A DNA stretch of 64,000 bases from an uncultured Planctomycetia bacterium (GCA_964421015.1 CAYQUS010000001.1:236726-300725), one strand, 5' to 3'; positions 1 to 64,000 are shown, numbered from the stretch's first letter. Numbers and translations are program-made. The notes: generated by a model not told the origin, from the letters alone.

Positions 1-614
1 ACATTTCCGGAAGCCCTCCTCCTGCAGTCCTCGCATAATTTTTCCGTCCTGGGGCCGATATATTCGGAAAGCGCCCTGGAGTACTTACCCCTGTCTTCAG
101 GACAACCCAGCGAGTTTATCTGTACAGTATGCCCTTTGACGCCAAGCCGACAAAGTATGCTCTCAAGCGACAGTATAAGCTCCGCGTCGGAATATGGATC
201 CGAAGACCCTATTATCTCGGCTCCGATCTGATGGAACTGGCGCAGCCGCCCCTTTTGGGGCCTTTCCCCGCGGAACATGGGACCGGAATAAAAAAGTTTG
301 ACCGTTTCTCCGTTATTACCGAGACCGTGCTCCACAAAAGCGCGGATTATCGGAGCCGTACCCTCAGGCCTCAACGAGACGCTTTTCCCTCCCCGGTCGC
401 TGAAAGTGTACATCTCCTTTTCGACTATGTCGGTGTTCTCTCCCACTCCTGTGGTAAAAACCTCGGTAGCTTCCATCAACGGCGTCCTTATCTCGCTGAA
501 ACCGTAAAGAGAAAAAACCTCTCTGGCGGTTTCCTCGACCATACGTACCTTTACGGCATATTCAGGCAATATGTCGGGCATTCCGCGAAGCGACCTGTAC
601 TTTGGCTGTCCCAA
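1..614 (-). CDS. hisS: Histidyl-tRNA synthetase, N-terminal ~200 aa only. The gene runs off the left edge, so the 3' end is missing. The likely start is a TTG near 614, giving MGQPKYRSLRGMPDILP.
   Basis: Manual reverse-complement translation gives ...KEMYTFSDRGGKSVSLRPEGTAPIIRA...GPMFRGERPQKGRLRQFHQIG...CPEDRGKYSRALSEY..., which matches the HisRS class II motifs 1 and 2. The N-terminus aligns with E. coli HisS (AIRGMNDYLP). This ORF is absent from the ORF track because it is truncated. Confidence 0.8.
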   Translation of the reverse strand, partial: MGQPKYRSLRGMPDILPEYAVKVRMVEETAREVFSLYGFSEIRTPLMEATEVFTTGVGENTDIVEKEMYTFSDRGGKSVSLRPEGTAPIIRAFVEHGLGNNGETVKLFYSGPMFRGERPQKGRLRQFHQIGAEIIGSSDPYSDAELILSLESILCRLGVKGHTVQINSLGCPEDRGKYSRALSEYIGPRTEKLCEDCRRRASGN

Positions 615-684
615 TTTACACCTTTCCGGTCTTTTGATTGATTACGATATGCTTGAAAACAGTGAAAATCCGACCATGGAACTA

Positions 685-969
685 TCAGGCCTCGGGAGAC
701 TCCACATCCAGCTTCATTTTCATCCCGGCCTTGAACGACACCACTTTCTTGTCCGGAATGGAAACTCCGTCCCCTGTCCTCGGATTCCTGCCCATTCGGC
801 CTCTTCTGGTCTTGACCTTAAAGATGCCGAAGTTCCTGAGTTCTACTTTTTCTCCGGCCCCAAGGCTATCGACTATGATATCAAATGTCCTCTGGACGAC
901 CTCTTTGACGTCAACCTGTTTGAACCCGGTATCCTCGGATATCTTAAGTATTATGTCCTTTTTTGTCAT
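685..969 (-). CDS. hup: HU/IHF-family nucleoid DNA-binding protein
   Basis: 94 aa. The motif NFGIFKVKTRRGRMGRNPRTGDGVSIPDKKVVSFKAG is the classic HU beta-arm. A GGAGG SD lies upstream. Confidence 0.9.
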   Translation of the reverse strand: MTKKDIILKISEDTGFKQVDVKEVVQRTFDIIVDSLGAGEKVELRNFGIFKVKTRRGRMGRNPRTGDGVSIPDKKVVSFKAGMKMKLDVESPEA

Positions 970-1097
970 TTTCGTCCTCCTTCATTATAGTCATCAAGAA
1001 AAAGCGTATATAAAGCAATAAAACCCGCTTTTCCACCATTTCCCTTCAGATCAGTCTGACGGGGTTAACTCATTTTCGGTTAAAAACTTAAGTCCTT

Positions 1098-1126
1098 ATG
1101 TTATCATCGGTTACACTTTGTGTCAA
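1098..1126 (-). promoter_or_regulatory. Candidate sigma70 promoter for hup: TTGACA, 17-nt spacer, TAACAT (read on the minus strand).
   Basis: The hexamers were read directly from the sequence. It lies about 120 nt upstream of the hup ATG. Confidence 0.35.
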
Positions 1127-1196
1127 TGTTTTCATGAATTCGTACAGGAAAGGACGAGAAACCTGTAAGCGCCTCTCTAAAAACACTTCCGGACAA

Positions 1197-4100
1197 CTAT
1201 TTTGTGAGAAATTTCACATTCCCCGAGCCGACTATGTCTTCGAGCGCGCTGAGCAGCTCATCGGTAGGGTTTACGCTAAGAGAGGCGTCTGTTGACACCC
1301 TGACCTTACGGCCTTCCGGAGCCACAAGATCGACGAGAACAGGGACCTTGCCCCTGAACTTCTGTATGCAGAATTTTATCCTTTTCATCATGCTTTCTTC
1401 GAGACCGGTCGTAGAGAGCTTAATAAGGACAGACTTCGTGTATTTTTCCTTTACCTTTTCAAGCGGTATGATATCTTCCGCTATTATCTTGGGTTCCTCT
1501 TCCCTGCGGTTAACCTTACCGCAAACATAGACCAGGCTATCTTCTTTTATTATCTCCGGGAATTTCGCGTAGGTCTTGGGAAAAGCGAGTACCTCAACAA
1601 AATTGTTAAGGTCTTCCAAGCTGAAGATAGCCATTTTTTCGGCTTTTTTCCGAGTCACGGTTATTTTTACCTTGTTGATTATACCTCCCATAAGTATCTC
1701 CTGTCCGTCTGACAGTGATACCATTTCCGGGATCTTGCAGGTGGAATATGCGTTGAGCAGCCTTTCAAACCTCGCCAGGGGATGTTTTGTTATATAAAAG
1801 CCCAGCATTTCCTTTTCGTTGGCCAAAAGTTCGTGCTCGGGCCATTCAGGTATATCCGGCACATCATGGAAGGTATCCCTGAAACTGGACTCCGGCGAGG
1901 TCTCGTCAAAAAAAGAAAGCTGGCCGACATTCCTGTCCTTATTGGCCTTCTGCGCCATGTCCATGACCTTTTCCAGAACGGACATCGCCTGGCTTCTCCT
2001 TATACCGGTGGAATCGAAAGCTCCGCATTTTATCATACTTTCAAGCACCTTGCGGTTAACTCCCCTTGGATCGACCTTCATCGCGAAATCGAATATGGAT
2101 TCGTATCTTCCGAGGTCTTTCCTTGTGGCGATTACAGTGTCCGCGGCGCCTTCCCCCACGTTCTTAACCGCGGAAAGACCGAACCTTATGTCTCCTCCCA
2201 CTACCGTGAAATCCCTGAAACTTTCGTTCACGTCGGGGGGAAGTATGTCTATTCCCATCCGAATAGACTCGTTTATATAATCCGAGATCTTATCGCTGTT
2301 GTCTTTTTCACTTGTAAGAAGAGCCGTCATGAACTCAACGGGATAATTTGCTTTCAGGTATGCGGTCCGGTAACTGATTATGGAGTAAGCGGCGGAATGG
2401 GACTTATTGAAGCCATACCCGGCAAAATGCGAAATAAAGTCCCATACCTTGGAGGAAGTATTGCCGTCCACTTTTTTCCTGAGCGCGCCCTGTATGAACT
2501 TGTCCCTTATGGCAGCGAGCTTTTCAGGATCGTTTATCTTCTTGCCCATTACTTTCCTGACATTATCGGCCTCCGCCATACTGAACCCGCCCATAGCCGA
2601 GACTATTCTCATTACCTGCTCCTGAAAAACTATTATCCCGTAAGTCTCTTCAAGAATGGGTTCAAGCAGCGGATGGTCGTACTTCACCTGTATTTCCCCC
2701 TGCTTACGCTTGATAAAATCATCGAGCATACCGCTTCCCATAGGCCCCGGCCGGTAAAGCGCCAGTACAGCTATAAGGTCCTCAAAACGGCTTGGTCTGA
2801 GTTTCCGTAAAAGATCCCTCATACCCCCGGATTCAAGCTGGAACACGCCCCCTGTTTCGGCCCTGCACAAAAGTTCAAAAGTCTTTTTATCGTCAAGAGG
2901 GATATTGTCGAGATCAATGTCTATTTCCCTGGTGCGCTTCACTATCTTGACAGTCTGGTCTATGACCGTCAGGGTCTTAAGCCCCAGGAAATCCATCTTG
3001 AGCATGCCTATCTTTTCAAGGGAACTCATCGCGTAACCGGTGGTTATCTGGTCATCGGCGGTCTTATAAAGTGGGATCCTCTTTATGAGAGGTTTATCCG
3101 AAATGACGACGCCGGCGGCATGTGTCGAAGCATGCCTGTTAAGTCCCTGAAGCTTCATGGAAATATCTATTACCTGGCGCAGGACCGGATCGTCCTCATA
3201 CTTCATCCTCAGTTCGGGCTCTATTTCCATGGCCCTTTCAAGTGTTATTCCCGGGTCGTTCGGCACAAGTTTAGCTACCCTGTCAACTTCCTGATAAGCC
3301 ACACCCATTACTCTGCCTACGTCTCGCAAAACTCCTTTGGCCATCATGGTCCCGAAAGTTATTATCTGGGCGACATTGTTCTTGGAATACTTCTCTATTA
3401 CGTACTCTATAACCTCATTTCTCCGCTCAAAACAAAAATCTATATCAATATCAGGCATCGAAACTCTTTCGGGATTCAGGAACCTCTCGAATATCAAACC
3501 GTACTTAATCGGATCCAGGTCTGTTATCCCCAGAGCGTAGCTGACTATACTGCCGGCCGCGGACCCCCTTCCCGGCCCGACAGGTATGTCCTTGGACCTG
3601 GCATGGCGTATAAAATCCCATACTATCAGAAAATAACTGGTGTACCCTGACTGCTTTATGATCTTAAGCTCATGTTCCACCCTGTTTTTTATCTCCGCCG
3701 TGACCGAACGATAACGTTTCTTTATGCCCTCCGCGACCAGTTCCGCCAGAAAAGATTCATTGTCCTTTCCTTCAGGCGGCGTAAACATCGGAAGATGCAG
3801 TTCCTTGAAGTCGATCTCGACATTGCATTTCTCGGCTATCCTGACAGAGTTCCTTACGGCCTCCGGCACGTCGGCGAACCTTTCCATCATCTCTTCCGGG
3901 GACTTGAAATACATCTGGTCAGTCTGAAAACGCATCCTGGAAGGGTCGTCCACATTGGTCTGGGTCTGGATGCATAAAAGGACGTCATGCGCTTTAGCGT
4001 CGTTACGGTTGAGATAATGAACGTCGCTGGTGGCCACAAGTTCAAGCCCCGTAGCGGACGCGAGCCTTATTAGAGCCTGGTTGACCTTTTTTTGTTCCTC

Positions 4101-4658
4101 TATCTGATTGTCCTGAAGTTCCAGATAAAAATTCTCGCTCCCGAATATATCGGAGTACTCTTTAGCTGCCCTTTTGGCTTCTTCCCACTGGTCCGAGGCC
4201 AGAAAGTGCGACACTTCTCCCTTGAGACAGGCGGAAAGAGCTATTATTCCTTTACCGCATCTTGCCAGAACCTCCTTGTCAACGCGCGGCTTGTAGTAAA
4301 ATCCCTCCAGATACCCCAAAGAAACTATCTCCATCAGGTTTTTATAACCCGTATTGTTCTTGGCAAGAAGCACAAGGTGGTACCCTGCCCCCTTTATGCC
4401 GTGGCTGGTCTTATCAAAACGGCTTTCCGGAGCAACGTATATCTCGCACCCGATTATTGGTTTTATGCCGGCTGCCATGGCCTTTTCGTAAAATTCGACC
4501 GCGCCGAACATATTGCCATGATCGGTTATGGCACAGGAAGTCATTCCGTATTTCTTGGAAATAGACAAAAGGTCGTCCAGACGGCAGGCGCCGTCAAGGA
4601 GGCTGAACTGCGTATGAACGTGCAAGTGCACAAAGTCAGAAGATTGCCTGGTCTTCAT
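1197..4658 (-). CDS. dnaE: DNA polymerase III alpha subunit
   Basis: 1153 aa. The N-terminal PHP domain reads FVHLHVHTQFSLLDG. Length and domain order are those of DnaE. Confidence 0.95.
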   Translation of the reverse strand: MKTRQSSDFVHLHVHTQFSLLDGACRLDDLLSISKKYGMTSCAITDHGNMFGAVEFYEKAMAAGIKPIIGCEIYVAPESRFDKTSHGIKGAGYHLVLLAKNNTGYKNLMEIVSLGYLEGFYYKPRVDKEVLARCGKGIIALSACLKGEVSHFLASDQWEEAKRAAKEYSDIFGSENFYLELQDNQIEEQKKVNQALIRLASATGLELVATSDVHYLNRNDAKAHDVLLCIQTQTNVDDPSRMRFQTDQMYFKSPEEMMERFADVPEAVRNSVRIAEKCNVEIDFKELHLPMFTPPEGKDNESFLAELVAEGIKKRYRSVTAEIKNRVEHELKIIKQSGYTSYFLIVWDFIRHARSKDIPVGPGRGSAAGSIVSYALGITDLDPIKYGLIFERFLNPERVSMPDIDIDFCFERRNEVIEYVIEKYSKNNVAQIITFGTMMAKGVLRDVGRVMGVAYQEVDRVAKLVPNDPGITLERAMEIEPELRMKYEDDPVLRQVIDISMKLQGLNRHASTHAAGVVISDKPLIKRIPLYKTADDQITTGYAMSSLEKIGMLKMDFLGLKTLTVIDQTVKIVKRTREIDIDLDNIPLDDKKTFELLCRAETGGVFQLESGGMRDLLRKLRPSRFEDLIAVLALYRPGPMGSGMLDDFIKRKQGEIQVKYDHPLLEPILEETYGIIVFQEQVMRIVSAMGGFSMAEADNVRKVMGKKINDPEKLAAIRDKFIQGALRKKVDGNTSSKVWDFISHFAGYGFNKSHSAAYSIISYRTAYLKANYPVEFMTALLTSEKDNSDKISDYINESIRMGIDILPPDVNESFRDFTVVGGDIRFGLSAVKNVGEGAADTVIATRKDLGRYESIFDFAMKVDPRGVNRKVLESMIKCGAFDSTGIRRSQAMSVLEKVMDMAQKANKDRNVGQLSFFDETSPESSFRDTFHDVPDIPEWPEHELLANEKEMLGFYITKHPLARFERLLNAYSTCKIPEMVSLSDGQEILMGGIINKVKITVTRKKAEKMAIFSLEDLNNFVEVLAFPKTYAKFPEIIKEDSLVYVCGKVNRREEEPKIIAEDIIPLEKVKEKYTKSVLIKLSTTGLEESMMKRIKFCIQKFRGKVPVLVDLVAPEGRKVRVSTDASLSVNPTDELLSALEDIVGSGNVKFLTK

Positions 4659-4714
4659 AGATTGTCACCGGAGAGGTAAAAACCCGCTCTGTCAGTTTAG
4701 GAGGACGAAGGCCT

Positions 4715-5875
4715 TTACTTTTTCATGCCTACGCGCTGGGCTGACTGATATACCTTGCCTTCCGTCTGTATGGAAGGAGCTATTATCATGTTAACCTGCT
4801 GCATTTCCCTGATGTTCCTGGCCCCGAGGTTACCCATGCTGGTAGCTAAAGCCCCGACAAGGTTCTGGGTCCCGTCATCAAGCCTGGCGGGCCCGTAAAG
4901 TATCTCCTCAAGTGTCCCCGACGTACCCACCTGTATACGTGTACCTCTGGGAAGCGAAGGATGGGGCATGGCCATACCCCAGTGGTATCCTTTACCTGGA
5001 GCTTCTTCCGCTCGCGCGAAAGCGTTACCCAGCATCACCGCGTCGGCGCCGGCGGCAAAGGCCTTGCAGATATCCCCGCCCGTCGCCATCCCGCCGTCGG
5101 TTATTATGGGAACATAGATCCCGGTCTGTTTGTAATGAAAATCCCTTGCCGCCGCGCAGTCGCATGTAGCCGTTATCTGCGGTACGCCTATCCCGAGAAC
5201 TCCCCTCGACGTACAGGCCGTTCCCGGACCTATGCCAACAAAAAGGCCCTGGCAGCCCGTACCCATAAGGGAGAGAGCCGCTTTGTAATCAACGCAGTTA
5301 CCCAGAAGAACGGGTATCTTCATGTCTTTGCAGAACTTGGCCAGGTCCAGCGGTTTGTATTCCGCAGATTCGTGCCTTACGCTTATCACGGTAGACTGTA
5401 TTATAAAAATATCGCATCCGGCATCCCTGGCTATGGGACCGAATTTACCGGCCACCTGAGGATTGCAGCTGACTATAGCCGGAACCTTGGCCTTTTTTAT
5501 TTCCTTTATTCTCTTTTCTATGAGCTCTTTCTTTATCGGCGCCGAATAAACGTCCTGTATGGTCTTGGTGGACTCGCGTATATCGCACTTTATTATCTTT
5601 TCAACCGCCTTTTCAGGTCTTTCATATCGGGTTGATACGCCCTCAAGATGAAGAACGGCTATTCCGCCGAGCTTTCCCATGGCTATGGCGAAGTTCACGT
5701 CAACGACACCGTCCATTGAAGAAGCCATTATGGGCGCCTGGAACTTTATGCCTCCTATTTCGCAGGAAGTATCAACATCATTGGGATTTATTGTAAGCTC
5801 TCCGGGAACAAGAGCTACCTCGTCAAAACCGTAACTTCTCCTGGCTTTCCTTCCCATGCCGACCCACATTCCCAT
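4715..5875 (-). CDS. IMP dehydrogenase/GMP reductase-family protein lacking the CBS subdomain (GuaB3-like). Its substrate is unknown.
   Basis: 386 aa. It has the TIM-barrel IMPDH signature and catalytic Cys loop GIGPGTACTSRGVLGIGVPQ, but no CBS pair. A strong GGAGGT SD lies upstream. Confidence 0.75.
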   Translation of the reverse strand: MGMWVGMGRKARRSYGFDEVALVPGELTINPNDVDTSCEIGGIKFQAPIMASSMDGVVDVNFAIAMGKLGGIAVLHLEGVSTRYERPEKAVEKIIKCDIRESTKTIQDVYSAPIKKELIEKRIKEIKKAKVPAIVSCNPQVAGKFGPIARDAGCDIFIIQSTVISVRHESAEYKPLDLAKFCKDMKIPVLLGNCVDYKAALSLMGTGCQGLFVGIGPGTACTSRGVLGIGVPQITATCDCAAARDFHYKQTGIYVPIITDGGMATGGDICKAFAAGADAVMLGNAFARAEEAPGKGYHWGMAMPHPSLPRGTRIQVGTSGTLEEILYGPARLDDGTQNLVGALATSMGNLGARNIREMQQVNMIIAPSIQTEGKVYQSAQRVGMKK

Positions 5876-5929
5876 TGGAACCTCCGTTTATTTTAATACC
5901 TTTTGAATCCGCGAATATATATTTTTGAT

Positions 5930-5958
5930 ATGATACTAAAGGGACTTCCCTTTGTCAA
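5930..5958 (-). promoter_or_regulatory. Candidate sigma70 promoter (TTGACA, 17 nt, TATCAT). A 6+6 bp palindrome AAGGGA-ct-TCCCTT (5939-5952) sits in the spacer.
   Basis: Read directly from the sequence, upstream of the IMPDH-family gene. Confidence 0.4.
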
Positions 5959-6051
5959 CCCGGGCGGGCAACGGCCTCAGCCTCTAAAAACCTCGATAAT
6001 GTAGCCCCCTAAAAACCTTCCTCCCCTGACAGTTACTTTACTGTATTATTT

Positions 6052-7725
6052 TCAAGCCGCCACCGGTTCCGGCATGTCGTCAAGCTTGAAATCCTTTCCT
6101 TCCCCGTGCCACCTCATCTCTCCTATCACTCCCTGCGCCACATTCGTAAGGTGATCCCCTATCTTTTCAAGATTATCGACGAGATCCATAAAAACAACAC
6201 CGGAGATCAGATTGCACTGAGCGGCATTGAGCCTTTCTACATGGGCTTTCTTAAGACTTATCTGGTATCCGTTTATCCTTTTTTCCCTCTCTATCACTTT
6301 CTTGGCTATCTGAGGATCGTTCTTGTTTAAACATTCCTCGGCTTCCGCCATCATACAGGAAAGGTCATTCCACATCAAACGAAGCTCCCTTATCGCGTCG
6401 TCGGTAAAGGGGAGTTTATTCTCCACTTTTCTTTCCACGAACTCCATTATGTTTTCGGCGTGATCACCTATTCTTTCTATGTCATTGACGCCGTGTATAA
6501 GTACGGGAAGCTGTTCCGATATCTCCTGGGAGAGATGCCGCTGAGAAAGAGATATAAGATACTGCGTAATGGCCGACTGCAGGTTATCTACCGCCTGTTC
6601 AAAAACACATACCCTCTTAGACGCCGCGGGATTGTCCTCAAAAAAAGCCCGCATGGCCGTTGAAACAGACTGTCCCGCGAGATTTAGCATCCTTACGGTT
6701 TCCTTGCGCGCCTGTTCCATGGCTATCGGCGGAGTATCCAACAGGTACTTATCAAGATATTTGGGCCCTACGTCTATGGCGCCTTTCTTTTTCGGAACAA
6801 GAAAAACTACCGCTTTCTCCAGATAACCCACTAAGGGCAGGAACAAAATAGCGTTGACCACTTTGAAAAGTGTATTGGCGACAGCTATGTAGAACATTAT
6901 GTTGGCGGTGGTTATCTCTCCCGGAAGTATCGTCTCGATAGCTTTTATAAAGAGGCCGTTATAGACGAATATCATCATATAACCTACCCCTATTACATTA
7001 AAAAGGGTATGCGCCATTGCCGCCCTTTTAGCGTCCAGGTTCGTCCCTATGGATGCCAGCTGGGCGGTTATGGTCGTCCCTATATCTCCACCAAGGGTAA
7101 GAGTTATGGCCGCGGGAAAACTTATGATACCGTTAAATGCCATCACCTGTACTATGGCTATGGTCGCGCTGGAACTCTGTATTATCATTGCGACCACCAT
7201 GCCGGCAAGCACACCCAGCACGGGATTATCTCCGAATGTCATAAAAATAGTTTTGACATGCTCGCTTTTTTTAAAAGGCTCAAAACCGTCTTTCATGAAA
7301 CCAAGCCCCATGAAAAGCATTCCGAACCCCATCAGGACCTGCCCGAAAAACCTGGTTTTTTTAGTTTTACCTACTACGCTTAAACCGAACCCTACCCCGA
7401 CAGCGGGTAGAGCGTAATGCGTGAGGTCTATCACGGATGTAAAAGAAACAAGCCATGCCGTGACGGTGGTCCCGATGTTTGCGCCTATTATGACGCTTAT
7501 GGCCTGTTTCAGAACAAGAATACCGGCGTTAACGAACCCTACCACCAGTACCGTGGTCGCGCTTGAGGATTGTATAAGAGACGTCACAAAAACGCCTACA
7601 AGAACACCCATTAAAGGCACTTTTGTGACCATATTGAGTATGGCCCTGAGTTTATCGCCCGCTATGTTTTTCAACCCCTCGGACATGCTCTGCATGCCGA
7701 AAAAGAAAAGGCCCAAACCTCCCAC
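6052..7725 (-). CDS. Na+/phosphate cotransporter (NptA/YjbB family) with C-terminal PhoU-like domains. The true start may be a non-canonical ATC at 7752.
   Basis: 557 aa. The N-terminus carries GGLGLFFFGM and QSSSATT repeats, and the C-terminal helical repeats are PhoU-like. The track start is a GTG about 31 nt downstream of an AAGGAGA SD. Confidence 0.85.
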   Translation of the reverse strand: MGGLGLFFFGMQSMSEGLKNIAGDKLRAILNMVTKVPLMGVLVGVFVTSLIQSSSATTVLVVGFVNAGILVLKQAISVIIGANIGTTVTAWLVSFTSVIDLTHYALPAVGVGFGLSVVGKTKKTRFFGQVLMGFGMLFMGLGFMKDGFEPFKKSEHVKTIFMTFGDNPVLGVLAGMVVAMIIQSSSATIAIVQVMAFNGIISFPAAITLTLGGDIGTTITAQLASIGTNLDAKRAAMAHTLFNVIGVGYMMIFVYNGLFIKAIETILPGEITTANIMFYIAVANTLFKVVNAILFLPLVGYLEKAVVFLVPKKKGAIDVGPKYLDKYLLDTPPIAMEQARKETVRMLNLAGQSVSTAMRAFFEDNPAASKRVCVFEQAVDNLQSAITQYLISLSQRHLSQEISEQLPVLIHGVNDIERIGDHAENIMEFVERKVENKLPFTDDAIRELRLMWNDLSCMMAEAEECLNKNDPQIAKKVIEREKRINGYQISLKKAHVERLNAAQCNLISGVVFMDLVDNLEKIGDHLTNVAQGVIGEMRWHGEGKDFKLDDMPEPVAA

Positions 7726-7808
7726 TACGCTGAAAATAAGATCAGTTAAGATATCGCTCTCCTTTTTTAAGGATGAACACCCAGGATCCGGGACGTGCCG
7801 GCAGGCCT

Positions 7809-7837
7809 AAATTAACATGTACTATTTGGAGTGTCAA
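7809..7837 (-). promoter_or_regulatory. Candidate sigma70 promoter (TTGACA, 17 nt, TAATTT) for the Na/Pi cotransporter gene.
   Basis: Read directly. It begins 11 nt after the nadX stop. Confidence 0.4.
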
Positions 7838-7848
7838 GGATATTTGAG

Positions 7849-8664
7849 CTAGCTGCCTATCCTGATCCCTGAAAAATACCCCTCAAGAGCTGTCATAGCT
7901 GAAAGAGCGGCCAGGTAGCTGGTCTTTGGATTTGACGGGAAACTTACATTTTCCGTCCTGAAGGAGAAATCCCCTGCCTTGCTTCTGACTTTTATCTCGT
8001 GAATGTTCCGTTTGTAATCAGGTGAGGAAATTATCCTTACTATGGTGTTTTCGCTGCCGGAACCGGCAAGAGCAAGTAAAGCCGAAACGTTAATATTCTT
8101 GGGAAAAGCACTCACGGCCTCCCTGGCCGTACCCTCAAATACAAGGGTTTCGCTTTTTATTGACTTTGGGTCTATCCCCTTTTGCTCAAGGTACGGGGCA
8201 CCGGAAAGCGAATCGGGCGATTTGCGGGTAGTGAGAACCACCGAATCTATTCCGGCTATCCTGGCGGCTTTTACGGCGTCTATCCCGCCTATCGCCCCGG
8301 AGGGAAGCATTACCGTTATTCCCGCTTTTGAGGCCTCCTCAAGAAGATATTCTTTGCCGGTAAGGCCTCCTATACTGAGTATCATAACGTCCTTTCCCGA
8401 ACGGATGGCGATCTCAAGGACCTCCGCCGCTGCCGACTGCTGGGCCGCCTCTATTACCAGATCGGAACCGTTTACAGCTTCTTCGATGTTCACAGCCGAC
8501 TGCGCGGAACCAAGATCAGAGGACAACTTCAGGGATCTTTTCTGATCGGTATCGAAAAGCACGGTTGAACTGACCCATGAAGAAGCTCCGTCCCTGAGCC
8601 AATAAGCTATTGCGCTTCCTATAGCTCCGCAACCCACTATGGCAGTTTTTTTCTTTTTCCTCAC
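7849..8664 (-). CDS. nadX: L-aspartate dehydrogenase (NAD biosynthesis, Thermotoga TM1643 type)
   Basis: 271 aa. The N-terminus has a Rossmann fold (IVGCGAIGS). The central and C-terminal regions (LPSGAIGGIDAV...FEGTAREA...PKNINV...NPKTS) align with T. maritima NadX. It sits immediately upstream of nadA with a 4-nt overlap. Confidence 0.85.
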   Translation of the reverse strand: MRKKKKTAIVGCGAIGSAIAYWLRDGASSWVSSTVLFDTDQKRSLKLSSDLGSAQSAVNIEEAVNGSDLVIEAAQQSAAAEVLEIAIRSGKDVMILSIGGLTGKEYLLEEASKAGITVMLPSGAIGGIDAVKAARIAGIDSVVLTTRKSPDSLSGAPYLEQKGIDPKSIKSETLVFEGTAREAVSAFPKNINVSALLALAGSGSENTIVRIISSPDYKRNIHEIKVRSKAGDFSFRTENVSFPSNPKTSYLAALSAMTALEGYFSGIRIGS

Positions 8665-9599
8665 ACCGTCACCTCTATCATCCTTTGAAGGGCCTTGCGC
8701 GCTTTAGCCGCTATATCTTCCGGAACTTCTACGCGATATATCATCTTTTCCAGCGCCCGAGCTACCCACCCCAGAGTAGTAAGCTTCATGTTAGCGCATA
8801 TGAACTGGTCTGTAGGAACATAGAAGTTCTTATCGGGATTGTCCCTCTTCATCCTGTATATTATCCCCATTTCCGTACCCACTATGAACTCCCGGCCGGG
8901 ACACTCGGTAACGTACTTCAGCATACCGGCGGTGCTTCCTATGTAGGAGGCTTCCTGAAGGACTTCCTTGCGGCATTCCGGATGTGCGATAAACTCGGCT
9001 TTCGGGTATAGACTCCTGGCTTTCAGGACCTCTTCCCTGGTAAGGCGCATATGGACCACGCAATAGCCGTCCCAAAGTATAAGCTCTTTTTCGGGAACAT
9101 GTTCCCTGACATACCTTCCCAGGTTCTTGTCCGGAACGAATATTATCTTTTCTTCTTTAAGTGACCTTACGACCTGCACCGCGTTTGACGACGTACAGCA
9201 TATGTCGCTTTCGGCTTTTACCGCCGCCGTCGAATTCACATAACATACGACCGCGGCCTCGGGATATTCCTCCCTTTTTTTTCTGAGTTTTTCCACCGTT
9301 ACCATATCGGCCAGAGGGCATCCCGCTTCCTCCACCGGCAGCAGTATCGTTTTTTCCGGACTGAGAAGCGCCGCGCTTTCAGCCATGAATTTAACTCCGC
9401 AGAAGACCACCGTTCTTTCCCTGGCTTTTGTGACGTCTCTGGCAAGAGCGTATGAATCCCCGACTATATCAGCTATCTCCTGCACCTCGTCACGCTGGTA
9501 ATTGTGAGCTACTATTATAGCTCCCGTTTCCTTTTTAAGCTCGGTTATCTTCCTCTTCAGGTGTTCCCGGTACTTGATATCAAATTCGGTTTTTATCAT
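8661..9599 (-). CDS. nadA: Quinolinate synthase A
   Basis: 312 aa. It shows NadA family similarity (IIVAHNYQ...FCGVKFMAE). It overlaps both neighbours by 4 nt. Confidence 0.9.
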   Translation of the reverse strand: MIKTEFDIKYREHLKRKITELKKETGAIIVAHNYQRDEVQEIADIVGDSYALARDVTKARERTVVFCGVKFMAESAALLSPEKTILLPVEEAGCPLADMVTVEKLRKKREEYPEAAVVCYVNSTAAVKAESDICCTSSNAVQVVRSLKEEKIIFVPDKNLGRYVREHVPEKELILWDGYCVVHMRLTREEVLKARSLYPKAEFIAHPECRKEVLQEASYIGSTAGMLKYVTECPGREFIVGTEMGIIYRMKRDNPDKNFYVPTDQFICANMKLTTLGWVARALEKMIYRVEVPEDIAAKARKALQRMIEVTV

Positions 9600-10462
9600 G
9601 CCGTCTTTCCTTGGTTAGGAGTTGCTGTCACATTGTCTATGAGCCTTGTGGAACCAACAAGGACCGCCGCCGCTATCAGAACGTCTGAATGTATCTCCAT
9701 TACGGGTTCCATACTTGACGGATCTAAAACCTCCAGATAGTCCGTTCTTATCCCCCGAGAGGAAGAGAGTATCTCTTTGGCCGCGGAAATGACGGCTCCG
9801 GAGTTTTTCTCCCCGCCTTCCACGGCGCTCTTGGCCCTGCAAAGAGCCTTGAATAAAAGTCCCGCCTGTACGCGTTCGTCTTTAGACAGGTACCTGTTCC
9901 TGGAGCTCATAGCAAGGCCGTCGCTTTCTCTTACCGTGGGCAGCACCTTTACCCCGGTTCTGAGATTAAGATCCGATACCATCCGTTTTATCACGAATAC
10001 CTGCTGAACGTCCTTTTGCCCGAAATAACTTTTATCCGGGTCAACGATATTGAAAAGCTTGGTCACTACCGTGGCCACTCCCCTGAAATGACCGGGCCTG
10101 GAAGCGCCGCATAAAGTCCCGACGCACTTCGAAGTAACCTCGACGAAGGTCGAATATCCTTCCGGGTACATATCCTTACCCTCCGGAAGAAAAAGAAAAT
10201 CCACCCCTTCCTTTTCCAGAGCGGCTGCGTCCCCTTCGATATCCCTTGGATATTTTTCAAGGTCTTCCCCGGGGCCAAATTGCGCTGGATTGACAAAGAT
10301 ACTTACAACAGATGTGTCACAGTCGGAAATGGAGGCTCTTACAAGGCTCAAATGTCCTTCGTGCAGACACCCCATCGTCGGCACGAAACCGATAGAAAGA
10401 CCCTGCTGCCTGGTCTTCTCTATGACCTTACGCATCCCTGTAATGGACCTTATTATTTTCAT
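9596..10462 (-). CDS. panC: Pantoate--beta-alanine ligase. The track ORF extends to 10489; the ATG at 10462 forms an ATGA overlap with the folK stop.
   Basis: Motif GFVPTMGCLHEGHLSL (PTMGxLHxGH). Confidence 0.88.
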   Translation of the reverse strand: MKIIRSITGMRKVIEKTRQQGLSIGFVPTMGCLHEGHLSLVRASISDCDTSVVSIFVNPAQFGPGEDLEKYPRDIEGDAAALEKEGVDFLFLPEGKDMYPEGYSTFVEVTSKCVGTLCGASRPGHFRGVATVVTKLFNIVDPDKSYFGQKDVQQVFVIKRMVSDLNLRTGVKVLPTVRESDGLAMSSRNRYLSKDERVQAGLLFKALCRAKSAVEGGEKNSGAVISAAKEILSSSRGIRTDYLEVLDPSSMEPVMEIHSDVLIAAAVLVGSTRLIDNVTATPNQGKTA

Positions 10463-10959
10463 GCCTGAGATCTGTCCCTTTTTGGGCAAAGACCGCTTTT
10501 ATCCAAGATCTTAAAGATCTCCTCTGCGGTCATGCCGGTCACCGGGTGCCTGACTTCCGGGGAAATTTCGCAAAGACCTTTGAGAACAAAAGCCCTTTCA
10601 TGCATCTTAGGATGAGGTATCTTAAGGGCATCAGTGTCGACAACACGTCTTCCGTAAAGAAGAATATCCAGATCTATCTCTCTGGGAAGGTTTCTCTCCG
10701 GGACCGGTTTTCTTCCCATGGCCCTCTCGATATTCTTGAGCTCGCCTAAAAGTTCTTCGGGTTCGATGTCAGTCTCTATACGGGCCACTCCGTTCATGTA
10801 CCTTGGTTGAGCAGGCCCTCCCTCCGGCTCAGTTTCATAAAAACCCGAAACCTCCGCTACTCTGATCCCCTTTACATCACCCATCCTTCGGATAGCTTCC
10901 CCAAGGTTGGCGAGCCTGTCTCCCAGATTTGAGCCGATCCCGATGTAGACGGTTTCCAT
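10459..10959 (-). CDS. folK: 2-amino-4-hydroxy-6-hydroxymethyldihydropteridine pyrophosphokinase (HPPK)
   Basis: 166 aa. The N-terminus VYIGIGSNLGDR is the HPPK signature. Confidence 0.88.
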   Translation of the reverse strand: METVYIGIGSNLGDRLANLGEAIRRMGDVKGIRVAEVSGFYETEPEGGPAQPRYMNGVARIETDIEPEELLGELKNIERAMGRKPVPERNLPREIDLDILLYGRRVVDTDALKIPHPKMHERAFVLKGLCEISPEVRHPVTGMTAEEIFKILDKSGLCPKRDRSQA

Positions 10960-10963
10960 TATA

Positions 10964-12133
10964 TCAGCTGAAAAAAGCTTTTTTTATGCGGCCCACCGCT
11001 TCCTTAAGTTTTTCTTCTCTCACGGTAAGCGCCATTCTTATGTAACCTTCCCCCGAGGCTCCGAAGCCGTTGCCCGGAGTGACAATTATGTCCGCTTTCT
11101 CCAGCATTGCCTTGGCCATGGAAGCCGAGGTATAACCTTTAAGAACAGGCAGCCACACGTAGAAAGTGGCCTTAACTTGAGGAGCGTCCCAGCCGATCGA
11201 CCTAAGCCCACCGGTAAGCACGTCCCTTCTTGAAGTGTATATTTCATTCATCGCGTTTTTAACTTTATCTGAATTTTTCAGGGCCTCAACCGCGGCCATC
11301 TGTACAGGGGTGAATATCCCGGAATCTATATTAGCCTTTACTTTTGCGAGCGCCGCCACAAGCTGGGAGTTTCCCACTGCCATTCCCACTCTCCATCCCG
11401 TCATGTTGAAAGTCTTAGACAGCGAGTGGAACTCTATACCGACGTCTTTGGCGCCATCGACCTCAAGGAAACTCGGGGGCAGCAACCCGTCAAAACTCAT
11501 TTCGGTGTATGCGGCGTCAGAGCAGACTATTATGTTGTTTTTCCTGGCGAAAGAAACTACTTCCCCGTAAAAATCCTTACCGCAAACAGCTCCCGTGGGA
11601 TTGTTCGGATAGTTTATGTGCATAAGTTTGCACTTTGAGGCCACAGCATTCTCTATTGTTCCCAGATCCGGGAGAAAACCGTTCTTTGCCAGAAGAGGCA
11701 TAAAGTGAAGTTTGGCCCCCGCGAATATAGCCCCCGATACATAAGGAGGATACCCGGGGTCGGGTATAAGAACGTCGTCTCCGGGATTTATGAAGGCCAG
11801 TGGCACATGCGCTATCCCCTCTTTGGATCCCAGAAGCGGCAGTATTTCAGTATCAGGATCCAGCGCGACGTTAAACCTTTTTTTATACCATACGGCCATT
11901 TCCTTCCTCAAAGAAGCTATCCCTTTATTGAAGGGATATTTGTGCGTGGAGGGATCCAACACCGCTTCCTGAAGTTTTTTTATTATGAATTCCGGGGTAG
12001 GCATGTCCGGATCGCCCACTCCGAGATCTATGATCGGCCTGCCTTCCTCCACAGCTTTGTTCTTTGCCTTGTCTATCTCCTCAAAAAGGTACGGAGGGAG
12101 CTTCTTTAATCTTTCTGCCTGTTCTATTTTCAT
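10964..12133 (-). CDS. dapL: LL-diaminopimelate aminotransferase
   Basis: 389 aa class I aminotransferase with N-terminal LPPYLFEEI. It is clustered with dapB, dapA, dapF and lysA. Confidence 0.82.
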   Translation of the reverse strand: MKIEQAERLKKLPPYLFEEIDKAKNKAVEEGRPIIDLGVGDPDMPTPEFIIKKLQEAVLDPSTHKYPFNKGIASLRKEMAVWYKKRFNVALDPDTEILPLLGSKEGIAHVPLAFINPGDDVLIPDPGYPPYVSGAIFAGAKLHFMPLLAKNGFLPDLGTIENAVASKCKLMHINYPNNPTGAVCGKDFYGEVVSFARKNNIIVCSDAAYTEMSFDGLLPPSFLEVDGAKDVGIEFHSLSKTFNMTGWRVGMAVGNSQLVAALAKVKANIDSGIFTPVQMAAVEALKNSDKVKNAMNEIYTSRRDVLTGGLRSIGWDAPQVKATFYVWLPVLKGYTSASMAKAMLEKADIIVTPGNGFGASGEGYIRMALTVREEKLKEAVGRIKKAFFS

Positions 12134-12181
12134 GTTTTCCCTTTCTTTTTGGATTTTTATGCAGCTATCGGCTTCAGCGTA

Positions 12182-12922
12182 TCATATGCCAAGGACATCT
12201 GACATGCTGTAAAAACCCGGTTTTTTACCTTGAAGGAACTTAGCCGCCTTTATGGCCCCGGAAGCGAAAATATCCCTGCTTTTCGCGGAGTGACGCATCT
12301 CTATAAGCTCATATTCACCGTCAAAGAATATACCGTGTTCCCCTATTACCTCTCCCTCTCGGAAAGCCTCTATAGCAGGTTCCTTGCCGCAGGCTTCCCT
12401 GACACAATCGGCTATTTTTTTGGCCGTTCCGCTGGGAGAATCTTTTTTGTGAACATGATGTGTTTCATCTATACGTATGTCAAAATCCTTCCCCAGTACC
12501 TTCGCCGCCTCCGAGACCAATTTAAAGAACAGATTGACCCCGGGAGCCATGTTCGGCGAAAAAACCACGGGTATTTTCTTCGAGGCTTCCTTTATCTTAG
12601 CCTGATGAATAGAAGTGCAGCCCGTGGTGCCTATTACGATAGCGACAGATCTTCTTACGCATTCTTCAAGATGTTCCATGGTGGGTTCCGGGAAAGTAAA
12701 ATCTATCAGACACTCGGCCGCCTCTATGGCCTTCCCGGCGTCAGTAAGCAGTTTCACTTCGCCGCTTCCTTCTCCTGCAATTTCCCTTAATGTCTTCCCC
12801 GCTTCCGGAGAGTCTTTTCTGTCGAAGATGGAGACCACATCCATAGCCTGATCTTTAAGGGCCAGCGCGATTATCCTTCTTCCCATTTTACCGGCAGCCC
12901 CCGCCACACAAAGCTTTACCAT
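12182..12922 (-). CDS. dapB: 4-hydroxy-tetrahydrodipicolinate reductase. The start is taken at the internal ATG giving MVKLCVAGAAGKMG; the track ORF runs to 12943.
   Basis: DapB N-terminal NAD-binding motif. A GGGGGA SD precedes the ATG at 12922. Confidence 0.88.
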   Translation of the reverse strand: MVKLCVAGAAGKMGRRIIALALKDQAMDVVSIFDRKDSPEAGKTLREIAGEGSGEVKLLTDAGKAIEAAECLIDFTFPEPTMEHLEECVRRSVAIVIGTTGCTSIHQAKIKEASKKIPVVFSPNMAPGVNLFFKLVSEAAKVLGKDFDIRIDETHHVHKKDSPSGTAKKIADCVREACGKEPAIEAFREGEVIGEHGIFFDGEYELIEMRHSAKSRDIFASGAIKAAKFLQGKKPGFYSMSDVLGI

Positions 12923-12935
12923 AGATCCCCCCGGA

Positions 12936-13802
12936 TCATACAAGTTTATATTTTTTAAGAACTACCCTGAGCTTTTCCTTGTTTTCCCTGGCCATTTCAC
13001 AAAGGGGCATCCTCCATTCCTCGCCTACCATTTTCATAAGGCTGAGCGCGGTCTTCACCGGGATAGGATTGGTCTCGATGAAAAGAGTCCTGCAGAGCTC
13101 CGATATCTCGTAATGTATCCTGCGGCTCTCGTCATGATCTCCTTCGAGATACGACTGCGTAAGAGCTTTCACCCTGTCCGGTATTATGTTCGCGGCCACG
13201 CTTACCACTCCAACGGCTCCCACCGACATGAACGGCAAAGTCATTGAATCGTCCCCGCTGAGAACCGTTATTTCGCAGAGAGAAAGTATGTCAGCCACCT
13301 GCTGCACGGAACCCGATGCTTCCTTTATCGCAACGATATTGTCTATTTTAGAAAGTCTGGCTACCGTCTGCGGCAAAAGTGATATGCCCGTGCGTGAAGG
13401 AACGTTATAAAGCATTATGGGTATATTCGCCGCTTTGGCTATCGCCTTGTAATGCCTGTACTGCCCTTCCGCGGTAGGCTTGTTGTAATAGGGGGTAATT
13501 ATGAGCGCCCCGTCGCAGCCGGCCTTTTTCGCGGCTACAGTAAGATCTATGGCCTCAGATGTGCAATTAGAGCCTGTTCCCGCTACCACAGGAACACGCC
13601 CTCCCACGGTCTCAACTGTTATCTTTATAAGCCTCTTCTGCTCCGCGGCGCTGAGCGTGGCTGCTTCACCGGTACATCCGCACGGCACAATGCCATCGAT
13701 GCCTTTTTTTATCTGGAACTCTACCAGGGACCTGAAGTTTTTCTCATCGACCTTACCGTTCCTGAACGGTGTCACTAAAGCCACGTATGAACCCTTGAAC
13801 AT
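12936..13802 (-). CDS. dapA: 4-hydroxy-tetrahydrodipicolinate synthase
   Basis: 288 aa. DapA/NAL family similarity (GSYVALVTPF...GIVPCGCTGE). Confidence 0.9.
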   Translation of the reverse strand: MFKGSYVALVTPFRNGKVDEKNFRSLVEFQIKKGIDGIVPCGCTGEAATLSAAEQKRLIKITVETVGGRVPVVAGTGSNCTSEAIDLTVAAKKAGCDGALIITPYYNKPTAEGQYRHYKAIAKAANIPIMLYNVPSRTGISLLPQTVARLSKIDNIVAIKEASGSVQQVADILSLCEITVLSGDDSMTLPFMSVGAVGVVSVAANIIPDRVKALTQSYLEGDHDESRRIHYEISELCRTLFIETNPIPVKTALSLMKMVGEEWRMPLCEMARENKEKLRVVLKKYKLV

Positions 13803-13828
13803 TTCACTGCTCCTTTTATTTTTTTGGA

Positions 13829-14650
13829 TTATATCCTGCCCTCATACACTTTTCTGGCCGGACCTTCCAGGTAAACTTCCTTAACCGTATCCCCGGACTT
13901 TATACTGAAATAAACCGTGAGCTCCTCGCCTCCGCGGGTTTTCATGGCAACAGGGCTGGCGGCGTAACCCAAAAGGCCCAGCACTATGGCCGAAGCCACC
14001 GTCCCGGTCCCGCAGGAAAGGGTTTCTGCCTCCACCCCTCTTTCATAGGTCCGAAGAGACGCCGAAGAACCTTTTATTCCTCCTACGAAATCCACATTCG
14101 TTCCCTTGGGGCTGAAAAAACTGTGCTCTCTTATTTGTCTGCCGAAAGACTCTACCGCGAAATTATCTATGTCATCCACTATCTGTACCGCGTGCGGCAC
14201 CCCGGTGTTTATGTGATGCACGGTCGCGAGAGTCTGCCCAACACCCAGCTTTATCCCCAGTTTGATATCCTTGGGGTCGCTCAACTTTATTTTAACGTTG
14301 CCGGAATTTACCCTGGCTCCTATAAGTCCCGCCCCCGTCTCCATTACAATCTCATCCCCGAAACCGTTACAGGACGCGTAGAAAGCGGCGCACCTGGCGC
14401 CGTTACCGCACATCTCGGCCTCCGATCCGTCCGGATTTATTATCCTCATCCTCAGATCAGCCTTCTCTGACTTTTCCAACACCAATATCCCGTCAGCTCC
14501 AGCCGATAGGCGCCTGCGGCATACATCCCTGGCCATGGCGCTGTAGTCGATCCGCAAAGCATCCATCTCCCCCGATACGTTGTCTATCAGGATGAAGTCG
14601 TTACCGCTGGCCACAAGTTTAGTGAAAAATACACCATATCCGCCTGACAT
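13829..14650 (-). CDS. dapF: Diaminopimelate epimerase
   Basis: 273 aa. N-terminal GNDFILID motif and a second catalytic Cys region. Confidence 0.88.
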   Translation of the reverse strand: MSGGYGVFFTKLVASGNDFILIDNVSGEMDALRIDYSAMARDVCRRRLSAGADGILVLEKSEKADLRMRIINPDGSEAEMCGNGARCAAFYASCNGFGDEIVMETGAGLIGARVNSGNVKIKLSDPKDIKLGIKLGVGQTLATVHHINTGVPHAVQIVDDIDNFAVESFGRQIREHSFFSPKGTNVDFVGGIKGSSASLRTYERGVEAETLSCGTGTVASAIVLGLLGYAASPVAMKTRGGEELTVYFSIKSGDTVKEVYLEGPARKVYEGRI

Positions 14651-14731
14651 GCCTTTCCCTCCCTTTGCGCTCCCCCTACAAACTTCTATATCTGCAAACC
14701 CGTTGATAACCGTTTTATTATCAAACGTTCC

Positions 14732-15976
14732 TCAAAGGGTTATTATCTTTTCTCCCCGGATAAGGTCCTTATAGGTCTCCGCTCGGCGGGCCACTTTAAC
14801 CTGCCCGCTCATCACCACAAGCTCCGCGGGGCGAGGCCTGGAGTTATAATTCGACGACATGGTATATCCGTAGGCCCCCGCCCCCATGACAGCGAGATAT
14901 TCTCCCGGTATAAGTTCCTGCATCTCCCGCCCAAGCCCCAGATAATCACCGCTTTCGCATATGGGGCCTACAACATCGTACGCTACTCTCTCTGTATCCC
15001 GTTTTACCAACGGGATGATGTTATGGTAAGCCTTGTAAAGACTCGGCCTCAAAAGATCGTTCATCCCGGCGTCAACTATGGCGAACTTCTTACCTGTCGC
15101 TCCTGTCTTGATATAGGTGACCTTCGTAACCAGTATCCCGCTGTTCCCCATTATAAAGCGTCCGGGTTCCAGTATTACCTTAAATCTCCTTCCCTTAAGT
15201 ACAGGGACAATCACCTCGGCTATCTTTGAGGCTTCCACGGCCTTTTCCGGGCCATAATCTATTCCGAACCCTCCCCCTATATTGAGCCATTCCAGCTCTA
15301 TTCCGCTTCTGTCAACAAACTCAATTACCTTCTTAAGCGCCTCGGAGAAAGGCGCGGGATCGGTTATCTGCGAACCGATGTGCACATGAAGCCCTTTAAG
15401 GGACACATGCGAATATTTGTTGCTGTTATCGAATATCTCTTCAACAGTTTTGAAATCTATTCCGAACTTCTTCTCTTTTGACCCGGTGGTTATATAGTCA
15501 TGCGTATCGGGCCTCACATCCGGGTTGACCCTTATGGCTACATTGACCTTTCTTCTCATCTTCTTGGCCACCGAATCTATCATTATGAGTTCCGGCACCG
15601 ATTCAACATTGAACAGCAGTATCCCCTCTTTCACTGCCTGCCGTATTTCCGTTTCGGTCTTACCCACACTGGCGTAGACTATTCTCTCCGGAGGACATCC
15701 TACCTTTAAGGCCTTGTAGAGTTCCCCTCCCGAAACTATATCCAGTCCAGCCCCCCTGGACACTAAAGCTCGGCAGAGAGTAAGATTGGAGTTGGATTTC
15801 ATGGAAAAACACACTATGGGATCGAGTTCCCTGAACGCCGCCGTTATCCTGTCGAAATGTCCAACCACACTGTTAAGGCTGTAAAGGTAAAAAGGCGTAC
15901 CGTGTTCTTTTACTACTTCAGTAACCGGAACATCTTCGCAATAAAGAACGTTGTCCCTGTAGTTAAAATCGTGCAT
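14732..15976 (-). CDS. lysA: Diaminopimelate decarboxylase. The start is taken at the ATG with a GGGGGAA SD; the track GTG at 16021 has no SD.
   Basis: Fold-III PLP decarboxylase (Orn/DAP/Arg decarboxylase family), in lysine-pathway context. Confidence 0.88.
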   Translation of the reverse strand: MHDFNYRDNVLYCEDVPVTEVVKEHGTPFYLYSLNSVVGHFDRITAAFRELDPIVCFSMKSNSNLTLCRALVSRGAGLDIVSGGELYKALKVGCPPERIVYASVGKTETEIRQAVKEGILLFNVESVPELIMIDSVAKKMRRKVNVAIRVNPDVRPDTHDYITTGSKEKKFGIDFKTVEEIFDNSNKYSHVSLKGLHVHIGSQITDPAPFSEALKKVIEFVDRSGIELEWLNIGGGFGIDYGPEKAVEASKIAEVIVPVLKGRRFKVILEPGRFIMGNSGILVTKVTYIKTGATGKKFAIVDAGMNDLLRPSLYKAYHNIIPLVKRDTERVAYDVVGPICESGDYLGLGREMQELIPGEYLAVMGAGAYGYTMSSNYNSRPRPAELVVMSGQVKVARRAETYKDLIRGEKIITL

Positions 15977-16032
15977 TGTTCCCCCGCTTTTCAGCCCTAT
16001 CGTATCCCTCATCCGGGACACGGCTGCGTATC

Positions 16033-17412
16033 TTATTTTTTATTAAGCCTTTTCTTCCACCGTTCAAGTTCTTTCCCCACCATATCGGGATTGGTGCTTC
16101 CTTCGGTCTTTTTCCCGGAAATTGAGGCCTCGGGGCTCAAAAGCCCGAAGATATCACCGTCCAGAAACTCGGAAAAACCTTTAAGCTCCGTGAGAGATAA
16201 CCCGGAAATATTTATCCCCTTGCGGGAACAATGCCCCACCATATTACCCACTACACGGTGAGCCTCGGAAAAAGCCATACCTTTCCTCACAAGATATTCC
16301 GCTATGTCTGTAGCGTATATGAATTCATCGCCGAGCGCCTTCTTAACGGTCTCTCTTTTTACCTCTACCGTGGGAATGAGCGCCGCCATCATTTTAACGC
16401 ATGACAAAACCGACTCCACCGTTTCAAAAAGGAACTTTTTGTCTTCCTGCAGATCGCGGTTATAGGTATGCGGCTGGCCTTTTAAAAGAACCAGCAGAGA
16501 GTTCAGGTTGCCTATGGCCAGGGCCGATCTGCCGCGTACGAGTTCGAGAACATCGGGGTTCTTTTTCTGCGGCATCAATGAACTTCCGGTAGTGAATTCC
16601 TCCCCCATTTCTATAAAACCAAACTCGGAAGTGCTGTAAAGTATCATGTCCTCGCTGAAACGGGAAAGATGAACAGCGAGTATCGCAAGGGCTGAAATAA
16701 GTTCAGCCATAAAATCCCTGTCCCCAACAGAGTCCATACTGTTCAAAGAAACCGAGGCGAACCCCAGCCGGTCGGCTATGAACTTGCGGTCAAGCTTCAA
16801 ACTTGACCCCGCTATGGCTCCTGAGCCCATAACGCTGATGTCCATGCGCTTAACAGCGTCCTCGACTCTCCCCGCATCCCTTTCAAGCATCTCTGCATAA
16901 GAGAGAAGGAGGTGCGGGAAAAGAACAGGCTGTGCCCGGTTAAGATGAGTATACCCCGGGATAATAACGTCTCTGTGTTTATCGGCGAGCTCTATAATAG
17001 CCTTCTCAAGGTTCGTTATGCCGCAGAGTATCTGCCCCGACATGTCCTTGCAGTAAAGCCTGACAGCGTTAACTACCTGCTCGTTCCGTGACCTGGCCGT
17101 GTGAAGTTTCCCCGATTCAAGAGGGCATTTCCTGTTAACATAATCCTGCACCGCGGAATGTATGTCCTCATAACCTTCGCTCGCGAATGTACCCGATCCT
17201 ATCTCCGACATAAGTTCTTCCAGTACGGATACAAGACTCTTCTTCTCGCTTTCCGTAACATACCCGCACTTCGCGAGCATCTCGACATGTGCCATAGAAG
17301 AGAGACAGTCGTACCTGGCGAGTATTCTATCTACCGCGAGGCTGGATGTGAACTTAAGCACCTCGGGATCCATTTTATCCCTGGAAAACCTTCCACCCCA
17401 CAACTTTGCCAT
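16033..17412 (-). CDS. argH: Argininosuccinate lyase
   Basis: 459 aa. N-terminus MAKLWGGRFS; fumarate lyase family. Confidence 0.93.
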   Translation of the reverse strand: MAKLWGGRFSRDKMDPEVLKFTSSLAVDRILARYDCLSSMAHVEMLAKCGYVTESEKKSLVSVLEELMSEIGSGTFASEGYEDIHSAVQDYVNRKCPLESGKLHTARSRNEQVVNAVRLYCKDMSGQILCGITNLEKAIIELADKHRDVIIPGYTHLNRAQPVLFPHLLLSYAEMLERDAGRVEDAVKRMDISVMGSGAIAGSSLKLDRKFIADRLGFASVSLNSMDSVGDRDFMAELISALAILAVHLSRFSEDMILYSTSEFGFIEMGEEFTTGSSLMPQKKNPDVLELVRGRSALAIGNLNSLLVLLKGQPHTYNRDLQEDKKFLFETVESVLSCVKMMAALIPTVEVKRETVKKALGDEFIYATDIAEYLVRKGMAFSEAHRVVGNMVGHCSRKGINISGLSLTELKGFSEFLDGDIFGLLSPEASISGKKTEGSTNPDMVGKELERWKKRLNKK

Positions 17413-17474
17413 CTTCGCACCTCATTTTGGTCGGACATTGTCCGGACATACCGCCCTACGGTACCGGACCCGCA

Positions 17475-18647
17475 TCATCGGTACGGCATCGCCCAAAGAT
17501 CTATGAACCCCTTGGCGAGCGACTGGTCAAAAACATCCCCTTCGCCGTAAGTCGCCAATTCAAGCTTGTATCTTGAATTGGGGCTTTTCCTGGACGAAAC
17601 CGAAACATTCCCCTTGTAAAGCTTCAACTCCACATCCCCGGACACATTTTCCTGGGTTTTGTCCACGAAAGTGTCAAGCGACTCCCTTAGAGGAGTGAAC
17701 CAAAGACCGTTATAAACAAGCTCCGAATAACGCTGGGCTATGAAATTTTTATACTCCCTGGTTGCCCTGTCAAGCGTCATCTCCTCAAGCGCCGTGTGGG
17801 CGGCGTAAAGCACCGTTGAAGCAGGAGCCTCATATACCTCCCTGGATTTTATTCCTACAAGCCTGTCCTCTATCATGTCCACTCTTCCAACGCCGTGTTT
17901 TCCGGCCAATGTGTTCAGTTTCCTCACAAGTTCGGCCGGAGCGTATTTTTTCCCGTCCATTGCCACGGGAACACCTTTCGAAAAGGAAATGCTCACGTAA
18001 CATCCGGAAGATGGCGCCTTTTCTACGGGGGCCACCGTGATGTATGTATCCTCTCCGGGTTCTTCTTCGGGAGATTCAAGCTTGTCCCCCTCGACGCTTA
18101 TGCCCCAGAGGTTCTTGTCTATGCTGTATATCTTCTTCCTGGTCTGCTCAATGGGTATGTTCTTCTCTTTCGCGTAATCTATTTCAGATTCTCTTGTTGT
18201 AAGTTCCCATTCTCTGACCGGCGCTATTACCTTAAGCCCCGGAGCCTTTACGTGGAACGTCACTTCAAATCTGACCTGATCGTTCCCTTTTCCGGTACAT
18301 CCGTGCGCAAGCGCCGAGGCCTTCTCCTTGAGCGCCTCGCGAACCATAGCGTCCGCGATAACAGGCCTGGAAAGCGCCGTGGCAAGATTGTATTTTCCCT
18401 GGTAGAGTGCCCCCGCCTTGAGCGCCCTGAAAGCGTAATTCGAGATAAATTCCTCTTTCAGATCTCCCACAATGCACTTAGACGCACCTATTTCAAGCGC
18501 TCTTTTCCGCGCGCTTTCGGCGTCAGACCCTTGTCCTACGTCGCCCATATAGCACACTACTTCATAGCCTCTCTCCATGAGCCACCTTATTATCACGGAA
18601 GTGTCGAGCCCTCCCGAATAAGCCAGAACCACTTTTTTCTTAGCCAT
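17475..18647 (-). CDS. argG: Argininosuccinate synthase
   Basis: 390 aa. N-terminus VVLAYSGGLDTS (PP-loop). Confidence 0.93.
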   Translation of the reverse strand: MAKKKVVLAYSGGLDTSVIIRWLMERGYEVVCYMGDVGQGSDAESARKRALEIGASKCIVGDLKEEFISNYAFRALKAGALYQGKYNLATALSRPVIADAMVREALKEKASALAHGCTGKGNDQVRFEVTFHVKAPGLKVIAPVREWELTTRESEIDYAKEKNIPIEQTRKKIYSIDKNLWGISVEGDKLESPEEEPGEDTYITVAPVEKAPSSGCYVSISFSKGVPVAMDGKKYAPAELVRKLNTLAGKHGVGRVDMIEDRLVGIKSREVYEAPASTVLYAAHTALEEMTLDRATREYKNFIAQRYSELVYNGLWFTPLRESLDTFVDKTQENVSGDVELKLYKGNVSVSSRKSPNSRYKLELATYGEGDVFDQSLAKGFIDLWAMPYR

Positions 18648-18670
18648 TTATCTCCCCTTTAGTTTTAAAC

Positions 18671-19588
18671 CTATTCACCAAGCAGTTTAAGCAGCACCGC
18701 TTTCTGCACATGCATTCTGTTCTCGGCCTGATCGTACACTATCGAATTCTTACCGTCTATAACGTCGGTGATCTCCTCTCCGCGGTGCGCCGGAAGACAA
18801 TGCATTATCAGGGTGTCCCTCTTTGCGGCCCTCATAAGCTTATCGTTCACCTGAAAACTCCTGAAATCCCTCAGCCTTTTTTCCCTCTCAGATTCCTGCC
18901 CCATACTTACCCAGACGTCGGTGTAGACTATATCAGCTCCTTTTACGGCCTCGAACGGGTCGTTAGACTTTCTTATCTCGGCGCGGTTCTCCGAGGCGAC
19001 CTTCACCGCCTCACGGAATATTTCAGGATCGGGTTCGTACCCTTCCGGTGTGGCGATATCCATATTTATACCGGTTTTAGCCGCGGCTGTAACAAGTGAG
19101 TTAAGTACATTGTTCCCGTCTCCCACGTAAGCCAGCTTAACTCTTTTTGTACCCTTGTTCTCGATTATCGTGAAAATATCGCTAAGAGCCTGGCACGGAT
19201 GCGCCATATCAGAAAGCCCGTTTATTACCGGCACATCAGAATACGCCGCCAGGTCCTGCACGTCCCGGTGAGAGAAAACCCTTGCCACTATGCCGTCAAC
19301 ATACCTTGAAATTACCCTGCCCACGTCCTTCACGGGCTCTCTGCCGCCCATATCTATCTCAGATGGGCTCAGATAGAGAACATACCCTCCCAAATGGACC
19401 ATAGCCACTTCAAAAGATATGCGCGTGCGGTTAGAAGGCTTCTGGAAAAGAAGCGCGAGTGTCTTGTCCCGGCAGGCGTCTTTACGGGAAAGGGGACGCT
19501 TTTTCAATTTTCTGGCGAGTTTAAGTATATCGAAGATCTCTTTTCTGGACAGATCTCCTACCGATACCAGATCCTTTTTCTTCTTCAT
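18671..19588 (-). CDS. argF: Ornithine carbamoyltransferase
   Basis: 305 aa. STRTR carbamoyl-phosphate motif and HCLP motif. Confidence 0.9.
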   Translation of the reverse strand: MKKKKDLVSVGDLSRKEIFDILKLARKLKKRPLSRKDACRDKTLALLFQKPSNRTRISFEVAMVHLGGYVLYLSPSEIDMGGREPVKDVGRVISRYVDGIVARVFSHRDVQDLAAYSDVPVINGLSDMAHPCQALSDIFTIIENKGTKRVKLAYVGDGNNVLNSLVTAAAKTGINMDIATPEGYEPDPEIFREAVKVASENRAEIRKSNDPFEAVKGADIVYTDVWVSMGQESEREKRLRDFRSFQVNDKLMRAAKRDTLIMHCLPAHRGEEITDVIDGKNSIVYDQAENRMHVQKAVLLKLLGE

Positions 19589-20772
19589 TTTGCGATGGCC
19601 TCCAGAACCTCTGAAAGTTTCTCTATTGCTTCGTCCGCCTCGGAACGGGTAACCGTTATCGGCGGCATTATTCTGAGCACATTATGCTGAGTGCAGTTTA
19701 TAAGGAGCCCCTTATCCGCCGCTTTCTCTACGACCGGAGAAGCGTCTTCCATATTCAGGCTTACCCCTATCATAAGCCCCAGCGCCCTTACCTCTCCAAT
19801 GAGGGGAAATTTTGAACCTAGGTCTCGAAGCCTTCCGACTATGTATTTGCCCATCTTAACGGCGTTTTCCAGGAGTCCTTCCTTCTCTATCGCCTCGAAC
19901 ACTCCTAAAGCCGCCGCGCACACTATAGGGCTTCCGCCGAACGTTGAAGCATGCGATCCTACGCCAAGCACATCTTTATGCTTCTCTCTCACCACCAGAG
20001 CCCCTATGGGAAGCCCCCCTCCCAGAGACTTCGCGAGCGTCATCGCGTCAGGTTCGATACCGAAATGCCTGTAAGCGAACATTTCCCCGGTACGCCCCAT
20101 ACAGGTCTGCACCTCGTCAACTATCAGCAGTATATCTTTCTTACGGCATATCTCCGACAGCTCATTCATGTACGCCTGAGAAGGTATATTTATCCCGCCT
20201 TCACCCTGCACCGGCTCTATCATAACGGCTACGGTCTTATCCGTCAACGCGCCCTTAAAAGCCCCGATATCATTGAACGGCACATGCTTGAACCCTTCAG
20301 GAAGAGGATAAAAACCTTTCTTTACTTTTTCCTGTGCGGTAGCGGTCAAAGTGGCAAGAGTCCTGCCGTGGAAGGACTTTTCCATGGTTATTATCTCATA
20401 CCTTAGGCCTTTCCCGTATTTCCTGGCCAGTTTTATAGCCCCCTCATTGGCCTCGGCTCCGCTGTTGGCGAAAAATACCCTTCCCGGGAAAGAATGTTCT
20501 ATTATCTTCTTGGCCGCCAGAGGCTGGACATCGTTAAAAAAATTGTTAGAGACGTGCAGTATCCTGCCGAGCTGTTCCGTTATCCGCGCTATCACTCTCG
20601 GATGCCTGTGCCCCACGCCGCTTACCGCCCATCCGGGGAAGAAATCCAGATAAGTTTTACCCTCAGCATCCTCCACCCTGGAGCCCTCTCCCTTTACAAG
20701 ACACAATCCTCCCCTTGAGTATGTGGAAAGAACATACTCATCGTACATTTTTTTTATCTCGGCTGTGTTCAT
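19585..20772 (-). CDS. argD: Acetylornithine aminotransferase
   Basis: 395 aa class III aminotransferase. It overlaps argF by 4 nt. Confidence 0.88.
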   Translation of the reverse strand: MNTAEIKKMYDEYVLSTYSRGGLCLVKGEGSRVEDAEGKTYLDFFPGWAVSGVGHRHPRVIARITEQLGRILHVSNNFFNDVQPLAAKKIIEHSFPGRVFFANSGAEANEGAIKLARKYGKGLRYEIITMEKSFHGRTLATLTATAQEKVKKGFYPLPEGFKHVPFNDIGAFKGALTDKTVAVMIEPVQGEGGINIPSQAYMNELSEICRKKDILLIVDEVQTCMGRTGEMFAYRHFGIEPDAMTLAKSLGGGLPIGALVVREKHKDVLGVGSHASTFGGSPIVCAAALGVFEAIEKEGLLENAVKMGKYIVGRLRDLGSKFPLIGEVRALGLMIGVSLNMEDASPVVEKAADKGLLINCTQHNVLRIMPPITVTRSEADEAIEKLSEVLEAIAK

Positions 20773-20830
20773 GTATTGTCCTGTCTGTGTGTAGGTACCC
20801 GGTGCATCATCAGAAACCGTTTATCGTATC

Positions 20831-21733
20831 TTACTCCCCGGGACAGCAAACTATTTCCGTCCCGATACCTTTATCGGTGAAAATCTCAAGTAAAAGCGCG
20901 TGTGTGAGATTAGCGTCCACAATATGGGCCTTTTTAATATTCCCGCCTAGAGCATGAAGACAGGACTTTATCTTGGGCACCATACCCCCCTCTATCACCT
21001 TCGTCTTTATAAGATGGTCCACAGCCTCCACTGTCAGAGAGTGGAACAGAGAATCTGGATCGTTCTTGTCCCTCATAACACCTCTGACATTTGTGAGGAC
21101 CACAAATTTTTCGGCTTTAAGCGCTATGGCTATACTTGAGGCCGCCTCATCGGCGTTGATATTGTAAAGTTTACCGTCCTTGCCCTTACCCACAGGACAT
21201 ATGACCGGGATAATGTTGGTCTCAATGAGCCGGTTCAGTATAGTGGTGTCTATCCCTCCTACCTTTCCCACACACCCCAGATCCGGGCCGTCCCGTTTAA
21301 CAGCCTGTATCATATTGTTTTCCTTGCCGCTCAAACCGAACGCTTCTCCGCCAAAATCGTTTATCTCCGAAACAAGCCCCTGATTGACCTCGAGAAGCAC
21401 CGTATCCACTACGCCCATAGACGCCTCGCACGTTACCCTGAGACCGTCGACAAACTTGGTCTCGATTTTAGCCTCGGAGAGGCGCCTGTTGATATCGGGC
21501 CCGCCGCCGTGCACAAGCACCGGTTTCATTCCGGCATAGCGCATGAACACTATGTCCTGGAGGACCATATCCCTTACTTTCTGGTCGTTAAGGGAACTCC
21601 CTCCGAACTTTATCACAACAACCTTATTGAAAAACTTCTTTATGTAAGGCAGCGCTTCTATCAGTATCTCGCTTTTTCGTATAGCCTCTTCCATTATTTT
21701 TTTCTCCGTTTTACGCCCGTTCCGCGCGGTCAT
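20831..21733 (-). CDS. argB: Acetylglutamate kinase. An alternative start is the ATG at 21694, which has a GGAGA SD.
   Basis: ALPYIKKFFNKVVVIKFGGSSL aligns with the ArgB N-terminus. Confidence 0.88.
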   Translation of the reverse strand: MTARNGRKTEKKIMEEAIRKSEILIEALPYIKKFFNKVVVIKFGGSSLNDQKVRDMVLQDIVFMRYAGMKPVLVHGGGPDINRRLSEAKIETKFVDGLRVTCEASMGVVDTVLLEVNQGLVSEINDFGGEAFGLSGKENNMIQAVKRDGPDLGCVGKVGGIDTTILNRLIETNIIPVICPVGKGKDGKLYNINADEAASSIAIALKAEKFVVLTNVRGVMRDKNDPDSLFHSLTVEAVDHLIKTKVIEGGMVPKIKSCLHALGGNIKKAHIVDANLTHALLLEIFTDKGIGTEIVCCPGE

Positions 21734-21759
21734 CCCTAAGATCCAAAGAGCCCCGCTGA

Positions 21760-22965
21760 CTAGGTGGTATAGAACGAGTTAAGGGTTATATACTTCGTGG
21801 TTATATCGCAGGAATAAAAAACGGCTTTCCCGGGTCCGTCGGCCAGGTCTACCTCCACCTTCACATCTCTGCCCTTAAAAACCGGGGAATTAATTCGTTT
21901 CGCTCCGGGAACCGGTTTTCCCTTCCTGAAAAAAACCTCGTTATCCAGCTTTATTGTCATTTTCCCGGGATCGAATTTCACGCCGCTGGCTCCCGCGGAA
22001 GAAGCTATCCTTCCCCAGTTCGGGTCTCCCCCGGCTATCGCGCATTTTACAAGAAGAGAATCCGCCACGGATTCCGCCACTTTTTTGGCGTCCCTGTGCG
22101 TCCTTGCCCCCGTAATATTCACTTTTATGAATTTGCTGGCGCCTTCCCCGTCCCTCACTATCATCCCTGAAAGATCTTCCATAACAGCCGCGAGATTCTT
22201 CCTGAAAACTTCCGACGAAACTCCCGCCCCCGATATTCTTTCGTTGCCAGCCATACCGTTCGCCATGACAAGAACCGTATCATTTGTGCTCATATCCCCG
22301 TCAACGGTTATGGCGTTAAAAGAAATATCAGTGGCCGATGAAAGGGTTTTATCGAGCGTTCTCTTATCGATAACGGCATCCGTCATAATGTAGGCAAGCA
22401 TCGTAGCCATTTCCGGTTTTATCATTCCGGCGCCTTTTGCTATACCGGTTATTGTAACTTGCCTGCCTTTTATCGTGAACTTCCTTGAGGAGATCTTCCT
22501 GAACCCGTCCGTGGTTATTATACCGTCGGCGGCATCTTCTACCCCTGAGCGTGACAGACTTTCCACAAGGGGCTTAAGCCCTTTCAGTATCGGCTTCATG
22601 TTCATGTACTGCCCTATTATGCCGGTAGACGAGACAAACACTTCCCCGGCCTTCAGCCCAAGCTCATGTGCCAGGCTATCCGCCATCTTTTCACAGTCCT
22701 TGAGCCCTCTCTCTCCGGTCATGCAGTTCGCGTTACCGCTATTCACTAGCACCGCTCTTAAAGAGGCTTTTCTTTTAATCTGCGCTATACCCCTTATCAC
22801 GGGAGCGGCCTTCACGGTATTCCTTGTAAAAAGAGCCGATGCCGTGCAGGGTTTCTCAGAGTATATTATCGAGAGATCCTTGCGTTTCCTTTTAGCCCCG
22901 CAATGTATCCCGGCCGCCAGGAATCCTGCCGGCAAAATAGCGGTCTCGCTGCTTTTCTTCTTCAT
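21760..22965 (-). CDS. argJ: Bifunctional glutamate N-acetyltransferase / ornithine acetyltransferase
   Basis: 401 aa. The autoproteolytic ATML site is present (KPEMATMLAYIMTDA). Confidence 0.92.
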   Translation of the reverse strand: MKKKSSETAILPAGFLAAGIHCGAKRKRKDLSIIYSEKPCTASALFTRNTVKAAPVIRGIAQIKRKASLRAVLVNSGNANCMTGERGLKDCEKMADSLAHELGLKAGEVFVSSTGIIGQYMNMKPILKGLKPLVESLSRSGVEDAADGIITTDGFRKISSRKFTIKGRQVTITGIAKGAGMIKPEMATMLAYIMTDAVIDKRTLDKTLSSATDISFNAITVDGDMSTNDTVLVMANGMAGNERISGAGVSSEVFRKNLAAVMEDLSGMIVRDGEGASKFIKVNITGARTHRDAKKVAESVADSLLVKCAIAGGDPNWGRIASSAGASGVKFDPGKMTIKLDNEVFFRKGKPVPGAKRINSPVFKGRDVKVEVDLADGPGKAVFYSCDITTKYITLNSFYTT

Positions 22966-23975
22966 TCCAGTCCCCGCCTTTCATCTATACCGTACATGAT
23001 ATTCATGTTCTGCATGGCCTGTCCGCTGGCTCCCTTAAGAAGGTTGTCTATTACAGACACCACTATCAGCATGCCCGCGGAGACCGTAAGACCAATATCG
23101 CAAAAATTGGTGCCTGCCACATCCTTTACCTGCGGGAGTTCTCCCAGAGGTTTCACCCTTACAAACGGCTCCCCTGCATAAAGTTTCTGGTAAAGCCCAT
23201 GTATCTCCTCCGCTCCGGGAAGCCCCTTATGCCTGACATATATTGTCGAGAGTATACCGCGCCTCATAGGCAGAAGATGCGGGGCGAAGTTCAGTTTGAA
23301 TTCGCTTCCCGAAAATCCTGACAGGACATGTTCCATCTCCGGCATATGCTGATGAGCATTTGCCTTGTAACACTTGAAATTTTCACCCACCTCGCTGAAA
23401 GAAAGCTCCAGCGCGGCTTTACGGCCGGCCCCGGTGGCTCCGCTTTTTGAGTCCACCACCACATCAAGTCCTGCGGAAATTATGTTTTTTGCTATCGGCA
23501 TAAGCCCGAGTATTACGCTGGTCGGATAGCATCCGGGATTAGCCACAAGAGAGGCCTTTTTTATGGATTGCCTGTTCATTTCCGGCAGACCATAGACAGC
23601 TTTGCGGATATTATTCGGATCAGAATGTTTAAGACCGTACCACTTTTCATAGACATCCACCGGTATCCTGTAATCGGCGCTCAAGTCTATAACCCTCTTA
23701 CCTTTGGCTAAAAAAGCGGGAACATACTCCATGGAAACCGTGTGCGGCAGAGAAAGAAATATCACATCGGTCTCGGAGGCTATCTTTTCAGGGTTTATTG
23801 GGCAGCAAGGAATAGTAACTCTCTTGGCTAACCTGGGGAACATATCGGAAACAGGGGTCTCTTTTTCCACACGTGAAGATAAAGACGTTATTTCAACATC
23901 CGGATTACGCAGAAGTATTTCTACCATCTCCTGCCCGGCGTAGCCAGTAACCCCAACCACTCCAGCTTTTATCAT
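22962..23975 (-). CDS. argC: N-acetyl-gamma-glutamyl-phosphate reductase. The start is taken at the ATG with an AGGACAGGAA SD; the track TTG at 24005 adds 10 aa.
   Basis: MIKAGVVGVTGYAGQ N-terminus and a catalytic Cys region. Confidence 0.9.
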   Translation of the reverse strand: MIKAGVVGVTGYAGQEMVEILLRNPDVEITSLSSRVEKETPVSDMFPRLAKRVTIPCCPINPEKIASETDVIFLSLPHTVSMEYVPAFLAKGKRVIDLSADYRIPVDVYEKWYGLKHSDPNNIRKAVYGLPEMNRQSIKKASLVANPGCYPTSVILGLMPIAKNIISAGLDVVVDSKSGATGAGRKAALELSFSEVGENFKCYKANAHQHMPEMEHVLSGFSGSEFKLNFAPHLLPMRRGILSTIYVRHKGLPGAEEIHGLYQKLYAGEPFVRVKPLGELPQVKDVAGTNFCDIGLTVSAGMLIVVSVIDNLLKGASGQAMQNMNIMYGIDERRGLE

Positions 23976-24066
23976 ATTTCCTGTCCTTGCGGGTTTTTCG
24001 CTCAAAAATGTGTAAATCGCGCCCAGAAAAGCTCAGTTCTTTACAATAAGTATTATTAAAAATTAG

Positions 24067-24095
24067 AGTATAGGACAAATGCCACAAGGTGTCAA
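24067..24095 (-). promoter_or_regulatory. Perfect-consensus sigma70 promoter TTGACA, 17 nt, TATACT upstream of argC. It is the likely promoter of the arg-lys-fol-pan-nad co-directional gene run.
   Basis: Read directly. An AT-rich AATAAtacTTATT palindrome lies just downstream and could be an operator. Confidence 0.5.
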
Positions 24096-24129
24096 GGGAA
24101 ACTGGGCGGCACCTTGTCGTCCCAGATAC

Positions 24130-24166
24130 TAAAAAGACGGGCCACCCTGATGGATGACCCGTCTTG
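24130..24166 (-). terminator. Rho-independent terminator of rplM-rpsI: stem AGACGGG...CCCGTCT followed by a T5 tract on the minus strand.
   Basis: Inverted repeat 24135-24141 / 24158-24164 with 24131-24135 giving the U-tract. It lies about 50 nt downstream of the rpsI stop. Confidence 0.55.
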
Positions 24167-24214
24167 AAAATATAAGCCGAAAAGCGGTCACCTTCCCCGC
24201 CATCCAGCCTCAAA

Positions 24215-24610
24215 TTACCTCTTGGAGAACTGGAACCTTTTGCGGGCCCTCTTCTGCCCGTACTTCTTTCTTTCCTTCGCTCTCGGATCTCGCGTTAAAA
24301 AACCGGCTTTTTTCAAAGCTGTTCTTGCGGCCGCGTCTATCTCTATGAGCGCTCTTGCTATACCGTGTTTTAAAGCCCCGGCCTGGCCGCTTATCCCGCC
24401 GCCCGATACCGTTGCTATTATGTCGTATTTGCCTGAAGCCCCCGCTGTTTCCATCGGCTGGAGCACCACTATCCGATGCGTTTCTCTCGGAAAATAGTCC
24501 TCAAAAGACCGTTTGTTGACCCTGACCTTACCGGTTCCAGGGACAAGCCGCACCCTGGCCGTGGACTCCTTACGCCTTCCTACCACCATAGTTTTAGTTT
24601 TTTCGTTCAT
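24215..24610 (-). CDS. rpsI: 30S ribosomal protein S9
   Basis: 131 aa. [10 protein letters not shown] near the N-terminus and the C-terminal [16 protein letters not shown]. Confidence 0.95.
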
Positions 24611-24625
24611 TTATCAGCTCCGTTT

Positions 24626-25054
24626 TTATATCTTTATCTCGACAGGTTTCTGGGACATGTGCGTGTGCTCGGAACCCACATAAAGTTTGAGCCTCTTAAG
24701 CATGAGCGCCGCCAGCTTATTCTTGGGTAACATCCCCCTCACAGCGTGTCTTAGGGCGAACTTGGGGTCCTTTTCCATCATCTTATCGTATCTGGTCACC
24801 TTCTGCCCGCCAGGATATCCCGAAAAGCTCTTATAGTACTTCTGTTCCGCTTTTTTACCCGTGATGCGCACCTTACCGCAGTTAAGTACTATCACACCCG
24901 CGCCGCTATCCACGTTAGGCGTGAAATCAGGCCTGTACTTTCCGCTTAAAAGTGTCGCTATCTTTGACGCGGCTCTCCCAAGAACCTTGCCATCAGCGTC
25001 TATCACAAACCATTCGTGACCGCTTTCCCTGTGTTTCATAATTTTAGTTTTCAT
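24626..25054 (-). CDS. rplM: 50S ribosomal protein L13
   Basis: 142 aa. Aligns with E. coli L13 (WFVIDADGKVLGR). Confidence 0.95.
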   Translation of the reverse strand: MKTKIMKHRESGHEWFVIDADGKVLGRAASKIATLLSGKYRPDFTPNVDSGAGVIVLNCGKVRITGKKAEQKYYKSFSGYPGGQKVTRYDKMMEKDPKFALRHAVRGMLPKNKLAALMLKRLKLYVGSEHTHMSQKPVEIKI

Positions 25055-25146
25055 GATCGCCTTTGCCTGGTGTTTTAATTAAAACCGGGCACTCGCTGAA
25101 TAACGTACAGCGGCCCGTTGATCGGTTCCCATAAAACAGAGCTGTA

Positions 25147-25175
25147 AAATTATCACATTTACCCGGGCTTGTCAA
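25147..25175 (-). promoter_or_regulatory. Candidate sigma70 promoter (TTGACA, 17 nt, TAATTT) for rplM-rpsI.
   Basis: Read directly. The leader to the rplM ATG is about 85 nt. Confidence 0.45.
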
Positions 25176-25361
25176 GGGGTTTTAGGAAAGAAGAAACGTA
25201 GAGAAGGCGCTATAGGTCACCCTGCGAAGTTACAGAAGATCCGCGTGGAGTAACAATGGCTTTATCCCGGTTGGAAGCCCCGGCATCCTTAATGGGCATG
25301 AGACAGACAGCCTCATACAGCCAAGCGGAAGAAATGCCTTAGGATCCCTCTATCCTGGATA

Positions 25362-25535
25362 CTATTCCCCGAAAACAGCCCTGTAAAGAGCCCTTACCTG
25401 TTTCTTGTAATAGGTATCAAAAACATTGCGCACGACCTCTTTGGATACGGCTTTGCTCGTCAGATCGGCCATTTTCTTGTTTTCCCGTCTCTGTTCGTTG
25501 ATAGTGACCCTGTGGGAAAAATTTTTCTTTGTCAT
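25362..25535 (-). CDS. Small ribbon-helix-helix (CopG/Arc-like) DNA-binding protein, 57 aa. It is not in the ORF track because it is under 60 aa.
   Basis: Manual translation gives MTKKNFSHRVTINEQRRENKKMADLTSKAVSKEVVRNVFDTYYKKQVRALYRAVFGE. The pattern is a beta-strand (RVTINE), helix, a T/S turn, then helix. Its ATG overlaps the upstream stop as ATGA. Confidence 0.5.
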   Translation of the reverse strand: MTKKNFSHRVTINEQRRENKKMADLTSKAVSKEVVRNVFDTYYKKQVRALYRAVFGE

Positions 25536-25705
25536 TTCTCTTCCTCCCCCTTTTTGGTGAACGTTATGGTGCCGTCATCCCCTACGAGAAACGCCACCTT
25601 GTCTCTCTTTCTTATATCAAAATAATCCTGAAGCACCTTGGGGATGAATATCTGCCCCCTGTCGGATACCGTAGAGTAGAATTTAAATCCTCTTTTTCTG
25701 GCCAT
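25532..25705 (-). CDS. AbrB/MazE/SpoVT-family swapped-hairpin DNA-binding protein (antitoxin-like), 57 aa from the ATG with an AAGGAG SD. The track ORF starts at the TTG at 25747.
   Basis: MARKRGFKFYSTVSDRGQIFIPKVLQDYFDIRKRDKVAFLVGDDGTITF matches the AbrB N-domain / VapB-MazE fold pattern. Confidence 0.7.
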   Translation of the reverse strand: MARKRGFKFYSTVSDRGQIFIPKVLQDYFDIRKRDKVAFLVGDDGTITFTKKGEEEK

Positions 25706-25730
25706 ACGCTCCTTCTTTTTTCCAAGTACA

Positions 25731-25764
25731 AAACAAGTATACAACAAGTATCTATACTTGTCAA
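25731..25764 (-). promoter_or_regulatory. Perfect sigma70 promoter TTGACA, 17 nt, TATACT for the AbrB-RHH cassette. A 9-bp inverted repeat ACAAGTATA/TATACTTGT and a direct repeat ATACTTGTT x2 overlap the -35, spacer and -10. This is likely an autoregulatory operator.
   Basis: Read directly. The -10 is at 25736-25741 and the -35 at 25759-25764, read on the minus strand. Confidence 0.5.
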
Positions 25765-25817
25765 ATTTTTGCGAAAAATTTTTAGCCGGTTAAATAAAAA
25801 TTATTCGCGGATGATCG

Positions 25818-26552
25818 TTAGTAGGAAACTTTAATTAAGAATAACCCTCTGGCTGGCGCAGTGGGACCGGCTTTTGTCCTGTCCATGGAATTTAGTATAT
25901 CGAGCATACTGCCCTGTGGAAGATATCCCCTGCCTATATCAACAAGGGTCCCGACGATATTCCGAACCATATTGTAGAGAAAACCGTCGCCCTGGACACG
26001 TATGATCACGCGTCGGCCGGTTTTGCTGACGGATATATCCGTTATAGTCCTTATTGAAGTCCTTTCTTTTTTATCCCTGGCCTGAAAGCATTTAAAATCA
26101 TGAGTCCCGATAAGAACCATCGCTTCTTTTTTCATAAGGCCTACATCAAGGGGATATCCTACCCTCCACATGTATCTTTCGCCGAAAGGATCGCGGGAAC
26201 GGCTGTTAAAGATCACATACGTGTATATCTTTTTTTTTGCCTGGAACCTGGAATGAAAAGAGAGAGGTACCTCTACAGCCTTACCTATGGATATATCCTG
26301 GGGAAGAACGCCGTTAAGGGCTTGCGCTATCTTTTTTACGGGAAAGTCACGGGAAATCTTGAAATTGGCTATCTGACCCCTGGCATGAACGCCTGAATCC
26401 GTGCGGCTGGCGCCGTAAAGACAGTGTTTCTCCCCAAAGACCTTTTCTATGGCCTTTTCTATCTCTTCCTGTACGGTGCTTCCGTTCCTCTGGGACTGCC
26501 AACCCTTGTATCTCGTGCCGTCGTAAGATATGGTTAGCTTTATGTTCCGCAT
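25818..26552 (-). CDS. truA: tRNA pseudouridine(38-40) synthase
   Basis: 244 aa. N-terminus ISYDGTRYKGWQSQ, which includes the catalytic Asp. Confidence 0.9.
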   Translation of the reverse strand: MRNIKLTISYDGTRYKGWQSQRNGSTVQEEIEKAIEKVFGEKHCLYGASRTDSGVHARGQIANFKISRDFPVKKIAQALNGVLPQDISIGKAVEVPLSFHSRFQAKKKIYTYVIFNSRSRDPFGERYMWRVGYPLDVGLMKKEAMVLIGTHDFKCFQARDKKERTSIRTITDISVSKTGRRVIIRVQGDGFLYNMVRNIVGTLVDIGRGYLPQGSMLDILNSMDRTKAGPTAPARGLFLIKVSY

Positions 26553-26570
26553 TCTTCGCCCGGGAGATAA

Positions 26571-27620
26571 CTACTTCCCGATAAGTTTCTCCGCTATCTG
26601 CACCGCGTTAAGAGCCGCTCCTTTCCTCAGATTGTCGGCTACAACCCACATATTAAGCCCGCAAGGCACGGAGAAATCCTCCCTTATCCTGCCGACAAAC
26701 ACATCATCCTTGCCCTCAACGTCTATGGGCATCGGGTAACGGTTATTCTCAACGTCGTCTACAAGCGTTATGCCGGGGAACTTCCTTATGGCCTCGATAG
26801 CCTCGCCCCTTGTTATTTTGCCTTCGGTCTCAACATTTACGCTTTCGGAATGAGCGTAATAGACAGGCACCCTAACGCAGGTGGAAGTGACCATAATATC
26901 GTCCCTGCCCATTATCTTACGTGTTTCGTTGACCATTTTCATTTCTTCTTTGGTGTAGAAATTCTCGGTGAAAGAATCGATATGCGGAATGACATTGTAG
27001 GCTATCTGATGGGCGAACCTGTTAACCATTCCTTCAGGAGCGTTGTGCTCCCCTACCCCATAGTGAGACTCTTTTTTGCTTATGCGCATCACCTGCGCTT
27101 CCATTTCTATTATGTTCTGCTGTCCCGCTCCCGAAACCGACTGGAAAGTGGTCACCACTATCCTTTTTATCTTTTTTATCCTGTCCAGCGCCTTAAGGGG
27201 GAGCACCATCTGTATTGTGGAACAGTTGGGATTGGCGATTATGCCCTTATTCATTGCAATGGCCTCGGGATTGACTTCCGGCACGACAAGCGGAACTTCT
27301 TTTTCCATCCTGTAGGCGCTTGAGTTATCCACGCATACCGCGCCTGATGAAACGGCGTAAGGCAAAAACTCCTTGCTTCTAGAGGCGCCTGCTGAAGCCA
27401 GCACAATGTCAACGTCCTTGAAAGAATCCTTGGTAAGTACCTCTACGGGTATCTCTTTGCCGCCAAAAACAAGTTTTTTACCCTCGGACCTTTCACTGGC
27501 AAGAAGCTTGAGATTTTCGATAGGGAAAGCCCTTTCCTCAAGTATCCATAAAAACTGATTTCCCACCGCTCCGGTGGCTCCCATTACCGCGACATTGTAT
27601 CTGCTCTTTTTCTTCAACAT
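26571..27620 (-). CDS. asd: Aspartate-semialdehyde dehydrogenase
   Basis: 349 aa. N-terminus VAVMGATGAVG and a catalytic Cys (NPNCSTI). Confidence 0.92.
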   Translation of the reverse strand: MLKKKSRYNVAVMGATGAVGNQFLWILEERAFPIENLKLLASERSEGKKLVFGGKEIPVEVLTKDSFKDVDIVLASAGASRSKEFLPYAVSSGAVCVDNSSAYRMEKEVPLVVPEVNPEAIAMNKGIIANPNCSTIQMVLPLKALDRIKKIKRIVVTTFQSVSGAGQQNIIEMEAQVMRISKKESHYGVGEHNAPEGMVNRFAHQIAYNVIPHIDSFTENFYTKEEMKMVNETRKIMGRDDIMVTSTCVRVPVYYAHSESVNVETEGKITRGEAIEAIRKFPGITLVDDVENNRYPMPIDVEGKDDVFVGRIREDFSVPCGLNMWVVADNLRKGAALNAVQIAEKLIGK

Positions 27621-27659
27621 TAAACAGCTCCTTTTTGGACTGGTATCTCAGGTTAGAAC

Positions 27660-28712
27660 CTACAGGGCCTTAACGACAAGATCTCCCACCTCCGTGGTGG
27701 AGAATCCCATCTTCCCGGCCGAAAGGCTCTTAAGTTTTTTAGAAGTTACTTCCATCACGGCCTTCTCTATCATGTCCGCGGCCTTATGCTCTCCTAAAGT
27801 ATCAAGCATCATGCCTCCGGCGCATATGGCAGCCAGCGGGTTTATAACGTTCTTCCCGGTGTATTTCGGCGCCGAGCCTCCTATCGGCTCGAACATCGAT
27901 ACCCCTTCGGGGTTGATATTACCGCCGGCGGCTATACCCATCCCGCCCTGTATCATCGCGCCGAGGTCGGTTATTATGTCCCCGAACAGGTTATCGGTAA
28001 CTATAACATCGAACCACTCCGGGTTCTTCACCATCCACATGCACGTAGCGTCTACATGAGCGTAATCCCTTTTTATGTCCTTGTAATCTTTGTCTCCTAT
28101 CTCGTGAAAAGCCCTCTCCCAGAGATCAAAGGCGTAAGTAAGAACATTGGTCTTGCCGACAAGGGTCAGGGTATTCTTTTTTGCCCTTTTCCTGGCATAA
28201 TCAAAAGCATAACGGATGCATCTTTCTACGCCTTTACGCGTATTCACGGAAGTCTGTATAGCCACCTCATCCGCCGTGCCCTTTTTCAAGATACCGCCTG
28301 TACCCGTATAGAGCCCTTCGGTGTTTTCTCTTACCACTACGAAATCTATTTCCTCCGGCCCCTTGCCCTTTATGGGGGTCTCTACCCCGGGGTACAACTT
28401 TACCGGCCTGAGATTTATGTATTGGTCAAGAGCGAATCTCAGGGCAAGAAGAAGACCCTTTTCCAGTATGCCCGGCTTGACGTCCGGATGGCCTATAGCC
28501 CCAAGGTATATGGCGTCCATTGTCCTCAGCTCGCCAAGCACACTTTCAGGAAGTATCTCCCCTGTTTTTTTATAGCGCTCTCCGCCCAGATCGTAATGTA
28601 CCGTCTCATACTTAAACCCTGTTTTCTTCGACACGGCATCAAGAACTTTAAGGCCTTCCTTTATTACCTCCGGTCCTGTCCCGTCTCCGGGAAGAACAGC
28701 TATTTTGTACAT
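27660..28712 (-). CDS. leuB: 3-isopropylmalate dehydrogenase
   Basis: 350 aa. IAVLPGDGTGPEV and the isocitrate/isopropylmalate dehydrogenase signature. Confidence 0.92.
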   Translation of the reverse strand: MYKIAVLPGDGTGPEVIKEGLKVLDAVSKKTGFKYETVHYDLGGERYKKTGEILPESVLGELRTMDAIYLGAIGHPDVKPGILEKGLLLALRFALDQYINLRPVKLYPGVETPIKGKGPEEIDFVVVRENTEGLYTGTGGILKKGTADEVAIQTSVNTRKGVERCIRYAFDYARKRAKKNTLTLVGKTNVLTYAFDLWERAFHEIGDKDYKDIKRDYAHVDATCMWMVKNPEWFDVIVTDNLFGDIITDLGAMIQGGMGIAAGGNINPEGVSMFEPIGGSAPKYTGKNVINPLAAICAGGMMLDTLGEHKAADMIEKAVMEVTSKKLKSLSAGKMGFSTTEVGDLVVKAL

Positions 28713-28726
28713 TTTTCCTCCATTTC

Positions 28727-29242
28727 CTATTTTTTAAGCGTTTTTTTCTTTATTCTTTTCCTGGCGTATCCCATCAGCCCGCCGCTGGATATCATCTCTT
28801 TGAGAAATTTCGGGAAAACATCCGACTTGAAAGTTTTTTTACTTCCCGACTTAACTATCTCGCCTTTTACGGCGTCTACCTCTACCTTGTCGCCTGTTTT
28901 GAGATTCTCAGCGGCCTCATCGCTCGTAAAGATAGGAAGCCCTATATTGATGGCGTTCCGGTAAAAGATCCTGGCGAAACTTTTAGCTATAACACATGAA
29001 ACCCCGAAAGCCTTTATCGCTATCGGGGCATGTTCTCTCGAAGACCCGCACCCGAAATTCTCCCCGCCCACTATAATGTCACCCTGTCCGGCCTTTTTAA
29101 CGAATTCCGGATCGGCATCCTCCATACAGTGCCTGGCAAGCTCCGCGGGATCCGATGTATTGAGATACCTCGCCGGGATTATTTCGTCGGTGTTTACATT
29201 GTCTCCGAATTTGTAAACCTTGCCTGAAAATTTCATATTCAA
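28727..29242 (-). CDS. leuD: 3-isopropylmalate dehydratase small subunit
   Basis: 171 aa aconitase swivel domain (FGDNVNTDEIIPARYL). Confidence 0.88.
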   Translation of the reverse strand: MNMKFSGKVYKFGDNVNTDEIIPARYLNTSDPAELARHCMEDADPEFVKKAGQGDIIVGGENFGCGSSREHAPIAIKAFGVSCVIAKSFARIFYRNAINIGLPIFTSDEAAENLKTGDKVEVDAVKGEIVKSGSKKTFKSDVFPKFLKEMISSGGLMGYARKRIKKKTLKK

Positions 29243-29274
29243 CCTCTCTGGTTATGCGATAAAGTGCCGCGCTT

Positions 29275-30555
29275 TCATATGTCCGACGGATGCGCTATCA
29301 CGCCTTTCACCGCTGATGCCGCCGCTATGGCCGGGTTAGCCAGATAAACAAGACTTTTAGGATGCCCCATCCTTCCGACAAAATTACGGTTCGTAGTAGC
29401 CACAGCCACTTCCCCCTCGGAAAGAATACCCATGTGACCGCCCAGGCATGGACCGCAGTTCGGCGTGCAGAAGGTTCCGCCGGCTTTGACGAATGTCTCG
29501 GCGTAGCCTTCCTTGACCGCTTCCATGTAAACCTCCTGAGTAGCCGGAATAACTATTAGCCTGACCCTGGGATTAACTTTTTTGCCGCGAAGCACGGCGG
29601 CAGCCGTCCTTATGTCGCTTATTCTCCCGTTCGTACAGGAACCTATGACCACCTGGTCTATCTTTACACCTTTGTAGCTTCCCACCGGTTTCCCGTTGGA
29701 AGGCAGGTTCGGAGCGGCCACTACCGGTTCGAGTTTCGACACATTGTATTCCCTGGTCTCGGAATACACGGCGTCCTTGTCGCTTTTCACTGTTTTGTAG
29801 GTCTTGCGGGAAGGACCGTACTTGCGTATCGCGTTCTTTACATATTTCTCAGTTATCTTGTCTGCCGGGATTATACCGTTCTTGGCTCCGGCCTCCACAG
29901 CCATGTTGCAAATACTGAACCTGTCATCCATTTCAAGGTACTGCAGCGTGTCCCCTTCGAACTCAAGCGCCTTGTAAAGAGCGCCGGAAACTCCCAGATC
30001 GGAAATTATGTGCAGTATGATGTCCTTTCCCCCGACCCATTTCCTCGGCTTTCCCGTCAGGACTATCTTTATGGTCTCCGGCACCTTAAGCCAGCATTCC
30101 CCGAAAGCCATTGCGTAAGCAAGATCAGTGGATCCCACTCCCGTGGCGAAGGCTCCCACAGCCCCGTGCGTACAGGTATGCGAATCGGCGCCTATCATGA
30201 GATCCCCGGGAAGCACTATGCCCCGTTCCGGCAGAAGAGCATGTTCCACCCCCATATCCCCAAGTTCGAAATAATTCTCTATTTTGAACTCATTGGCAAA
30301 ATCTTTAAGTATCCGGGCCTGATTGGCGCTTCGCATATCCTTCGCAGGCAGAAAATGGTCCGGCACAAGGACTATCCTTTTTGTGTTGAAAACCTTGGAA
30401 AGCCCAAGCTCCCTGAATTCCTTTATCGCTATGGGGCTTGTAACGTCGTTACCCAGACAGAGATCCACGTCGGCCATTATGAAATCCCCGGGCGCTATGC
30501 TTTTTACTCCTTTCGCTTTGGAAAGAAGTATTTTTTCGGTTATCGTATATCCCAT
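29275..30555 (-). CDS. leuC: 3-isopropylmalate dehydratase large subunit, short (archaeal/type-2) form
   Basis: 426 aa aconitase-family catalytic domain with conserved Cys ligands. An AAGGAG SD lies upstream. Confidence 0.88.
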   Translation of the reverse strand: MGYTITEKILLSKAKGVKSIAPGDFIMADVDLCLGNDVTSPIAIKEFRELGLSKVFNTKRIVLVPDHFLPAKDMRSANQARILKDFANEFKIENYFELGDMGVEHALLPERGIVLPGDLMIGADSHTCTHGAVGAFATGVGSTDLAYAMAFGECWLKVPETIKIVLTGKPRKWVGGKDIILHIISDLGVSGALYKALEFEGDTLQYLEMDDRFSICNMAVEAGAKNGIIPADKITEKYVKNAIRKYGPSRKTYKTVKSDKDAVYSETREYNVSKLEPVVAAPNLPSNGKPVGSYKGVKIDQVVIGSCTNGRISDIRTAAAVLRGKKVNPRVRLIVIPATQEVYMEAVKEGYAETFVKAGGTFCTPNCGPCLGGHMGILSEGEVAVATTNRNFVGRMGHPKSLVYLANPAIAAASAVKGVIAHPSDI

Positions 30556-30639
30556 GACACTCTCCTTATACGGAAGATATTTAGAAACCCTAAAACCACC
30601 GACCGTTACACGTGCCGGAACCGTTTCTTACGAAGTGCC

Positions 30640-30668
30640 AGTTTACCAAATTTCGTATTCAAAATCAA
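30640..30668 (-). promoter_or_regulatory. Candidate promoter TTGATT, 17 nt, TAAACT for leuCDB-asd, with a leader of about 78 nt.
   Basis: Read directly from the minus strand. Confidence 0.35.
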
Positions 30669-30765
30669 TCAGGTATTTGCCGTGATTTTTTGCCATGCAA
30701 CGGTTAAGTAAGTATACAAAACCCGCATACTCGGATATAATGTCTTTTTTTGGAGGAACCATAGG

Positions 30766-32139
30766 ATGAAACTTACCTCTTCTCAAAAAGATGTTTTTTT
30801 ACTCACTGCCGTTTCGGCCTTTGTCCTTCTATGGAACATCTGGACCGGGAGCCTTCTTTCCTGGGACGAAGCTTTCTACGGCTCCGTCTCCAAAGAGATA
30901 CTGAGGACCGGAGACTGGATAAACCTTTACTGGGCCGGCTCTCCCTGGAGCGACAAACCGCCTCTATACATGTGGGTCACGAACGTTTTTTATAACCTGT
31001 TCGGAATAAACGAATTCTCGGTAAGGCTGTTCTCTTCTCTTTGCGGAACAGGCACGGTGGTCGCTGTATACCTTTTGTCCAGGGAACTTTATTCCAGGCG
31101 CGCCGCGGTAGCATCATCGCTCGTTTTGCTCACTACCTGGCATTTTATATGGTCGTCAAAGGTCGGCATGCTGGACTCTACCCTCACCTTTTTCATAACT
31201 CTATCGCTTCTTTTGTTCCAGCTAGGCCTCACAGAAAGAAAGTTCCTCTTTTTTGTGCCGATAGCTTTTGCCCTGGCTTTCCTTACAAAGGGCCCGGGGG
31301 CTGCTGTAATACCGTTAATAATCCTAATGTACGCGTTCCTCTCTAAAAAACCCGGGATACTGCTCGATGCGCGGCTCGTCGCCGGGGCCTTTATAGCCGC
31401 GGCTGTGCTTCTATGGTGGCACCTGGCGGTATACGCGAATTACGGCCAGGGTTTCATAAAAGATTACTTCATAAAACATCTCGTCATGAGGACCACCACT
31501 GCGGTAGAAGGTCACACAGGGGATCTTTTAACGTACTTCGGAACAATCCCGAACAAGGGACGGCCCTGGTCTATGGCGGGTCTCGTTCTTTTGCCCCTGG
31601 CCGCGGCGATGGCTATCTTCAAGAAAGAAAAACAGCATCTTCTTCCGATTATATGGGCGGGATCGGTAATTCTTATATTCAGCGCCGTTCAAACAAAGAT
31701 CCACTGGTATATAGTGCCTGTTTACCCGGCTCTTGCCATCCTCACGGGATGGGGAATAGAAAAGATCGCGGGGAAATATACCATACCCGTCGTATTGGCT
31801 CTCTCAACCCTTTCGTTGATATACCTCACAGTTGAAAAAAATATCTTTGATCTTGATTATTCTCCCAGTATCAAGGAAACCTATCTTGAGGTGCTTTCCG
31901 ACACCTCCGGAAAAGAAAAGCTTTTCCTTTACGACATTTCAGATCCGGGAATGCAGTTCTATCTCGGGTGGGAAGGAAATAACATCCGAAACGAGAAGGC
32001 TCTCAGGACCGCGATGCGCTCCGGGGACGTTTATATCCTGCTGAATAAAAATAACGCTGGACGCCTGGGTTCTGAAAAATACAGAGTGATATCCGAATAT
32101 CCGGACCATATGCTTATAAGGCCAGGTGACGGGAAATAA
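30766..32139 (+). CDS. GT39/PMT_2-family (ArnT-like) polytopic membrane glycosyltransferase. It is the only plus-strand gene in the window.
   Basis: 457 aa, multi-TM. The N-terminus LSWDEAFYGSVSKEIL...DKPPLYMW is typical of GT-C glycosyltransferases (ArnT/PMT). A GGAGG SD and a TATAAT at 30736-30741 lie upstream. Confidence 0.8.
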   Translation: MKLTSSQKDVFLLTAVSAFVLLWNIWTGSLLSWDEAFYGSVSKEILRTGDWINLYWAGSPWSDKPPLYMWVTNVFYNLFGINEFSVRLFSSLCGTGTVVAVYLLSRELYSRRAAVASSLVLLTTWHFIWSSKVGMLDSTLTFFITLSLLLFQLGLTERKFLFFVPIAFALAFLTKGPGAAVIPLIILMYAFLSKKPGILLDARLVAGAFIAAAVLLWWHLAVYANYGQGFIKDYFIKHLVMRTTTAVEGHTGDLLTYFGTIPNKGRPWSMAGLVLLPLAAAMAIFKKEKQHLLPIIWAGSVILIFSAVQTKIHWYIVPVYPALAILTGWGIEKIAGKYTIPVVLALSTLSLIYLTVEKNIFDLDYSPSIKETYLEVLSDTSGKEKLFLYDISDPGMQFYLGWEGNNIRNEKALRTAMRSGDVYILLNKNNAGRLGSEKYRVISEYPDHMLIRPGDGK

Positions 32140-32160
32140 CGCCCCGGCTTCGGCCGCTCT

Positions 32161-32895
32161 TCAAAATACCGGGATAGAATCCAGAAGTTTCCTGGTATAA
32201 GGGTCTTTAGGGTTAGTGTATATCTCCTCTCTGGAAGATATCTCGACCATGAGCCCGTCTTTCATTACCCCGACAGTGTCTGACATGAACTCCACTACTC
32301 TTAGATCGTGAGATATGAAAAGATACGTAAGGGAAAGCTCTTCCTGAAGATCCTTCAATAAGTTCAGGATATCCGCCTGAATGGAAACATCAAGGCTGGA
32401 AACAGGCTCATCGAGTATTATAAGTTCCGGCCCTTTGATAAGCGCCCTTGCTATGGCTATCCTCTGCCGCTCCCCCCCGGAGAACTGATGGGGATATTTG
32501 TCGACCGTGGAAAGAGCGTCAAGCCGCACCTTCCACAGTACGCTGTTCACTCTTTCCGCGATCTCATTTTTTCTCACACCTTTCACAAGAAGCGGTTCAC
32601 CCACTATCTGTCTGACAGTCATCCTCGGGTTCAGGGAACCGTAGGGATCCTGAAAAACCATATCTTTCTCACCGCTTATGGTCACCTCTCCGTCATCGGG
32701 TTTAAGTATCCCCGCCGCCAGTCTTGCCACAGTGGACTTTCCCGATCCGGACTCCCCGACAAGCCCGAAAGTTTTTCCCTTCCGGCAGAAGAAAGTCACG
32801 CCGTCGACCGCTTTCACGGTCTTTCGCGAAGAACTCAAAAAACCGGTATCGGTAAAATGTTTTTTTACGTTTTTAAAGCAAAGTACATCAGCCAT
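32161..32895 (-). CDS. Peptide/nickel ABC transporter ATP-binding protein (DppF/OppF-like)
   Basis: 244 aa. Walker A GESGSGKST and an ABC signature. It is the last gene of a five-gene cassette. Confidence 0.85.
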   Translation of the reverse strand: MADVLCFKNVKKHFTDTGFLSSSRKTVKAVDGVTFFCRKGKTFGLVGESGSGKSTVARLAAGILKPDDGEVTISGEKDMVFQDPYGSLNPRMTVRQIVGEPLLVKGVRKNEIAERVNSVLWKVRLDALSTVDKYPHQFSGGERQRIAIARALIKGPELIILDEPVSSLDVSIQADILNLLKDLQEELSLTYLFISHDLRVVEFMSDTVGVMKDGLMVEISSREEIYTNPKDPYTRKLLDSIPVF

Positions 32896-33691
32896 CGGCC
32901 GTCAGCCTTCTTCTTTTATCGCCTATCCGCGGGACACAGTCTATGAGCTTCCTGGTATATTTTTCTCGGGGCGACCTTAGGACCTCTTCTCTGGTCCCCG
33001 TTTCTATTATCCTGCCGTCTTTCATGACAGCCACTCTGTCAGCTATCATGTTAACCACCGAAAAATCATGCGTGATAAAAAGAGTGGCAAATTTCCTTTC
33101 CTTTTGCAGGAACAGTATCAGGTCCAATATCTCCTTCTGTATTGGTACATCCAGGGCTGTAGTAGGTTCGTCAAGTATAAGCACCCTGGGAGAAAGGACA
33201 AGAGCCATAGCTATCATCGCCCTCTGCCTCATGCCCCCTGAAAGTTCATGCGGGTAACTGTTCAGGACAACCTGGTCCAGCCTTACGGATCTTATGATGT
33301 CGCATATCAGCTTCGAAGAATCCGCGCGCGGCATGTCAAAATGGGCGTCAAGGGCCTCCTGTATCTGAGAACCCACTCTCATGACCGGGTTCATGGCGGT
33401 AAAAGGCTCCTGGAAGACCATGGATATTTCTTTGCCCCTGATTCTTCTCTTGGCTTCCTTCCTGAGAGTAAAAATGTCTGTCCCTTCCAGGAAAATCCTT
33501 CCCTTCTCACGACGGGAAGATTCCGGAAGCAAGTCCATCGCCGCCAGGCCGGTGAGGGTTTTTCCGCTCCCGGATTCTCCTACAAGCGCCAGTACCTCTC
33601 CGCCGTGTATATCAAAACTTACCTCGTCTATGACGTAACGGCCGCCTATGCGGACCTTAAGCTCTTCAACCCTGAAAACCGGCATTTCCAT
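32888..33691 (-). CDS. Peptide/nickel ABC transporter ATP-binding protein (DppD/OppD-like)
   Basis: 267 aa. Walker A GESGSGKT and LSGGMRQR. Confidence 0.85.
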   Translation of the reverse strand: MEMPVFRVEELKVRIGGRYVIDEVSFDIHGGEVLALVGESGSGKTLTGLAAMDLLPESSRREKGRIFLEGTDIFTLRKEAKRRIRGKEISMVFQEPFTAMNPVMRVGSQIQEALDAHFDMPRADSSKLICDIIRSVRLDQVVLNSYPHELSGGMRQRAMIAMALVLSPRVLILDEPTTALDVPIQKEILDLILFLQKERKFATLFITHDFSVVNMIADRVAVMKDGRIIETGTREEVLRSPREKYTRKLIDCVPRIGDKRRRLTADG

Positions 33692-33717
33692 TATGTTATC
33701 TCCATGGTATAGCTAAA

Positions 33718-34500
33718 CTATCTTTCTATGCTCATCCTGGGATCCAGGATCTCCCTTAATCCTTCACCGATGAGGTTAAAACTGAGCACTGTCACCAATA
33801 TAGCCATGCCCGGGAACGCTGTAAGCCACCAGGCATAATCTATATAACTTTTCCCGGCGGTAAGGATGTTACCCCAACTGGGCGCCGGTATCTGAACGCC
33901 GAGACCCAAAAAAGAAAGAGCGCTTTCTACCAGTATAGCCCCTCCCACGCTCAAAGTTGCGCTCACGTATACAGGAGCCATCGCGTTGGGAAGAATGTGC
34001 CTGAAAATTATCCTGAGGTCCGAGACCCCCTCGACCTTTGCCGAACAAACAAAATCCCTCTCTCTCAAGGTGAGGAACTCTGCCCTTACGAGCCTGCAAA
34101 GACCGGGCCAGCTGGTAAATCCGATGACCGTCATCACATTAATTATGCTGGGACCGAGAAAAGTTATTACCATCATTATGAGAAAAAAAGTGGGAAAACA
34201 ATACATGACCTCGACCACTCGCATTATGACACTATCCAGTTTCCCGCCGTAATAACCACTCACGCCCCCAAGCGCCAGACCTATAAAGAGCGATATAGCT
34301 ACAGCGATAAATCCGACGCTTAATGAGACCCTTGCTCCGTAGACCATCCTGCTGAAAACGTCCCGGCCCAGGTTATCCGTCCCGAAAAAATGCCTCGCTG
34401 AAGGGGGCTGCAGCCTGGCTTCTACCGAAAGATCCATCTCAAGGGGATCATGCGTGGCCACAACAGGGGCAAAAACCGCCATGAAAGCCATGAGGCCCAC
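33718..34500 (-). CDS. ABC transporter permease (DppC/OppC-like)
   Basis: 260 aa with BPD-transporter inner-membrane domain features. Confidence 0.8.
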   Translation of the reverse strand: MGLMAFMAVFAPVVATHDPLEMDLSVEARLQPPSARHFFGTDNLGRDVFSRMVYGARVSLSVGFIAVAISLFIGLALGGVSGYYGGKLDSVIMRVVEVMYCFPTFFLIMMVITFLGPSIINVMTVIGFTSWPGLCRLVRAEFLTLRERDFVCSAKVEGVSDLRIIFRHILPNAMAPVYVSATLSVGGAILVESALSFLGLGVQIPAPSWGNILTAGKSYIDYAWWLTAFPGMAILVTVLSFNLIGEGLREILDPRMSIER

Positions 34501-34551
34501 TATCGATATGCCGAATATTATCCTGGAGTTGATCTTCTTCAGTTTTTCTCC

Positions 34552-35532
34552 CTATTTATGTCTTTCAAACCTTATCCTTGGGTCTATCATTACATAAGCC
34601 GCGTCAGATAATAGTATGCCTGCAAGCGTAAGCAGTGTGGCCATCACGCCTACTCCCATGACCACGGGATAATCGTAGTTCATTATGGCCTCGTATCCAA
34701 GCCTTCCCATCCCCGGCCACGAGAAGATGGTCTCAAAGATAAAACTTCCAGATATCAGGACCGGCAGAGTAAGCCCCAGTATAGTAACTATCGGCAGAAG
34801 AGCGTTCCCGAGAGCGTGCACAAGTATCACTCTTCCTTCTCGCAGACCTTTTGCCCTGGCGGTAAGCACATAATTCTCCTTCAAAACTTCCACCATGCTG
34901 GAACGGGCATATCTTGAAAGAGCGGCCAGTCCCCCGAAAGCCGTAGCCGCCAGAGGAAGTGCTATGTGCATTACAAGATCCTTGATCTGCTCTCCCAGGG
35001 ACAGATACTGGGTATACCATGGCCTCATCCCCGATACAGGGAACCAACCTAATTTAAATGAAAAAAGAAAAACAAGCAACATCGCCAGCCAGAAAGTAGG
35101 CATAGCATAACCTATGAACACGAAAACCGTGGCCGCGCGGTCAAAAAAAGAGTTCCGTTTCACCGCGCTTATAACGCCTATGGGAACCGCCAGAGCAAAT
35201 ATCAGCAGGACGGAACAAGTCTGCAAAAGCAGCGTCGCCGGCAGATGGGCCATGACTTTCTCTATTACCGGCCTGTCGTCTATCAGGGATCTGCCGAAAT
35301 CCAGAAGCAGAAATCTTTTAAGCCACATGAAATACTGTTCTATAACGGGCCGGTCGAGACCGTACATTTCCTCGAAAGCTTCCCTGGCAACGCCTGACAC
35401 CTCCGGGTTAAGCCCATACCTTATGCCGGCTGGATCGCCAGGCGCAAGGTGCATGATAAGGAACATTATGAGCGATATCCCAAAAAGCATGGGGATCATC
35501 GTGACGAGCCTCTTCAATATGTACTTTTTCAT
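34552..35532 (-). CDS. ABC transporter permease (DppB/OppB-like)
   Basis: 326 aa polytopic protein with a typical DppB N-terminus (ILKRLVTMIPMLFGISLI). Confidence 0.8.
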   Translation of the reverse strand: MKKYILKRLVTMIPMLFGISLIMFLIMHLAPGDPAGIRYGLNPEVSGVAREAFEEMYGLDRPVIEQYFMWLKRFLLLDFGRSLIDDRPVIEKVMAHLPATLLLQTCSVLLIFALAVPIGVISAVKRNSFFDRAATVFVFIGYAMPTFWLAMLLVFLFSFKLGWFPVSGMRPWYTQYLSLGEQIKDLVMHIALPLAATAFGGLAALSRYARSSMVEVLKENYVLTARAKGLREGRVILVHALGNALLPIVTILGLTLPVLISGSFIFETIFSWPGMGRLGYEAIMNYDYPVVMGVGVMATLLTLAGILLSDAAYVMIDPRIRFERHK

Positions 35533-35563
35533 GCAATCTCCAGGCTGCCTTGAGCGTATAGCG

Positions 35564-37222
35564 TTAGAAACTGTATTTCACTTCCTTTTCGGGAACATAC
35601 CAGTCTATAAGATTATACCCTATTCCGGCCGGAGCCGGTTCTATGCCTTTTACCCTGCGGTTTACGGCTGGCAAGGCGTAAGGCACAAAAAGAAAAGTAT
35701 ACGGCGCCTCTTCGGCTATTATGCTGTGGGCCTGCCTGTATATCATCTTTCTTTTTTCGGGATCGAATTCCCTTCGTCCTTCTTCAATAAGCCTGTCAAC
35801 ATCGGGATTGGAAAACGACACGAAGTTAAGGCCACCTTCGCCCGCTGAACTTGAATGCCATACGGCGAAAATGTCGGGGTCGGCCGGCACTGTCCATCCC
35901 AGAATAACGGCCTGGAAATTTTTCTTATCGACGAACTGATCAAGAAACGCCGACCATGCCACAACCTGTATCTCGGTCTTTATCCCGAGCTTGGCCCATT
36001 GACTCTGTATGACCGTGGCCGCGTCTTCCCTGACCTGGCTGCCCTGATTCGTGACTATGACTATCTTCAGCTCTTTTCCGTCTTTCGTAAGCGTTCCCGA
36101 CCCGTCCACATCCGACCAACCGGCTTCTCTTAAAAGCATGGCTGCTTTCATTATGTCGTACCCGTAAGCGCGAGCGGAGTCGTTATAATAAGGCGAACCT
36201 TTTATAAATGGTCCGGTGGTAGGCTCACCTTCGCCAAGAAGCACAGAGTCGATTATCTCTCTCTCGTTTATAGAGTAACTCAGGGCCTGTCTAACCCTCT
36301 TATCGGCGAGAATGGGGTCTTTCATGTTATACCCGATGAAAGTATATGACTGAGAAAGGTAACGGTACTTGGCTATCCTGCTCCTGAACTCCTCCGTCTC
36401 GCTCCTGTAAAGGAACTGGTACGGATTAAGGTCCATTGAATCTATTCCTCCCGTGACAAGTTCTATGAACTGGACGCTCTGGTCGGGGATTATGCGGTAA
36501 ACATACCTTTTAAGACGGGGCGGGTGGATAAAATACCGGGGATTTGACTCGAGTATCATATGTTCCCCCGTTTTCCATTCGATAAACCTGTAAGGCCCGG
36601 TTCCTACGGGTTTTCTGGAATACGGGCTTCGCCTTATGTCCTCCCCCCGCTTAAAAAGATGCCTCGGGATTATACCCATCCCAAGTTTAAGAAGAGCGGG
36701 CGCGTAGCTTTCCCGATAAACAAAACGAACGGTATTTTCATCCACGACCTCTATTTCTTTTATCTTTGAGTAACTGGAAACGTAAGGGCAGGCCACCTGC
36801 GGATCCAGTATCATGTCGTAAGTGAACTTCACGTCATGGGCGCTGAATTTCTCGCCGTCATGCCAGGTCACACCGGTTCTTAATTTGAAAACTATCTCCA
36901 GGCCGTCCTCTGAAACTTCCCATCCGGAGGCCAGATCTCCCACCACGTTAAGATCCTTGTCCAGTTTTGTGAGCCCGTTGTATACAAGCCCGCATATGGA
37001 ACTCGATGTAACGTCATCCGCGAGAAAAGGTATTAGGATCCTGGCGTCACCAATACCTGAGGAAACATACGCGTCGCGCGGCGTATTACTACCGCCATCT
37101 TCTCCCCGAACATAGTCGACGGGAAAAGAAAAAACAAAAAGGACCATCAGTTTAATCAAAAACGATGGTCCTTTCGGTGATATCTTTCTAAAAGCCCGAG
37201 TAAACACCTTTCTAAAGGTCAC
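35564..37222 (-). CDS. Family-5 extracellular solute-binding protein (peptide/nickel). The start may instead be the internal TTG at 37159.
   Basis: 552 aa with a signal peptide and the SBP_bac_5 architecture. Confidence 0.8.
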   Translation of the reverse strand: MTFRKVFTRAFRKISPKGPSFLIKLMVLFVFSFPVDYVRGEDGGSNTPRDAYVSSGIGDARILIPFLADDVTSSSICGLVYNGLTKLDKDLNVVGDLASGWEVSEDGLEIVFKLRTGVTWHDGEKFSAHDVKFTYDMILDPQVACPYVSSYSKIKEIEVVDENTVRFVYRESYAPALLKLGMGIIPRHLFKRGEDIRRSPYSRKPVGTGPYRFIEWKTGEHMILESNPRYFIHPPRLKRYVYRIIPDQSVQFIELVTGGIDSMDLNPYQFLYRSETEEFRSRIAKYRYLSQSYTFIGYNMKDPILADKRVRQALSYSINEREIIDSVLLGEGEPTTGPFIKGSPYYNDSARAYGYDIMKAAMLLREAGWSDVDGSGTLTKDGKELKIVIVTNQGSQVREDAATVIQSQWAKLGIKTEIQVVAWSAFLDQFVDKKNFQAVILGWTVPADPDIFAVWHSSSAGEGGLNFVSFSNPDVDRLIEEGRREFDPEKRKMIYRQAHSIIAEEAPYTFLFVPYALPAVNRRVKGIEPAPAGIGYNLIDWYVPEKEVKYSF

Positions 37223-37727
37223 CCTCTTTTTTAGTTTCCGTCTGCTCTACGGGTAAAGCTGTGTTGACAGCCGTTTCTACCAGATCTTTCACGGCTGAAG
37301 AACTTTCCCCGGACGCGGCAGGCTCTTCACTGACCTTCGCGGCCGTCCCCGGAATAGCCAAGGGCTCTACCGGCGGCAGTTCGGCCGTTACGTCCTGGGC
37401 TGTCCTCTCACCCTGACTTTCTGGAACAAGCGGTAAAGCGGCAGTTGTTTGTCCTGCCTGACTAAAAGGCAGGTTTCTTCCCTCAAACAGCGACTGTCCT
37501 CTCCTTGAGGTTACCATACCCAGAGCCAGAGAAGTTATTATGAACCCTAAGGCGCTTATCTCGGTGATCTTTTTAAGAAGCGCCGGAGCCTGGGTCCCCA
37601 GTACGGACTGCGCCGTTTCCCCGCCGAACATTTCTGTCAGCCCGCCGCCTCTGCCTGCCTGCAGCAATATCGTCACGATAAGCAGTACGCAAAGCGAAAC
37701 ATGCAGAATTATAAGAGCTATGTACAT
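37212..37727 (-). CDS. secG: Preprotein translocase subunit SecG with an unusually long Pro/Ala/Glu-rich C-terminal tail
   Basis: 171 aa. N-terminus LLIVTILLQAGRGGGLTEMFGG. It sits directly after tpiA, the conserved tpiA-secG arrangement. Confidence 0.85.
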   Translation of the reverse strand: MYIALIILHVSLCVLLIVTILLQAGRGGGLTEMFGGETAQSVLGTQAPALLKKITEISALGFIITSLALGMVTSRRGQSLFEGRNLPFSQAGQTTAALPLVPESQGERTAQDVTAELPPVEPLAIPGTAAKVSEEPAASGESSSAVKDLVETAVNTALPVEQTETKKEGDL

Positions 37728-37729
37728 TT

Positions 37730-38509
37730 TTATCCCTTCTTTTCAGCGTAAAGCTGAGATGTTGTCTTGACCATTTCAACAAAACCGTCGGCTTTGAGGC
37801 TCGCCCCGCCTATGAGTCCGCCGTCTATATCTTTTTCGCTCATAAGTTCTTTTACGTTGCCGGGGTTAACGCTGCCGCCGTAGAGTATCCTGCAGGATTC
37901 AGCCATTACAGGAGAAAACCTCTCGGAAAGAAGCGAACGTATCATCGAGTGTACCTCTTCAGCCTGAGCAGGAGAAGCCGTTTTCCCGGTACCTATGGCC
38001 CATACAGGCTCATAGGCTATTATAAGGCTTTCCACATAATTTTCATTAAAACCCTCAAGTCCTCCGAGAACCTGCTTTTTAACGACCTCCAAGGTCTTTC
38101 CCGCTTCCCGTTCTTCCAAAGTCTCTCCGACGCACATTATGGGCACTAGCCCCGCGTTTATCGCCGCTGCTACTTTTTTATTGACCGTCTCATCGGTCTC
38201 TCCGAAATATTTCCTTCTCTCGGAATGGCCTATTATAACGTAGGAAGCCCCCACGCTTTTTATCATGGCTACTGATATTTCCCCGGTAAAAGCTCCCTCT
38301 TTTTCCCAGTGGCAATTTTGTCCGCCTACTCCAACGTTGGATTCCACCAGCATTTCCGAGACCTCTGAGAGGTTGGTAAAAGGCGGGCAAACTATTATCT
38401 CCACATTGTCCACCGTAAAAACACCGCGTTTAACCGCGTTAACAAGCTCGATGGCCTCGTTTATGTCCTTGTACATCTTCCAGTTTCCGGCTATTATCGG
38501 TTTTCTCAT
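37730..38509 (-). CDS. tpiA: Triosephosphate isomerase
   Basis: 259 aa. N-terminus IAGNWKM and the catalytic AYEPVWAIGTG motif. Confidence 0.95.
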   Translation of the reverse strand: MRKPIIAGNWKMYKDINEAIELVNAVKRGVFTVDNVEIIVCPPFTNLSEVSEMLVESNVGVGGQNCHWEKEGAFTGEISVAMIKSVGASYVIIGHSERRKYFGETDETVNKKVAAAINAGLVPIMCVGETLEEREAGKTLEVVKKQVLGGLEGFNENYVESLIIAYEPVWAIGTGKTASPAQAEEVHSMIRSLLSERFSPVMAESCRILYGGSVNPGNVKELMSEKDIDGGLIGGASLKADGFVEMVKTTSQLYAEKKG

Positions 38510-38534
38510 CTCTTTCCTTTCCTCTTTGCGTTCG

Positions 38535-39716
38535 TTATTTGTCGTTAAGCGCGGCTATTCCGGGAAGCTCCTTGCCCTCTAGATATTCCAGAGAAGCTCC
38601 TCCTCCCGTGGACATATGCGACATTTTTCCGCCGAGTTTAAGAAGGTTCACGGCCGCGGCTGTGTCTCCTCCCCCGATCACGGTAGTTGCCTCAAGTCCG
38701 GCTATGAATTTGGCAAGGCTCCTGGTCCCTTTAGAGAAAGGTTTCATCTCAAAAAGCCCTACCGGCCCGTTCCACACGATGGTCCTGGATTCCGCAAGTA
38801 TAGCCTCGTAACTTTTAATTGTTTTCGGTCCTATATCCAGCCCTATCCACCCGTCCGGTATATGTTCGTCTTTTGTAACCTTACGCTTCGCGGTTTCTTT
38901 AACTTCCCGGGCTATTACATGGTCTACGGGAAGAAAAATACTTACTCCCTTGGCGCTGGCCAGAGTGAATATCCTGTTCACGGTCTCCATCATATCGTCT
39001 TCCACTCTTGAGGCGCCTATCCCTTTTAACCTGGACTTAAGGAAGGTATATGCCATCGCGCCTCCTATAAGAAGGTACTCGATCTTGTCCAGCATGTTCT
39101 CTATGACCGGTATCTTATCGGCCACCTTGGCCCCTCCGAGAAGAAGAGCAAAAGGTTTATCCGGTTCTTTTGTGACCTTTTCGAAATACTGTATCTCCTT
39201 TTCCACAAGAAAACCGGCCGCGCTCGGCAAATACTTGGTGACCCCTTCCGTCGAGGCGTGGGCCCTGTGGCATGTGCCGAAAGCGTCGTTGACGAAAACG
39301 TCTCCCAGTGACGCCAGCTCTCTGGCGAACTCGGGATCGTTCTTTGTCTCCTCCTTGTGAAAACGCAGGTTCTCGAGAAGGACCACATCTCCGTTTTTCA
39401 TTCCGTCCACGGCCGCCTTGACGGCGGGACCGACACAGTCATCAAGTTTCTTAACGTCTTTCTTGAGAAGTTCTGACAACCTGGCGGCTACAGGGGAAAG
39501 CGAAAATTCCGGTTTAACTTCTCCTTTGGGTCTTCCCATGTGGCTCATCAGAATAACTTTCGCCCCTTCTTTGAGAGCGTATTTGATAGAGGGCACAGCC
39601 GCTTTTATCCTGCTGTCATCCGTTATTTTCCTGTTCTCATCAAGCGGGACGTTGAAATCGACCCTCATCAGAACCTTTTTGCCTTTCAGTTCCAGGTCTC
39701 TAAGCGTTTTCTTCAT
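38535..39716 (-). CDS. pgk: Phosphoglycerate kinase. The start is at the ATG preceded by a GGAGGTG SD; the track ORF runs to 39797.
   Basis: VLMRVDFNVPLDE N-terminal motif. Confidence 0.93.
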   Translation of the reverse strand: MKKTLRDLELKGKKVLMRVDFNVPLDENRKITDDSRIKAAVPSIKYALKEGAKVILMSHMGRPKGEVKPEFSLSPVAARLSELLKKDVKKLDDCVGPAVKAAVDGMKNGDVVLLENLRFHKEETKNDPEFARELASLGDVFVNDAFGTCHRAHASTEGVTKYLPSAAGFLVEKEIQYFEKVTKEPDKPFALLLGGAKVADKIPVIENMLDKIEYLLIGGAMAYTFLKSRLKGIGASRVEDDMMETVNRIFTLASAKGVSIFLPVDHVIAREVKETAKRKVTKDEHIPDGWIGLDIGPKTIKSYEAILAESRTIVWNGPVGLFEMKPFSKGTRSLAKFIAGLEATTVIGGGDTAAAVNLLKLGGKMSHMSTGGGASLEYLEGKELPGIAALNDK

Positions 39717-39808
39717 CGGCACCTCCATCTCTCCGTCAGAACCTTCAAGATAAACAAAGTATCGGGTACGTCCACTTGGGCCGTACCCGATACTCACAAA
39801 AAGCTGTT

Positions 39809-40843
<1,035 letters not shown>

Positions 40844-40876
40844 TCAAAAAACGCACATGCCGTTTTTTGAGCTTGT

Positions 40877-40905
40877 ATTATATATCCTGGGGACATAACG
40901 TTCAA
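40877..40905 (-). promoter_or_regulatory. Near-consensus sigma70 promoter TTGAAC, 17 nt, TATAAT for gap-pgk-tpiA-secG.
   Basis: Read directly. An AAGGAGGAAG SD lies before the gap ATG. Confidence 0.5.
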
Positions 40906-40935
40906 CTGTTTTTTAGGTATTTTTGGGTCCGGAAG

Positions 40936-42027
40936 TTACCTGCCCCGGAAGAGCTCGAGTATACGTCTTGAGGAGGAATCCCACGAAAAAAATCCGGCTC
41001 TTTCCTTTCCCTTCGATATAAGGGAGTCGCTGAGCTCTTTATCAGACAGGACCTTCCGTATGGCCGCGGCAAGGCCCTCGGGGTCTCGCGGATCAAAGGT
41101 AAGCGCGGCATCCGAGGCTATTTCGGCGCAGCTGGATACCGCGGAGGTCACGACCGGTGTCCCTGCGGCGAAAGCTTCCAGAATGGGAAAACCGAACCCT
41201 TCGTACAACGAAGGATAAACAAAACAGTCGGCGGCGCTGTAAAAACGGTTTAGCTCATAGCTCGGAACGTAGCCCGTGAACAACACTTCCCTGTCAAGTC
41301 CCGCCTGGGATACCAGCCTTGAAGTATCTTCTGCCCACTTCCCCCGGGCTCCCGTCAAGACCAGCCTGTGCGGAAAATGAAAACGGGCTTTAAGTATCCT
41401 GAAAGCTTCAACGAGACAAGGCATGTTCTTCCGGGGATCCATCCCTCCGGAATAAAGCAGGAATTTCTCATGAATTCCGTACGCAGCCCCCAAAGAATTA
41501 AGGGCGTCCTTTTTCTCCATGGCTTTAAAGGACTCGTCCCTGCCCGGATATATCACCTCTACCCGCGGTTTACAGTCCGGGAACATACGTTCTATATCCT
41601 TTTTGGTATTCTCAGAGTCAGCTATAACGGCCTTGCTCTCGCGAAAAACCCTTCTCAATTCACCGTCCAGCCCCTTCAGGTAATCCTCGGAATAACCGTG
41701 TGGGAACATTAAAGGCACAAGATCATGCACTGTTGTGAAAAGCCTGTAAGACCTGCTCGAAGGGATATCGTAGCTTGATGTGTGCACTACATCCGCTCCG
41801 CTTAGAGCGGACCTGGGGTCAAAAGACATCCTGTCCACCTTATGCCTGAAATTCCCGGCGGGCAGCGGCCATAACCGCCTTTTGAAATCAAAGGGACGTA
41901 TGTAGCTGTAAAGAAGATACTGGCTGTCTTTGTCCGCCCGCGCAAGAGCGTTAACAAGGCCGAAGGTATAGTTGCCTATACCTGTCCTTTTTTTTAGGGT
42001 CGAACGAATATCTATCGCTATTTTCAT
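40936..42027 (-). CDS. Glycosyltransferase family 4 (GT1_like, group 1)
   Basis: 363 aa with GT-B fold hallmarks and a C-terminal EX7E-like region. Confidence 0.75.
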   Translation of the reverse strand: MKIAIDIRSTLKKRTGIGNYTFGLVNALARADKDSQYLLYSYIRPFDFKRRLWPLPAGNFRHKVDRMSFDPRSALSGADVVHTSSYDIPSSRSYRLFTTVHDLVPLMFPHGYSEDYLKGLDGELRRVFRESKAVIADSENTKKDIERMFPDCKPRVEVIYPGRDESFKAMEKKDALNSLGAAYGIHEKFLLYSGGMDPRKNMPCLVEAFRILKARFHFPHRLVLTGARGKWAEDTSRLVSQAGLDREVLFTGYVPSYELNRFYSAADCFVYPSLYEGFGFPILEAFAAGTPVVTSAVSSCAEIASDAALTFDPRDPEGLAAAIRKVLSDKELSDSLISKGKERAGFFSWDSSSRRILELFRGR

Positions 42028-42036
42028 GCGTGTTCC

Positions 42037-42972
42037 TCACTCAAATATCTTACCGGCAATATCCCTGTGTCCCAGCAGGAATTCGTCGGAGGTCATGGCT
42101 TTCTTCCCCTCAAGCTGAAGCCTTCCTATCCTCAGCGCCCCTTCTCCGGCAACTACGATCAGCTTGGATCCAGATACTACCGCTTCACCCGGCCTGAGAT
42201 TTCCGTCGGGAACTTCACAGACAGCCGCCTGCAGTATCTTTAGGACTTTTCCCCCCATGTAGGTGTACGCGCCGGGCCATGGTTCCATACCCCGTACTTT
42301 GAGAGCTATCTTTTGCGCGGATGTATTCCAGTCCACTTTCCCCTCGGATTTCTCAAGCTTGGGCGCATAGGTAGCCTTCGTCTCATCCTGGGGGATAAAA
42401 TCAGCCCTGCCGTCGGCCAACATATCTACTGCTTTAAGCACGAGAGACGCGCCCCTGGCAGAAAGCTTCGTTTCGACAGTTTCAGCGGTATCGTATTCCC
42501 CCACATCCATCTGGTCCTGGATCATTATGTCCCCAGCGTCCATACGTTCATTCATCCTTATTACAGTGTTGCCGGTAACCTTATCTCCGTTAATAATGGC
42601 GCGATTTACCGGGGCTGCCCCTCTGTAAAGAGGCAAAAGTGACGGGTGCAGATTTATGCAGCACTTCGAGGGTATGGCCAGGACCTCTTTAGTCAGTATC
42701 CTTCCGTAATCTACCACTACAAAAATATCGGCGTTGAGGCTTTTAAGGTTTTCCACTACTCCATTGTCGGAAAGTTTTTCCGGCTGCAGAACCGTGAGTC
42801 CCGGAACTGTTTTCTCGACTATGTCTTTTACGGGCGTTGGCGTAACGTTCCATCCCCTTCCCTGACGGACATCAGGACGCGTAACCGCCGCGGCAACCCC
42901 GTACTTGCTTGACACAAGAGCCTTCAAAGTCGGTATCCCGAATTTTCCTGTCCCGAAAAACACTATCCGCAT
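42037..42972 (-). CDS. fmt: Methionyl-tRNA formyltransferase
   Basis: 311 aa. MRIVFFGTGKFGIPTL and a C-terminal Fmt domain. Confidence 0.92.
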   Translation of the reverse strand: MRIVFFGTGKFGIPTLKALVSSKYGVAAAVTRPDVRQGRGWNVTPTPVKDIVEKTVPGLTVLQPEKLSDNGVVENLKSLNADIFVVVDYGRILTKEVLAIPSKCCINLHPSLLPLYRGAAPVNRAIINGDKVTGNTVIRMNERMDAGDIMIQDQMDVGEYDTAETVETKLSARGASLVLKAVDMLADGRADFIPQDETKATYAPKLEKSEGKVDWNTSAQKIALKVRGMEPWPGAYTYMGGKVLKILQAAVCEVPDGNLRPGEAVVSGSKLIVVAGEGALRIGRLQLEGKKAMTSDEFLLGHRDIAGKIFE

Positions 42973-42984
42973 GCGTCCTTCACC

Positions 42985-43046
42985 TTCCCTCTTTCCACTT
43001 CCTACTTTTTACTTCCTACTTCCTACTTCCTACTTTCTACTTCTAC
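42985..43046. repeat. Tandem heptamer micro-repeat (TTCCTAC)n on the plus strand, GTAGGAA on the minus strand. About 8-9 partly degenerate copies in the priA-fmt intergenic leader.
   Basis: Read directly: ttcctac tttttac ttcctac ttcctac ttcctac tttctac ttctac. Confidence 0.8.
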
Positions 43047-43068
43047 TCATCCACCCCATCCCCTATAC

Positions 43069-45063
43069 TCAAAGCGTCATCGGGTCCACGTCAACCGACA
43101 TAAATACCCCGGAAGCTTTCCTAAAACCCTTTAGTCCGGCTCTCAGTTTCTCCACCATTTCAGGCCTTGAAGAACATTTTATCAGAATATTCCATCTGTA
43201 AAAGCCCCGCAGCTTGACCATCGGAGACGGAACCGGCCCTATCATATCTATCCCGGGTATTCTCTTCCCGAGAAGAACGGCCAGATTTTCCGAAAATTTA
43301 ATGGCATTTTCCTCTATCCTTGACCGTATGGTCAGTTTGACTATGTTCCTGAACGGCGGGAACCCCAGCTCCCTCCTTGAATGTATCTCCTCGGAATAAA
43401 AAGCGCCGTAATCATGCTTTGAAGCCATCTTTATCGCGTAATTGTCCGGAGTAAAGGTCTGCACCACTACTTCTCCCCCCAGATCTCCCCTTCCGGCCCT
43501 TCCGGCAACCTGCGTTATCAGGTTAAATGTCCTCTCGCCGCTCCTGAAGTCCGGAAGATTGAGATTAGCGTCCGCCGAAACCACACCTACAAGAGTAACC
43601 TTGGGAAAATCAAAACCTTTAGCTATCATCTGAGTGCCCACTATTACGTCTATCTTGTGGTTCTTAAAATCCGACAGCAGCCTGTCATGAGAACCTCTCT
43701 TGGACATGGTATCGGAATCCATCCTGGCTATCCTGGCGGAGGGAAGTATTTTCTTAAGCTCGCCTTCCACCTTTTCGGTGCCGGTTCCTTTGTACATCAA
43801 ATAATCCGAATTACAAGAGGGGCATATTTTCGCGGGTTTTTCACGATATCCGCAATGATGGCATAAGAGTTCCCCTCTGGTCTCGTGGTACACAAGTGGA
43901 GAATCGCATCTGCGGCACTTAAGCACGAACCCGCAGGCGCGGCACACAACAAAAGTCGAGAAACCCCGCCTGTTCAGGAATATTAGAGCCTGTTGCCCCT
44001 TGGATATGTCCTTTTTGAGAGCTTCGGCCAGCACGCTCGATATGACCTTCTTCCCGGTCCTGGTTTCCATCTCCATACGCATGTCCACAAGTCTTACCCT
44101 GGGAAGCTCTTTTTCTTTTATCCGCTGAGTAAGTTCCACAAGCCTGTATTCCCCGCTTAGAGCCTTATGGTAAGATTCCAGGCTGGGAGTCGCGCTTCCC
44201 AATATTACAGGAATACCAGCTGCCCTGGCCCGCTCTATAGCCACTTCCCTGGCGTGGTACCTCGGAACATCATCCTGTTTGTAGCTGGGTTCGTGTTCCT
44301 CGTCTATGATGAATATCCCCGGATCCTTAAAAGGGCTGAAAACGGCGGACCTGGGGCCCACGACCACACTGGCTTCTCCCTTTTTTATCTTTTTCCATTC
44401 CACGAACCTGGCGCTTTCCAGCATCTTGGAGTGGAATACCGCCACATTTTCTCCGAAACGAGACTTGAAACTTTCCACGGTCTGAGGCGTCAGGGATATC
44501 TCCGGAACCAGTATAACCGCCGATCTGCCTTTTGAAAGTACCTTTTGAGCGGTCTGAAGATATATTTCTGTCTTACCGCTTCCTGTTATCCCGTGGAGAA
44601 GGAAAACTTCATGCCTTCTTTCGTCAAGACACCGTATCACGCTTTCAAGCACGGCTTTCTGTTCGGCGTTCGGTTCATGAGGCCGCGTAGCCGCGACAGG
44701 TACTTGCTCTTCCTTTATCCTGGACTGGGAAGATACCCTCCCGTGTTTCAGTACTCCGGGTATCATCGCTTCAAGAGCCTCTCCCCATGAGCAGAAGTAA
44801 TTGTCCTTCATCCACCGGGCAAGATCTATCATAGCGCTGTCAAAAACGGGTTCCTCGTCTATCACATCAATGAGGTCTTTCGGGCTGTCGACTACCGGCT
44901 TCTCTTCAACACCGACAATGTAGCCAACTCTCCTGGAACTTCCGAAAGAAATATAAACCCTTTTCCCGATTTCCGCGCTAAAAGCGGTCTTATCCGGAAC
45001 CCTGTACTGGAAAGTACTGTCTATGGGAAGGCCCGTTGCTACCTCTACATACCGCTCTTTCAT
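43069..45063 (-). CDS. priA: Primosomal protein N' (replication restart helicase). The start is taken at the internal ATG giving MKERYVEVATGLP, which avoids a 73-nt overlap with udg. The track ORF runs to 45165.
   Basis: DEAD-like helicase motifs and the Cys-rich zinc-binding insert CRACGFV...CHHCGY...CPSC. Confidence 0.9.
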   Translation of the reverse strand: MKERYVEVATGLPIDSTFQYRVPDKTAFSAEIGKRVYISFGSSRRVGYIVGVEEKPVVDSPKDLIDVIDEEPVFDSAMIDLARWMKDNYFCSWGEALEAMIPGVLKHGRVSSQSRIKEEQVPVAATRPHEPNAEQKAVLESVIRCLDERRHEVFLLHGITGSGKTEIYLQTAQKVLSKGRSAVILVPEISLTPQTVESFKSRFGENVAVFHSKMLESARFVEWKKIKKGEASVVVGPRSAVFSPFKDPGIFIIDEEHEPSYKQDDVPRYHAREVAIERARAAGIPVILGSATPSLESYHKALSGEYRLVELTQRIKEKELPRVRLVDMRMEMETRTGKKVISSVLAEALKKDISKGQQALIFLNRRGFSTFVVCRACGFVLKCRRCDSPLVYHETRGELLCHHCGYREKPAKICPSCNSDYLMYKGTGTEKVEGELKKILPSARIARMDSDTMSKRGSHDRLLSDFKNHKIDVIVGTQMIAKGFDFPKVTLVGVVSADANLNLPDFRSGERTFNLITQVAGRAGRGDLGGEVVVQTFTPDNYAIKMASKHDYGAFYSEEIHSRRELGFPPFRNIVKLTIRSRIEENAIKFSENLAVLLGKRIPGIDMIGPVPSPMVKLRGFYRWNILIKCSSRPEMVEKLRAGLKGFRKASGVFMSVDVDPMTL

Positions 45064-45092
45064 GCCTTGTCTTGACTCCCCTGCTGCGTGTT

Positions 45093-45791
45093 CTATTTTT
45101 TCCCTTTTTCCCGCGCTGGTATTTTTATGCCAAGCTCGGAAGCTATCGCCTTCATATCCTGCCATACTTCCTTCTTGCTCGCGGGATTCCTAAGAAGATA
45201 CGCCGGATGGTACGTCGGCATAAGCTTCACCCCGTTATAGTCGTGAAACTTACCTCTTAGTTCGCTGATAGGTATCTCGGTGTTAAGGAGCGTCTGAGCC
45301 GCAAACTTCCCCAGCGCGCAGATAACTTTGGGATTTATGGCTCTTATCTGGGACATGAGATACGAAGAACACTTCTCTATCTCATCCGGCAGGGGGTTCC
45401 TGTTTTCCGGCGGACGGCACTTTAATATGTTGGCTATATAAACGTCCTCTCTTTTAAGCCCCATGGCTTCAATTATGCCCGTTAAAAGTTTACCGGCTTT
45501 ACCCACAAAAGGTTTTCCCTGCAGGTCTTCATCCCTGCCGGGAGCTTCTCCCACGAACATAAGACCCGCCTTAAAATTACCTTCCCCGAATACCGTATTT
45601 GTCCTGGTTTTAGAAAGCCCGCAAAGTTCGCAAACAGAAACTTCCTTCCGGATAGGCGCCAGAGCATCGGTTCCCGAAGAGCATTTTGCTGCCGGCTTAT
45701 GCGGAGCCCCGTTTTCCCCAGCGTAGATCTCACCAACCCCGGCCATGATCTCCGAATCCGCTATCTGTCTTAAAGATCTGACTACGTTCAC
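45093..45791 (-). CDS. Uracil-DNA glycosylase, family 4 (4Fe-4S type)
   Basis: 232 aa. GEAPG motif (MFVGEAPGRDEDLQGKPFVGKAG) and ILKCRPPENRNP. Confidence 0.88.
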   Translation of the reverse strand: MNVVRSLRQIADSEIMAGVGEIYAGENGAPHKPAAKCSSGTDALAPIRKEVSVCELCGLSKTRTNTVFGEGNFKAGLMFVGEAPGRDEDLQGKPFVGKAGKLLTGIIEAMGLKREDVYIANILKCRPPENRNPLPDEIEKCSSYLMSQIRAINPKVICALGKFAAQTLLNTEIPISELRGKFHDYNGVKLMPTYHPAYLLRNPASKKEVWQDMKAIASELGIKIPAREKGKK

Positions 45792-45794
45792 TTT

Positions 45795-46928
45795 TTACCC
45801 TCCTATGGATTTCAGTACCTCTTCGGCTATATCGCAGGCAGAATCAGGTTTACTTACGGCCGAAAGGCTCTTCTTGAACCCGGAGTACGAAACCTCCGAT
45901 CCCAGCATACTATCGGCCAGAAGAGGGATGTCCTTTATTGTACGGGCTATCACCGCGGCTCCGGCTGAAGTGAGGAACTTTTCGTTCCATGTCTCCTGCC
46001 CCGGGATAGACCCGTAAAATATCATCGGCAGCGCCGTGACCATAGCCTCCGTCACGCTTATACCTCCGGCCTTGGTTATCATAATATCGGAAATGGCCAT
46101 AAGTTCAGCCACTTTATCGGTAAACCCGAAAAGTTTTACCGGATAATTCAGCGAAAAAGACACAATTTCAAGCTGCTTCCTTAGTTCTTTGTTGTGTCCG
46201 CAAACAGCTATGACCTGAATATCGGTGCGGCATTTTTTCATTTCCAGAAGCATTTTACCCACGGGCCCCACACCGAACCCGCCGCTCATTATAAAGACCG
46301 TTTTCCTCTCGTCATCAAGGCCGTACTTCTTTTTAAGGACTTCACGCGGTTGTTCCTCACGGAATTCTTTGGTGGTAGGTATGCCCGTCACAATGACCTT
46401 TTCCTGAGAGATGCCTTTTCTTATAAGTTCCGACCTTACCCATTCCGACCCTGCGAAATAAGTGTTTACGCAACCTGAGAGCCAGTAAGAATGGGGACCA
46501 TAGTCCGTGACCACCGCGAATATCCTGGACCTGAGACCCCTTTGCCTGAGTATACAGGCTATACTGGGCACCAGAAAATGTGTAGCCACCACGGCGTCGG
46601 GATCCTCTTTCATGAGCATATCCCCGAAACCAGGCACGCCCCGCTGATCCATGCGGGACCTTATTTTCCTCGTAAGGATATCGAACAGCCGGAGATCGGA
46701 AACATAGAACATGAAAGCCCACAGCCACTTCGCCTTCTTCATCAGAAAAACATAAAAATCAAGATACAGGAACCTGTAAGCGCGGCTCGCGTATTCCATT
46801 ATGTCAACGGTTTTTACTTCGCATCCCGCCCCTACGGACTTTATAACGCTTTCTACGGCGAGCGCCGCTTTTTTGTGGCCCATTCCCGCCGTAGAATAAA
46901 CAAGAATGACTTTTTTTCTGTAGGTCAT
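45795..46928 (-). CDS. UgtP/MGDG-synthase-like diacylglycerol glycosyltransferase (GT28)
   Basis: 377 aa. Aligns with B. subtilis UgtP (MITKAGGISVTEA...GQE). Confidence 0.8.
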   Translation of the reverse strand: MTYRKKVILVYSTAGMGHKKAALAVESVIKSVGAGCEVKTVDIMEYASRAYRFLYLDFYVFLMKKAKWLWAFMFYVSDLRLFDILTRKIRSRMDQRGVPGFGDMLMKEDPDAVVATHFLVPSIACILRQRGLRSRIFAVVTDYGPHSYWLSGCVNTYFAGSEWVRSELIRKGISQEKVIVTGIPTTKEFREEQPREVLKKKYGLDDERKTVFIMSGGFGVGPVGKMLLEMKKCRTDIQVIAVCGHNKELRKQLEIVSFSLNYPVKLFGFTDKVAELMAISDIMITKAGGISVTEAMVTALPMIFYGSIPGQETWNEKFLTSAGAAVIARTIKDIPLLADSMLGSEVSYSGFKKSLSAVSKPDSACDIAEEVLKSIGG

Positions 46929-47482
46929 GACCCCTCCAATACGGCTTTAACGGCAAGCTCGAAATTTTCGGCAACTATATCGGGGCGAACTACCCAGCCG
47001 GGAACGTCTTTCCTTGAAGATTTCCCGGAAAGAACAAGTATGGTCTTAAGCCCTACGCTCTTGCCCGCTACAATATCCCTTTCCGAATCCCCTATAAAAT
47101 ACTTTCCGGAAAACGTATCGATATTAAACATTTTTTTAGCCTGGAGTAACAGTCCCGTCTTTGGTTTTCGGCAGTCGCAGTTATCCTCGTCAAGATGAGG
47201 ACAATAGAATACCCCGTCCACTTTCCCTCCGCCTTTTTCCACGGCATCCTTCATTTTACGCGTAAGAGAATCCAGTTCTTCGGTAGTTACGATACCTTTG
47301 CCCACACATTTCTGATTAGAGATTATGATCGTCTTGTACCCCGCCTCCTTAAGTGCTTTGAACCCCGGGATCACCCCCGGCAGGAAGTCGAAGTCCTCCC
47401 ACCTTGTGACATAACTATGCTCGGTCCGCCCTGCCCCGTCCCTGTTTATCACACCGTCTCTGTCTATAAAAACATACTTCAC
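46925..47482 (-). CDS. gmhB: D-glycero-D-manno-heptose 1,7-bisphosphate phosphatase (HAD-IIIA)
   Basis: 185 aa. DRDGVIN motif and the CxC zinc motif (CDCRKPKTG). Confidence 0.85.
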   Translation of the reverse strand: MKYVFIDRDGVINRDGAGRTEHSYVTRWEDFDFLPGVIPGFKALKEAGYKTIIISNQKCVGKGIVTTEELDSLTRKMKDAVEKGGGKVDGVFYCPHLDEDNCDCRKPKTGLLLQAKKMFNIDTFSGKYFIGDSERDIVAGKSVGLKTILVLSGKSSRKDVPGWVVRPDIVAENFELAVKAVLEGS

Positions 47483-48873
47483 TATTCCCGCCTCCCCCGC
47501 CTGGAACTTTCCACGTCATCAAAAAGCAGGAATCCCATAAGCGCGGCGGCCGCCCCGGAAAAGTGAAGCATAAAACGCGATATGGTCGTGTTAACGTAAA
47601 AGTACAGATTTTCTCCGGTCATAAGCATGTATCCGGTGAAATAGGCCGCCGCTGAAAAACACATGAAAAACCGGAGATAAAAAACCTCGTTGCCGCACGT
47701 TTTTTTTCTTTTCCATATCAGGGACCCGAAGAATATTATCCAGAATATGTTCCACTTTTTAGGGCCGAATACTTCCTGCTGAAAAAGATCGAGAAGAGCT
47801 GGTATTTCTTTTACGTTCTCAAGCACTCTTGAAAAAGTCAGGCTCATGAGGTCAAGATCGCTGTTTGCGGCGGCGCTGTTGAGTTTTACCAGGAACCACG
47901 GGAGCGAGATAGCGGCCATAAGAGCCAGCGCGCCGGAAGCCTGGCTAAGCGCTTTTCTGCGAGCGTCAGCCTGTGACCTTAAAATAAAGACCCCTACCGC
48001 CGCGGCGAAAACACCCGCGAAAACAATGGCCTCGTTCTTGATCCACAGCGATGAAGCCATCATGAAGGAGGACAGCATAAGATCAAAACCCGAATGGCTC
48101 CTTGTATAGCTAACGAAGTAAAGCAGCCCTATGGTAACGAAAGCCGTAAGCACAAGATCGGCGTGTATTATCGTAGCATAATCCGTCATCTGCGGTATGG
48201 TAGCCAGAAAAAAAGCCGCAAGTATCGCGTAAGCCGGGTTGAACAACTTTTTCATCAGAGAAAAGAACACCATTATGAACCCGGTATAAAAAAGAGGCAT
48301 TATAAGCCTCACCGTTACGTCATTAAACCCCGTGAACGCGTAAACCCACGTCATAACAAGCGGCAGGAATACGGGATAGTCGGGATGCGCGACAGTGGCC
48401 TCCCTCCAGCCGAAAAAACCGGAAGGTATGCCCGATGAGAAGAAAAATATCTTGGCTTTAAGAGCGTAATTAGCCACGGCATCATGCGAGTGCACGGGCG
48501 CCGGCAGCGTCCTAAGGAACACCCACAATATCTGCATCACTATACCGCAAAAGAAAAGTTTTTCGGCCAGGCCCCATTCCGAGGAACTTGCCTCCCTGGA
48601 CAGAATATCCCCCACCCTGTAAGGTTTGGCCATATACCTTGAGGATAGCATGATAAAAAACAAAGCGGGTATGGCTATGAGGTTAGTGACCTCGAACCTC
48701 ACGCCCATAAAACTGTAGAAGAACAACAGAAAAACCGCCAGAACAGAACCCGTAAGGAACGACATCCCGGCAAATTCCGGCAGAGAGAAGGTATATCCGG
48801 CCCTCCCGGCCCCATATACCAGTAAAGCCGCGCCCATCACCCATATAGCGCAGACCGGCACGATAAAATTCAT
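47482..48873 (-). CDS. Polytopic integral membrane protein of unknown function, possibly a GT-C-type glycosyltransferase
   Basis: 463 aa with many hydrophobic helices. No specific motif recognised by eye. It is translationally coupled to its neighbours. Confidence 0.55.
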   Translation of the reverse strand: MNFIVPVCAIWVMGAALLVYGAGRAGYTFSLPEFAGMSFLTGSVLAVFLLFFYSFMGVRFEVTNLIAIPALFFIMLSSRYMAKPYRVGDILSREASSSEWGLAEKLFFCGIVMQILWVFLRTLPAPVHSHDAVANYALKAKIFFFSSGIPSGFFGWREATVAHPDYPVFLPLVMTWVYAFTGFNDVTVRLIMPLFYTGFIMVFFSLMKKLFNPAYAILAAFFLATIPQMTDYATIIHADLVLTAFVTIGLLYFVSYTRSHSGFDLMLSSFMMASSLWIKNEAIVFAGVFAAAVGVFILRSQADARRKALSQASGALALMAAISLPWFLVKLNSAAANSDLDLMSLTFSRVLENVKEIPALLDLFQQEVFGPKKWNIFWIIFFGSLIWKRKKTCGNEVFYLRFFMCFSAAAYFTGYMLMTGENLYFYVNTTISRFMLHFSGAAAALMGFLLFDDVESSRRGRRE

Positions 48874-49277
48874 ACTCCGCCCTCCCTGACATATATCGTC
48901 CCCTTCCCGTCAAGCGAAGCGAACTTTTTGTAGCCTTCCGGAGCGGGCCCGTCGGAACCGTACGCTATTATAAAATCGGGAGACTTGTCGGTACGATAAA
49001 GCGGCCAAAGATAGTACCTTGAACGCACTTCCTTTATGGAGAATTTCTCGAACCCCGTTATATCGTATGTGGAACCCGCAGGTATCCTGGCGGAACAGAA
49101 GATAAGAAAATCCGCAAGATCGTCTCCCAGAAGATGCCTCACCTTTCCGCTGTACTCCGAAGAGTAGAAACGGATAAGGTCCTCATACTGCCCCTTCTTA
49201 CCCTGCCTTACGACAAAAACCGCCCAAAGCGCTAGCCACACACATAAAAGTATCCTCAAGACAAACCGGACAGCCAT
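48870..49277 (-). CDS. Hypothetical protein, N-terminally membrane-anchored
   Basis: 135 aa with one N-terminal TM helix, ATGA-coupled to the downstream gene. No recognisable family. Confidence 0.5.
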   Translation of the reverse strand: MAVRFVLRILLCVWLALWAVFVVRQGKKGQYEDLIRFYSSEYSGKVRHLLGDDLADFLIFCSARIPAGSTYDITGFEKFSIKEVRSRYYLWPLYRTDKSPDFIIAYGSDGPAPEGYKKFASLDGKGTIYVREGGV

Positions 49278-49278
49278 G

Positions 49279-50436
49279 TCATATCCGCCTTTTTCTGAGG
49301 TAGGAGGCTATGCCCGCGGCGTCATCGCCAAGAGACAGGTTAACTCCCCTCTTAACGGTCACTTTCAAAGATTCATCCATAAAAAGAGCCTCGCCGCCGT
49401 GAAAAGGTTTGAGGAAACTTAAGATCCGGGTGATACGCCTGTCGCCTGTGAATATAGCATCGTATTTCTTTTTCTTGGTCAGCACCCTCAATACTACAAA
49501 TAAAAACTTTATCCTGCGCTTAAAAACCCTTACCCCTATATCGGCGTGCTTAACAAGTATCCCTTCTTTCACGGCGTCTTCCACTCTTGAGGCCGGCCTT
49601 CCGGAAACGGTCCATACCTTTATAAAAGCCCTTTCCCTAGCCAGTTTCCGGAGAACCGCGTAGTAGTTCATGATATCCACGGGTTTAGGGTTTTCGGGAT
49701 CCAGGATAAGCACCCTCAAGATCTTTCCCCATCTGTCCTCGAATCTTTTCCGGTTGGCGGCGTATATCTGTTTCTTCCCGGGAAGGTTCCTTCTTGAGGC
49801 CTGTTCCAGATGAAAAACATAAGCGCCTTCGGCCACAACAGCGGTAAAACCCGCGTCTCTTGCCCGTAATGAAAAATCCGTGTCTTCGTAGCAAACCCCG
49901 GCGTAGTTTTCGTCAAGGTACCCTATCCTGTCTATCACCTCCCTCTTTATGAGGCAGGCAAACCCTATGGCATGCCCTATCTCAACGTATCTTTCCGAGT
50001 TCTTCTGGAGGAACGAGGCATGTTCGTGTATTGTGGCTCCTTCCCTGGGCACAGAACCGAAAGTGTTGCTCTGGGGATTCACTATCCCTATCTCCGGAGA
50101 ACTTGAGGCCACAAGCATCATCTCCAGAAGCCAGCCGTCGGTAACCTCGCAGTCGTTATTGAGAATGCACACATACGGGGCGTCGGATATTCTCATGCCC
50201 TTATTCATCCCGGCGGCAAAACCCAGGTTATGGCTGTTGAACAGCTTTTCAACAGTAACGCTTCCAGAGCTTTCAAGAGAATGCAGATACCTTGCGACCT
50301 CGGGGTCCCTGCTGGCGTTGTCCACTACTATCAGCCTCGCGTTAACCCGGGTATGTTCGAAAACGCTCTTTACGCATTTCTTAAGAAGCTCCGGGTTCTC
50401 ATAGCTCAAGAGTATAATGTCGCATTCGTATTTCAA
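49279..50436 (-). CDS. Glycosyltransferase family 2
   Basis: 385 aa. DIILLSYENPELL...LIVVDNASRD is the GT2 DXD context. TTG start with a GAGGAG SD. Confidence 0.8.
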   Translation of the reverse strand: MKYECDIILLSYENPELLKKCVKSVFEHTRVNARLIVVDNASRDPEVARYLHSLESSGSVTVEKLFNSHNLGFAAGMNKGMRISDAPYVCILNNDCEVTDGWLLEMMLVASSSPEIGIVNPQSNTFGSVPREGATIHEHASFLQKNSERYVEIGHAIGFACLIKREVIDRIGYLDENYAGVCYEDTDFSLRARDAGFTAVVAEGAYVFHLEQASRRNLPGKKQIYAANRKRFEDRWGKILRVLILDPENPKPVDIMNYYAVLRKLARERAFIKVWTVSGRPASRVEDAVKEGILVKHADIGVRVFKRRIKFLFVVLRVLTKKKKYDAIFTGDRRITRILSFLKPFHGGEALFMDESLKVTVKRGVNLSLGDDAAGIASYLRKRRI

Positions 50437-50508
50437 ATTTAGCTCCTCAATATACTTTGGTCATCCTGAACGACCCTTACATTTTTCAAAGCGGCGAGTG
50501 AAGGATCT

Positions 50509-52086
50509 CTACTTTTCCCTACTCAATTCCCAGTATTTCGCCCACTTAAGGTAATGCACCCATGCGAACATTACCGAGAAGACCAGGCCTCTCATTCCCT
50601 CCATAAAACCCATTTTCTTGACATACATCTTCATGAAAAGTTTTCTGGGTTTCACCTTCAGGTTGTACAGTATGGTCTTATCGTCGGCCGGCCCGTCTTT
50701 TTTGAACATCTCTCCGGCCTGCAGTGTGGTGTAACGGTTCTGTCTTTCTATGAATTCCGACATGGAATCGAAAGGATAATGCTCTATTTCCTCCTCCAGC
50801 CTGCCCTGTTTCCCGTTCACGATAAGTTTTTCGTGTATGTCGCCTTCATACCTGGCCATGCCTTTTCTAAAAAGATGCGCGGAATAATGGAACCACCCGC
50901 CGAATCTCATCGCCTTTCCCAGAAATACGTTTCTCCTTCTGAATTTGAAACTCACGCAGCCCGAATCGTCCCCGGAGAGTATTTTTTCCATTCTGGCCCT
51001 GAACCCCCCTGTAACTACTTCATCGGCATCAAGCTGAAGTATCCAGTCACCGGTGGCGGCGTCTGCCCCTTTATTCCTTTCATTACCGAACCCCTCGAAA
51101 TCGCTCAATATTATCTTATCGGAATACTCCCCAGCTATTTCGAGAGTGCCGTCATCGGACCTTCCGTCCACTATTATTATCTCATCGGCCCATTTTACGG
51201 ACTCAAGACAGGGTCTTAGCTTTTTGGCGGCGTTTTTAGTTATGACAACCGCGGAAAGCTTTTTACTGCCGCTTGTCACGCCCCGTTCCGTCCGCTTTTT
51301 TCCCGAAACTGCCTGCGATTTCCTTGCCGGCACGCCTCCTCTCATTTCCCAGCACTTCACCCAGCTCACAAGCTGGTATATCCCGCTGAAAACAGCCACC
51401 GTAAGGCCGTACACTCCGTCTTTATAGGCTTTTTTGCGTAGAAGCCTGCGGTAAAAACACCTGTCCATGGCTCTCCAGAAAGCCCGGAAGAAACCCATCT
51501 TCCTATCGGTCAGGAACCACTTTCGGGCCTCAAGCGTCGTATGCCCGTTGAGGCTTCTCACATAATCTTCTATGTCCCTGTGCGAATAGTGGATCATATC
51601 GCCCTTAAGGTGGCCGCAATCACCCTCAAGGAAAGCCCTGGGATGCACATCGGCCTCTTCATATTTGAATTCGTCCCTGAGAAAAAGCCTTGTCTGAGCG
51701 GCCGGGTACTCTCCCCCGAACTTGAGCCAGTAAGACCCTATATGATTGCGTCTGGGTATCGTGTAAGCCTTAAATTCCGGCCCGCCCGCTATAAGGTCGC
51801 CTATTTCCGAGGCAAGCTCGCCGGTTATCCTTTCATCGGCATCCAGGCTAAGCACCCATCGGTTAGAAGCCCTTGAATACGCCCAGTTCCTGTGGCGGCC
51901 TTCATTGTCCATCTTACGGGAGAAAACCTTATCGGTAAACCTTGCCGCTATCTCCCTGGTGGAATCAGAACTGTCGTCATCCACCACTATTATCTCGTCG
52001 GCCCACTCTACCGTCTTTAGACAGTCCTCTATATTGTCTTCCTCGTTCTTCGTGATCACAACAACGCTTACCGGGACTTTTTTCAC
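50509..52086 (-). CDS. Two-domain glycosyltransferase, tandem GT2 modules, WaaE/KdtX-like
   Basis: 525 aa. The motif (V)ITKNEE...CL.(T/S)V.WADEII.VD..S.D.T appears twice, at residues about 8-50 and about 280-320. Confidence 0.8.
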   Translation of the reverse strand: MKKVPVSVVVITKNEEDNIEDCLKTVEWADEIIVVDDDSSDSTREIAARFTDKVFSRKMDNEGRHRNWAYSRASNRWVLSLDADERITGELASEIGDLIAGGPEFKAYTIPRRNHIGSYWLKFGGEYPAAQTRLFLRDEFKYEEADVHPRAFLEGDCGHLKGDMIHYSHRDIEDYVRSLNGHTTLEARKWFLTDRKMGFFRAFWRAMDRCFYRRLLRKKAYKDGVYGLTVAVFSGIYQLVSWVKCWEMRGGVPARKSQAVSGKKRTERGVTSGSKKLSAVVITKNAAKKLRPCLESVKWADEIIIVDGRSDDGTLEIAGEYSDKIILSDFEGFGNERNKGADAATGDWILQLDADEVVTGGFRARMEKILSGDDSGCVSFKFRRRNVFLGKAMRFGGWFHYSAHLFRKGMARYEGDIHEKLIVNGKQGRLEEEIEHYPFDSMSEFIERQNRYTTLQAGEMFKKDGPADDKTILYNLKVKPRKLFMKMYVKKMGFMEGMRGLVFSVMFAWVHYLKWAKYWELSREK

Positions 52087-52105
52087 AACCCTCCTCGATG
52101 TTCCT

Positions 52106-53179
52106 TTACTTGTTTTTTATCAGCTCAAGGCATGCTTCAGCTACCTTTTCCGGCCCTATATCCACCACGCACCTCTGTTCATAGGCGCATTCCGGAAGCT
52201 TGAAATTACCGTAACACGGCCGGCACGGAAGACCCGAAACCCTTATCACCCTGTGTCTCCCCTTTATCGGGAAAGGCCCGTACACAGTTTCGTCTACCGG
52301 CCCGAAAATAGAAACTGTCTTTGTGCCAAGCGCTACCGCTATATGAAGCGGCCCTCCGTCATTACAAAGAACTATACCGGCCCGGCTCATAATTCCCATA
52401 TATTCCCGGAGATCAAGACCGTTCTCAACGGCAGCCGGCGGAACGGACATTTCCGAAGCCACGTAATCGCAAAGTGCTTTTTCGGAAGGATCCCCCATAA
52501 TAACGGTCCGGATACCTCTTTCCTCGAGCGTTTCCGCTACCTTGGCAAAACCTTCCGCCCTCCATCTTTTCCTGGAAGCGTGGCGCCCCCAACTGGCCCC
52601 TCCCCCCGGTATTACGGCCGCGAATTTTTTATCCGCAAGCCCTTTTTTCCTGAGGTATTCGTCCGTCACAGACACCGTACCCTCGTCGGGAACTATCAGC
52701 ATTTCTTTTTCTTCCGCCTTTATACCCAGGCTCTCCATAACTTCAAGGTAATGTTCTATGACATGTTTGTCCCTGAACCCCGTAATTTTTACGCGGTGTG
52801 TGAGAAAGAGCCCTCTTCCCTTGTAATCCAGGCCGGCGCGGAGTTTTATCCCCGCCAAGGCGAAAAAAAGACCGAATTCCCTGGACATCGTAAAATCAAG
52901 CACAGCCTCGTACTTGGCTTTCTTAATTCCGTTAAAGAGCGAGTACAGCTCCCTGAACCATTCTATTTTGGACCTTTTCCAAAGAGAAACGTAATTATCC
53001 CTTTCGTAAACAAAAATATCATTCACACCTGGGATACATCGGACTATCTCGGATGCGCGCGCGTTGCAGAGATATCCCACGGATACTCCGGGAAACGCCC
53101 TTCTAAGATTAGCCGCGATAGGCGAGGTAAAAAGAACGTCGCCTATTCCGAAAATATTAGCGATAAGGATCTTTTTCAA
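52106..53179 (-). CDS. ADP-heptose:LPS heptosyltransferase (GT9)
   Basis: 357 aa. N-terminus KILIANIFGIGDVLFTSP and a GT9 C-terminal domain. Confidence 0.82.
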   Translation of the reverse strand: MKKILIANIFGIGDVLFTSPIAANLRRAFPGVSVGYLCNARASEIVRCIPGVNDIFVYERDNYVSLWKRSKIEWFRELYSLFNGIKKAKYEAVLDFTMSREFGLFFALAGIKLRAGLDYKGRGLFLTHRVKITGFRDKHVIEHYLEVMESLGIKAEEKEMLIVPDEGTVSVTDEYLRKKGLADKKFAAVIPGGGASWGRHASRKRWRAEGFAKVAETLEERGIRTVIMGDPSEKALCDYVASEMSVPPAAVENGLDLREYMGIMSRAGIVLCNDGGPLHIAVALGTKTVSIFGPVDETVYGPFPIKGRHRVIRVSGLPCRPCYGNFKLPECAYEQRCVVDIGPEKVAEACLELIKNK

Positions 53180-54395
53180 GCTGCTCTCCTCTGCCGGGGC
53201 CCGCGCTTGACGATAAAGTAACGCCTATTATGATATTAAAGAACACAGCAAGCGTAAGAGAAAAAAGATGCGTGTCTACCGCGCTATTCAGCAAAAAACC
53301 CACCGTTCCGCCGAACATACCCACTGAGAAATTTTTTTGATATCCCCCTGGCATTGACAATATGCCCTTAAGAGAACAGCCAAGAGCGGCTACCATAAAA
53401 CATATCATGAGCAGCGCCCCCGGGATACCTATTTCAGAAGCTGTCTGGAGGTAACAGTTATGCGCGTACCTGTCATCGATGTATCCCTGCGGCTTATAAT
53501 CCGGGAAATGCTTACTGAAGGTATTTACACCGAACCCCAGTACCGGATGTTCTTTTATCATATCGACGCTCCCCCTCCAGAGCATCACTCTTTCCCACGA
53601 AGTCCCGCTCTTAAGATCAGCCGTTTCGTATATCCTCTGTCGGGAAGAGGACGGCATTAAGATAAAAACCAAAACAAGTATCCCCATAAAAAGCGCAGCC
53701 GTTTTTTTGCCTTTCAAGATCCCGACAACCACGAATGCCGCGGCAAAAGACATCCATGCTCCGCGTGACCCGGTAAGAAAAAGACAAACCAAAGCTAAAG
53801 CCAGAACCGTAAAAAACAGCATTGTTCTTTTTATCCCGTTCTTCGGCGATAAAAGCATGGGAACAAACAAAGATCCTACCACTATCAGATAAGCCCCGAA
53901 ATCATTCGGGTGGATAAACGACGACGATATTCTCCTTAGATATTCGTCAGGGATAAGTGTCCTGTGCCGCAGAAGATCCTCGCCGGTTATGTATTGGAAT
54001 ATCCCGTTAACCGTGACAAGAAAGGTCGCGCCGGCAGCGGCATAGAGAAACTTCCTGGATTTTCCCTCCGGCCAAACCTGAGTGGAGACCGCCATAAAAA
54101 CAAGAGCGTATTGAAGAGCCTTGAAAATTCCCCTGAAACTTTCTTTCGGGTACTGAGAGTTAAAACACGAAAGAATAACCCATAAAAAATAAGCCCCAAG
54201 GAATATCGCCGGTAAAGACCGGAGTTTTCTGTAGTCGCCTTTAATTATCGTCCCCAGAACCCAGGCCGTTATAAGAATTGTGGAAACTATCTCGACCATA
54301 GAGTTCGAGAAGGTGATCACGAATATAAGAACGTAAACGCACCACTCGACCGCCTTATCCAGAAACCCCGTAATTTGCTCTCTCGTAACCCTCAT
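53157..54395 (-). CDS. O-antigen ligase/polymerase-like (Wzy_C) membrane protein, paralog of the gene at 62466-63716
   Basis: 412 aa polytopic protein. The periplasmic-loop motif HPVLGFGVNTF...YAHNCYLQTASEIGIPG is shared with the second copy. Confidence 0.75.
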   Translation of the reverse strand: MRVTREQITGFLDKAVEWCVYVLIFVITFSNSMVEIVSTILITAWVLGTIIKGDYRKLRSLPAIFLGAYFLWVILSCFNSQYPKESFRGIFKALQYALVFMAVSTQVWPEGKSRKFLYAAAGATFLVTVNGIFQYITGEDLLRHRTLIPDEYLRRISSSFIHPNDFGAYLIVVGSLFVPMLLSPKNGIKRTMLFFTVLALALVCLFLTGSRGAWMSFAAAFVVVGILKGKKTAALFMGILVLVFILMPSSSRQRIYETADLKSGTSWERVMLWRGSVDMIKEHPVLGFGVNTFSKHFPDYKPQGYIDDRYAHNCYLQTASEIGIPGALLMICFMVAALGCSLKGILSMPGGYQKNFSVGMFGGTVGFLLNSAVDTHLFSLTLAVFFNIIIGVTLSSSAGPGRGEQLEKDPYR

Positions 54396-54414
54396 GCTAC
54401 TCCTCTTCCGCTCT

Positions 54415-54492
54415 CAACCTGAACCTAAACCTCAACCTCAACCTTAACCTCTCCTTCCCCCTTCCTCCTTACTCCTTACTACTTTCTACTTA
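54415..54492. repeat. Tandem hexamer repeat (N)AACCT x6 on the plus strand, i.e. GAGGTT/AAGGTT on the minus strand. It is followed by a CT-rich tract and lies in the 5' leader of the ligase-like gene.
   Basis: Read directly: caacct gaacct aaacct caacct caacct taacct ctccttcccccttcctccttactcc. Confidence 0.8.
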
Positions 54493-54512
54493 GCTAATCC
54501 CTCCCCCCGCGC

Positions 54513-55898
54513 CTAATACGCGTTTTTCATAGCGAACACCGACATGAAAAGTATCTTTATGTCGAACATGATAGACCAGTTTTCAACGTAATAAAGGTCG
54601 TATTTTGTCCGCTCTTCTATCGAGGTGTTGCCTCTAAGGCCGTTAACCTGGGCCCAACCAGTCATTCCTGACTTGATCTTATGCCGGGCCATATACCTGG
54701 GTATGTCCTTTTTGAACTTACCCACAAAATGGGGCCTTTCAGGCCTTGGCCCCACAAGGCTCATCTCACCCTTCAGCACGTTTATAAGCTGTGGAAGCTC
54801 ATCTATATTGGTCCGCCTGAGAAAACTTCCTACCCGTGTCCTCCTGGGGTCATTCTCTTTTGCCCAAACCGGTCCCGTACCCTTTTCGGCATTCTCTATC
54901 ATGGTGCGGAACTTTATTATGGCGAACCTCCGGCCGTCTTCTCCCACCCTCTTCTGAAGATAAAACACCCTTCCGGGAGAACTTAACTTTATAAGGGCCG
55001 AAACTACAATGAATACCGGAGAGAGCGCCGCTATGGCTAAAAGGGAGATCAGAATATCCATTGCCCTTTTTATCACTCTGTTTATCCACTCAGCCAGCGG
55101 AGATTCCTTAAGGCCCAGGAGCGGGACTCCGTCTATTGTCCTCATATCCACCTGTGAGGTCACCATACCCAGAAGATCAGCAACTATCCTTACTTCAACA
55201 AGGTTTTTCTCGCACTCCAGTATTATCTCCATTATCTCAGACCTGGGAATATCGGCCTCAGTGACTATAACCTCGTCCACGTCATATTTTTGAAGAGCCG
55301 GAGCCAGATTTTCCATGCCCCCCTCCACAACTACATTGGCTACCTTTGAAGTGTCTTTAGACTTAACCCTAAGAACCGCCTTTATGTCATAGTCCCAGTG
55401 AGGATCCTCGGAAATATGATCTATAAGCCGGGGGACCATTTCGCCGTCACCTATAATGAGAAGGTTCCTGGACTTCTCCCTGAGCGCGAACCTTATCCGG
55501 TTGACCACAAAACGCCAGAGAGACAAAAAGAGGATGAGAACCCCCCACGCCAGGATAAGCATCCCTCTTGAAAACGAAAATTCCCTGTAAAGAAAGGTAC
55601 CCGCCATGAAGACCAGTATCCCTACAGAAACGCTCCTTACTATGGAGAAGAACTCATCGACGATAGAAAGCCTTGCCCTTACGGAATAAAGCTTGTCGGA
55701 CCTGATAAGAAAGACCATTATGAGGGTTAGGACAGGAAGAGTTCGGAAATAATGGCTCACGCTCGGTATACCGTAAGCGACGGGGAAAAACCCTGAACTG
55801 AACCTGAACCAGTATGAAAAAAGAAGCCCCGCGTTGACAGCAAGTATATCGCCCAAGACCAGGATAAGTATTACCCTGAAATCGTTCCTTATTCTCAT
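54513..55898 (-). CDS. Polyprenyl-phosphate sugar phosphotransferase (bacterial sugar transferase, WbaP/EpsL-like). This is the initiating enzyme.
   Basis: 461 aa. N-terminal TM segments and the C-terminal motif LVGPRPERPHFV...SGMTGWAQVNG. Confidence 0.85.
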   Translation of the reverse strand: MRIRNDFRVILILVLGDILAVNAGLLFSYWFRFSSGFFPVAYGIPSVSHYFRTLPVLTLIMVFLIRSDKLYSVRARLSIVDEFFSIVRSVSVGILVFMAGTFLYREFSFSRGMLILAWGVLILFLSLWRFVVNRIRFALREKSRNLLIIGDGEMVPRLIDHISEDPHWDYDIKAVLRVKSKDTSKVANVVVEGGMENLAPALQKYDVDEVIVTEADIPRSEIMEIILECEKNLVEVRIVADLLGMVTSQVDMRTIDGVPLLGLKESPLAEWINRVIKRAMDILISLLAIAALSPVFIVVSALIKLSSPGRVFYLQKRVGEDGRRFAIIKFRTMIENAEKGTGPVWAKENDPRRTRVGSFLRRTNIDELPQLINVLKGEMSLVGPRPERPHFVGKFKKDIPRYMARHKIKSGMTGWAQVNGLRGNTSIEERTKYDLYYVENWSIMFDIKILFMSVFAMKNAY

Positions 55899-55984
55899 TT
55901 TACCTAATCCAGTGCCGATTGAGTTACGAAACCCCTGTCTTTTACTGAAGATATATTCGATAACACATTACTGAATACCCCTGA

Positions 55985-56006
55985 AAAACCTCAAAGCCCG
56001 AAGAGG
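55985..56006 (-). terminator. Candidate intrinsic terminator (CCTC-ttcgggcttt-GAGG followed by T5) immediately after the GT4 stop codon
   Basis: Read directly. The stem is short, 4-5 bp. Confidence 0.3.
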
Positions 56007-57134
56007 CTATGAATGCCCCGAGATCCTGGCCTCAATGTACCGCCTGACTTCGTCCTTGAACCTGTCACGGTTGAACCTCAGGGCGCTGCGCCTGATCACT
56101 TCCGGGTCGAACCTGTTCTCATTTTTTTCGTAAGTATCAATAGCGGTGTTTATGGCCTCCGGTGTCTTTTCATAAAAAAACACGCCTGTGGCCTCCTCTT
56201 CTTGACTCCCGCCACCAAAAGGCACTATAGTCTCAAGCGCCCCTCCCCTGGCATAGGCTATAACAGGCTTACCGTGAAGCTGGGCCTCTACCGGGACTAT
56301 TCCAAAATCCTCTTCCCCGGGAAAGATGAGAGCCCTGCACCCCTGGTAACACGAAACAATCTCGGCGTCACAGGACCATCCCCTGAACTCAATGTTACTT
56401 CCTGCCTTATGCCTGAGAGACTCGAGTTCTCCGCCGGAACCTACCACCACCAGTTTCCTTCCGGATACAGTGAAGGCCTCTACCGCCAGGTCAACCCTCT
56501 TGTATGGGACCAGAGCCGAAACTACGAGGTAGTACCCCTCATGTTCCTTCGCAAGATCTCCTCTTCCATGAAGCGCAACGTCAACAGGGGGGTATATTAT
56601 ATCCGAATCCCTGCCGTAGTACTCTTTTATGCGGCTTCTGACATTATCCGATATAGCTATGAAATAATCAACGCTTTTGTTGGAAGCGAGGTCCCATTTT
56701 CTTAACCTGTTCATTATAAAGGAGATAAACTTTTTTTTAAGTATATTCTCTCCCGAAAAATACTCATCATAAAATTTCCATGCATATCTGACGGGAGTGT
56801 AGCAGTAGCATATGTGCGTGGATCCGGGCCTTACCTTTACCCCTTTAGCTACACAGTGGCTTGAACTTAAAACCAGGTCGTAAGAGGAAACATCGAAACT
56901 TTCTATTGCCGCCGGGAAAAAAGGAAGGAAATTGCGGTAATTTTTAGATATTCCGGGAAATTTCTGAAGAAAAGAAGTACGTATATCCATCTTTTCTATT
57001 AACTGCGATACGCTTCCTTTATCGTGAAGCAGTGTGAAAAGCGTAGCATCGGGAAAAAGTTCGCAAAAAACCTCGAGACACTTCTCCCCTCCGCGCATCC
57101 CCGTGAGCCAGTCATGTATTATGGCGGTTTTCAT
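56007..57134 (-). CDS. Glycosyltransferase family 4. The start is taken at the ATG giving MKTAIIHDWL; the track GTG is at 57152.
   Basis: GT4 N-terminus HDWLTGMRGGEK and a C-terminal EX7E region. Confidence 0.78.
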   Translation of the reverse strand: MKTAIIHDWLTGMRGGEKCLEVFCELFPDATLFTLLHDKGSVSQLIEKMDIRTSFLQKFPGISKNYRNFLPFFPAAIESFDVSSYDLVLSSSHCVAKGVKVRPGSTHICYCYTPVRYAWKFYDEYFSGENILKKKFISFIMNRLRKWDLASNKSVDYFIAISDNVRSRIKEYYGRDSDIIYPPVDVALHGRGDLAKEHEGYYLVVSALVPYKRVDLAVEAFTVSGRKLVVVGSGGELESLRHKAGSNIEFRGWSCDAEIVSCYQGCRALIFPGEEDFGIVPVEAQLHGKPVIAYARGGALETIVPFGGGSQEEEATGVFFYEKTPEAINTAIDTYEKNENRFDPEVIRRSALRFNRDRFKDEVRRYIEARISGHS

Positions 57135-57174
57135 GATACGACATACTATCACAACGCGAGGATGATACGCAAGA

Positions 57175-57675
57175 CTATGATTCCTTTATCGCATAACGCC
57201 CCGCCGCCATAAGGTATCCCTTGGCCCGCTCCGCGAGCTTGTACCTGTTAACGATATCACAAAAAGCCTTACCGTGATTCGGCTCGACCAAGTGAGCCAT
57301 CTCATGGACGATCACATAGTCCCTTACCCATAGCGGCATTTCTTTTAGCCTTGAGGATATCTTTATCTTTCCCGTACGGCTGTCGCATGACCCGTAACGC
57401 TTATTTTGCCTCGATGAATATTCGATGGAAGAGACATTTAGTTTATTTCCGAAATATTTTTTATTTATCCGTGCCGCTACATCCCGTAGCGATCTCCCCT
57501 TCCTGAGATCATCTTTGGCCCGCCTCCGCTCAAACTTGTCCTTAAAACTCTCTATTATTCTGTCCAGATACTGTTTGTTTATTGCGGCCGGAGCGGCCAC
57601 CAAAAGCACACCTCCTTCCGTCCTGGCCGATACCGTTCTTTTCCTTTTCGAACTGTACGATATTTTTACTTCCAC
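57175..57675 (-). CDS. DUF45/YgjP-like zinc metallo-hydrolase (HExxH). The proposed GTG start at 57675 lies just after the upstream stop codon. The track TTG at 57795 would create a 105-nt same-strand overlap.
   Basis: WVRDYVIVHEMAHLVEPNHGKAF (HEMAH zinc motif). The N-terminus (M)EVKISYSSKRKRTVSARTEGGVLLVAAP is typical of DUF45. Confidence 0.65.
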   Translation of the reverse strand: MEVKISYSSKRKRTVSARTEGGVLLVAAPAAINKQYLDRIIESFKDKFERRRAKDDLRKGRSLRDVAARINKKYFGNKLNVSSIEYSSRQNKRYGSCDSRTGKIKISSRLKEMPLWVRDYVIVHEMAHLVEPNHGKAFCDIVNRYKLAERAKGYLMAAGRYAIKES

Positions 57676-57689
57676 ATCCGCCTTCCCAC

Positions 57690-58373
57690 TTAAAAAGAAA
57701 ATTTTAGTTTTGTCCCGAGAATATTGTAATCGGTCCAGATATCTTTCCCTTTGCTTGTTTGAAGGATATAGTGCACATCCAGCGTAAGACCCCAAAAAAG
57801 GGCAAACTCAAGTCCCGAGTAAAGCCTGTTACGATTAAACTCAAAGTGCCTTGAAAGATCAAAATAAAGCTCGTCGCCTGCATAAGGGGCGAACTGTAAC
57901 TTACCAATATTCATGGGGATCTTGGCCTTAAAGAAGTTTCGGTACCGCCAGTTATCCTTTTTATCCTCTATGTCCCTATATTCCAGCCTGCTGCGGTCGC
58001 TCAATTTAAAACCGAATAAGTCAAACTTAAGCGTACCGTCAAGTTTACCCACGTTTTCATACATCCAGCTTTTCTTACCTTTGTTGAATATCTGCCTGTA
58101 CCCGGCCTTTATCTCAAACCATTTTGCTATTCCCAAATAGGAAACGCTGAGGTCATAATGCTGATAATAAAGCTGACTTGCGCCTCCTCCCCATCTCAGT
58201 TCGTCCTCGAGTGATAGTTTCCAGTCCTTTGCGGCCTTCCACTCTATCTCGTTCACGTTCCAATACTGAAAATCCCCGTCTTCATAGGCCATCGCCGGAT
58301 GATCCCAAACACACCATACAATTACGGCTAAAATTATCCCGATTATTGATTTTATCGGTATTGAATTTTTCAT
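57690..58373 (-). CDS. DUF2490-like outer-membrane beta-barrel protein
   Basis: 227 aa with a signal peptide and alternating amphipathic beta strands rich in Y/W/F. It ends in ...KLKFSF, the aromatic C-terminal OMP signature. Confidence 0.6.
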   Translation of the reverse strand: MKNSIPIKSIIGIILAVIVWCVWDHPAMAYEDGDFQYWNVNEIEWKAAKDWKLSLEDELRWGGGASQLYYQHYDLSVSYLGIAKWFEIKAGYRQIFNKGKKSWMYENVGKLDGTLKFDLFGFKLSDRSRLEYRDIEDKKDNWRYRNFFKAKIPMNIGKLQFAPYAGDELYFDLSRHFEFNRNRLYSGLEFALFWGLTLDVHYILQTSKGKDIWTDYNILGTKLKFSF

Positions 58374-58398
58374 TTCTTCTCCCTTGTTTTATGCGTCA

Positions 58399-59160
58399 CT
58401 AACTGATAGCTCCGCTTATGTATTCTTTGGTCATTTTTTCCTTTGGCGAATTAAATATAATGTCTGCAGGGCCGTGCTCAATAAGTTCTCCGAGATATAA
58501 AAACACCACATAATCCGCCAATCTTTTTGCCTGCCTCAAAATGTGCGTAACTATGATAGTTGTGTACCTCTTCTTAAGCTCAATAAAACGTTCCTCTATC
58601 CGCCTGCTGGAACTCGGGTCGAGGGCCGAAGTCGGTTCATCACCAAGAATGATCTCGGGTTCCACCGCCAGCCCTCTCGCCAAACACAACCTCTGCTGCT
58701 GACCGACAGATAATTTCGACGCCGGAGAGTTCAACCTGCCGCTGACCTCATCCCAAAGGCTTGCCTCCTTGAGATAATGCTCTACTTTAGCGTCTAATAA
58801 GTTTTTATCCTTAACGCCGTGTATGCGCATGCCATATGCCACATTGTCGTATATGGACATCGGAAGAGGATAAGGTTTCTGAGAAAGCAGGCCCATTTTT
58901 CTGCGTATATGGGTTACCTCGGCCTTAGGATCGAATATATTCTCACCATCTACCAAAACCTCACCCGTCACCTTTACTCCTTCGGTAGAATCTATCAGGC
59001 GGTTAAAGGATTTAAGAAGAGTGGTCTTTCCGCATCCCGATGGACCGATAATAACAGTTATCTTTTTGTCTGGGATATCTATGGATATATCCTTAAGGAT
59101 CCGGTGCTCGCCGTAACATACGTTCAATCCCCTTACGCTTATATGAGACCTGAATTCCAT
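58399..59160 (-). CDS. pstB: Phosphate ABC transporter ATP-binding protein
   Basis: 253 aa. GPSGCGKTTLLKSFNRL and PstB-specific C-terminal motifs. Confidence 0.9.
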   Translation of the reverse strand: MEFRSHISVRGLNVCYGEHRILKDISIDIPDKKITVIIGPSGCGKTTLLKSFNRLIDSTEGVKVTGEVLVDGENIFDPKAEVTHIRRKMGLLSQKPYPLPMSIYDNVAYGMRIHGVKDKNLLDAKVEHYLKEASLWDEVSGRLNSPASKLSVGQQQRLCLARGLAVEPEIILGDEPTSALDPSSSRRIEERFIELKKRYTTIIVTHILRQAKRLADYVVFLYLGELIEHGPADIIFNSPKEKMTKEYISGAIS

Positions 59161-59169
59161 GTTCTTCTC

Positions 59170-60021
59170 CTATTTTGTAACATTCCTCGACAAAAACCTT
59201 CCCAAAGATCTCACCGTAACGCTTATAAGAAGGATCATCACGGTAAGTATAAGTGCTGAGGCATAGGCCCTGTCCTGAACCTCGGGAAATGGCGTTCCCA
59301 GCTGAAAGAATATGGCAAGTGGCAAGGTGGCCGCGGGGCTCAAAAGCGACGAAGGAATGTTATCCGTAAAACCGGCGGTAAATATGACCGAAGCCGCGTC
59401 ACCTATCCCCCTCCCCAGAGATATCATCACCGCGGTCAAGATGCCGGGAATCACCTGTCGTACCATTACGTACACGGCCGCCTCGAATCTCGTAGAACCC
59501 AAAGAATATGAAGCCTCTAGAAGATCTTTCGGCACCATACGCATTACTTCGTCCATCGCCCTGCACATGATAGGAAGCACCAGAAAAGCGACTGTTATTA
59601 TCCCTCCCAAAAGCGAGGCTCTAAGGCCCAGGATAAGCATGATGGAAAACCCGAACGCTCCGTACACTATCGACGGAACCCCCCAAAGAACATCAAAAGA
59701 AAAACGTGTAAAAAACGCCCGCTTCGACCCTTTTTTTGCATAAATGTTTACGTACAGAACCACCGGAAGCGCCACGCATAATGAAAGAAGTATAGCTCCT
59801 GCCGAGATATATAAGGACCCGAGGATAGCGTTAAGCACGCCTCCTTCTTTTCCAAGATAAAACCCCCCTTTTGGTATTCGGGTTATCATGTCAAGATCCA
59901 GCGCCGGCAGCCCTTTAACAACTATGGCCGCCAATATAAGAAACAGCACAAAAACTACCATGAAAGTAGCGGACCGCATGACAAAAATAAATATGTTTTC
60001 CTCTATTTTCCTTCTGTCCAC
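59170..60021 (-). CDS. pstA: Phosphate ABC transporter permease
   Basis: 283 aa, 6-TM BPD-transporter type. Assignment rests on its position after pstC. Confidence 0.85.
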   Translation of the reverse strand: MDRRKIEENIFIFVMRSATFMVVFVLFLILAAIVVKGLPALDLDMITRIPKGGFYLGKEGGVLNAILGSLYISAGAILLSLCVALPVVLYVNIYAKKGSKRAFFTRFSFDVLWGVPSIVYGAFGFSIMLILGLRASLLGGIITVAFLVLPIMCRAMDEVMRMVPKDLLEASYSLGSTRFEAAVYVMVRQVIPGILTAVMISLGRGIGDAASVIFTAGFTDNIPSSLLSPAATLPLAIFFQLGTPFPEVQDRAYASALILTVMILLISVTVRSLGRFLSRNVTK

Positions 60022-60025
60022 AAAA

Positions 60026-60916
60026 CTACATACTCCTTTCCACCTTCAAGAGGATAAATCTTGAAATTACATTAAAGAATATGACCACAACAAGAAGTAT
60101 CAGTGCGGCGAAAAGCAAAGCCGAATCATAAAGCGGCACAGAAAGCATCTCCCCGTAGTTATTGGCTATGAGGGCCGGAAGCGGATATGCCGGATCAAAA
60201 AGAGATCCCGGCACTCTGGCAAGATTACCGGCAACCATAAGCACAGCCATAGTCTCACCGAAAGCCCTCGATAAGCCCAGTACCACAGCGGCAATTATTC
60301 CTGGCATGGACTTGCGGACCAGAACATATTTAACGGTCTGCCATTTGGTCGCCCCCAGAGAAAGCGACGCTTCCCTAAGCTCAACGGAAACTGATGAAAA
60401 AACCTCAAGAGAAACATGGATTATTACCGGAAGCACCATCACCGAAAGGACTATTCCTCCGGCCAATACGCTGAAGCCCGTCGAAACGCCGCCAAAAGCC
60501 GGAGCGGCATATCTTCTTATTAAAGGCACTATAACAAGCATTCCCCAAACACCGTATATTACGGAAGGAATACCGGCCAAAAGATCCAGAATGGACCGCA
60601 TGAATTCCCTCGGTCTGGATGACATATATTCCGAAAGATAAACCGAAACTAGAAGTGAGAGAGGCAGGGCTATGGCCATGGCAACCATAGTTACCCAGGC
60701 AGTTCCCATAATAAACGGGTAAAAACCGAACTCTCCCCTTGAAGGCCTCCACACACTTGAAAATAAAAGTTCGCTTAAGGGGCGCGTCATAAGAATAGGC
60801 CTTGCCCTATAGTAAAGCCCGGCTATCATCAAAAAAACTATAAGGCCCGAGAATATAACAAAAGTGAACATTACTTTTGAAGCGGCTTTATCTATCTGTA
60901 TCCTTCTATAAGACAT
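60026..60916 (-). CDS. pstC: Phosphate ABC transporter permease
   Basis: 296 aa permease. Assignment rests on its position after pstS. Confidence 0.85.
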   Translation of the reverse strand: MSYRRIQIDKAASKVMFTFVIFSGLIVFLMIAGLYYRARPILMTRPLSELLFSSVWRPSRGEFGFYPFIMGTAWVTMVAMAIALPLSLLVSVYLSEYMSSRPREFMRSILDLLAGIPSVIYGVWGMLVIVPLIRRYAAPAFGGVSTGFSVLAGGIVLSVMVLPVIIHVSLEVFSSVSVELREASLSLGATKWQTVKYVLVRKSMPGIIAAVVLGLSRAFGETMAVLMVAGNLARVPGSLFDPAYPLPALIANNYGEMLSVPLYDSALLFAALILLVVVIFFNVISRFILLKVERSM

Positions 60917-60951
60917 CTCGTTACCTTTTCAGTGTCCAAACCATAAAAAAA

Positions 60952-61908
60952 CTATTCCGCTTTTAGTTTTTCCAGTCCTTCGATAACCGATCTTTGCGAA
61001 AGCCCCACATACCCTGCCTCGGCAGTGAATTTCTGCCCATCGGTCAGGACCCATCTGATAAATTCAGCGACTAAGACCCTATCCGGCCTTCCCTTGCACA
61101 CAAAATACAGGTCTCTTGCGGGAGGAGAAGGATATTTTCCTTCGGCTATAGCCGAGACCATACTTGCCCTGTTGCCGTAAAAATCCTCTTCAGGATCTAT
61201 CTTACCGCTTCCGTTACTATCCAAAGGAACTATCCTGATACCGCTAAGCTGCTCCCCTGTCCCTGTGTCATAAGCGTAATTGATGTTGTTGAACCCGATA
61301 CCGTTAACATCGTTAATTACCGCTGAAGCAAGACCCGGATCCCCGTACACTCCGACACCCGCCAGATCCTCCTGCTTTGATCCAAGGAAACTTGCCCATG
61401 TCTCGGCCGCTCCGCATGAATCAGACCGTGTATACACATTGATCTCACCCTTAGCCATAGGCCCGGCCACATCGCTCCATTCGGTTATTTCCTCAGTTAT
61501 CCATATACCGGAGGCCTGCTCTTTGGTGATACCACGCGCTAAAAGTTCCGGGCAGGCCGGGTTCATGCTGTTAATAGTGGGAACCACAGCGTCTTTTACT
61601 ACCGCTACCCACCAAACACCTTTTTCTATCTCCTCGGGATATATTTCCCTGGAAACTTTACCTATATCTACCACCCCTGAAATGGCGTCAGCCATTCCTT
61701 TTCCCGCTCCGCCTGCCGAAATGTCTACACGAACCTCGGGATGCAGCTTTTGGAATTCTTCCGCCCATTTAACGGCCATAGGGTAAAGCGCCCATGCGCC
61801 TGACATAGTTATTGTGCCTTTAAGTTTCTGGCCGTCGTCACAGTAGACACGACCCCCAGAATTAAAGACCAAAGCTATAGCCATTAGTCCCGCCAAAAAC
61901 TTTTTCAT
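60952..61908 (-). CDS. pstS: Phosphate-binding protein. The start is at the ATG preceded by a GGAGGAAG SD; the track ORF to 62031 would overlap the Rrf2 gene.
   Basis: Signal peptide MKKFLAGLMAIALVFNSG, then the PBP fold with TITMSGAWALYP...SAGGAGKG. Confidence 0.88.
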   Translation of the reverse strand: MKKFLAGLMAIALVFNSGGRVYCDDGQKLKGTITMSGAWALYPMAVKWAEEFQKLHPEVRVDISAGGAGKGMADAISGVVDIGKVSREIYPEEIEKGVWWVAVVKDAVVPTINSMNPACPELLARGITKEQASGIWITEEITEWSDVAGPMAKGEINVYTRSDSCGAAETWASFLGSKQEDLAGVGVYGDPGLASAVINDVNGIGFNNINYAYDTGTGEQLSGIRIVPLDSNGSGKIDPEEDFYGNRASMVSAIAEGKYPSPPARDLYFVCKGRPDRVLVAEFIRWVLTDGQKFTAEAGYVGLSQRSVIEGLEKLKAE

Positions 61909-61984
61909 TGTCTTCCTCCGCTTCAAGTACATGTCTATCAACACCTCTTTACTGCCCGCTATATCCATCATACCTATACCGGAG

Positions 61985-62386
61985 TCATACAACATCCGAG
62001 AGTTTTGTTTCTTCCATGCGTTTAGCGACATAATCCCTTATGTCACGAAGTACGCATAGCACTTTCTTTTCTTTTTCAAGAGGCGTATGTGAAAAAAAAT
62101 ATTTACTCACTGATTCTACGGGTGCCAGGGCACCGTCCATCAGTCGGATTATCTCGGCCAGTGTGATAGCCTCCGGGGCCTTAGCCAGCATATACCCGCC
62201 TGTAGCCCCTCTTTTAGTTTTTATGTATCCGGTATTTTTTAAGATCATAAAGATCTGTTCGAGATATTTTTTTGAAAGGTCGTATTCCGAACAAATATCC
62301 TCTACTTTTACATACCCCTCTCCGGCGCGCCTGGCCATGTAGACAAGGGCCAGGATCGAATATTCACTTTTAGTCGTAAGTTTCAT
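61985..62386 (-). CDS. Rrf2-family (IscR/NsrR/CymR-like) transcriptional regulator
   Basis: 133 aa. The N-terminal wHTH reads KSEYSILALVYMARR...GATGGYMLAKAP. A GGAGG SD lies upstream. Confidence 0.82.
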   Translation of the reverse strand: MKLTTKSEYSILALVYMARRAGEGYVKVEDICSEYDLSKKYLEQIFMILKNTGYIKTKRGATGGYMLAKAPEAITLAEIIRLMDGALAPVESVSKYFFSHTPLEKEKKVLCVLRDIRDYVAKRMEETKLSDVV

Positions 62387-62404
62387 AAACCTCCATTAAT
62401 TATA

Positions 62405-62444
62405 TTGTCTATGGAAATTATAGACAAATATAAAAAAATTTCAA
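62405..62444 (-). promoter_or_regulatory. Promoter TTGAAA, 16 nt, TATAAT for the Rrf2-pst operon, with a perfect palindrome TTGTCTAT-N7-ATAGACAA (62405-62427) overlapping the -10. This is the likely Rrf2 operator.
   Basis: Read directly. Confidence 0.5.
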
Positions 62445-62465
62445 CTGATAAATGTGTTTTTACGG

Positions 62466-63716
62466 CTACTTTTCTACTGACGGTGAAACAGACATGCCTG
62501 CCGATATCCCGCAGGATGTCCAGAAAAGCATAGATATGGGCGTGCTGTAGAAATGGGTGTCGAAAAGGAACGTTACAAGAAGCGCCGCGGTACCGGAATA
62601 AAAACCAGCCATTAGGACATCTTCGCCTCTGCTCTCCCCCTGCAAGATGAACGCCCCTCGAAAAAACAGGACAATGAACACAAGAAAGGCCATCAGTCCC
62701 GCTAAACCAAGTTCGGAACACATCTGAAGGTAACAGTTATGCGGGTAGGAATATCCCTCCTTATGGGGATGTTTTTCCCTATTGACGGTATCATAAGTGT
62801 TAAGACCACTCCCAAAAAGAGGACGATCCCTGATCATTTCTAAAGCTTCCCCGGCGTACCGCAGTCTTCCTTTGAGACTATCATCGATAACAGTTCCCGG
62901 GTAAGAACTCCTTACAAATGTGGAAGTGATCGGCATTAGAAGAATAAAAACAGCTATCGGGGCTAAAAGCAGCATTACACGTTTCTTTTTAAGCAGAGAC
63001 GCCATAAATACACAGGCAGCGAAAAGCGCCAGCCATGACGCCCTCGAATAAGTCATGACAAGCGCTCCGGCTGCAAGAACCGTTCCCGCCACGGCGAGAG
63101 CCCTGACCCAAAGTCTACGTTCCGAAAAAATAACAGCCGCCCCTACAGGTATCACGAACGCCAGATAAGCACCAAGATCGTTAGGAAATTTCATGCTTGA
63201 TGTGATCCTGATCGTCTCGAGCGCTCCCTGCCCCCTGAAAAAAACATCCGGAGCAAAACCCCTTATGAGATCCCTCCCGTTAAAATACTGATAAAATCCG
63301 TTCACGGATATGAAAGCAGACATAATAAGCGCTGCCACCGCCATGGGTCGCGATCGGGTGCGGTCGAGGGAAACATAATTACGAACGGCAAAGTATATAA
63401 GCGCGCCTTCGAGCGTTTTGCCGAAAAACCCCCTTAAACTTTTCATGGGAACCGGAGAATAAAAGATAGAAAAGAACGCCAGAAGGATATACACGAGTAA
63501 AGCCATGTCACCTGTACTTGTGCGTAGATATCTCGGACGGTCAGAGGCAATAAGAAGAAAGTACAATACAAGGCTCACGGAAACCGATATTTCGACAAAA
63601 GAGACGGAAAAAGTCACGGCTGAAAGGACGGATATAAACGCCGCTAACAGTAAACGTTCCAGCGTATTTGACGTTATCTTGCTCAAAAACATATCCCTCC
63701 CCAGGTTCCCGGACAT
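62466..63716 (-). CDS. O-antigen ligase/polymerase-like (Wzy_C) membrane protein, second paralog
   Basis: 416 aa polytopic protein. It shares RPLFGSGLNTY...YPHNCYLQMCSELGLAG with the 53157-54395 protein. Confidence 0.75.
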   Translation of the reverse strand: MSGNLGRDMFLSKITSNTLERLLLAAFISVLSAVTFSVSFVEISVSVSLVLYFLLIASDRPRYLRTSTGDMALLVYILLAFFSIFYSPVPMKSLRGFFGKTLEGALIYFAVRNYVSLDRTRSRPMAVAALIMSAFISVNGFYQYFNGRDLIRGFAPDVFFRGQGALETIRITSSMKFPNDLGAYLAFVIPVGAAVIFSERRLWVRALAVAGTVLAAGALVMTYSRASWLALFAACVFMASLLKKKRVMLLLAPIAVFILLMPITSTFVRSSYPGTVIDDSLKGRLRYAGEALEMIRDRPLFGSGLNTYDTVNREKHPHKEGYSYPHNCYLQMCSELGLAGLMAFLVFIVLFFRGAFILQGESRGEDVLMAGFYSGTAALLVTFLFDTHFYSTPISMLFWTSCGISAGMSVSPSVEK

Positions 63717-63735
63717 GCCGGCCAGTCTTTATCCA

Positions 63736-64000
63736 TCACCTCGGACCGAATCCCGCAAGATCGAGCAACTTATGGCAGTCGGAAATGATCCGGTCATACA
63801 GCCTGCCCATTAACGAGTTGTCCCTGATAGTCCTGAACTTACAGAACGCGACCTTCCTGGAACGGAATCCGTTTTTTACGGCCGCGGCGCAAAAAAGCCT
63901 TTCCAGCGCATGAGCTATCGTCCCGTTCCGTCGTACCCGCCTGCCGCAAGGAAACTCCTCCCTCTCTATTCCCAGAGAAAAAACCGGCCTGAGAGCTTCC
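63736..64000 (-). CDS. 3' end of a CDS that extends beyond the right edge of the window (C-terminal 88 codons visible). Function unknown.
   Basis: Manual reverse-complement translation shows a stop-free frame ...LERLFCAAAVKNGFRSRKVAFCKFRTIRDNSLMGRLYDRIISDCHKLLDLAGFGPR*, ending 20 nt upstream of the ligase ATG. Confidence 0.35.
   Translation of the reverse strand, partial: EALRPVFSLGIEREEFPCGRRVRRNGTIAHALERLFCAAAVKNGFRSRKVAFCKFRTIRDNSLMGRLYDRIISDCHKLLDLAGFGPR

What the first reader, a model, noticed from the sequence alone, without database searches (positions are those of the whole stretch)
57175..62444. pstSCAB operon headed by an Rrf2-family regulator with a palindromic operator, and lacking phoU
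A 133-aa Rrf2 (IscR/NsrR-like) regulator sits 77 nt upstream of pstS on the same strand. It has its own TTGAAA-16-TATAAT promoter. A perfect 8-bp inverted repeat TTGTCTAT-N7-ATAGACAA overlaps the -10, the classic Rrf2 autorepression geometry. No phoU follows pstB. PhoU-like domains are instead fused to the Na/Pi cotransporter at 6052-7725. No Pho-box-like direct repeats were seen. The operon instead continues into a DUF2490 outer-membrane beta-barrel and a DUF45 HExxH hydrolase. This suggests phosphate uptake here may be wired to an Rrf2-type (redox, Fe-S or NO sensing) regulator rather than, or in addition to, PhoBR.
Basis: partly seen in the sequence, partly recalled or inferred. Interest (0 to 1): 0.6.

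Follow-up and report, generated by a model that had tools for sequence, protein, structure and literature searches.

The report
Rrf2-controlled Pst-like, probably sulfate, importer
The operon is real and conserved across several uncultivated phyla, but its "phosphate" transporter has lost every known phosphate-recognition residue and sits beside sulfate-assimilation genes in relatives, so it is most likely a sulfur-oxyanion importer under a cluster-less Rrf2 repressor, which would make many "pstS" annotations in metagenomes wrong.

Summary
On the minus strand, a 133-aa Rrf2 gene heads pstS-pstC-pstA-pstB-DUF2490. It has a sigma-70-type promoter whose -10 lies inside a perfect TTGTCTAT-N7-ATAGACAA palindrome, unique in the window. 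No phoU follows pstB.

Comparative data support Rrf2 control:
- The same palindrome and promoter geometry precede this Rrf2 subfamily in about 50 of 80 genomes.
- rrf2 is followed by pstSCAB in 16 of 80 loci.
- The operator moves with the operon start when rrf2 is not the first gene.

The interpretation needs revising. The regulator has no Fe-S cysteine ligands, so cluster-based redox or NO sensing is excluded.

The "PstS" belongs to a tight subfamily. Five of the six hydroxyl ligands of S-type phosphate-binding proteins are replaced, including both proton-acceptor Thr/Ser positions. An invariant Lys and a Trp are gained.

Relatives of this transporter sit in operon-like arrays with CysH, CysD, CysN or Sat, and PhoU or PhoBR did not recur among their neighbours. 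The regulator's other partners are TauE permeases, an SsuA-like ABC system, SLC13 symporters and a cysteine-desulfurase-like gene.

Best reading: a CymR/IscR-like, cluster-less repressor controls a Pst-derived sulfate-type importer. This rests on computation only.

The parts
62439..62444 (-). -35 hexamer TTGAAA of the operon promoter
   Evidence: A -35 hexamer (consensus cTTGAC) lies at the equivalent position, 17 nt from the -10 (16 nt here), in the 51-locus alignment.
62417..62422 (-). -10 hexamer TATAAT, embedded in the left half of the operator
   Evidence: The consensus TTGTCTATAAT is conserved across 51 loci.
62405..62427 (.). 23-bp operator, TTGTCTAT-N7-ATAGACAA, a perfect 8-bp inverted repeat
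   Evidence: unique in the window, 0.16 expected by chance. Found with 0-2 mismatches about 20 nt upstream of the rrf2 ATG in about 50 of 80 related loci.
62399..62404 (-). Second TATAAT. Together with TTGTCT at 62422-62427 it forms an overlapping promoter-like site.
   Evidence: 10 of 12 matches. Function not shown.
61985..62386 (-). rrf2: a 133-aa cluster-less Rrf2 regulator, closest to CymR and Gram-positive IscR. RBS GGAGG at 62390-62394.
60952..61908 (-). Substrate-binding protein of the Pst-like ABC importer. It is PBP_like_2, annotated PstS in databases, with a divergent anion site: SGAWA, GGAGKG, VSRE, DSCGA.
   Evidence: with ligand mapping from PMC13614923.
60026..60916 (-). Permease, PstC-type. 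It keeps the Arg/Glu pair, SRAFGE.
   Evidence: E. coli residues from PMC12976172.
59170..60021 (-). Permease, PstA-type. It keeps Arg/Asp, GRGIGD.
58399..59160 (-). ABC ATPase, PstB-type
57690..58373 (-). DUF2490 putative outer-membrane porin (TC 1.B.81), a conserved partner of the operon
   Evidence: Found next to pstSCAB or TauE in L013, L020, L042, L064, L067, L070, L089, L095, L116, L119, L166, L167 and others. Porin status from PMC4827864.
57175..57795 (-). DUF45/YgjP-like HExxH protein. It is adjacent on the same strand and probably not part of the conserved unit.
   Evidence: Absent from all related loci. The start is uncertain and the ORF overlaps DUF2490 by 106 nt.

Best explanation
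A cluster-less Rrf2 dimer most likely binds the 23-bp palindrome that covers the -10 box and the start site of its own promoter. In doing so it represses one transcript: rrf2, a Pst-family ABC importer (binding protein, two permeases, ATPase) and a DUF2490 outer-membrane channel.

The importer is a derivative of the phosphate (PhoT/Pst) family. Its binding protein has lost the residues that accept the phosphate proton. It probably carries a fully ionised sulfur oxyanion, either sulfate or thiosulfate.

The regulator belongs to a sulfur and Fe-S supply regulon, functionally like CymR or IscR. Repression would be relieved when sulfur or cysteine is short.

Status of each step:
- Shown: gene content; the promoter-operator geometry and its conservation; the recurrence of the adjacency; the movement of the operator with the operon start; the substitutions in the anion site; the cys-gene neighbourhood.
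- Inferred: that the protein binds this operator; that it acts as a repressor; the identity of the cargo; the signal.

The signal is unknown. Candidates are a partner protein as in CymR-CysK, a ligand in the conserved MDGALAPxESVSKYFFSHTP loop, or modification of the nearly invariant Cys32.
For: Regulator:
- It is an Rrf2 family member. The best named model is CymR (93.5 bits). The closest solved structures are T. potens IscR and CymR.
- There is no Cys in the ligand loop in 0 of 114 homologues.

Operator:
- It is unique in the window.
- cTTGAC-17-TATAAT with the -10 inside TTGTCTATAAT..ATAGACAA is conserved in 51 loci from Omnitrophota, Planctomycetota, Spirochaetota, Patescibacteria and others.
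- There are 84 promoter-position hits against 6 elsewhere in 0.93 Mb. All but one of those 6 are intergenic and upstream of same-strand genes.

Linkage:
- rrf2 is followed by pstSCAB in 16 of 80 loci, usually with short gaps (median about 20 nt; three of 64-410 nt).
- In L031 the order is operator-pstSCAB-rrf2.
- In L046 the operator heads Aminotran_5-ABC-CobW-FeS-rrf2-pstSCAB.
- In L130 and L167 the operator lies directly before pstS or DUF2490-pstS with no rrf2 nearby.

Cargo:
- Mapped on C. perfringens PBP-1 and SphX, the ligands change as follows: S15 to A, S16 to W, T17 to A, T45 to A, S146 to C, T148 to A. Only S63 is kept. An invariant Lys is gained.
- All 120 best homologues share this pattern.
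- T17A abolishes and T148A strongly weakens phosphate binding in SphX (PMC13614923).
- Neighbours above curated cut-offs: pstSCAB-CysH-CysD-CysN in L137, pstSCAB-CysH-CysD in L114, pstSCAB-CysH in L096, CysD-CysN-like-pstS in L107, and Sat 557 nt upstream of pstS, preceded by a PAPS_reduct (CysH-type) gene, in L164. Gaps are 1-84 nt in seven such loci.
- Census of 214 neighbours: PAPS_reduct 9, CysN-type GTPase 4, ATP-sulfurylase 1. PhoU, Response_reg and HisKA are not listed.

Regulon theme:
- TauE in 34 of 80 loci, SsuA-like NMT1 ABC in 3, SLC13/Na_sulph_symp in 2, CysD-CysN upstream of rrf2 in L012, and an APS-kinase fragment in L001.
- Rrf2 proteins from Pst contexts and TauE contexts interleave in the tree, so they are one orthologous regulator.
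Against: - No experiment exists for any member.
- PstC passes, and PstA and PstB nearly pass, the NCBI phosphate equivalog cut-offs. The membrane Arg/acidic pairs that bind phosphate in E. coli are kept.
- The commonest outer-membrane partner in relatives is the Pfam family named phosphate-selective porin O/P, with 16 hits.
- In Bacteroides, DUF2490 neighbours DUF4956. From my memory, DUF4956 accompanies polyphosphate-polymerase-like genes.
- Cys genes flank only about 8 of 73 transporter loci and 4 of 80 regulator loci. None is in this window.
- Replacing Ser/Thr by Ala/Gly enlarges the pocket, which would also suit molybdate, tungstate or selenate.
- The residue mapping rests on sequence alignment, not on a structure of this protein.
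- Whether this genome has another sulfate or phosphate ABC system could not be checked.
Confidence: 0.6

Rival explanations
1. One reading: a genuine high-affinity phosphate importer whose expression is wired to an Rrf2 regulator instead of, or in addition to, PhoBR.
For: - PstC, PstA and PstB match phosphate-transporter models at or near their cut-offs, and the membrane Arg/acidic pairs are kept.
- All databases call the binding protein PstS.
- Porin_O_P is a frequent neighbour in relatives.
- The genome's other visible phosphate route is a Na/Pi-PhoU fusion, so an unusual Pho architecture is plausible.
Against: - The binding protein scores 113.8 against a cut-off of 206.6 for the PstS family.
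- It lacks both the D-type Asp mechanism and the S-type Thr/Ser acceptors. Five of six hydroxyl ligands are replaced in all 120 homologues.
- PhoU and PhoBR do not recur among 214 neighbours, whereas CysH, CysD, CysN and Sat recur.
- The regulator's other partners are sulfur-type transporters.
Confidence: 0.2
2. The importer carries another non-protonated or larger oxyanion: molybdate, tungstate, selenate, arsenate or phosphite.
For: - The loss of proton acceptors and the smaller side chains fit any fully ionised or larger tetrahedral anion.
- An invariant Cys sits in the site.
- Tungstate-binding TupA also lies in Pfam PBP_like_2 (my own knowledge).
- CysDN can also activate selenate (my own knowledge).
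Against: - No molybdopterin, tungsten or arsenic genes recur among the neighbours.
- The recurrent enzymes are sulfate-activation and sulfate-reduction enzymes.
- The regulator's other partners are TauE, SLC13 and SsuA-like transporters.
Confidence: 0.12
3. The adjacency is incidental. pstS has its own promoter, and the Rrf2 regulates only itself or unlinked genes.
For: - The 76-nt spacer could in principle hold a weak promoter.
- The gene downstream of rrf2 varies between genomes.
Against: - No promoter-like or terminator-like site lies in the spacer.
- Gaps are usually short (median about 20 nt) in the rrf2-pstS loci.
- The operator sits directly before pstS when rrf2 is last or absent.
- Rrf2 genes accompany this transporter in 32 of 80 independent metagenome loci.
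Confidence: 0.03
4. The regulator senses redox or thiol stress through its nearly invariant Cys32, for example by persulfidation or oxidation, rather than through a partner or ligand. This concerns the signal and is compatible with the main explanation.
For: - Cys32 is present in 100 of 107 homologues, and most have no other Cys.
- S. aureus CymR senses oxidation through a single Cys (my own knowledge). That Cys is at a different position (alignment).
Against: - Seven of 107 homologues lack Cys32.
- The most conserved segment is the Cys-free loop MDGALAPxESVSKYFFSHTP, which suggests ligand or partner binding there.
Confidence: 0.15

Closest known systems
CymR of Bacillus subtilis and Staphylococcus aureus: a cluster-less Rrf2 master repressor of cysteine and sulfur acquisition genes
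   Same: - Rrf2 fold without Fe-S ligands, and similar size.
- CymR is the best named NCBIfam model and among the best PDB matches.
- The inferred regulon of sulfur transporters includes an SsuA-like ABC system.
   Different: - It scores 93.5 against a cut-off of 195, so it is not an orthologue.
- The operator is a 23-bp perfect palindrome, TTGTCTAT-N7-ATAGACAA, not the 27-bp CymR box (my own knowledge).
- Dependence on a CysK partner is unknown.
- It occurs in Omnitrophota, Planctomycetota, Spirochaetota and Patescibacteria.
IscR, especially Thermincola potens IscR (PDB 4CIC): the Rrf2 regulator of Fe-S biogenesis
   Same: - Best solved-structure match, 84 bits.
- The promoter autoregulation geometry is similar.
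- In L046 the operator heads a cysteine-desulfurase-like gene.
- Distant 3-Cys Rrf2 relatives flank the same transporter and have related TAGTCGAT-type palindromes.
   Different: - The three cluster ligands are absent. The loop reads ESVSKYFFSH.
- No isc or suf scaffold genes are in the window operon.
PstSCAB-PhoU, the phosphate-specific transport system (PhoT family), including the S-type binding proteins SphX and C. perfringens PBP-1
   Same: - Same architecture and clear homology of all four subunits.
- PstC is above its equivalog cut-off.
- The membrane Arg/acidic pairs are kept.
   Different: - The binding site lacks both the Asp and the Thr/Ser proton acceptors and most hydroxyl donors, and gains Lys and Trp.
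- There is no phoU, no Pho box and no PhoBR.
- The system is linked to Rrf2 and cys genes instead.
Sulfate and thiosulfate importers: CysPTWA/Sbp (SulT family) and Bacillus CysP (a PiT-family phosphate-carrier homologue that carries sulfate)
   Same: - Proposed function, and position next to cysH, cysD and cysN.
- The Sbp principle of binding a fully ionised anion with donors only and a Trp NH, and CysP as a precedent for a phosphate-carrier family recruited for sulfate. Both points are my own knowledge.
   Different: - It is not homologous at family level. CysT, CysW and sulfate ATPase models score 32-120 bits against cut-offs of 240-343.
- The function here is inferred, not measured.

Membership tests
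Rrf2 family transcription factors | Match to PF02082 or TIGR00738 over the whole length, with an N-terminal winged helix | tested here: met
   PF02082 102.9 bits (cut-off 30); TIGR00738 110.7 (cut-off 73.3).
Fe-S cluster Rrf2 sensors (IscR, NsrR, RsrR, RirA) | Three Cys (plus one further ligand) in the loop after the dimerisation helix | tested here: not met
   The loop reads APVESVSKYFFSHTP. None of 114 homologues has a Cys in the 16 residues after MDGxLAP. IscR, NsrR and RirA models score 48-70 bits against cut-offs of 182-275.
CymR (equivalog) | Score above the NCBIfam NF047409 cut-off | tested here: not met
   93.5 bits against 195.
CymR (equivalog) | Acts with CysK and responds to O-acetylserine | not testable with these tools
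   No cysK gene is in the window or in the loci. Biochemistry is needed.
Autoregulated Rrf2 operator | A palindromic site overlapping the regulator's own core promoter and conserved among orthologues | tested here: met
   The site at 62405-62427 overlaps the -10. It is conserved in 51 loci with the -35 at 17 nt. Binding itself was not tested.
PstSCAB phosphate transporter (PhoT family) | Four subunits homologous to PstS, PstC, PstA and PstB | tested here: met
   PstC 257 against 196. PstA 190.9 against 193.45 and PstB 335.6 against 343.2, both just below. PstS matches PBP_like_2.
PstSCAB phosphate transporter (PhoT family) | The binding protein reaches the PstS family cut-off | tested here: not met
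   TIGR02136 113.8 against 206.6; TIGR00975 57.3 against 205.
PstSCAB phosphate transporter (PhoT family) | A proton acceptor for HPO4: Asp in D-type proteins, or Thr/Ser at the SphX 17 and 148 positions in S-type proteins | tested here: not met
   The D-type Asp position is Ser, as in S-type proteins. Positions 17 and 148 are both Ala, in 120 of 120 and at least 117 of 120 homologues. This is alignment-based.
PstSCAB phosphate transporter (PhoT family) | Arg/acidic pairs in TM5 of PstC and PstA that hold phosphate in the membrane site | tested here: met
   SRAFGE in PstC and GRGIGD in PstA, compared with E. coli R237/E241 and R220/E224.
Pho regulon operon | phoU after pstB, and Pho boxes or PhoBR control | tested here: not met
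   No phoU in the window operon. PhoU, Response_reg and HisKA are absent from the recurrent-family lists of 214 neighbours. No E. coli-type Pho box is present. Pho boxes of these phyla are unknown, so that part is weak.
SulT sulfate/thiosulfate ABC transporter (CysPTWA/Sbp) | Homology to CysT, CysW, CysA and Sbp | tested here: not met
   CysT and CysW models score 32-49 bits against cut-offs of 246-415. The claim is 'works like', not 'is a member of'.
Sulfate assimilation gene cluster | The transporter lies in an operon-like array with cysH, cysD, cysN or sat | tested here: met
   Met in relatives: L096, L102, L107, L114, L119, L129 and L137 (gaps 1-84 nt) and L164 (sat 557 nt upstream), with scores above cut-off. 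Not met in this window, where no cys genes were found.
DUF2490 (TC 1.B.81 putative porin) | Match to PF10677 and an N-terminal signal-like segment | tested here: met
   91.1 bits against 29.8. Pore function is not established (PMC4827864).

The most novel reading that the evidence does not exclude
A large subfamily of the Pst (PhoT) ABC importers, universally annotated as phosphate transporters, actually imports sulfate or thiosulfate.

The subfamily is recognisable by SG-AWA, GGAGKG and (A/S)CGA in the binding protein. It is abundant in Omnitrophota, Planctomycetota, Spirochaetota and other anoxic-sediment lineages.

It is controlled by Rrf2 regulators: a cluster-less form with a TTGTCTAT-N7-ATAGACAA operator, and a 3-Cys form with TAGTCGAT-type sites. 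This would tie sulfur uptake to cysteine and Fe-S status.
Probability: 0.5. Interest if true: 0.78.

Novelty: new variant of a known kind. Interest (0 to 1): 0.68.

Why it matters
- pstS is widely used as a marker of phosphate scavenging in metagenomes and metatranscriptomes. If this subfamily carries sulfate, phosphorus-stress inferences for many uncultivated anaerobic lineages are inflated, and their sulfate assimilation route has been overlooked.
- It would be a second case of a phosphate-carrier family recruited for sulfate. The first is Bacillus CysP in the PiT family.
- It offers a natural test of the hydrogen-bond-acceptor rule for telling phosphate from sulfate.
- It defines a new Rrf2 subfamily with a clear, testable operator. 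It also shows an evolutionary series from 3-Cys to cluster-less regulators attached to the same transporter.

Tried and rejected
- Looked for further operator copies in the window, for example before the Na/Pi-PhoU gene. There were none at 10 bits or more, or within 3 mismatches.
- Looked for an E. coli-type Pho box. Only chance-level matches appeared, and they lay elsewhere.
- Tried to fetch the window's own contig beyond the window through the exact protein look-up. It is not on record, so the rest of the genome could not be examined for cys genes, a canonical pst-phoU operon or other operators.
- Searched the window for CysD, CysN, TauE, SLC13, NMT1, CobW and porin relatives. Only DUF2490 was found.
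- Literature searches on Rrf2 with pstS, Rrf2 with cysD or sulfate assimilation, DUF2490, and pstS with cysDN found no description of this regulator or of a Pst-type sulfate importer. The library is incomplete.
- Considered Pst-linked and TauE-linked Rrf2 proteins as separate paralogues. Rejected, because they interleave in the tree.
- Considered DUF45 as an operon member. Rejected for lack of conservation.
- A census of other operon-like neighbours of rrf2 gave only heterogeneous families, such as radical SAM and methyltransferases.
- Structure prediction was not run. The tools return no coordinates, so the pocket could not be inspected.
- Base composition shows no sign of recent transfer.

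Full report
**1. What is in the window**

Seven ORFs lie head to tail on the minus strand:
- rrf2, 61985-62386
- a PBP_like_2 binding protein, 60952-61908
- two BPD_transp_1 permeases, 60026-60916 and 59170-60021
- an ABC ATPase, 58399-59160
- DUF2490, 57690-58373
- a YgjP/DUF45-like protein, 57175-57795

Pfam and NCBIfam confirm the assignments. The listed 359-aa pstS ORF is over-extended into rrf2. The ATG at 61908 has a GGAGGA ribosome-binding site and opens a signal peptide. This leaves a 76-nt spacer.

Upstream of rrf2 the sequence reads TTGAAA-16-TATAAT. The -10 lies inside TTGTCTAT-N7-ATAGACAA at 62405-62427. A second overlapping promoter-like site is also present.

The palindrome is the only match in 64 kb even with three mismatches. 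It is also the only hit of a position matrix at 10 bits or more. No terminator-like site lies on the minus strand within the operon.

No phoU follows pstB. The gene at 6052-7725 is a Na/Pi cotransporter with two PhoU domains.

**2. The regulator**

The protein belongs to a tight 133-aa subfamily. Members are 62-80% identical across Omnitrophota, Planctomycetota, Spirochaetota, Patescibacteria, WOR-3 and others.

The segment that carries the three Cys ligands in IscR or NsrR reads MDGALAPxESVSKYFFSHTPLEKEKK. None of 114 homologues has a Cys there. Only Cys32 is nearly invariant, in 100 of 107.

The best named model is CymR, far below its cut-off. The closest solved structures are T. potens IscR and the two CymR proteins. 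Fe-S-based sensing is excluded.

**3. The operator is real**

In 80 genome loci anchored on this regulator, the palindrome occurs with 0-2 mismatches in about 50. Its end lies about 20 nt before the ATG.

Aligned on the palindrome, the flanks show a conserved cTTGAC exactly 17 nt upstream of a TATAAT that is part of the left half-site. Often a third half-site, (A/G)TAGACAA, lies just downstream.

In 0.93 Mb of loci the matrix gives 84 hits at rrf2 promoters and 6 elsewhere, against about 1 in shuffles. All but one of the six are intergenic, and all lie upstream of same-strand genes.

A repressor site covering the -10 and the start site is the standard autorepression geometry. Binding and the sign of regulation are inferred.

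**4. The link to the transporter**

rrf2 is followed by pstSCAB in 16 of 80 loci from three phyla, usually with short gaps (median about 20 nt; three of 64-410 nt). DUF2490 often accompanies them.

The operator moves with the operon start:
- In L031 the order is operator-pstSCAB-rrf2. No site lies before rrf2.
- In L046 the operator precedes Aminotran_5-ABC-CobW-FeS-rrf2-pstSCAB.

Anchoring on the binding protein gave 80 metagenome loci. Of these, 32 carry an Rrf2 gene close by. The Rrf2 is either this subfamily with the operator, or a 30-41% identical 3-Cys Rrf2.

Operator-like sites also sit directly before pstS or DUF2490-pstS with no rrf2 between:
- L130 and L167 are clear cases.
- L131 and L163 score more weakly.
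- L113 has a deleted rrf2 remnant.

An incidental adjacency is therefore very unlikely.

**5. What the transporter carries**

The binding protein scores 113.8 against a cut-off of 206.6 for the PstS family.

Its nearest solved relatives are S-type phosphate-binding proteins: C. perfringens PBP-1 (4GD5, 4Q8R) and Sll0540. PMC13614923 lists the phosphate ligands for that type as S15, S16, T17, T45, S63, S146, G147 and T148 in SphX numbering. C. perfringens S13 and T131 are equivalent to T17 and T148. T17A abolishes binding and T148A strongly weakens it. The HMMER numbering reproduces S13 and T131.

Mapped this way, the window protein and all 120 best homologues read as follows:
- SG-A-W-A: S15 to A, S16 to W, T17 to A
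- GGAGKG: T45 to A, with an invariant Lys added
- VSR: S63 kept
- D(A/S)-C-G-A: S146 to C, T148 to A

Neither the D-type Asp nor the S-type Thr/Ser proton acceptors remain.

By the classical rule from the Quiocho laboratory (my own knowledge), a site with donors only excludes protonated phosphate and suits sulfate. Salmonella Sbp binds sulfate through backbone NH groups, one Ser and one Trp NH.

**6. Neighbours point to sulfur**

Context agrees with the residue analysis:
- L137: pstSCAB-CysH-CysD-CysN
- L114: pstSCAB-CysH-CysD
- L096: pstSCAB-CysH
- L107: CysD-CysN-like-pstS
- L102 and L129: a CysN-type GTPase (same cluster as the L107 protein) followed by pstS
- L164: a PAPS_reduct (CysH-type) gene and Sat, with pstS 557 nt downstream
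- L119: pstSCAB-DUF2490-(HTH)-PAPS_reduct

Scores are above the curated cut-offs for the proteins scanned. Gaps are 1-84 nt in all of these except L164.

A census of 214 neighbours gives Rrf2 24, Porin_O_P 16, PAPS_reduct 9, CysN-type GTPase 4 and ATP-sulfurylase 1. PhoU, Response_reg and HisKA do not appear in the recurrent lists.

Three further annotated loci show the transporter without phoU.

The regulator's other partners are these:
- TauE/TSUP permeases in 34 of 80 loci, sometimes with DUF2490
- SsuA-like NMT1 ABC systems
- SLC13/Na_sulph_symp carriers, one of which also lies directly before pstS in L099
- CysD-CysN in L012
- an APS-kinase fragment in L001
- a class-V aminotransferase typical of cysteine desulfurases in L046

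Rrf2 proteins from Pst and TauE contexts interleave in a tree. They are therefore one orthologous regulator placed at the head of different regulon operons.

**7. Most likely mechanism**

A cluster-less Rrf2 dimer occludes the -10 and the start site of a sigma-70-type promoter. It keeps down rrf2, the importer and the DUF2490 channel while sulfur is sufficient. Release lets the cell import a sulfur oxyanion, which in relatives feeds CysDN or Sat and CysH.

Confidence by step:
- The palindrome is this regulator's operator and controls the operon: about 0.85.
- The cargo is sulfate or thiosulfate rather than phosphate: about 0.6.
- The signal is unknown.

**8. Points against the sulfate reading**

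- PstC, PstA and PstB resemble true phosphate subunits. The membrane Arg/acidic pairs of E. coli PstC and PstA are kept.
- The frequent porin partner belongs to the family named after phosphate porins.
- DUF2490 has no established function. In Bacteroides it neighbours DUF4956.
- Cys genes flank only a minority of loci, and none is in this window.
- The enlarged pocket would also fit molybdate, tungstate or selenate.
- The residue mapping is by alignment only.

**9. Comparison with what is known, and novelty**

The regulator is an Rrf2 family member. It fails the tests for Fe-S sensors and for CymR orthology. It works most like CymR or IscR.

The transporter is a member of the Pst (PhoT) family by homology. 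It fails the binding-site test, the PhoU test and the PstS-score test for a phosphate system. It is not homologous to CysPTWA, although it probably works like it.

I found no description of either in the searchable literature. I class this as a new variant of known kinds.

Its practical weight is that a very abundant "pstS" subfamily may be misannotated.

Noticed in passing
window 50509-57152 and 62466-63716: The operon is embedded in a surface-polysaccharide cluster. The cluster holds two Wzy_C O-antigen ligase-like genes, glycosyltransferases of families 1, 2 and 9, and a Bac_transf sugar transferase. GC content shows no anomaly across the junctions.
   Followed up: partly
window 6052-7725 (-): A Na+/Pi cotransporter is fused to two PhoU domains. 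It is the only clear phosphate-uptake gene seen in the window, and no operator site lies near it.
   Followed up: partly
L108, L122, L123, L128, L132 and others (metagenome loci): A distant 3-Cys Rrf2 (30-41% identical, CVS..C..C loop) flanks the same transporter subfamily, often with a Porin_O_P gene between them. Its promoters carry TAGTCGAT-type palindromes related to the TTGTCTAT half-site.
   Followed up: partly
L166 about 8030-8320: In one lineage, a 69-aa gene that by eye looks ribbon-helix-helix-like heads DUF2490-pstSCAB in place of an Rrf2. It has its own long palindrome, TATATTACACTCTAATATAAC..GTTATATTAGA.
   Followed up: no
L113 about 625-790: An rrf2 remnant with an internal deletion, in which N- and C-terminal parts are joined in frame, lies between an intact operator and pstS.
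   Followed up: no
L023, L047, L071, L073, L084 downstream of rrf2: Three tandem paralogous ORFs of about 90 aa with no Pfam match follow rrf2. Next come genes that by eye look like an ADP-forming acetyl-CoA synthetase, an acetyl-CoA hydrolase/GNAT protein and a deacetylase; these three were not scanned. It is unclear whether the small ORFs are real genes.
   Followed up: no
L003, L010, L046, L078: A recurrent trio under the same regulator: an ABC-type ATPase, a CobW-like GTPase and a PF04060 'putative Fe-S cluster' protein. In L046 a cysteine-desulfurase-like gene precedes it. This may be an Fe-S-related module.
   Followed up: partly
51 aligned rrf2 promoters, just downstream of the operator: Many loci carry a third half-site, (A/G)TAGACAA, directly after the palindrome. 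This suggests an extended or second binding register. The window has only a weak version, TATAATTAA.
   Followed up: no
window 57175-57795 (-): The DUF45/YgjP-like HExxH ORF overlaps the 3' end of DUF2490 by 106 nt if the TTG start is used. Its true start, and whether it is co-transcribed, are unresolved.
   Followed up: no
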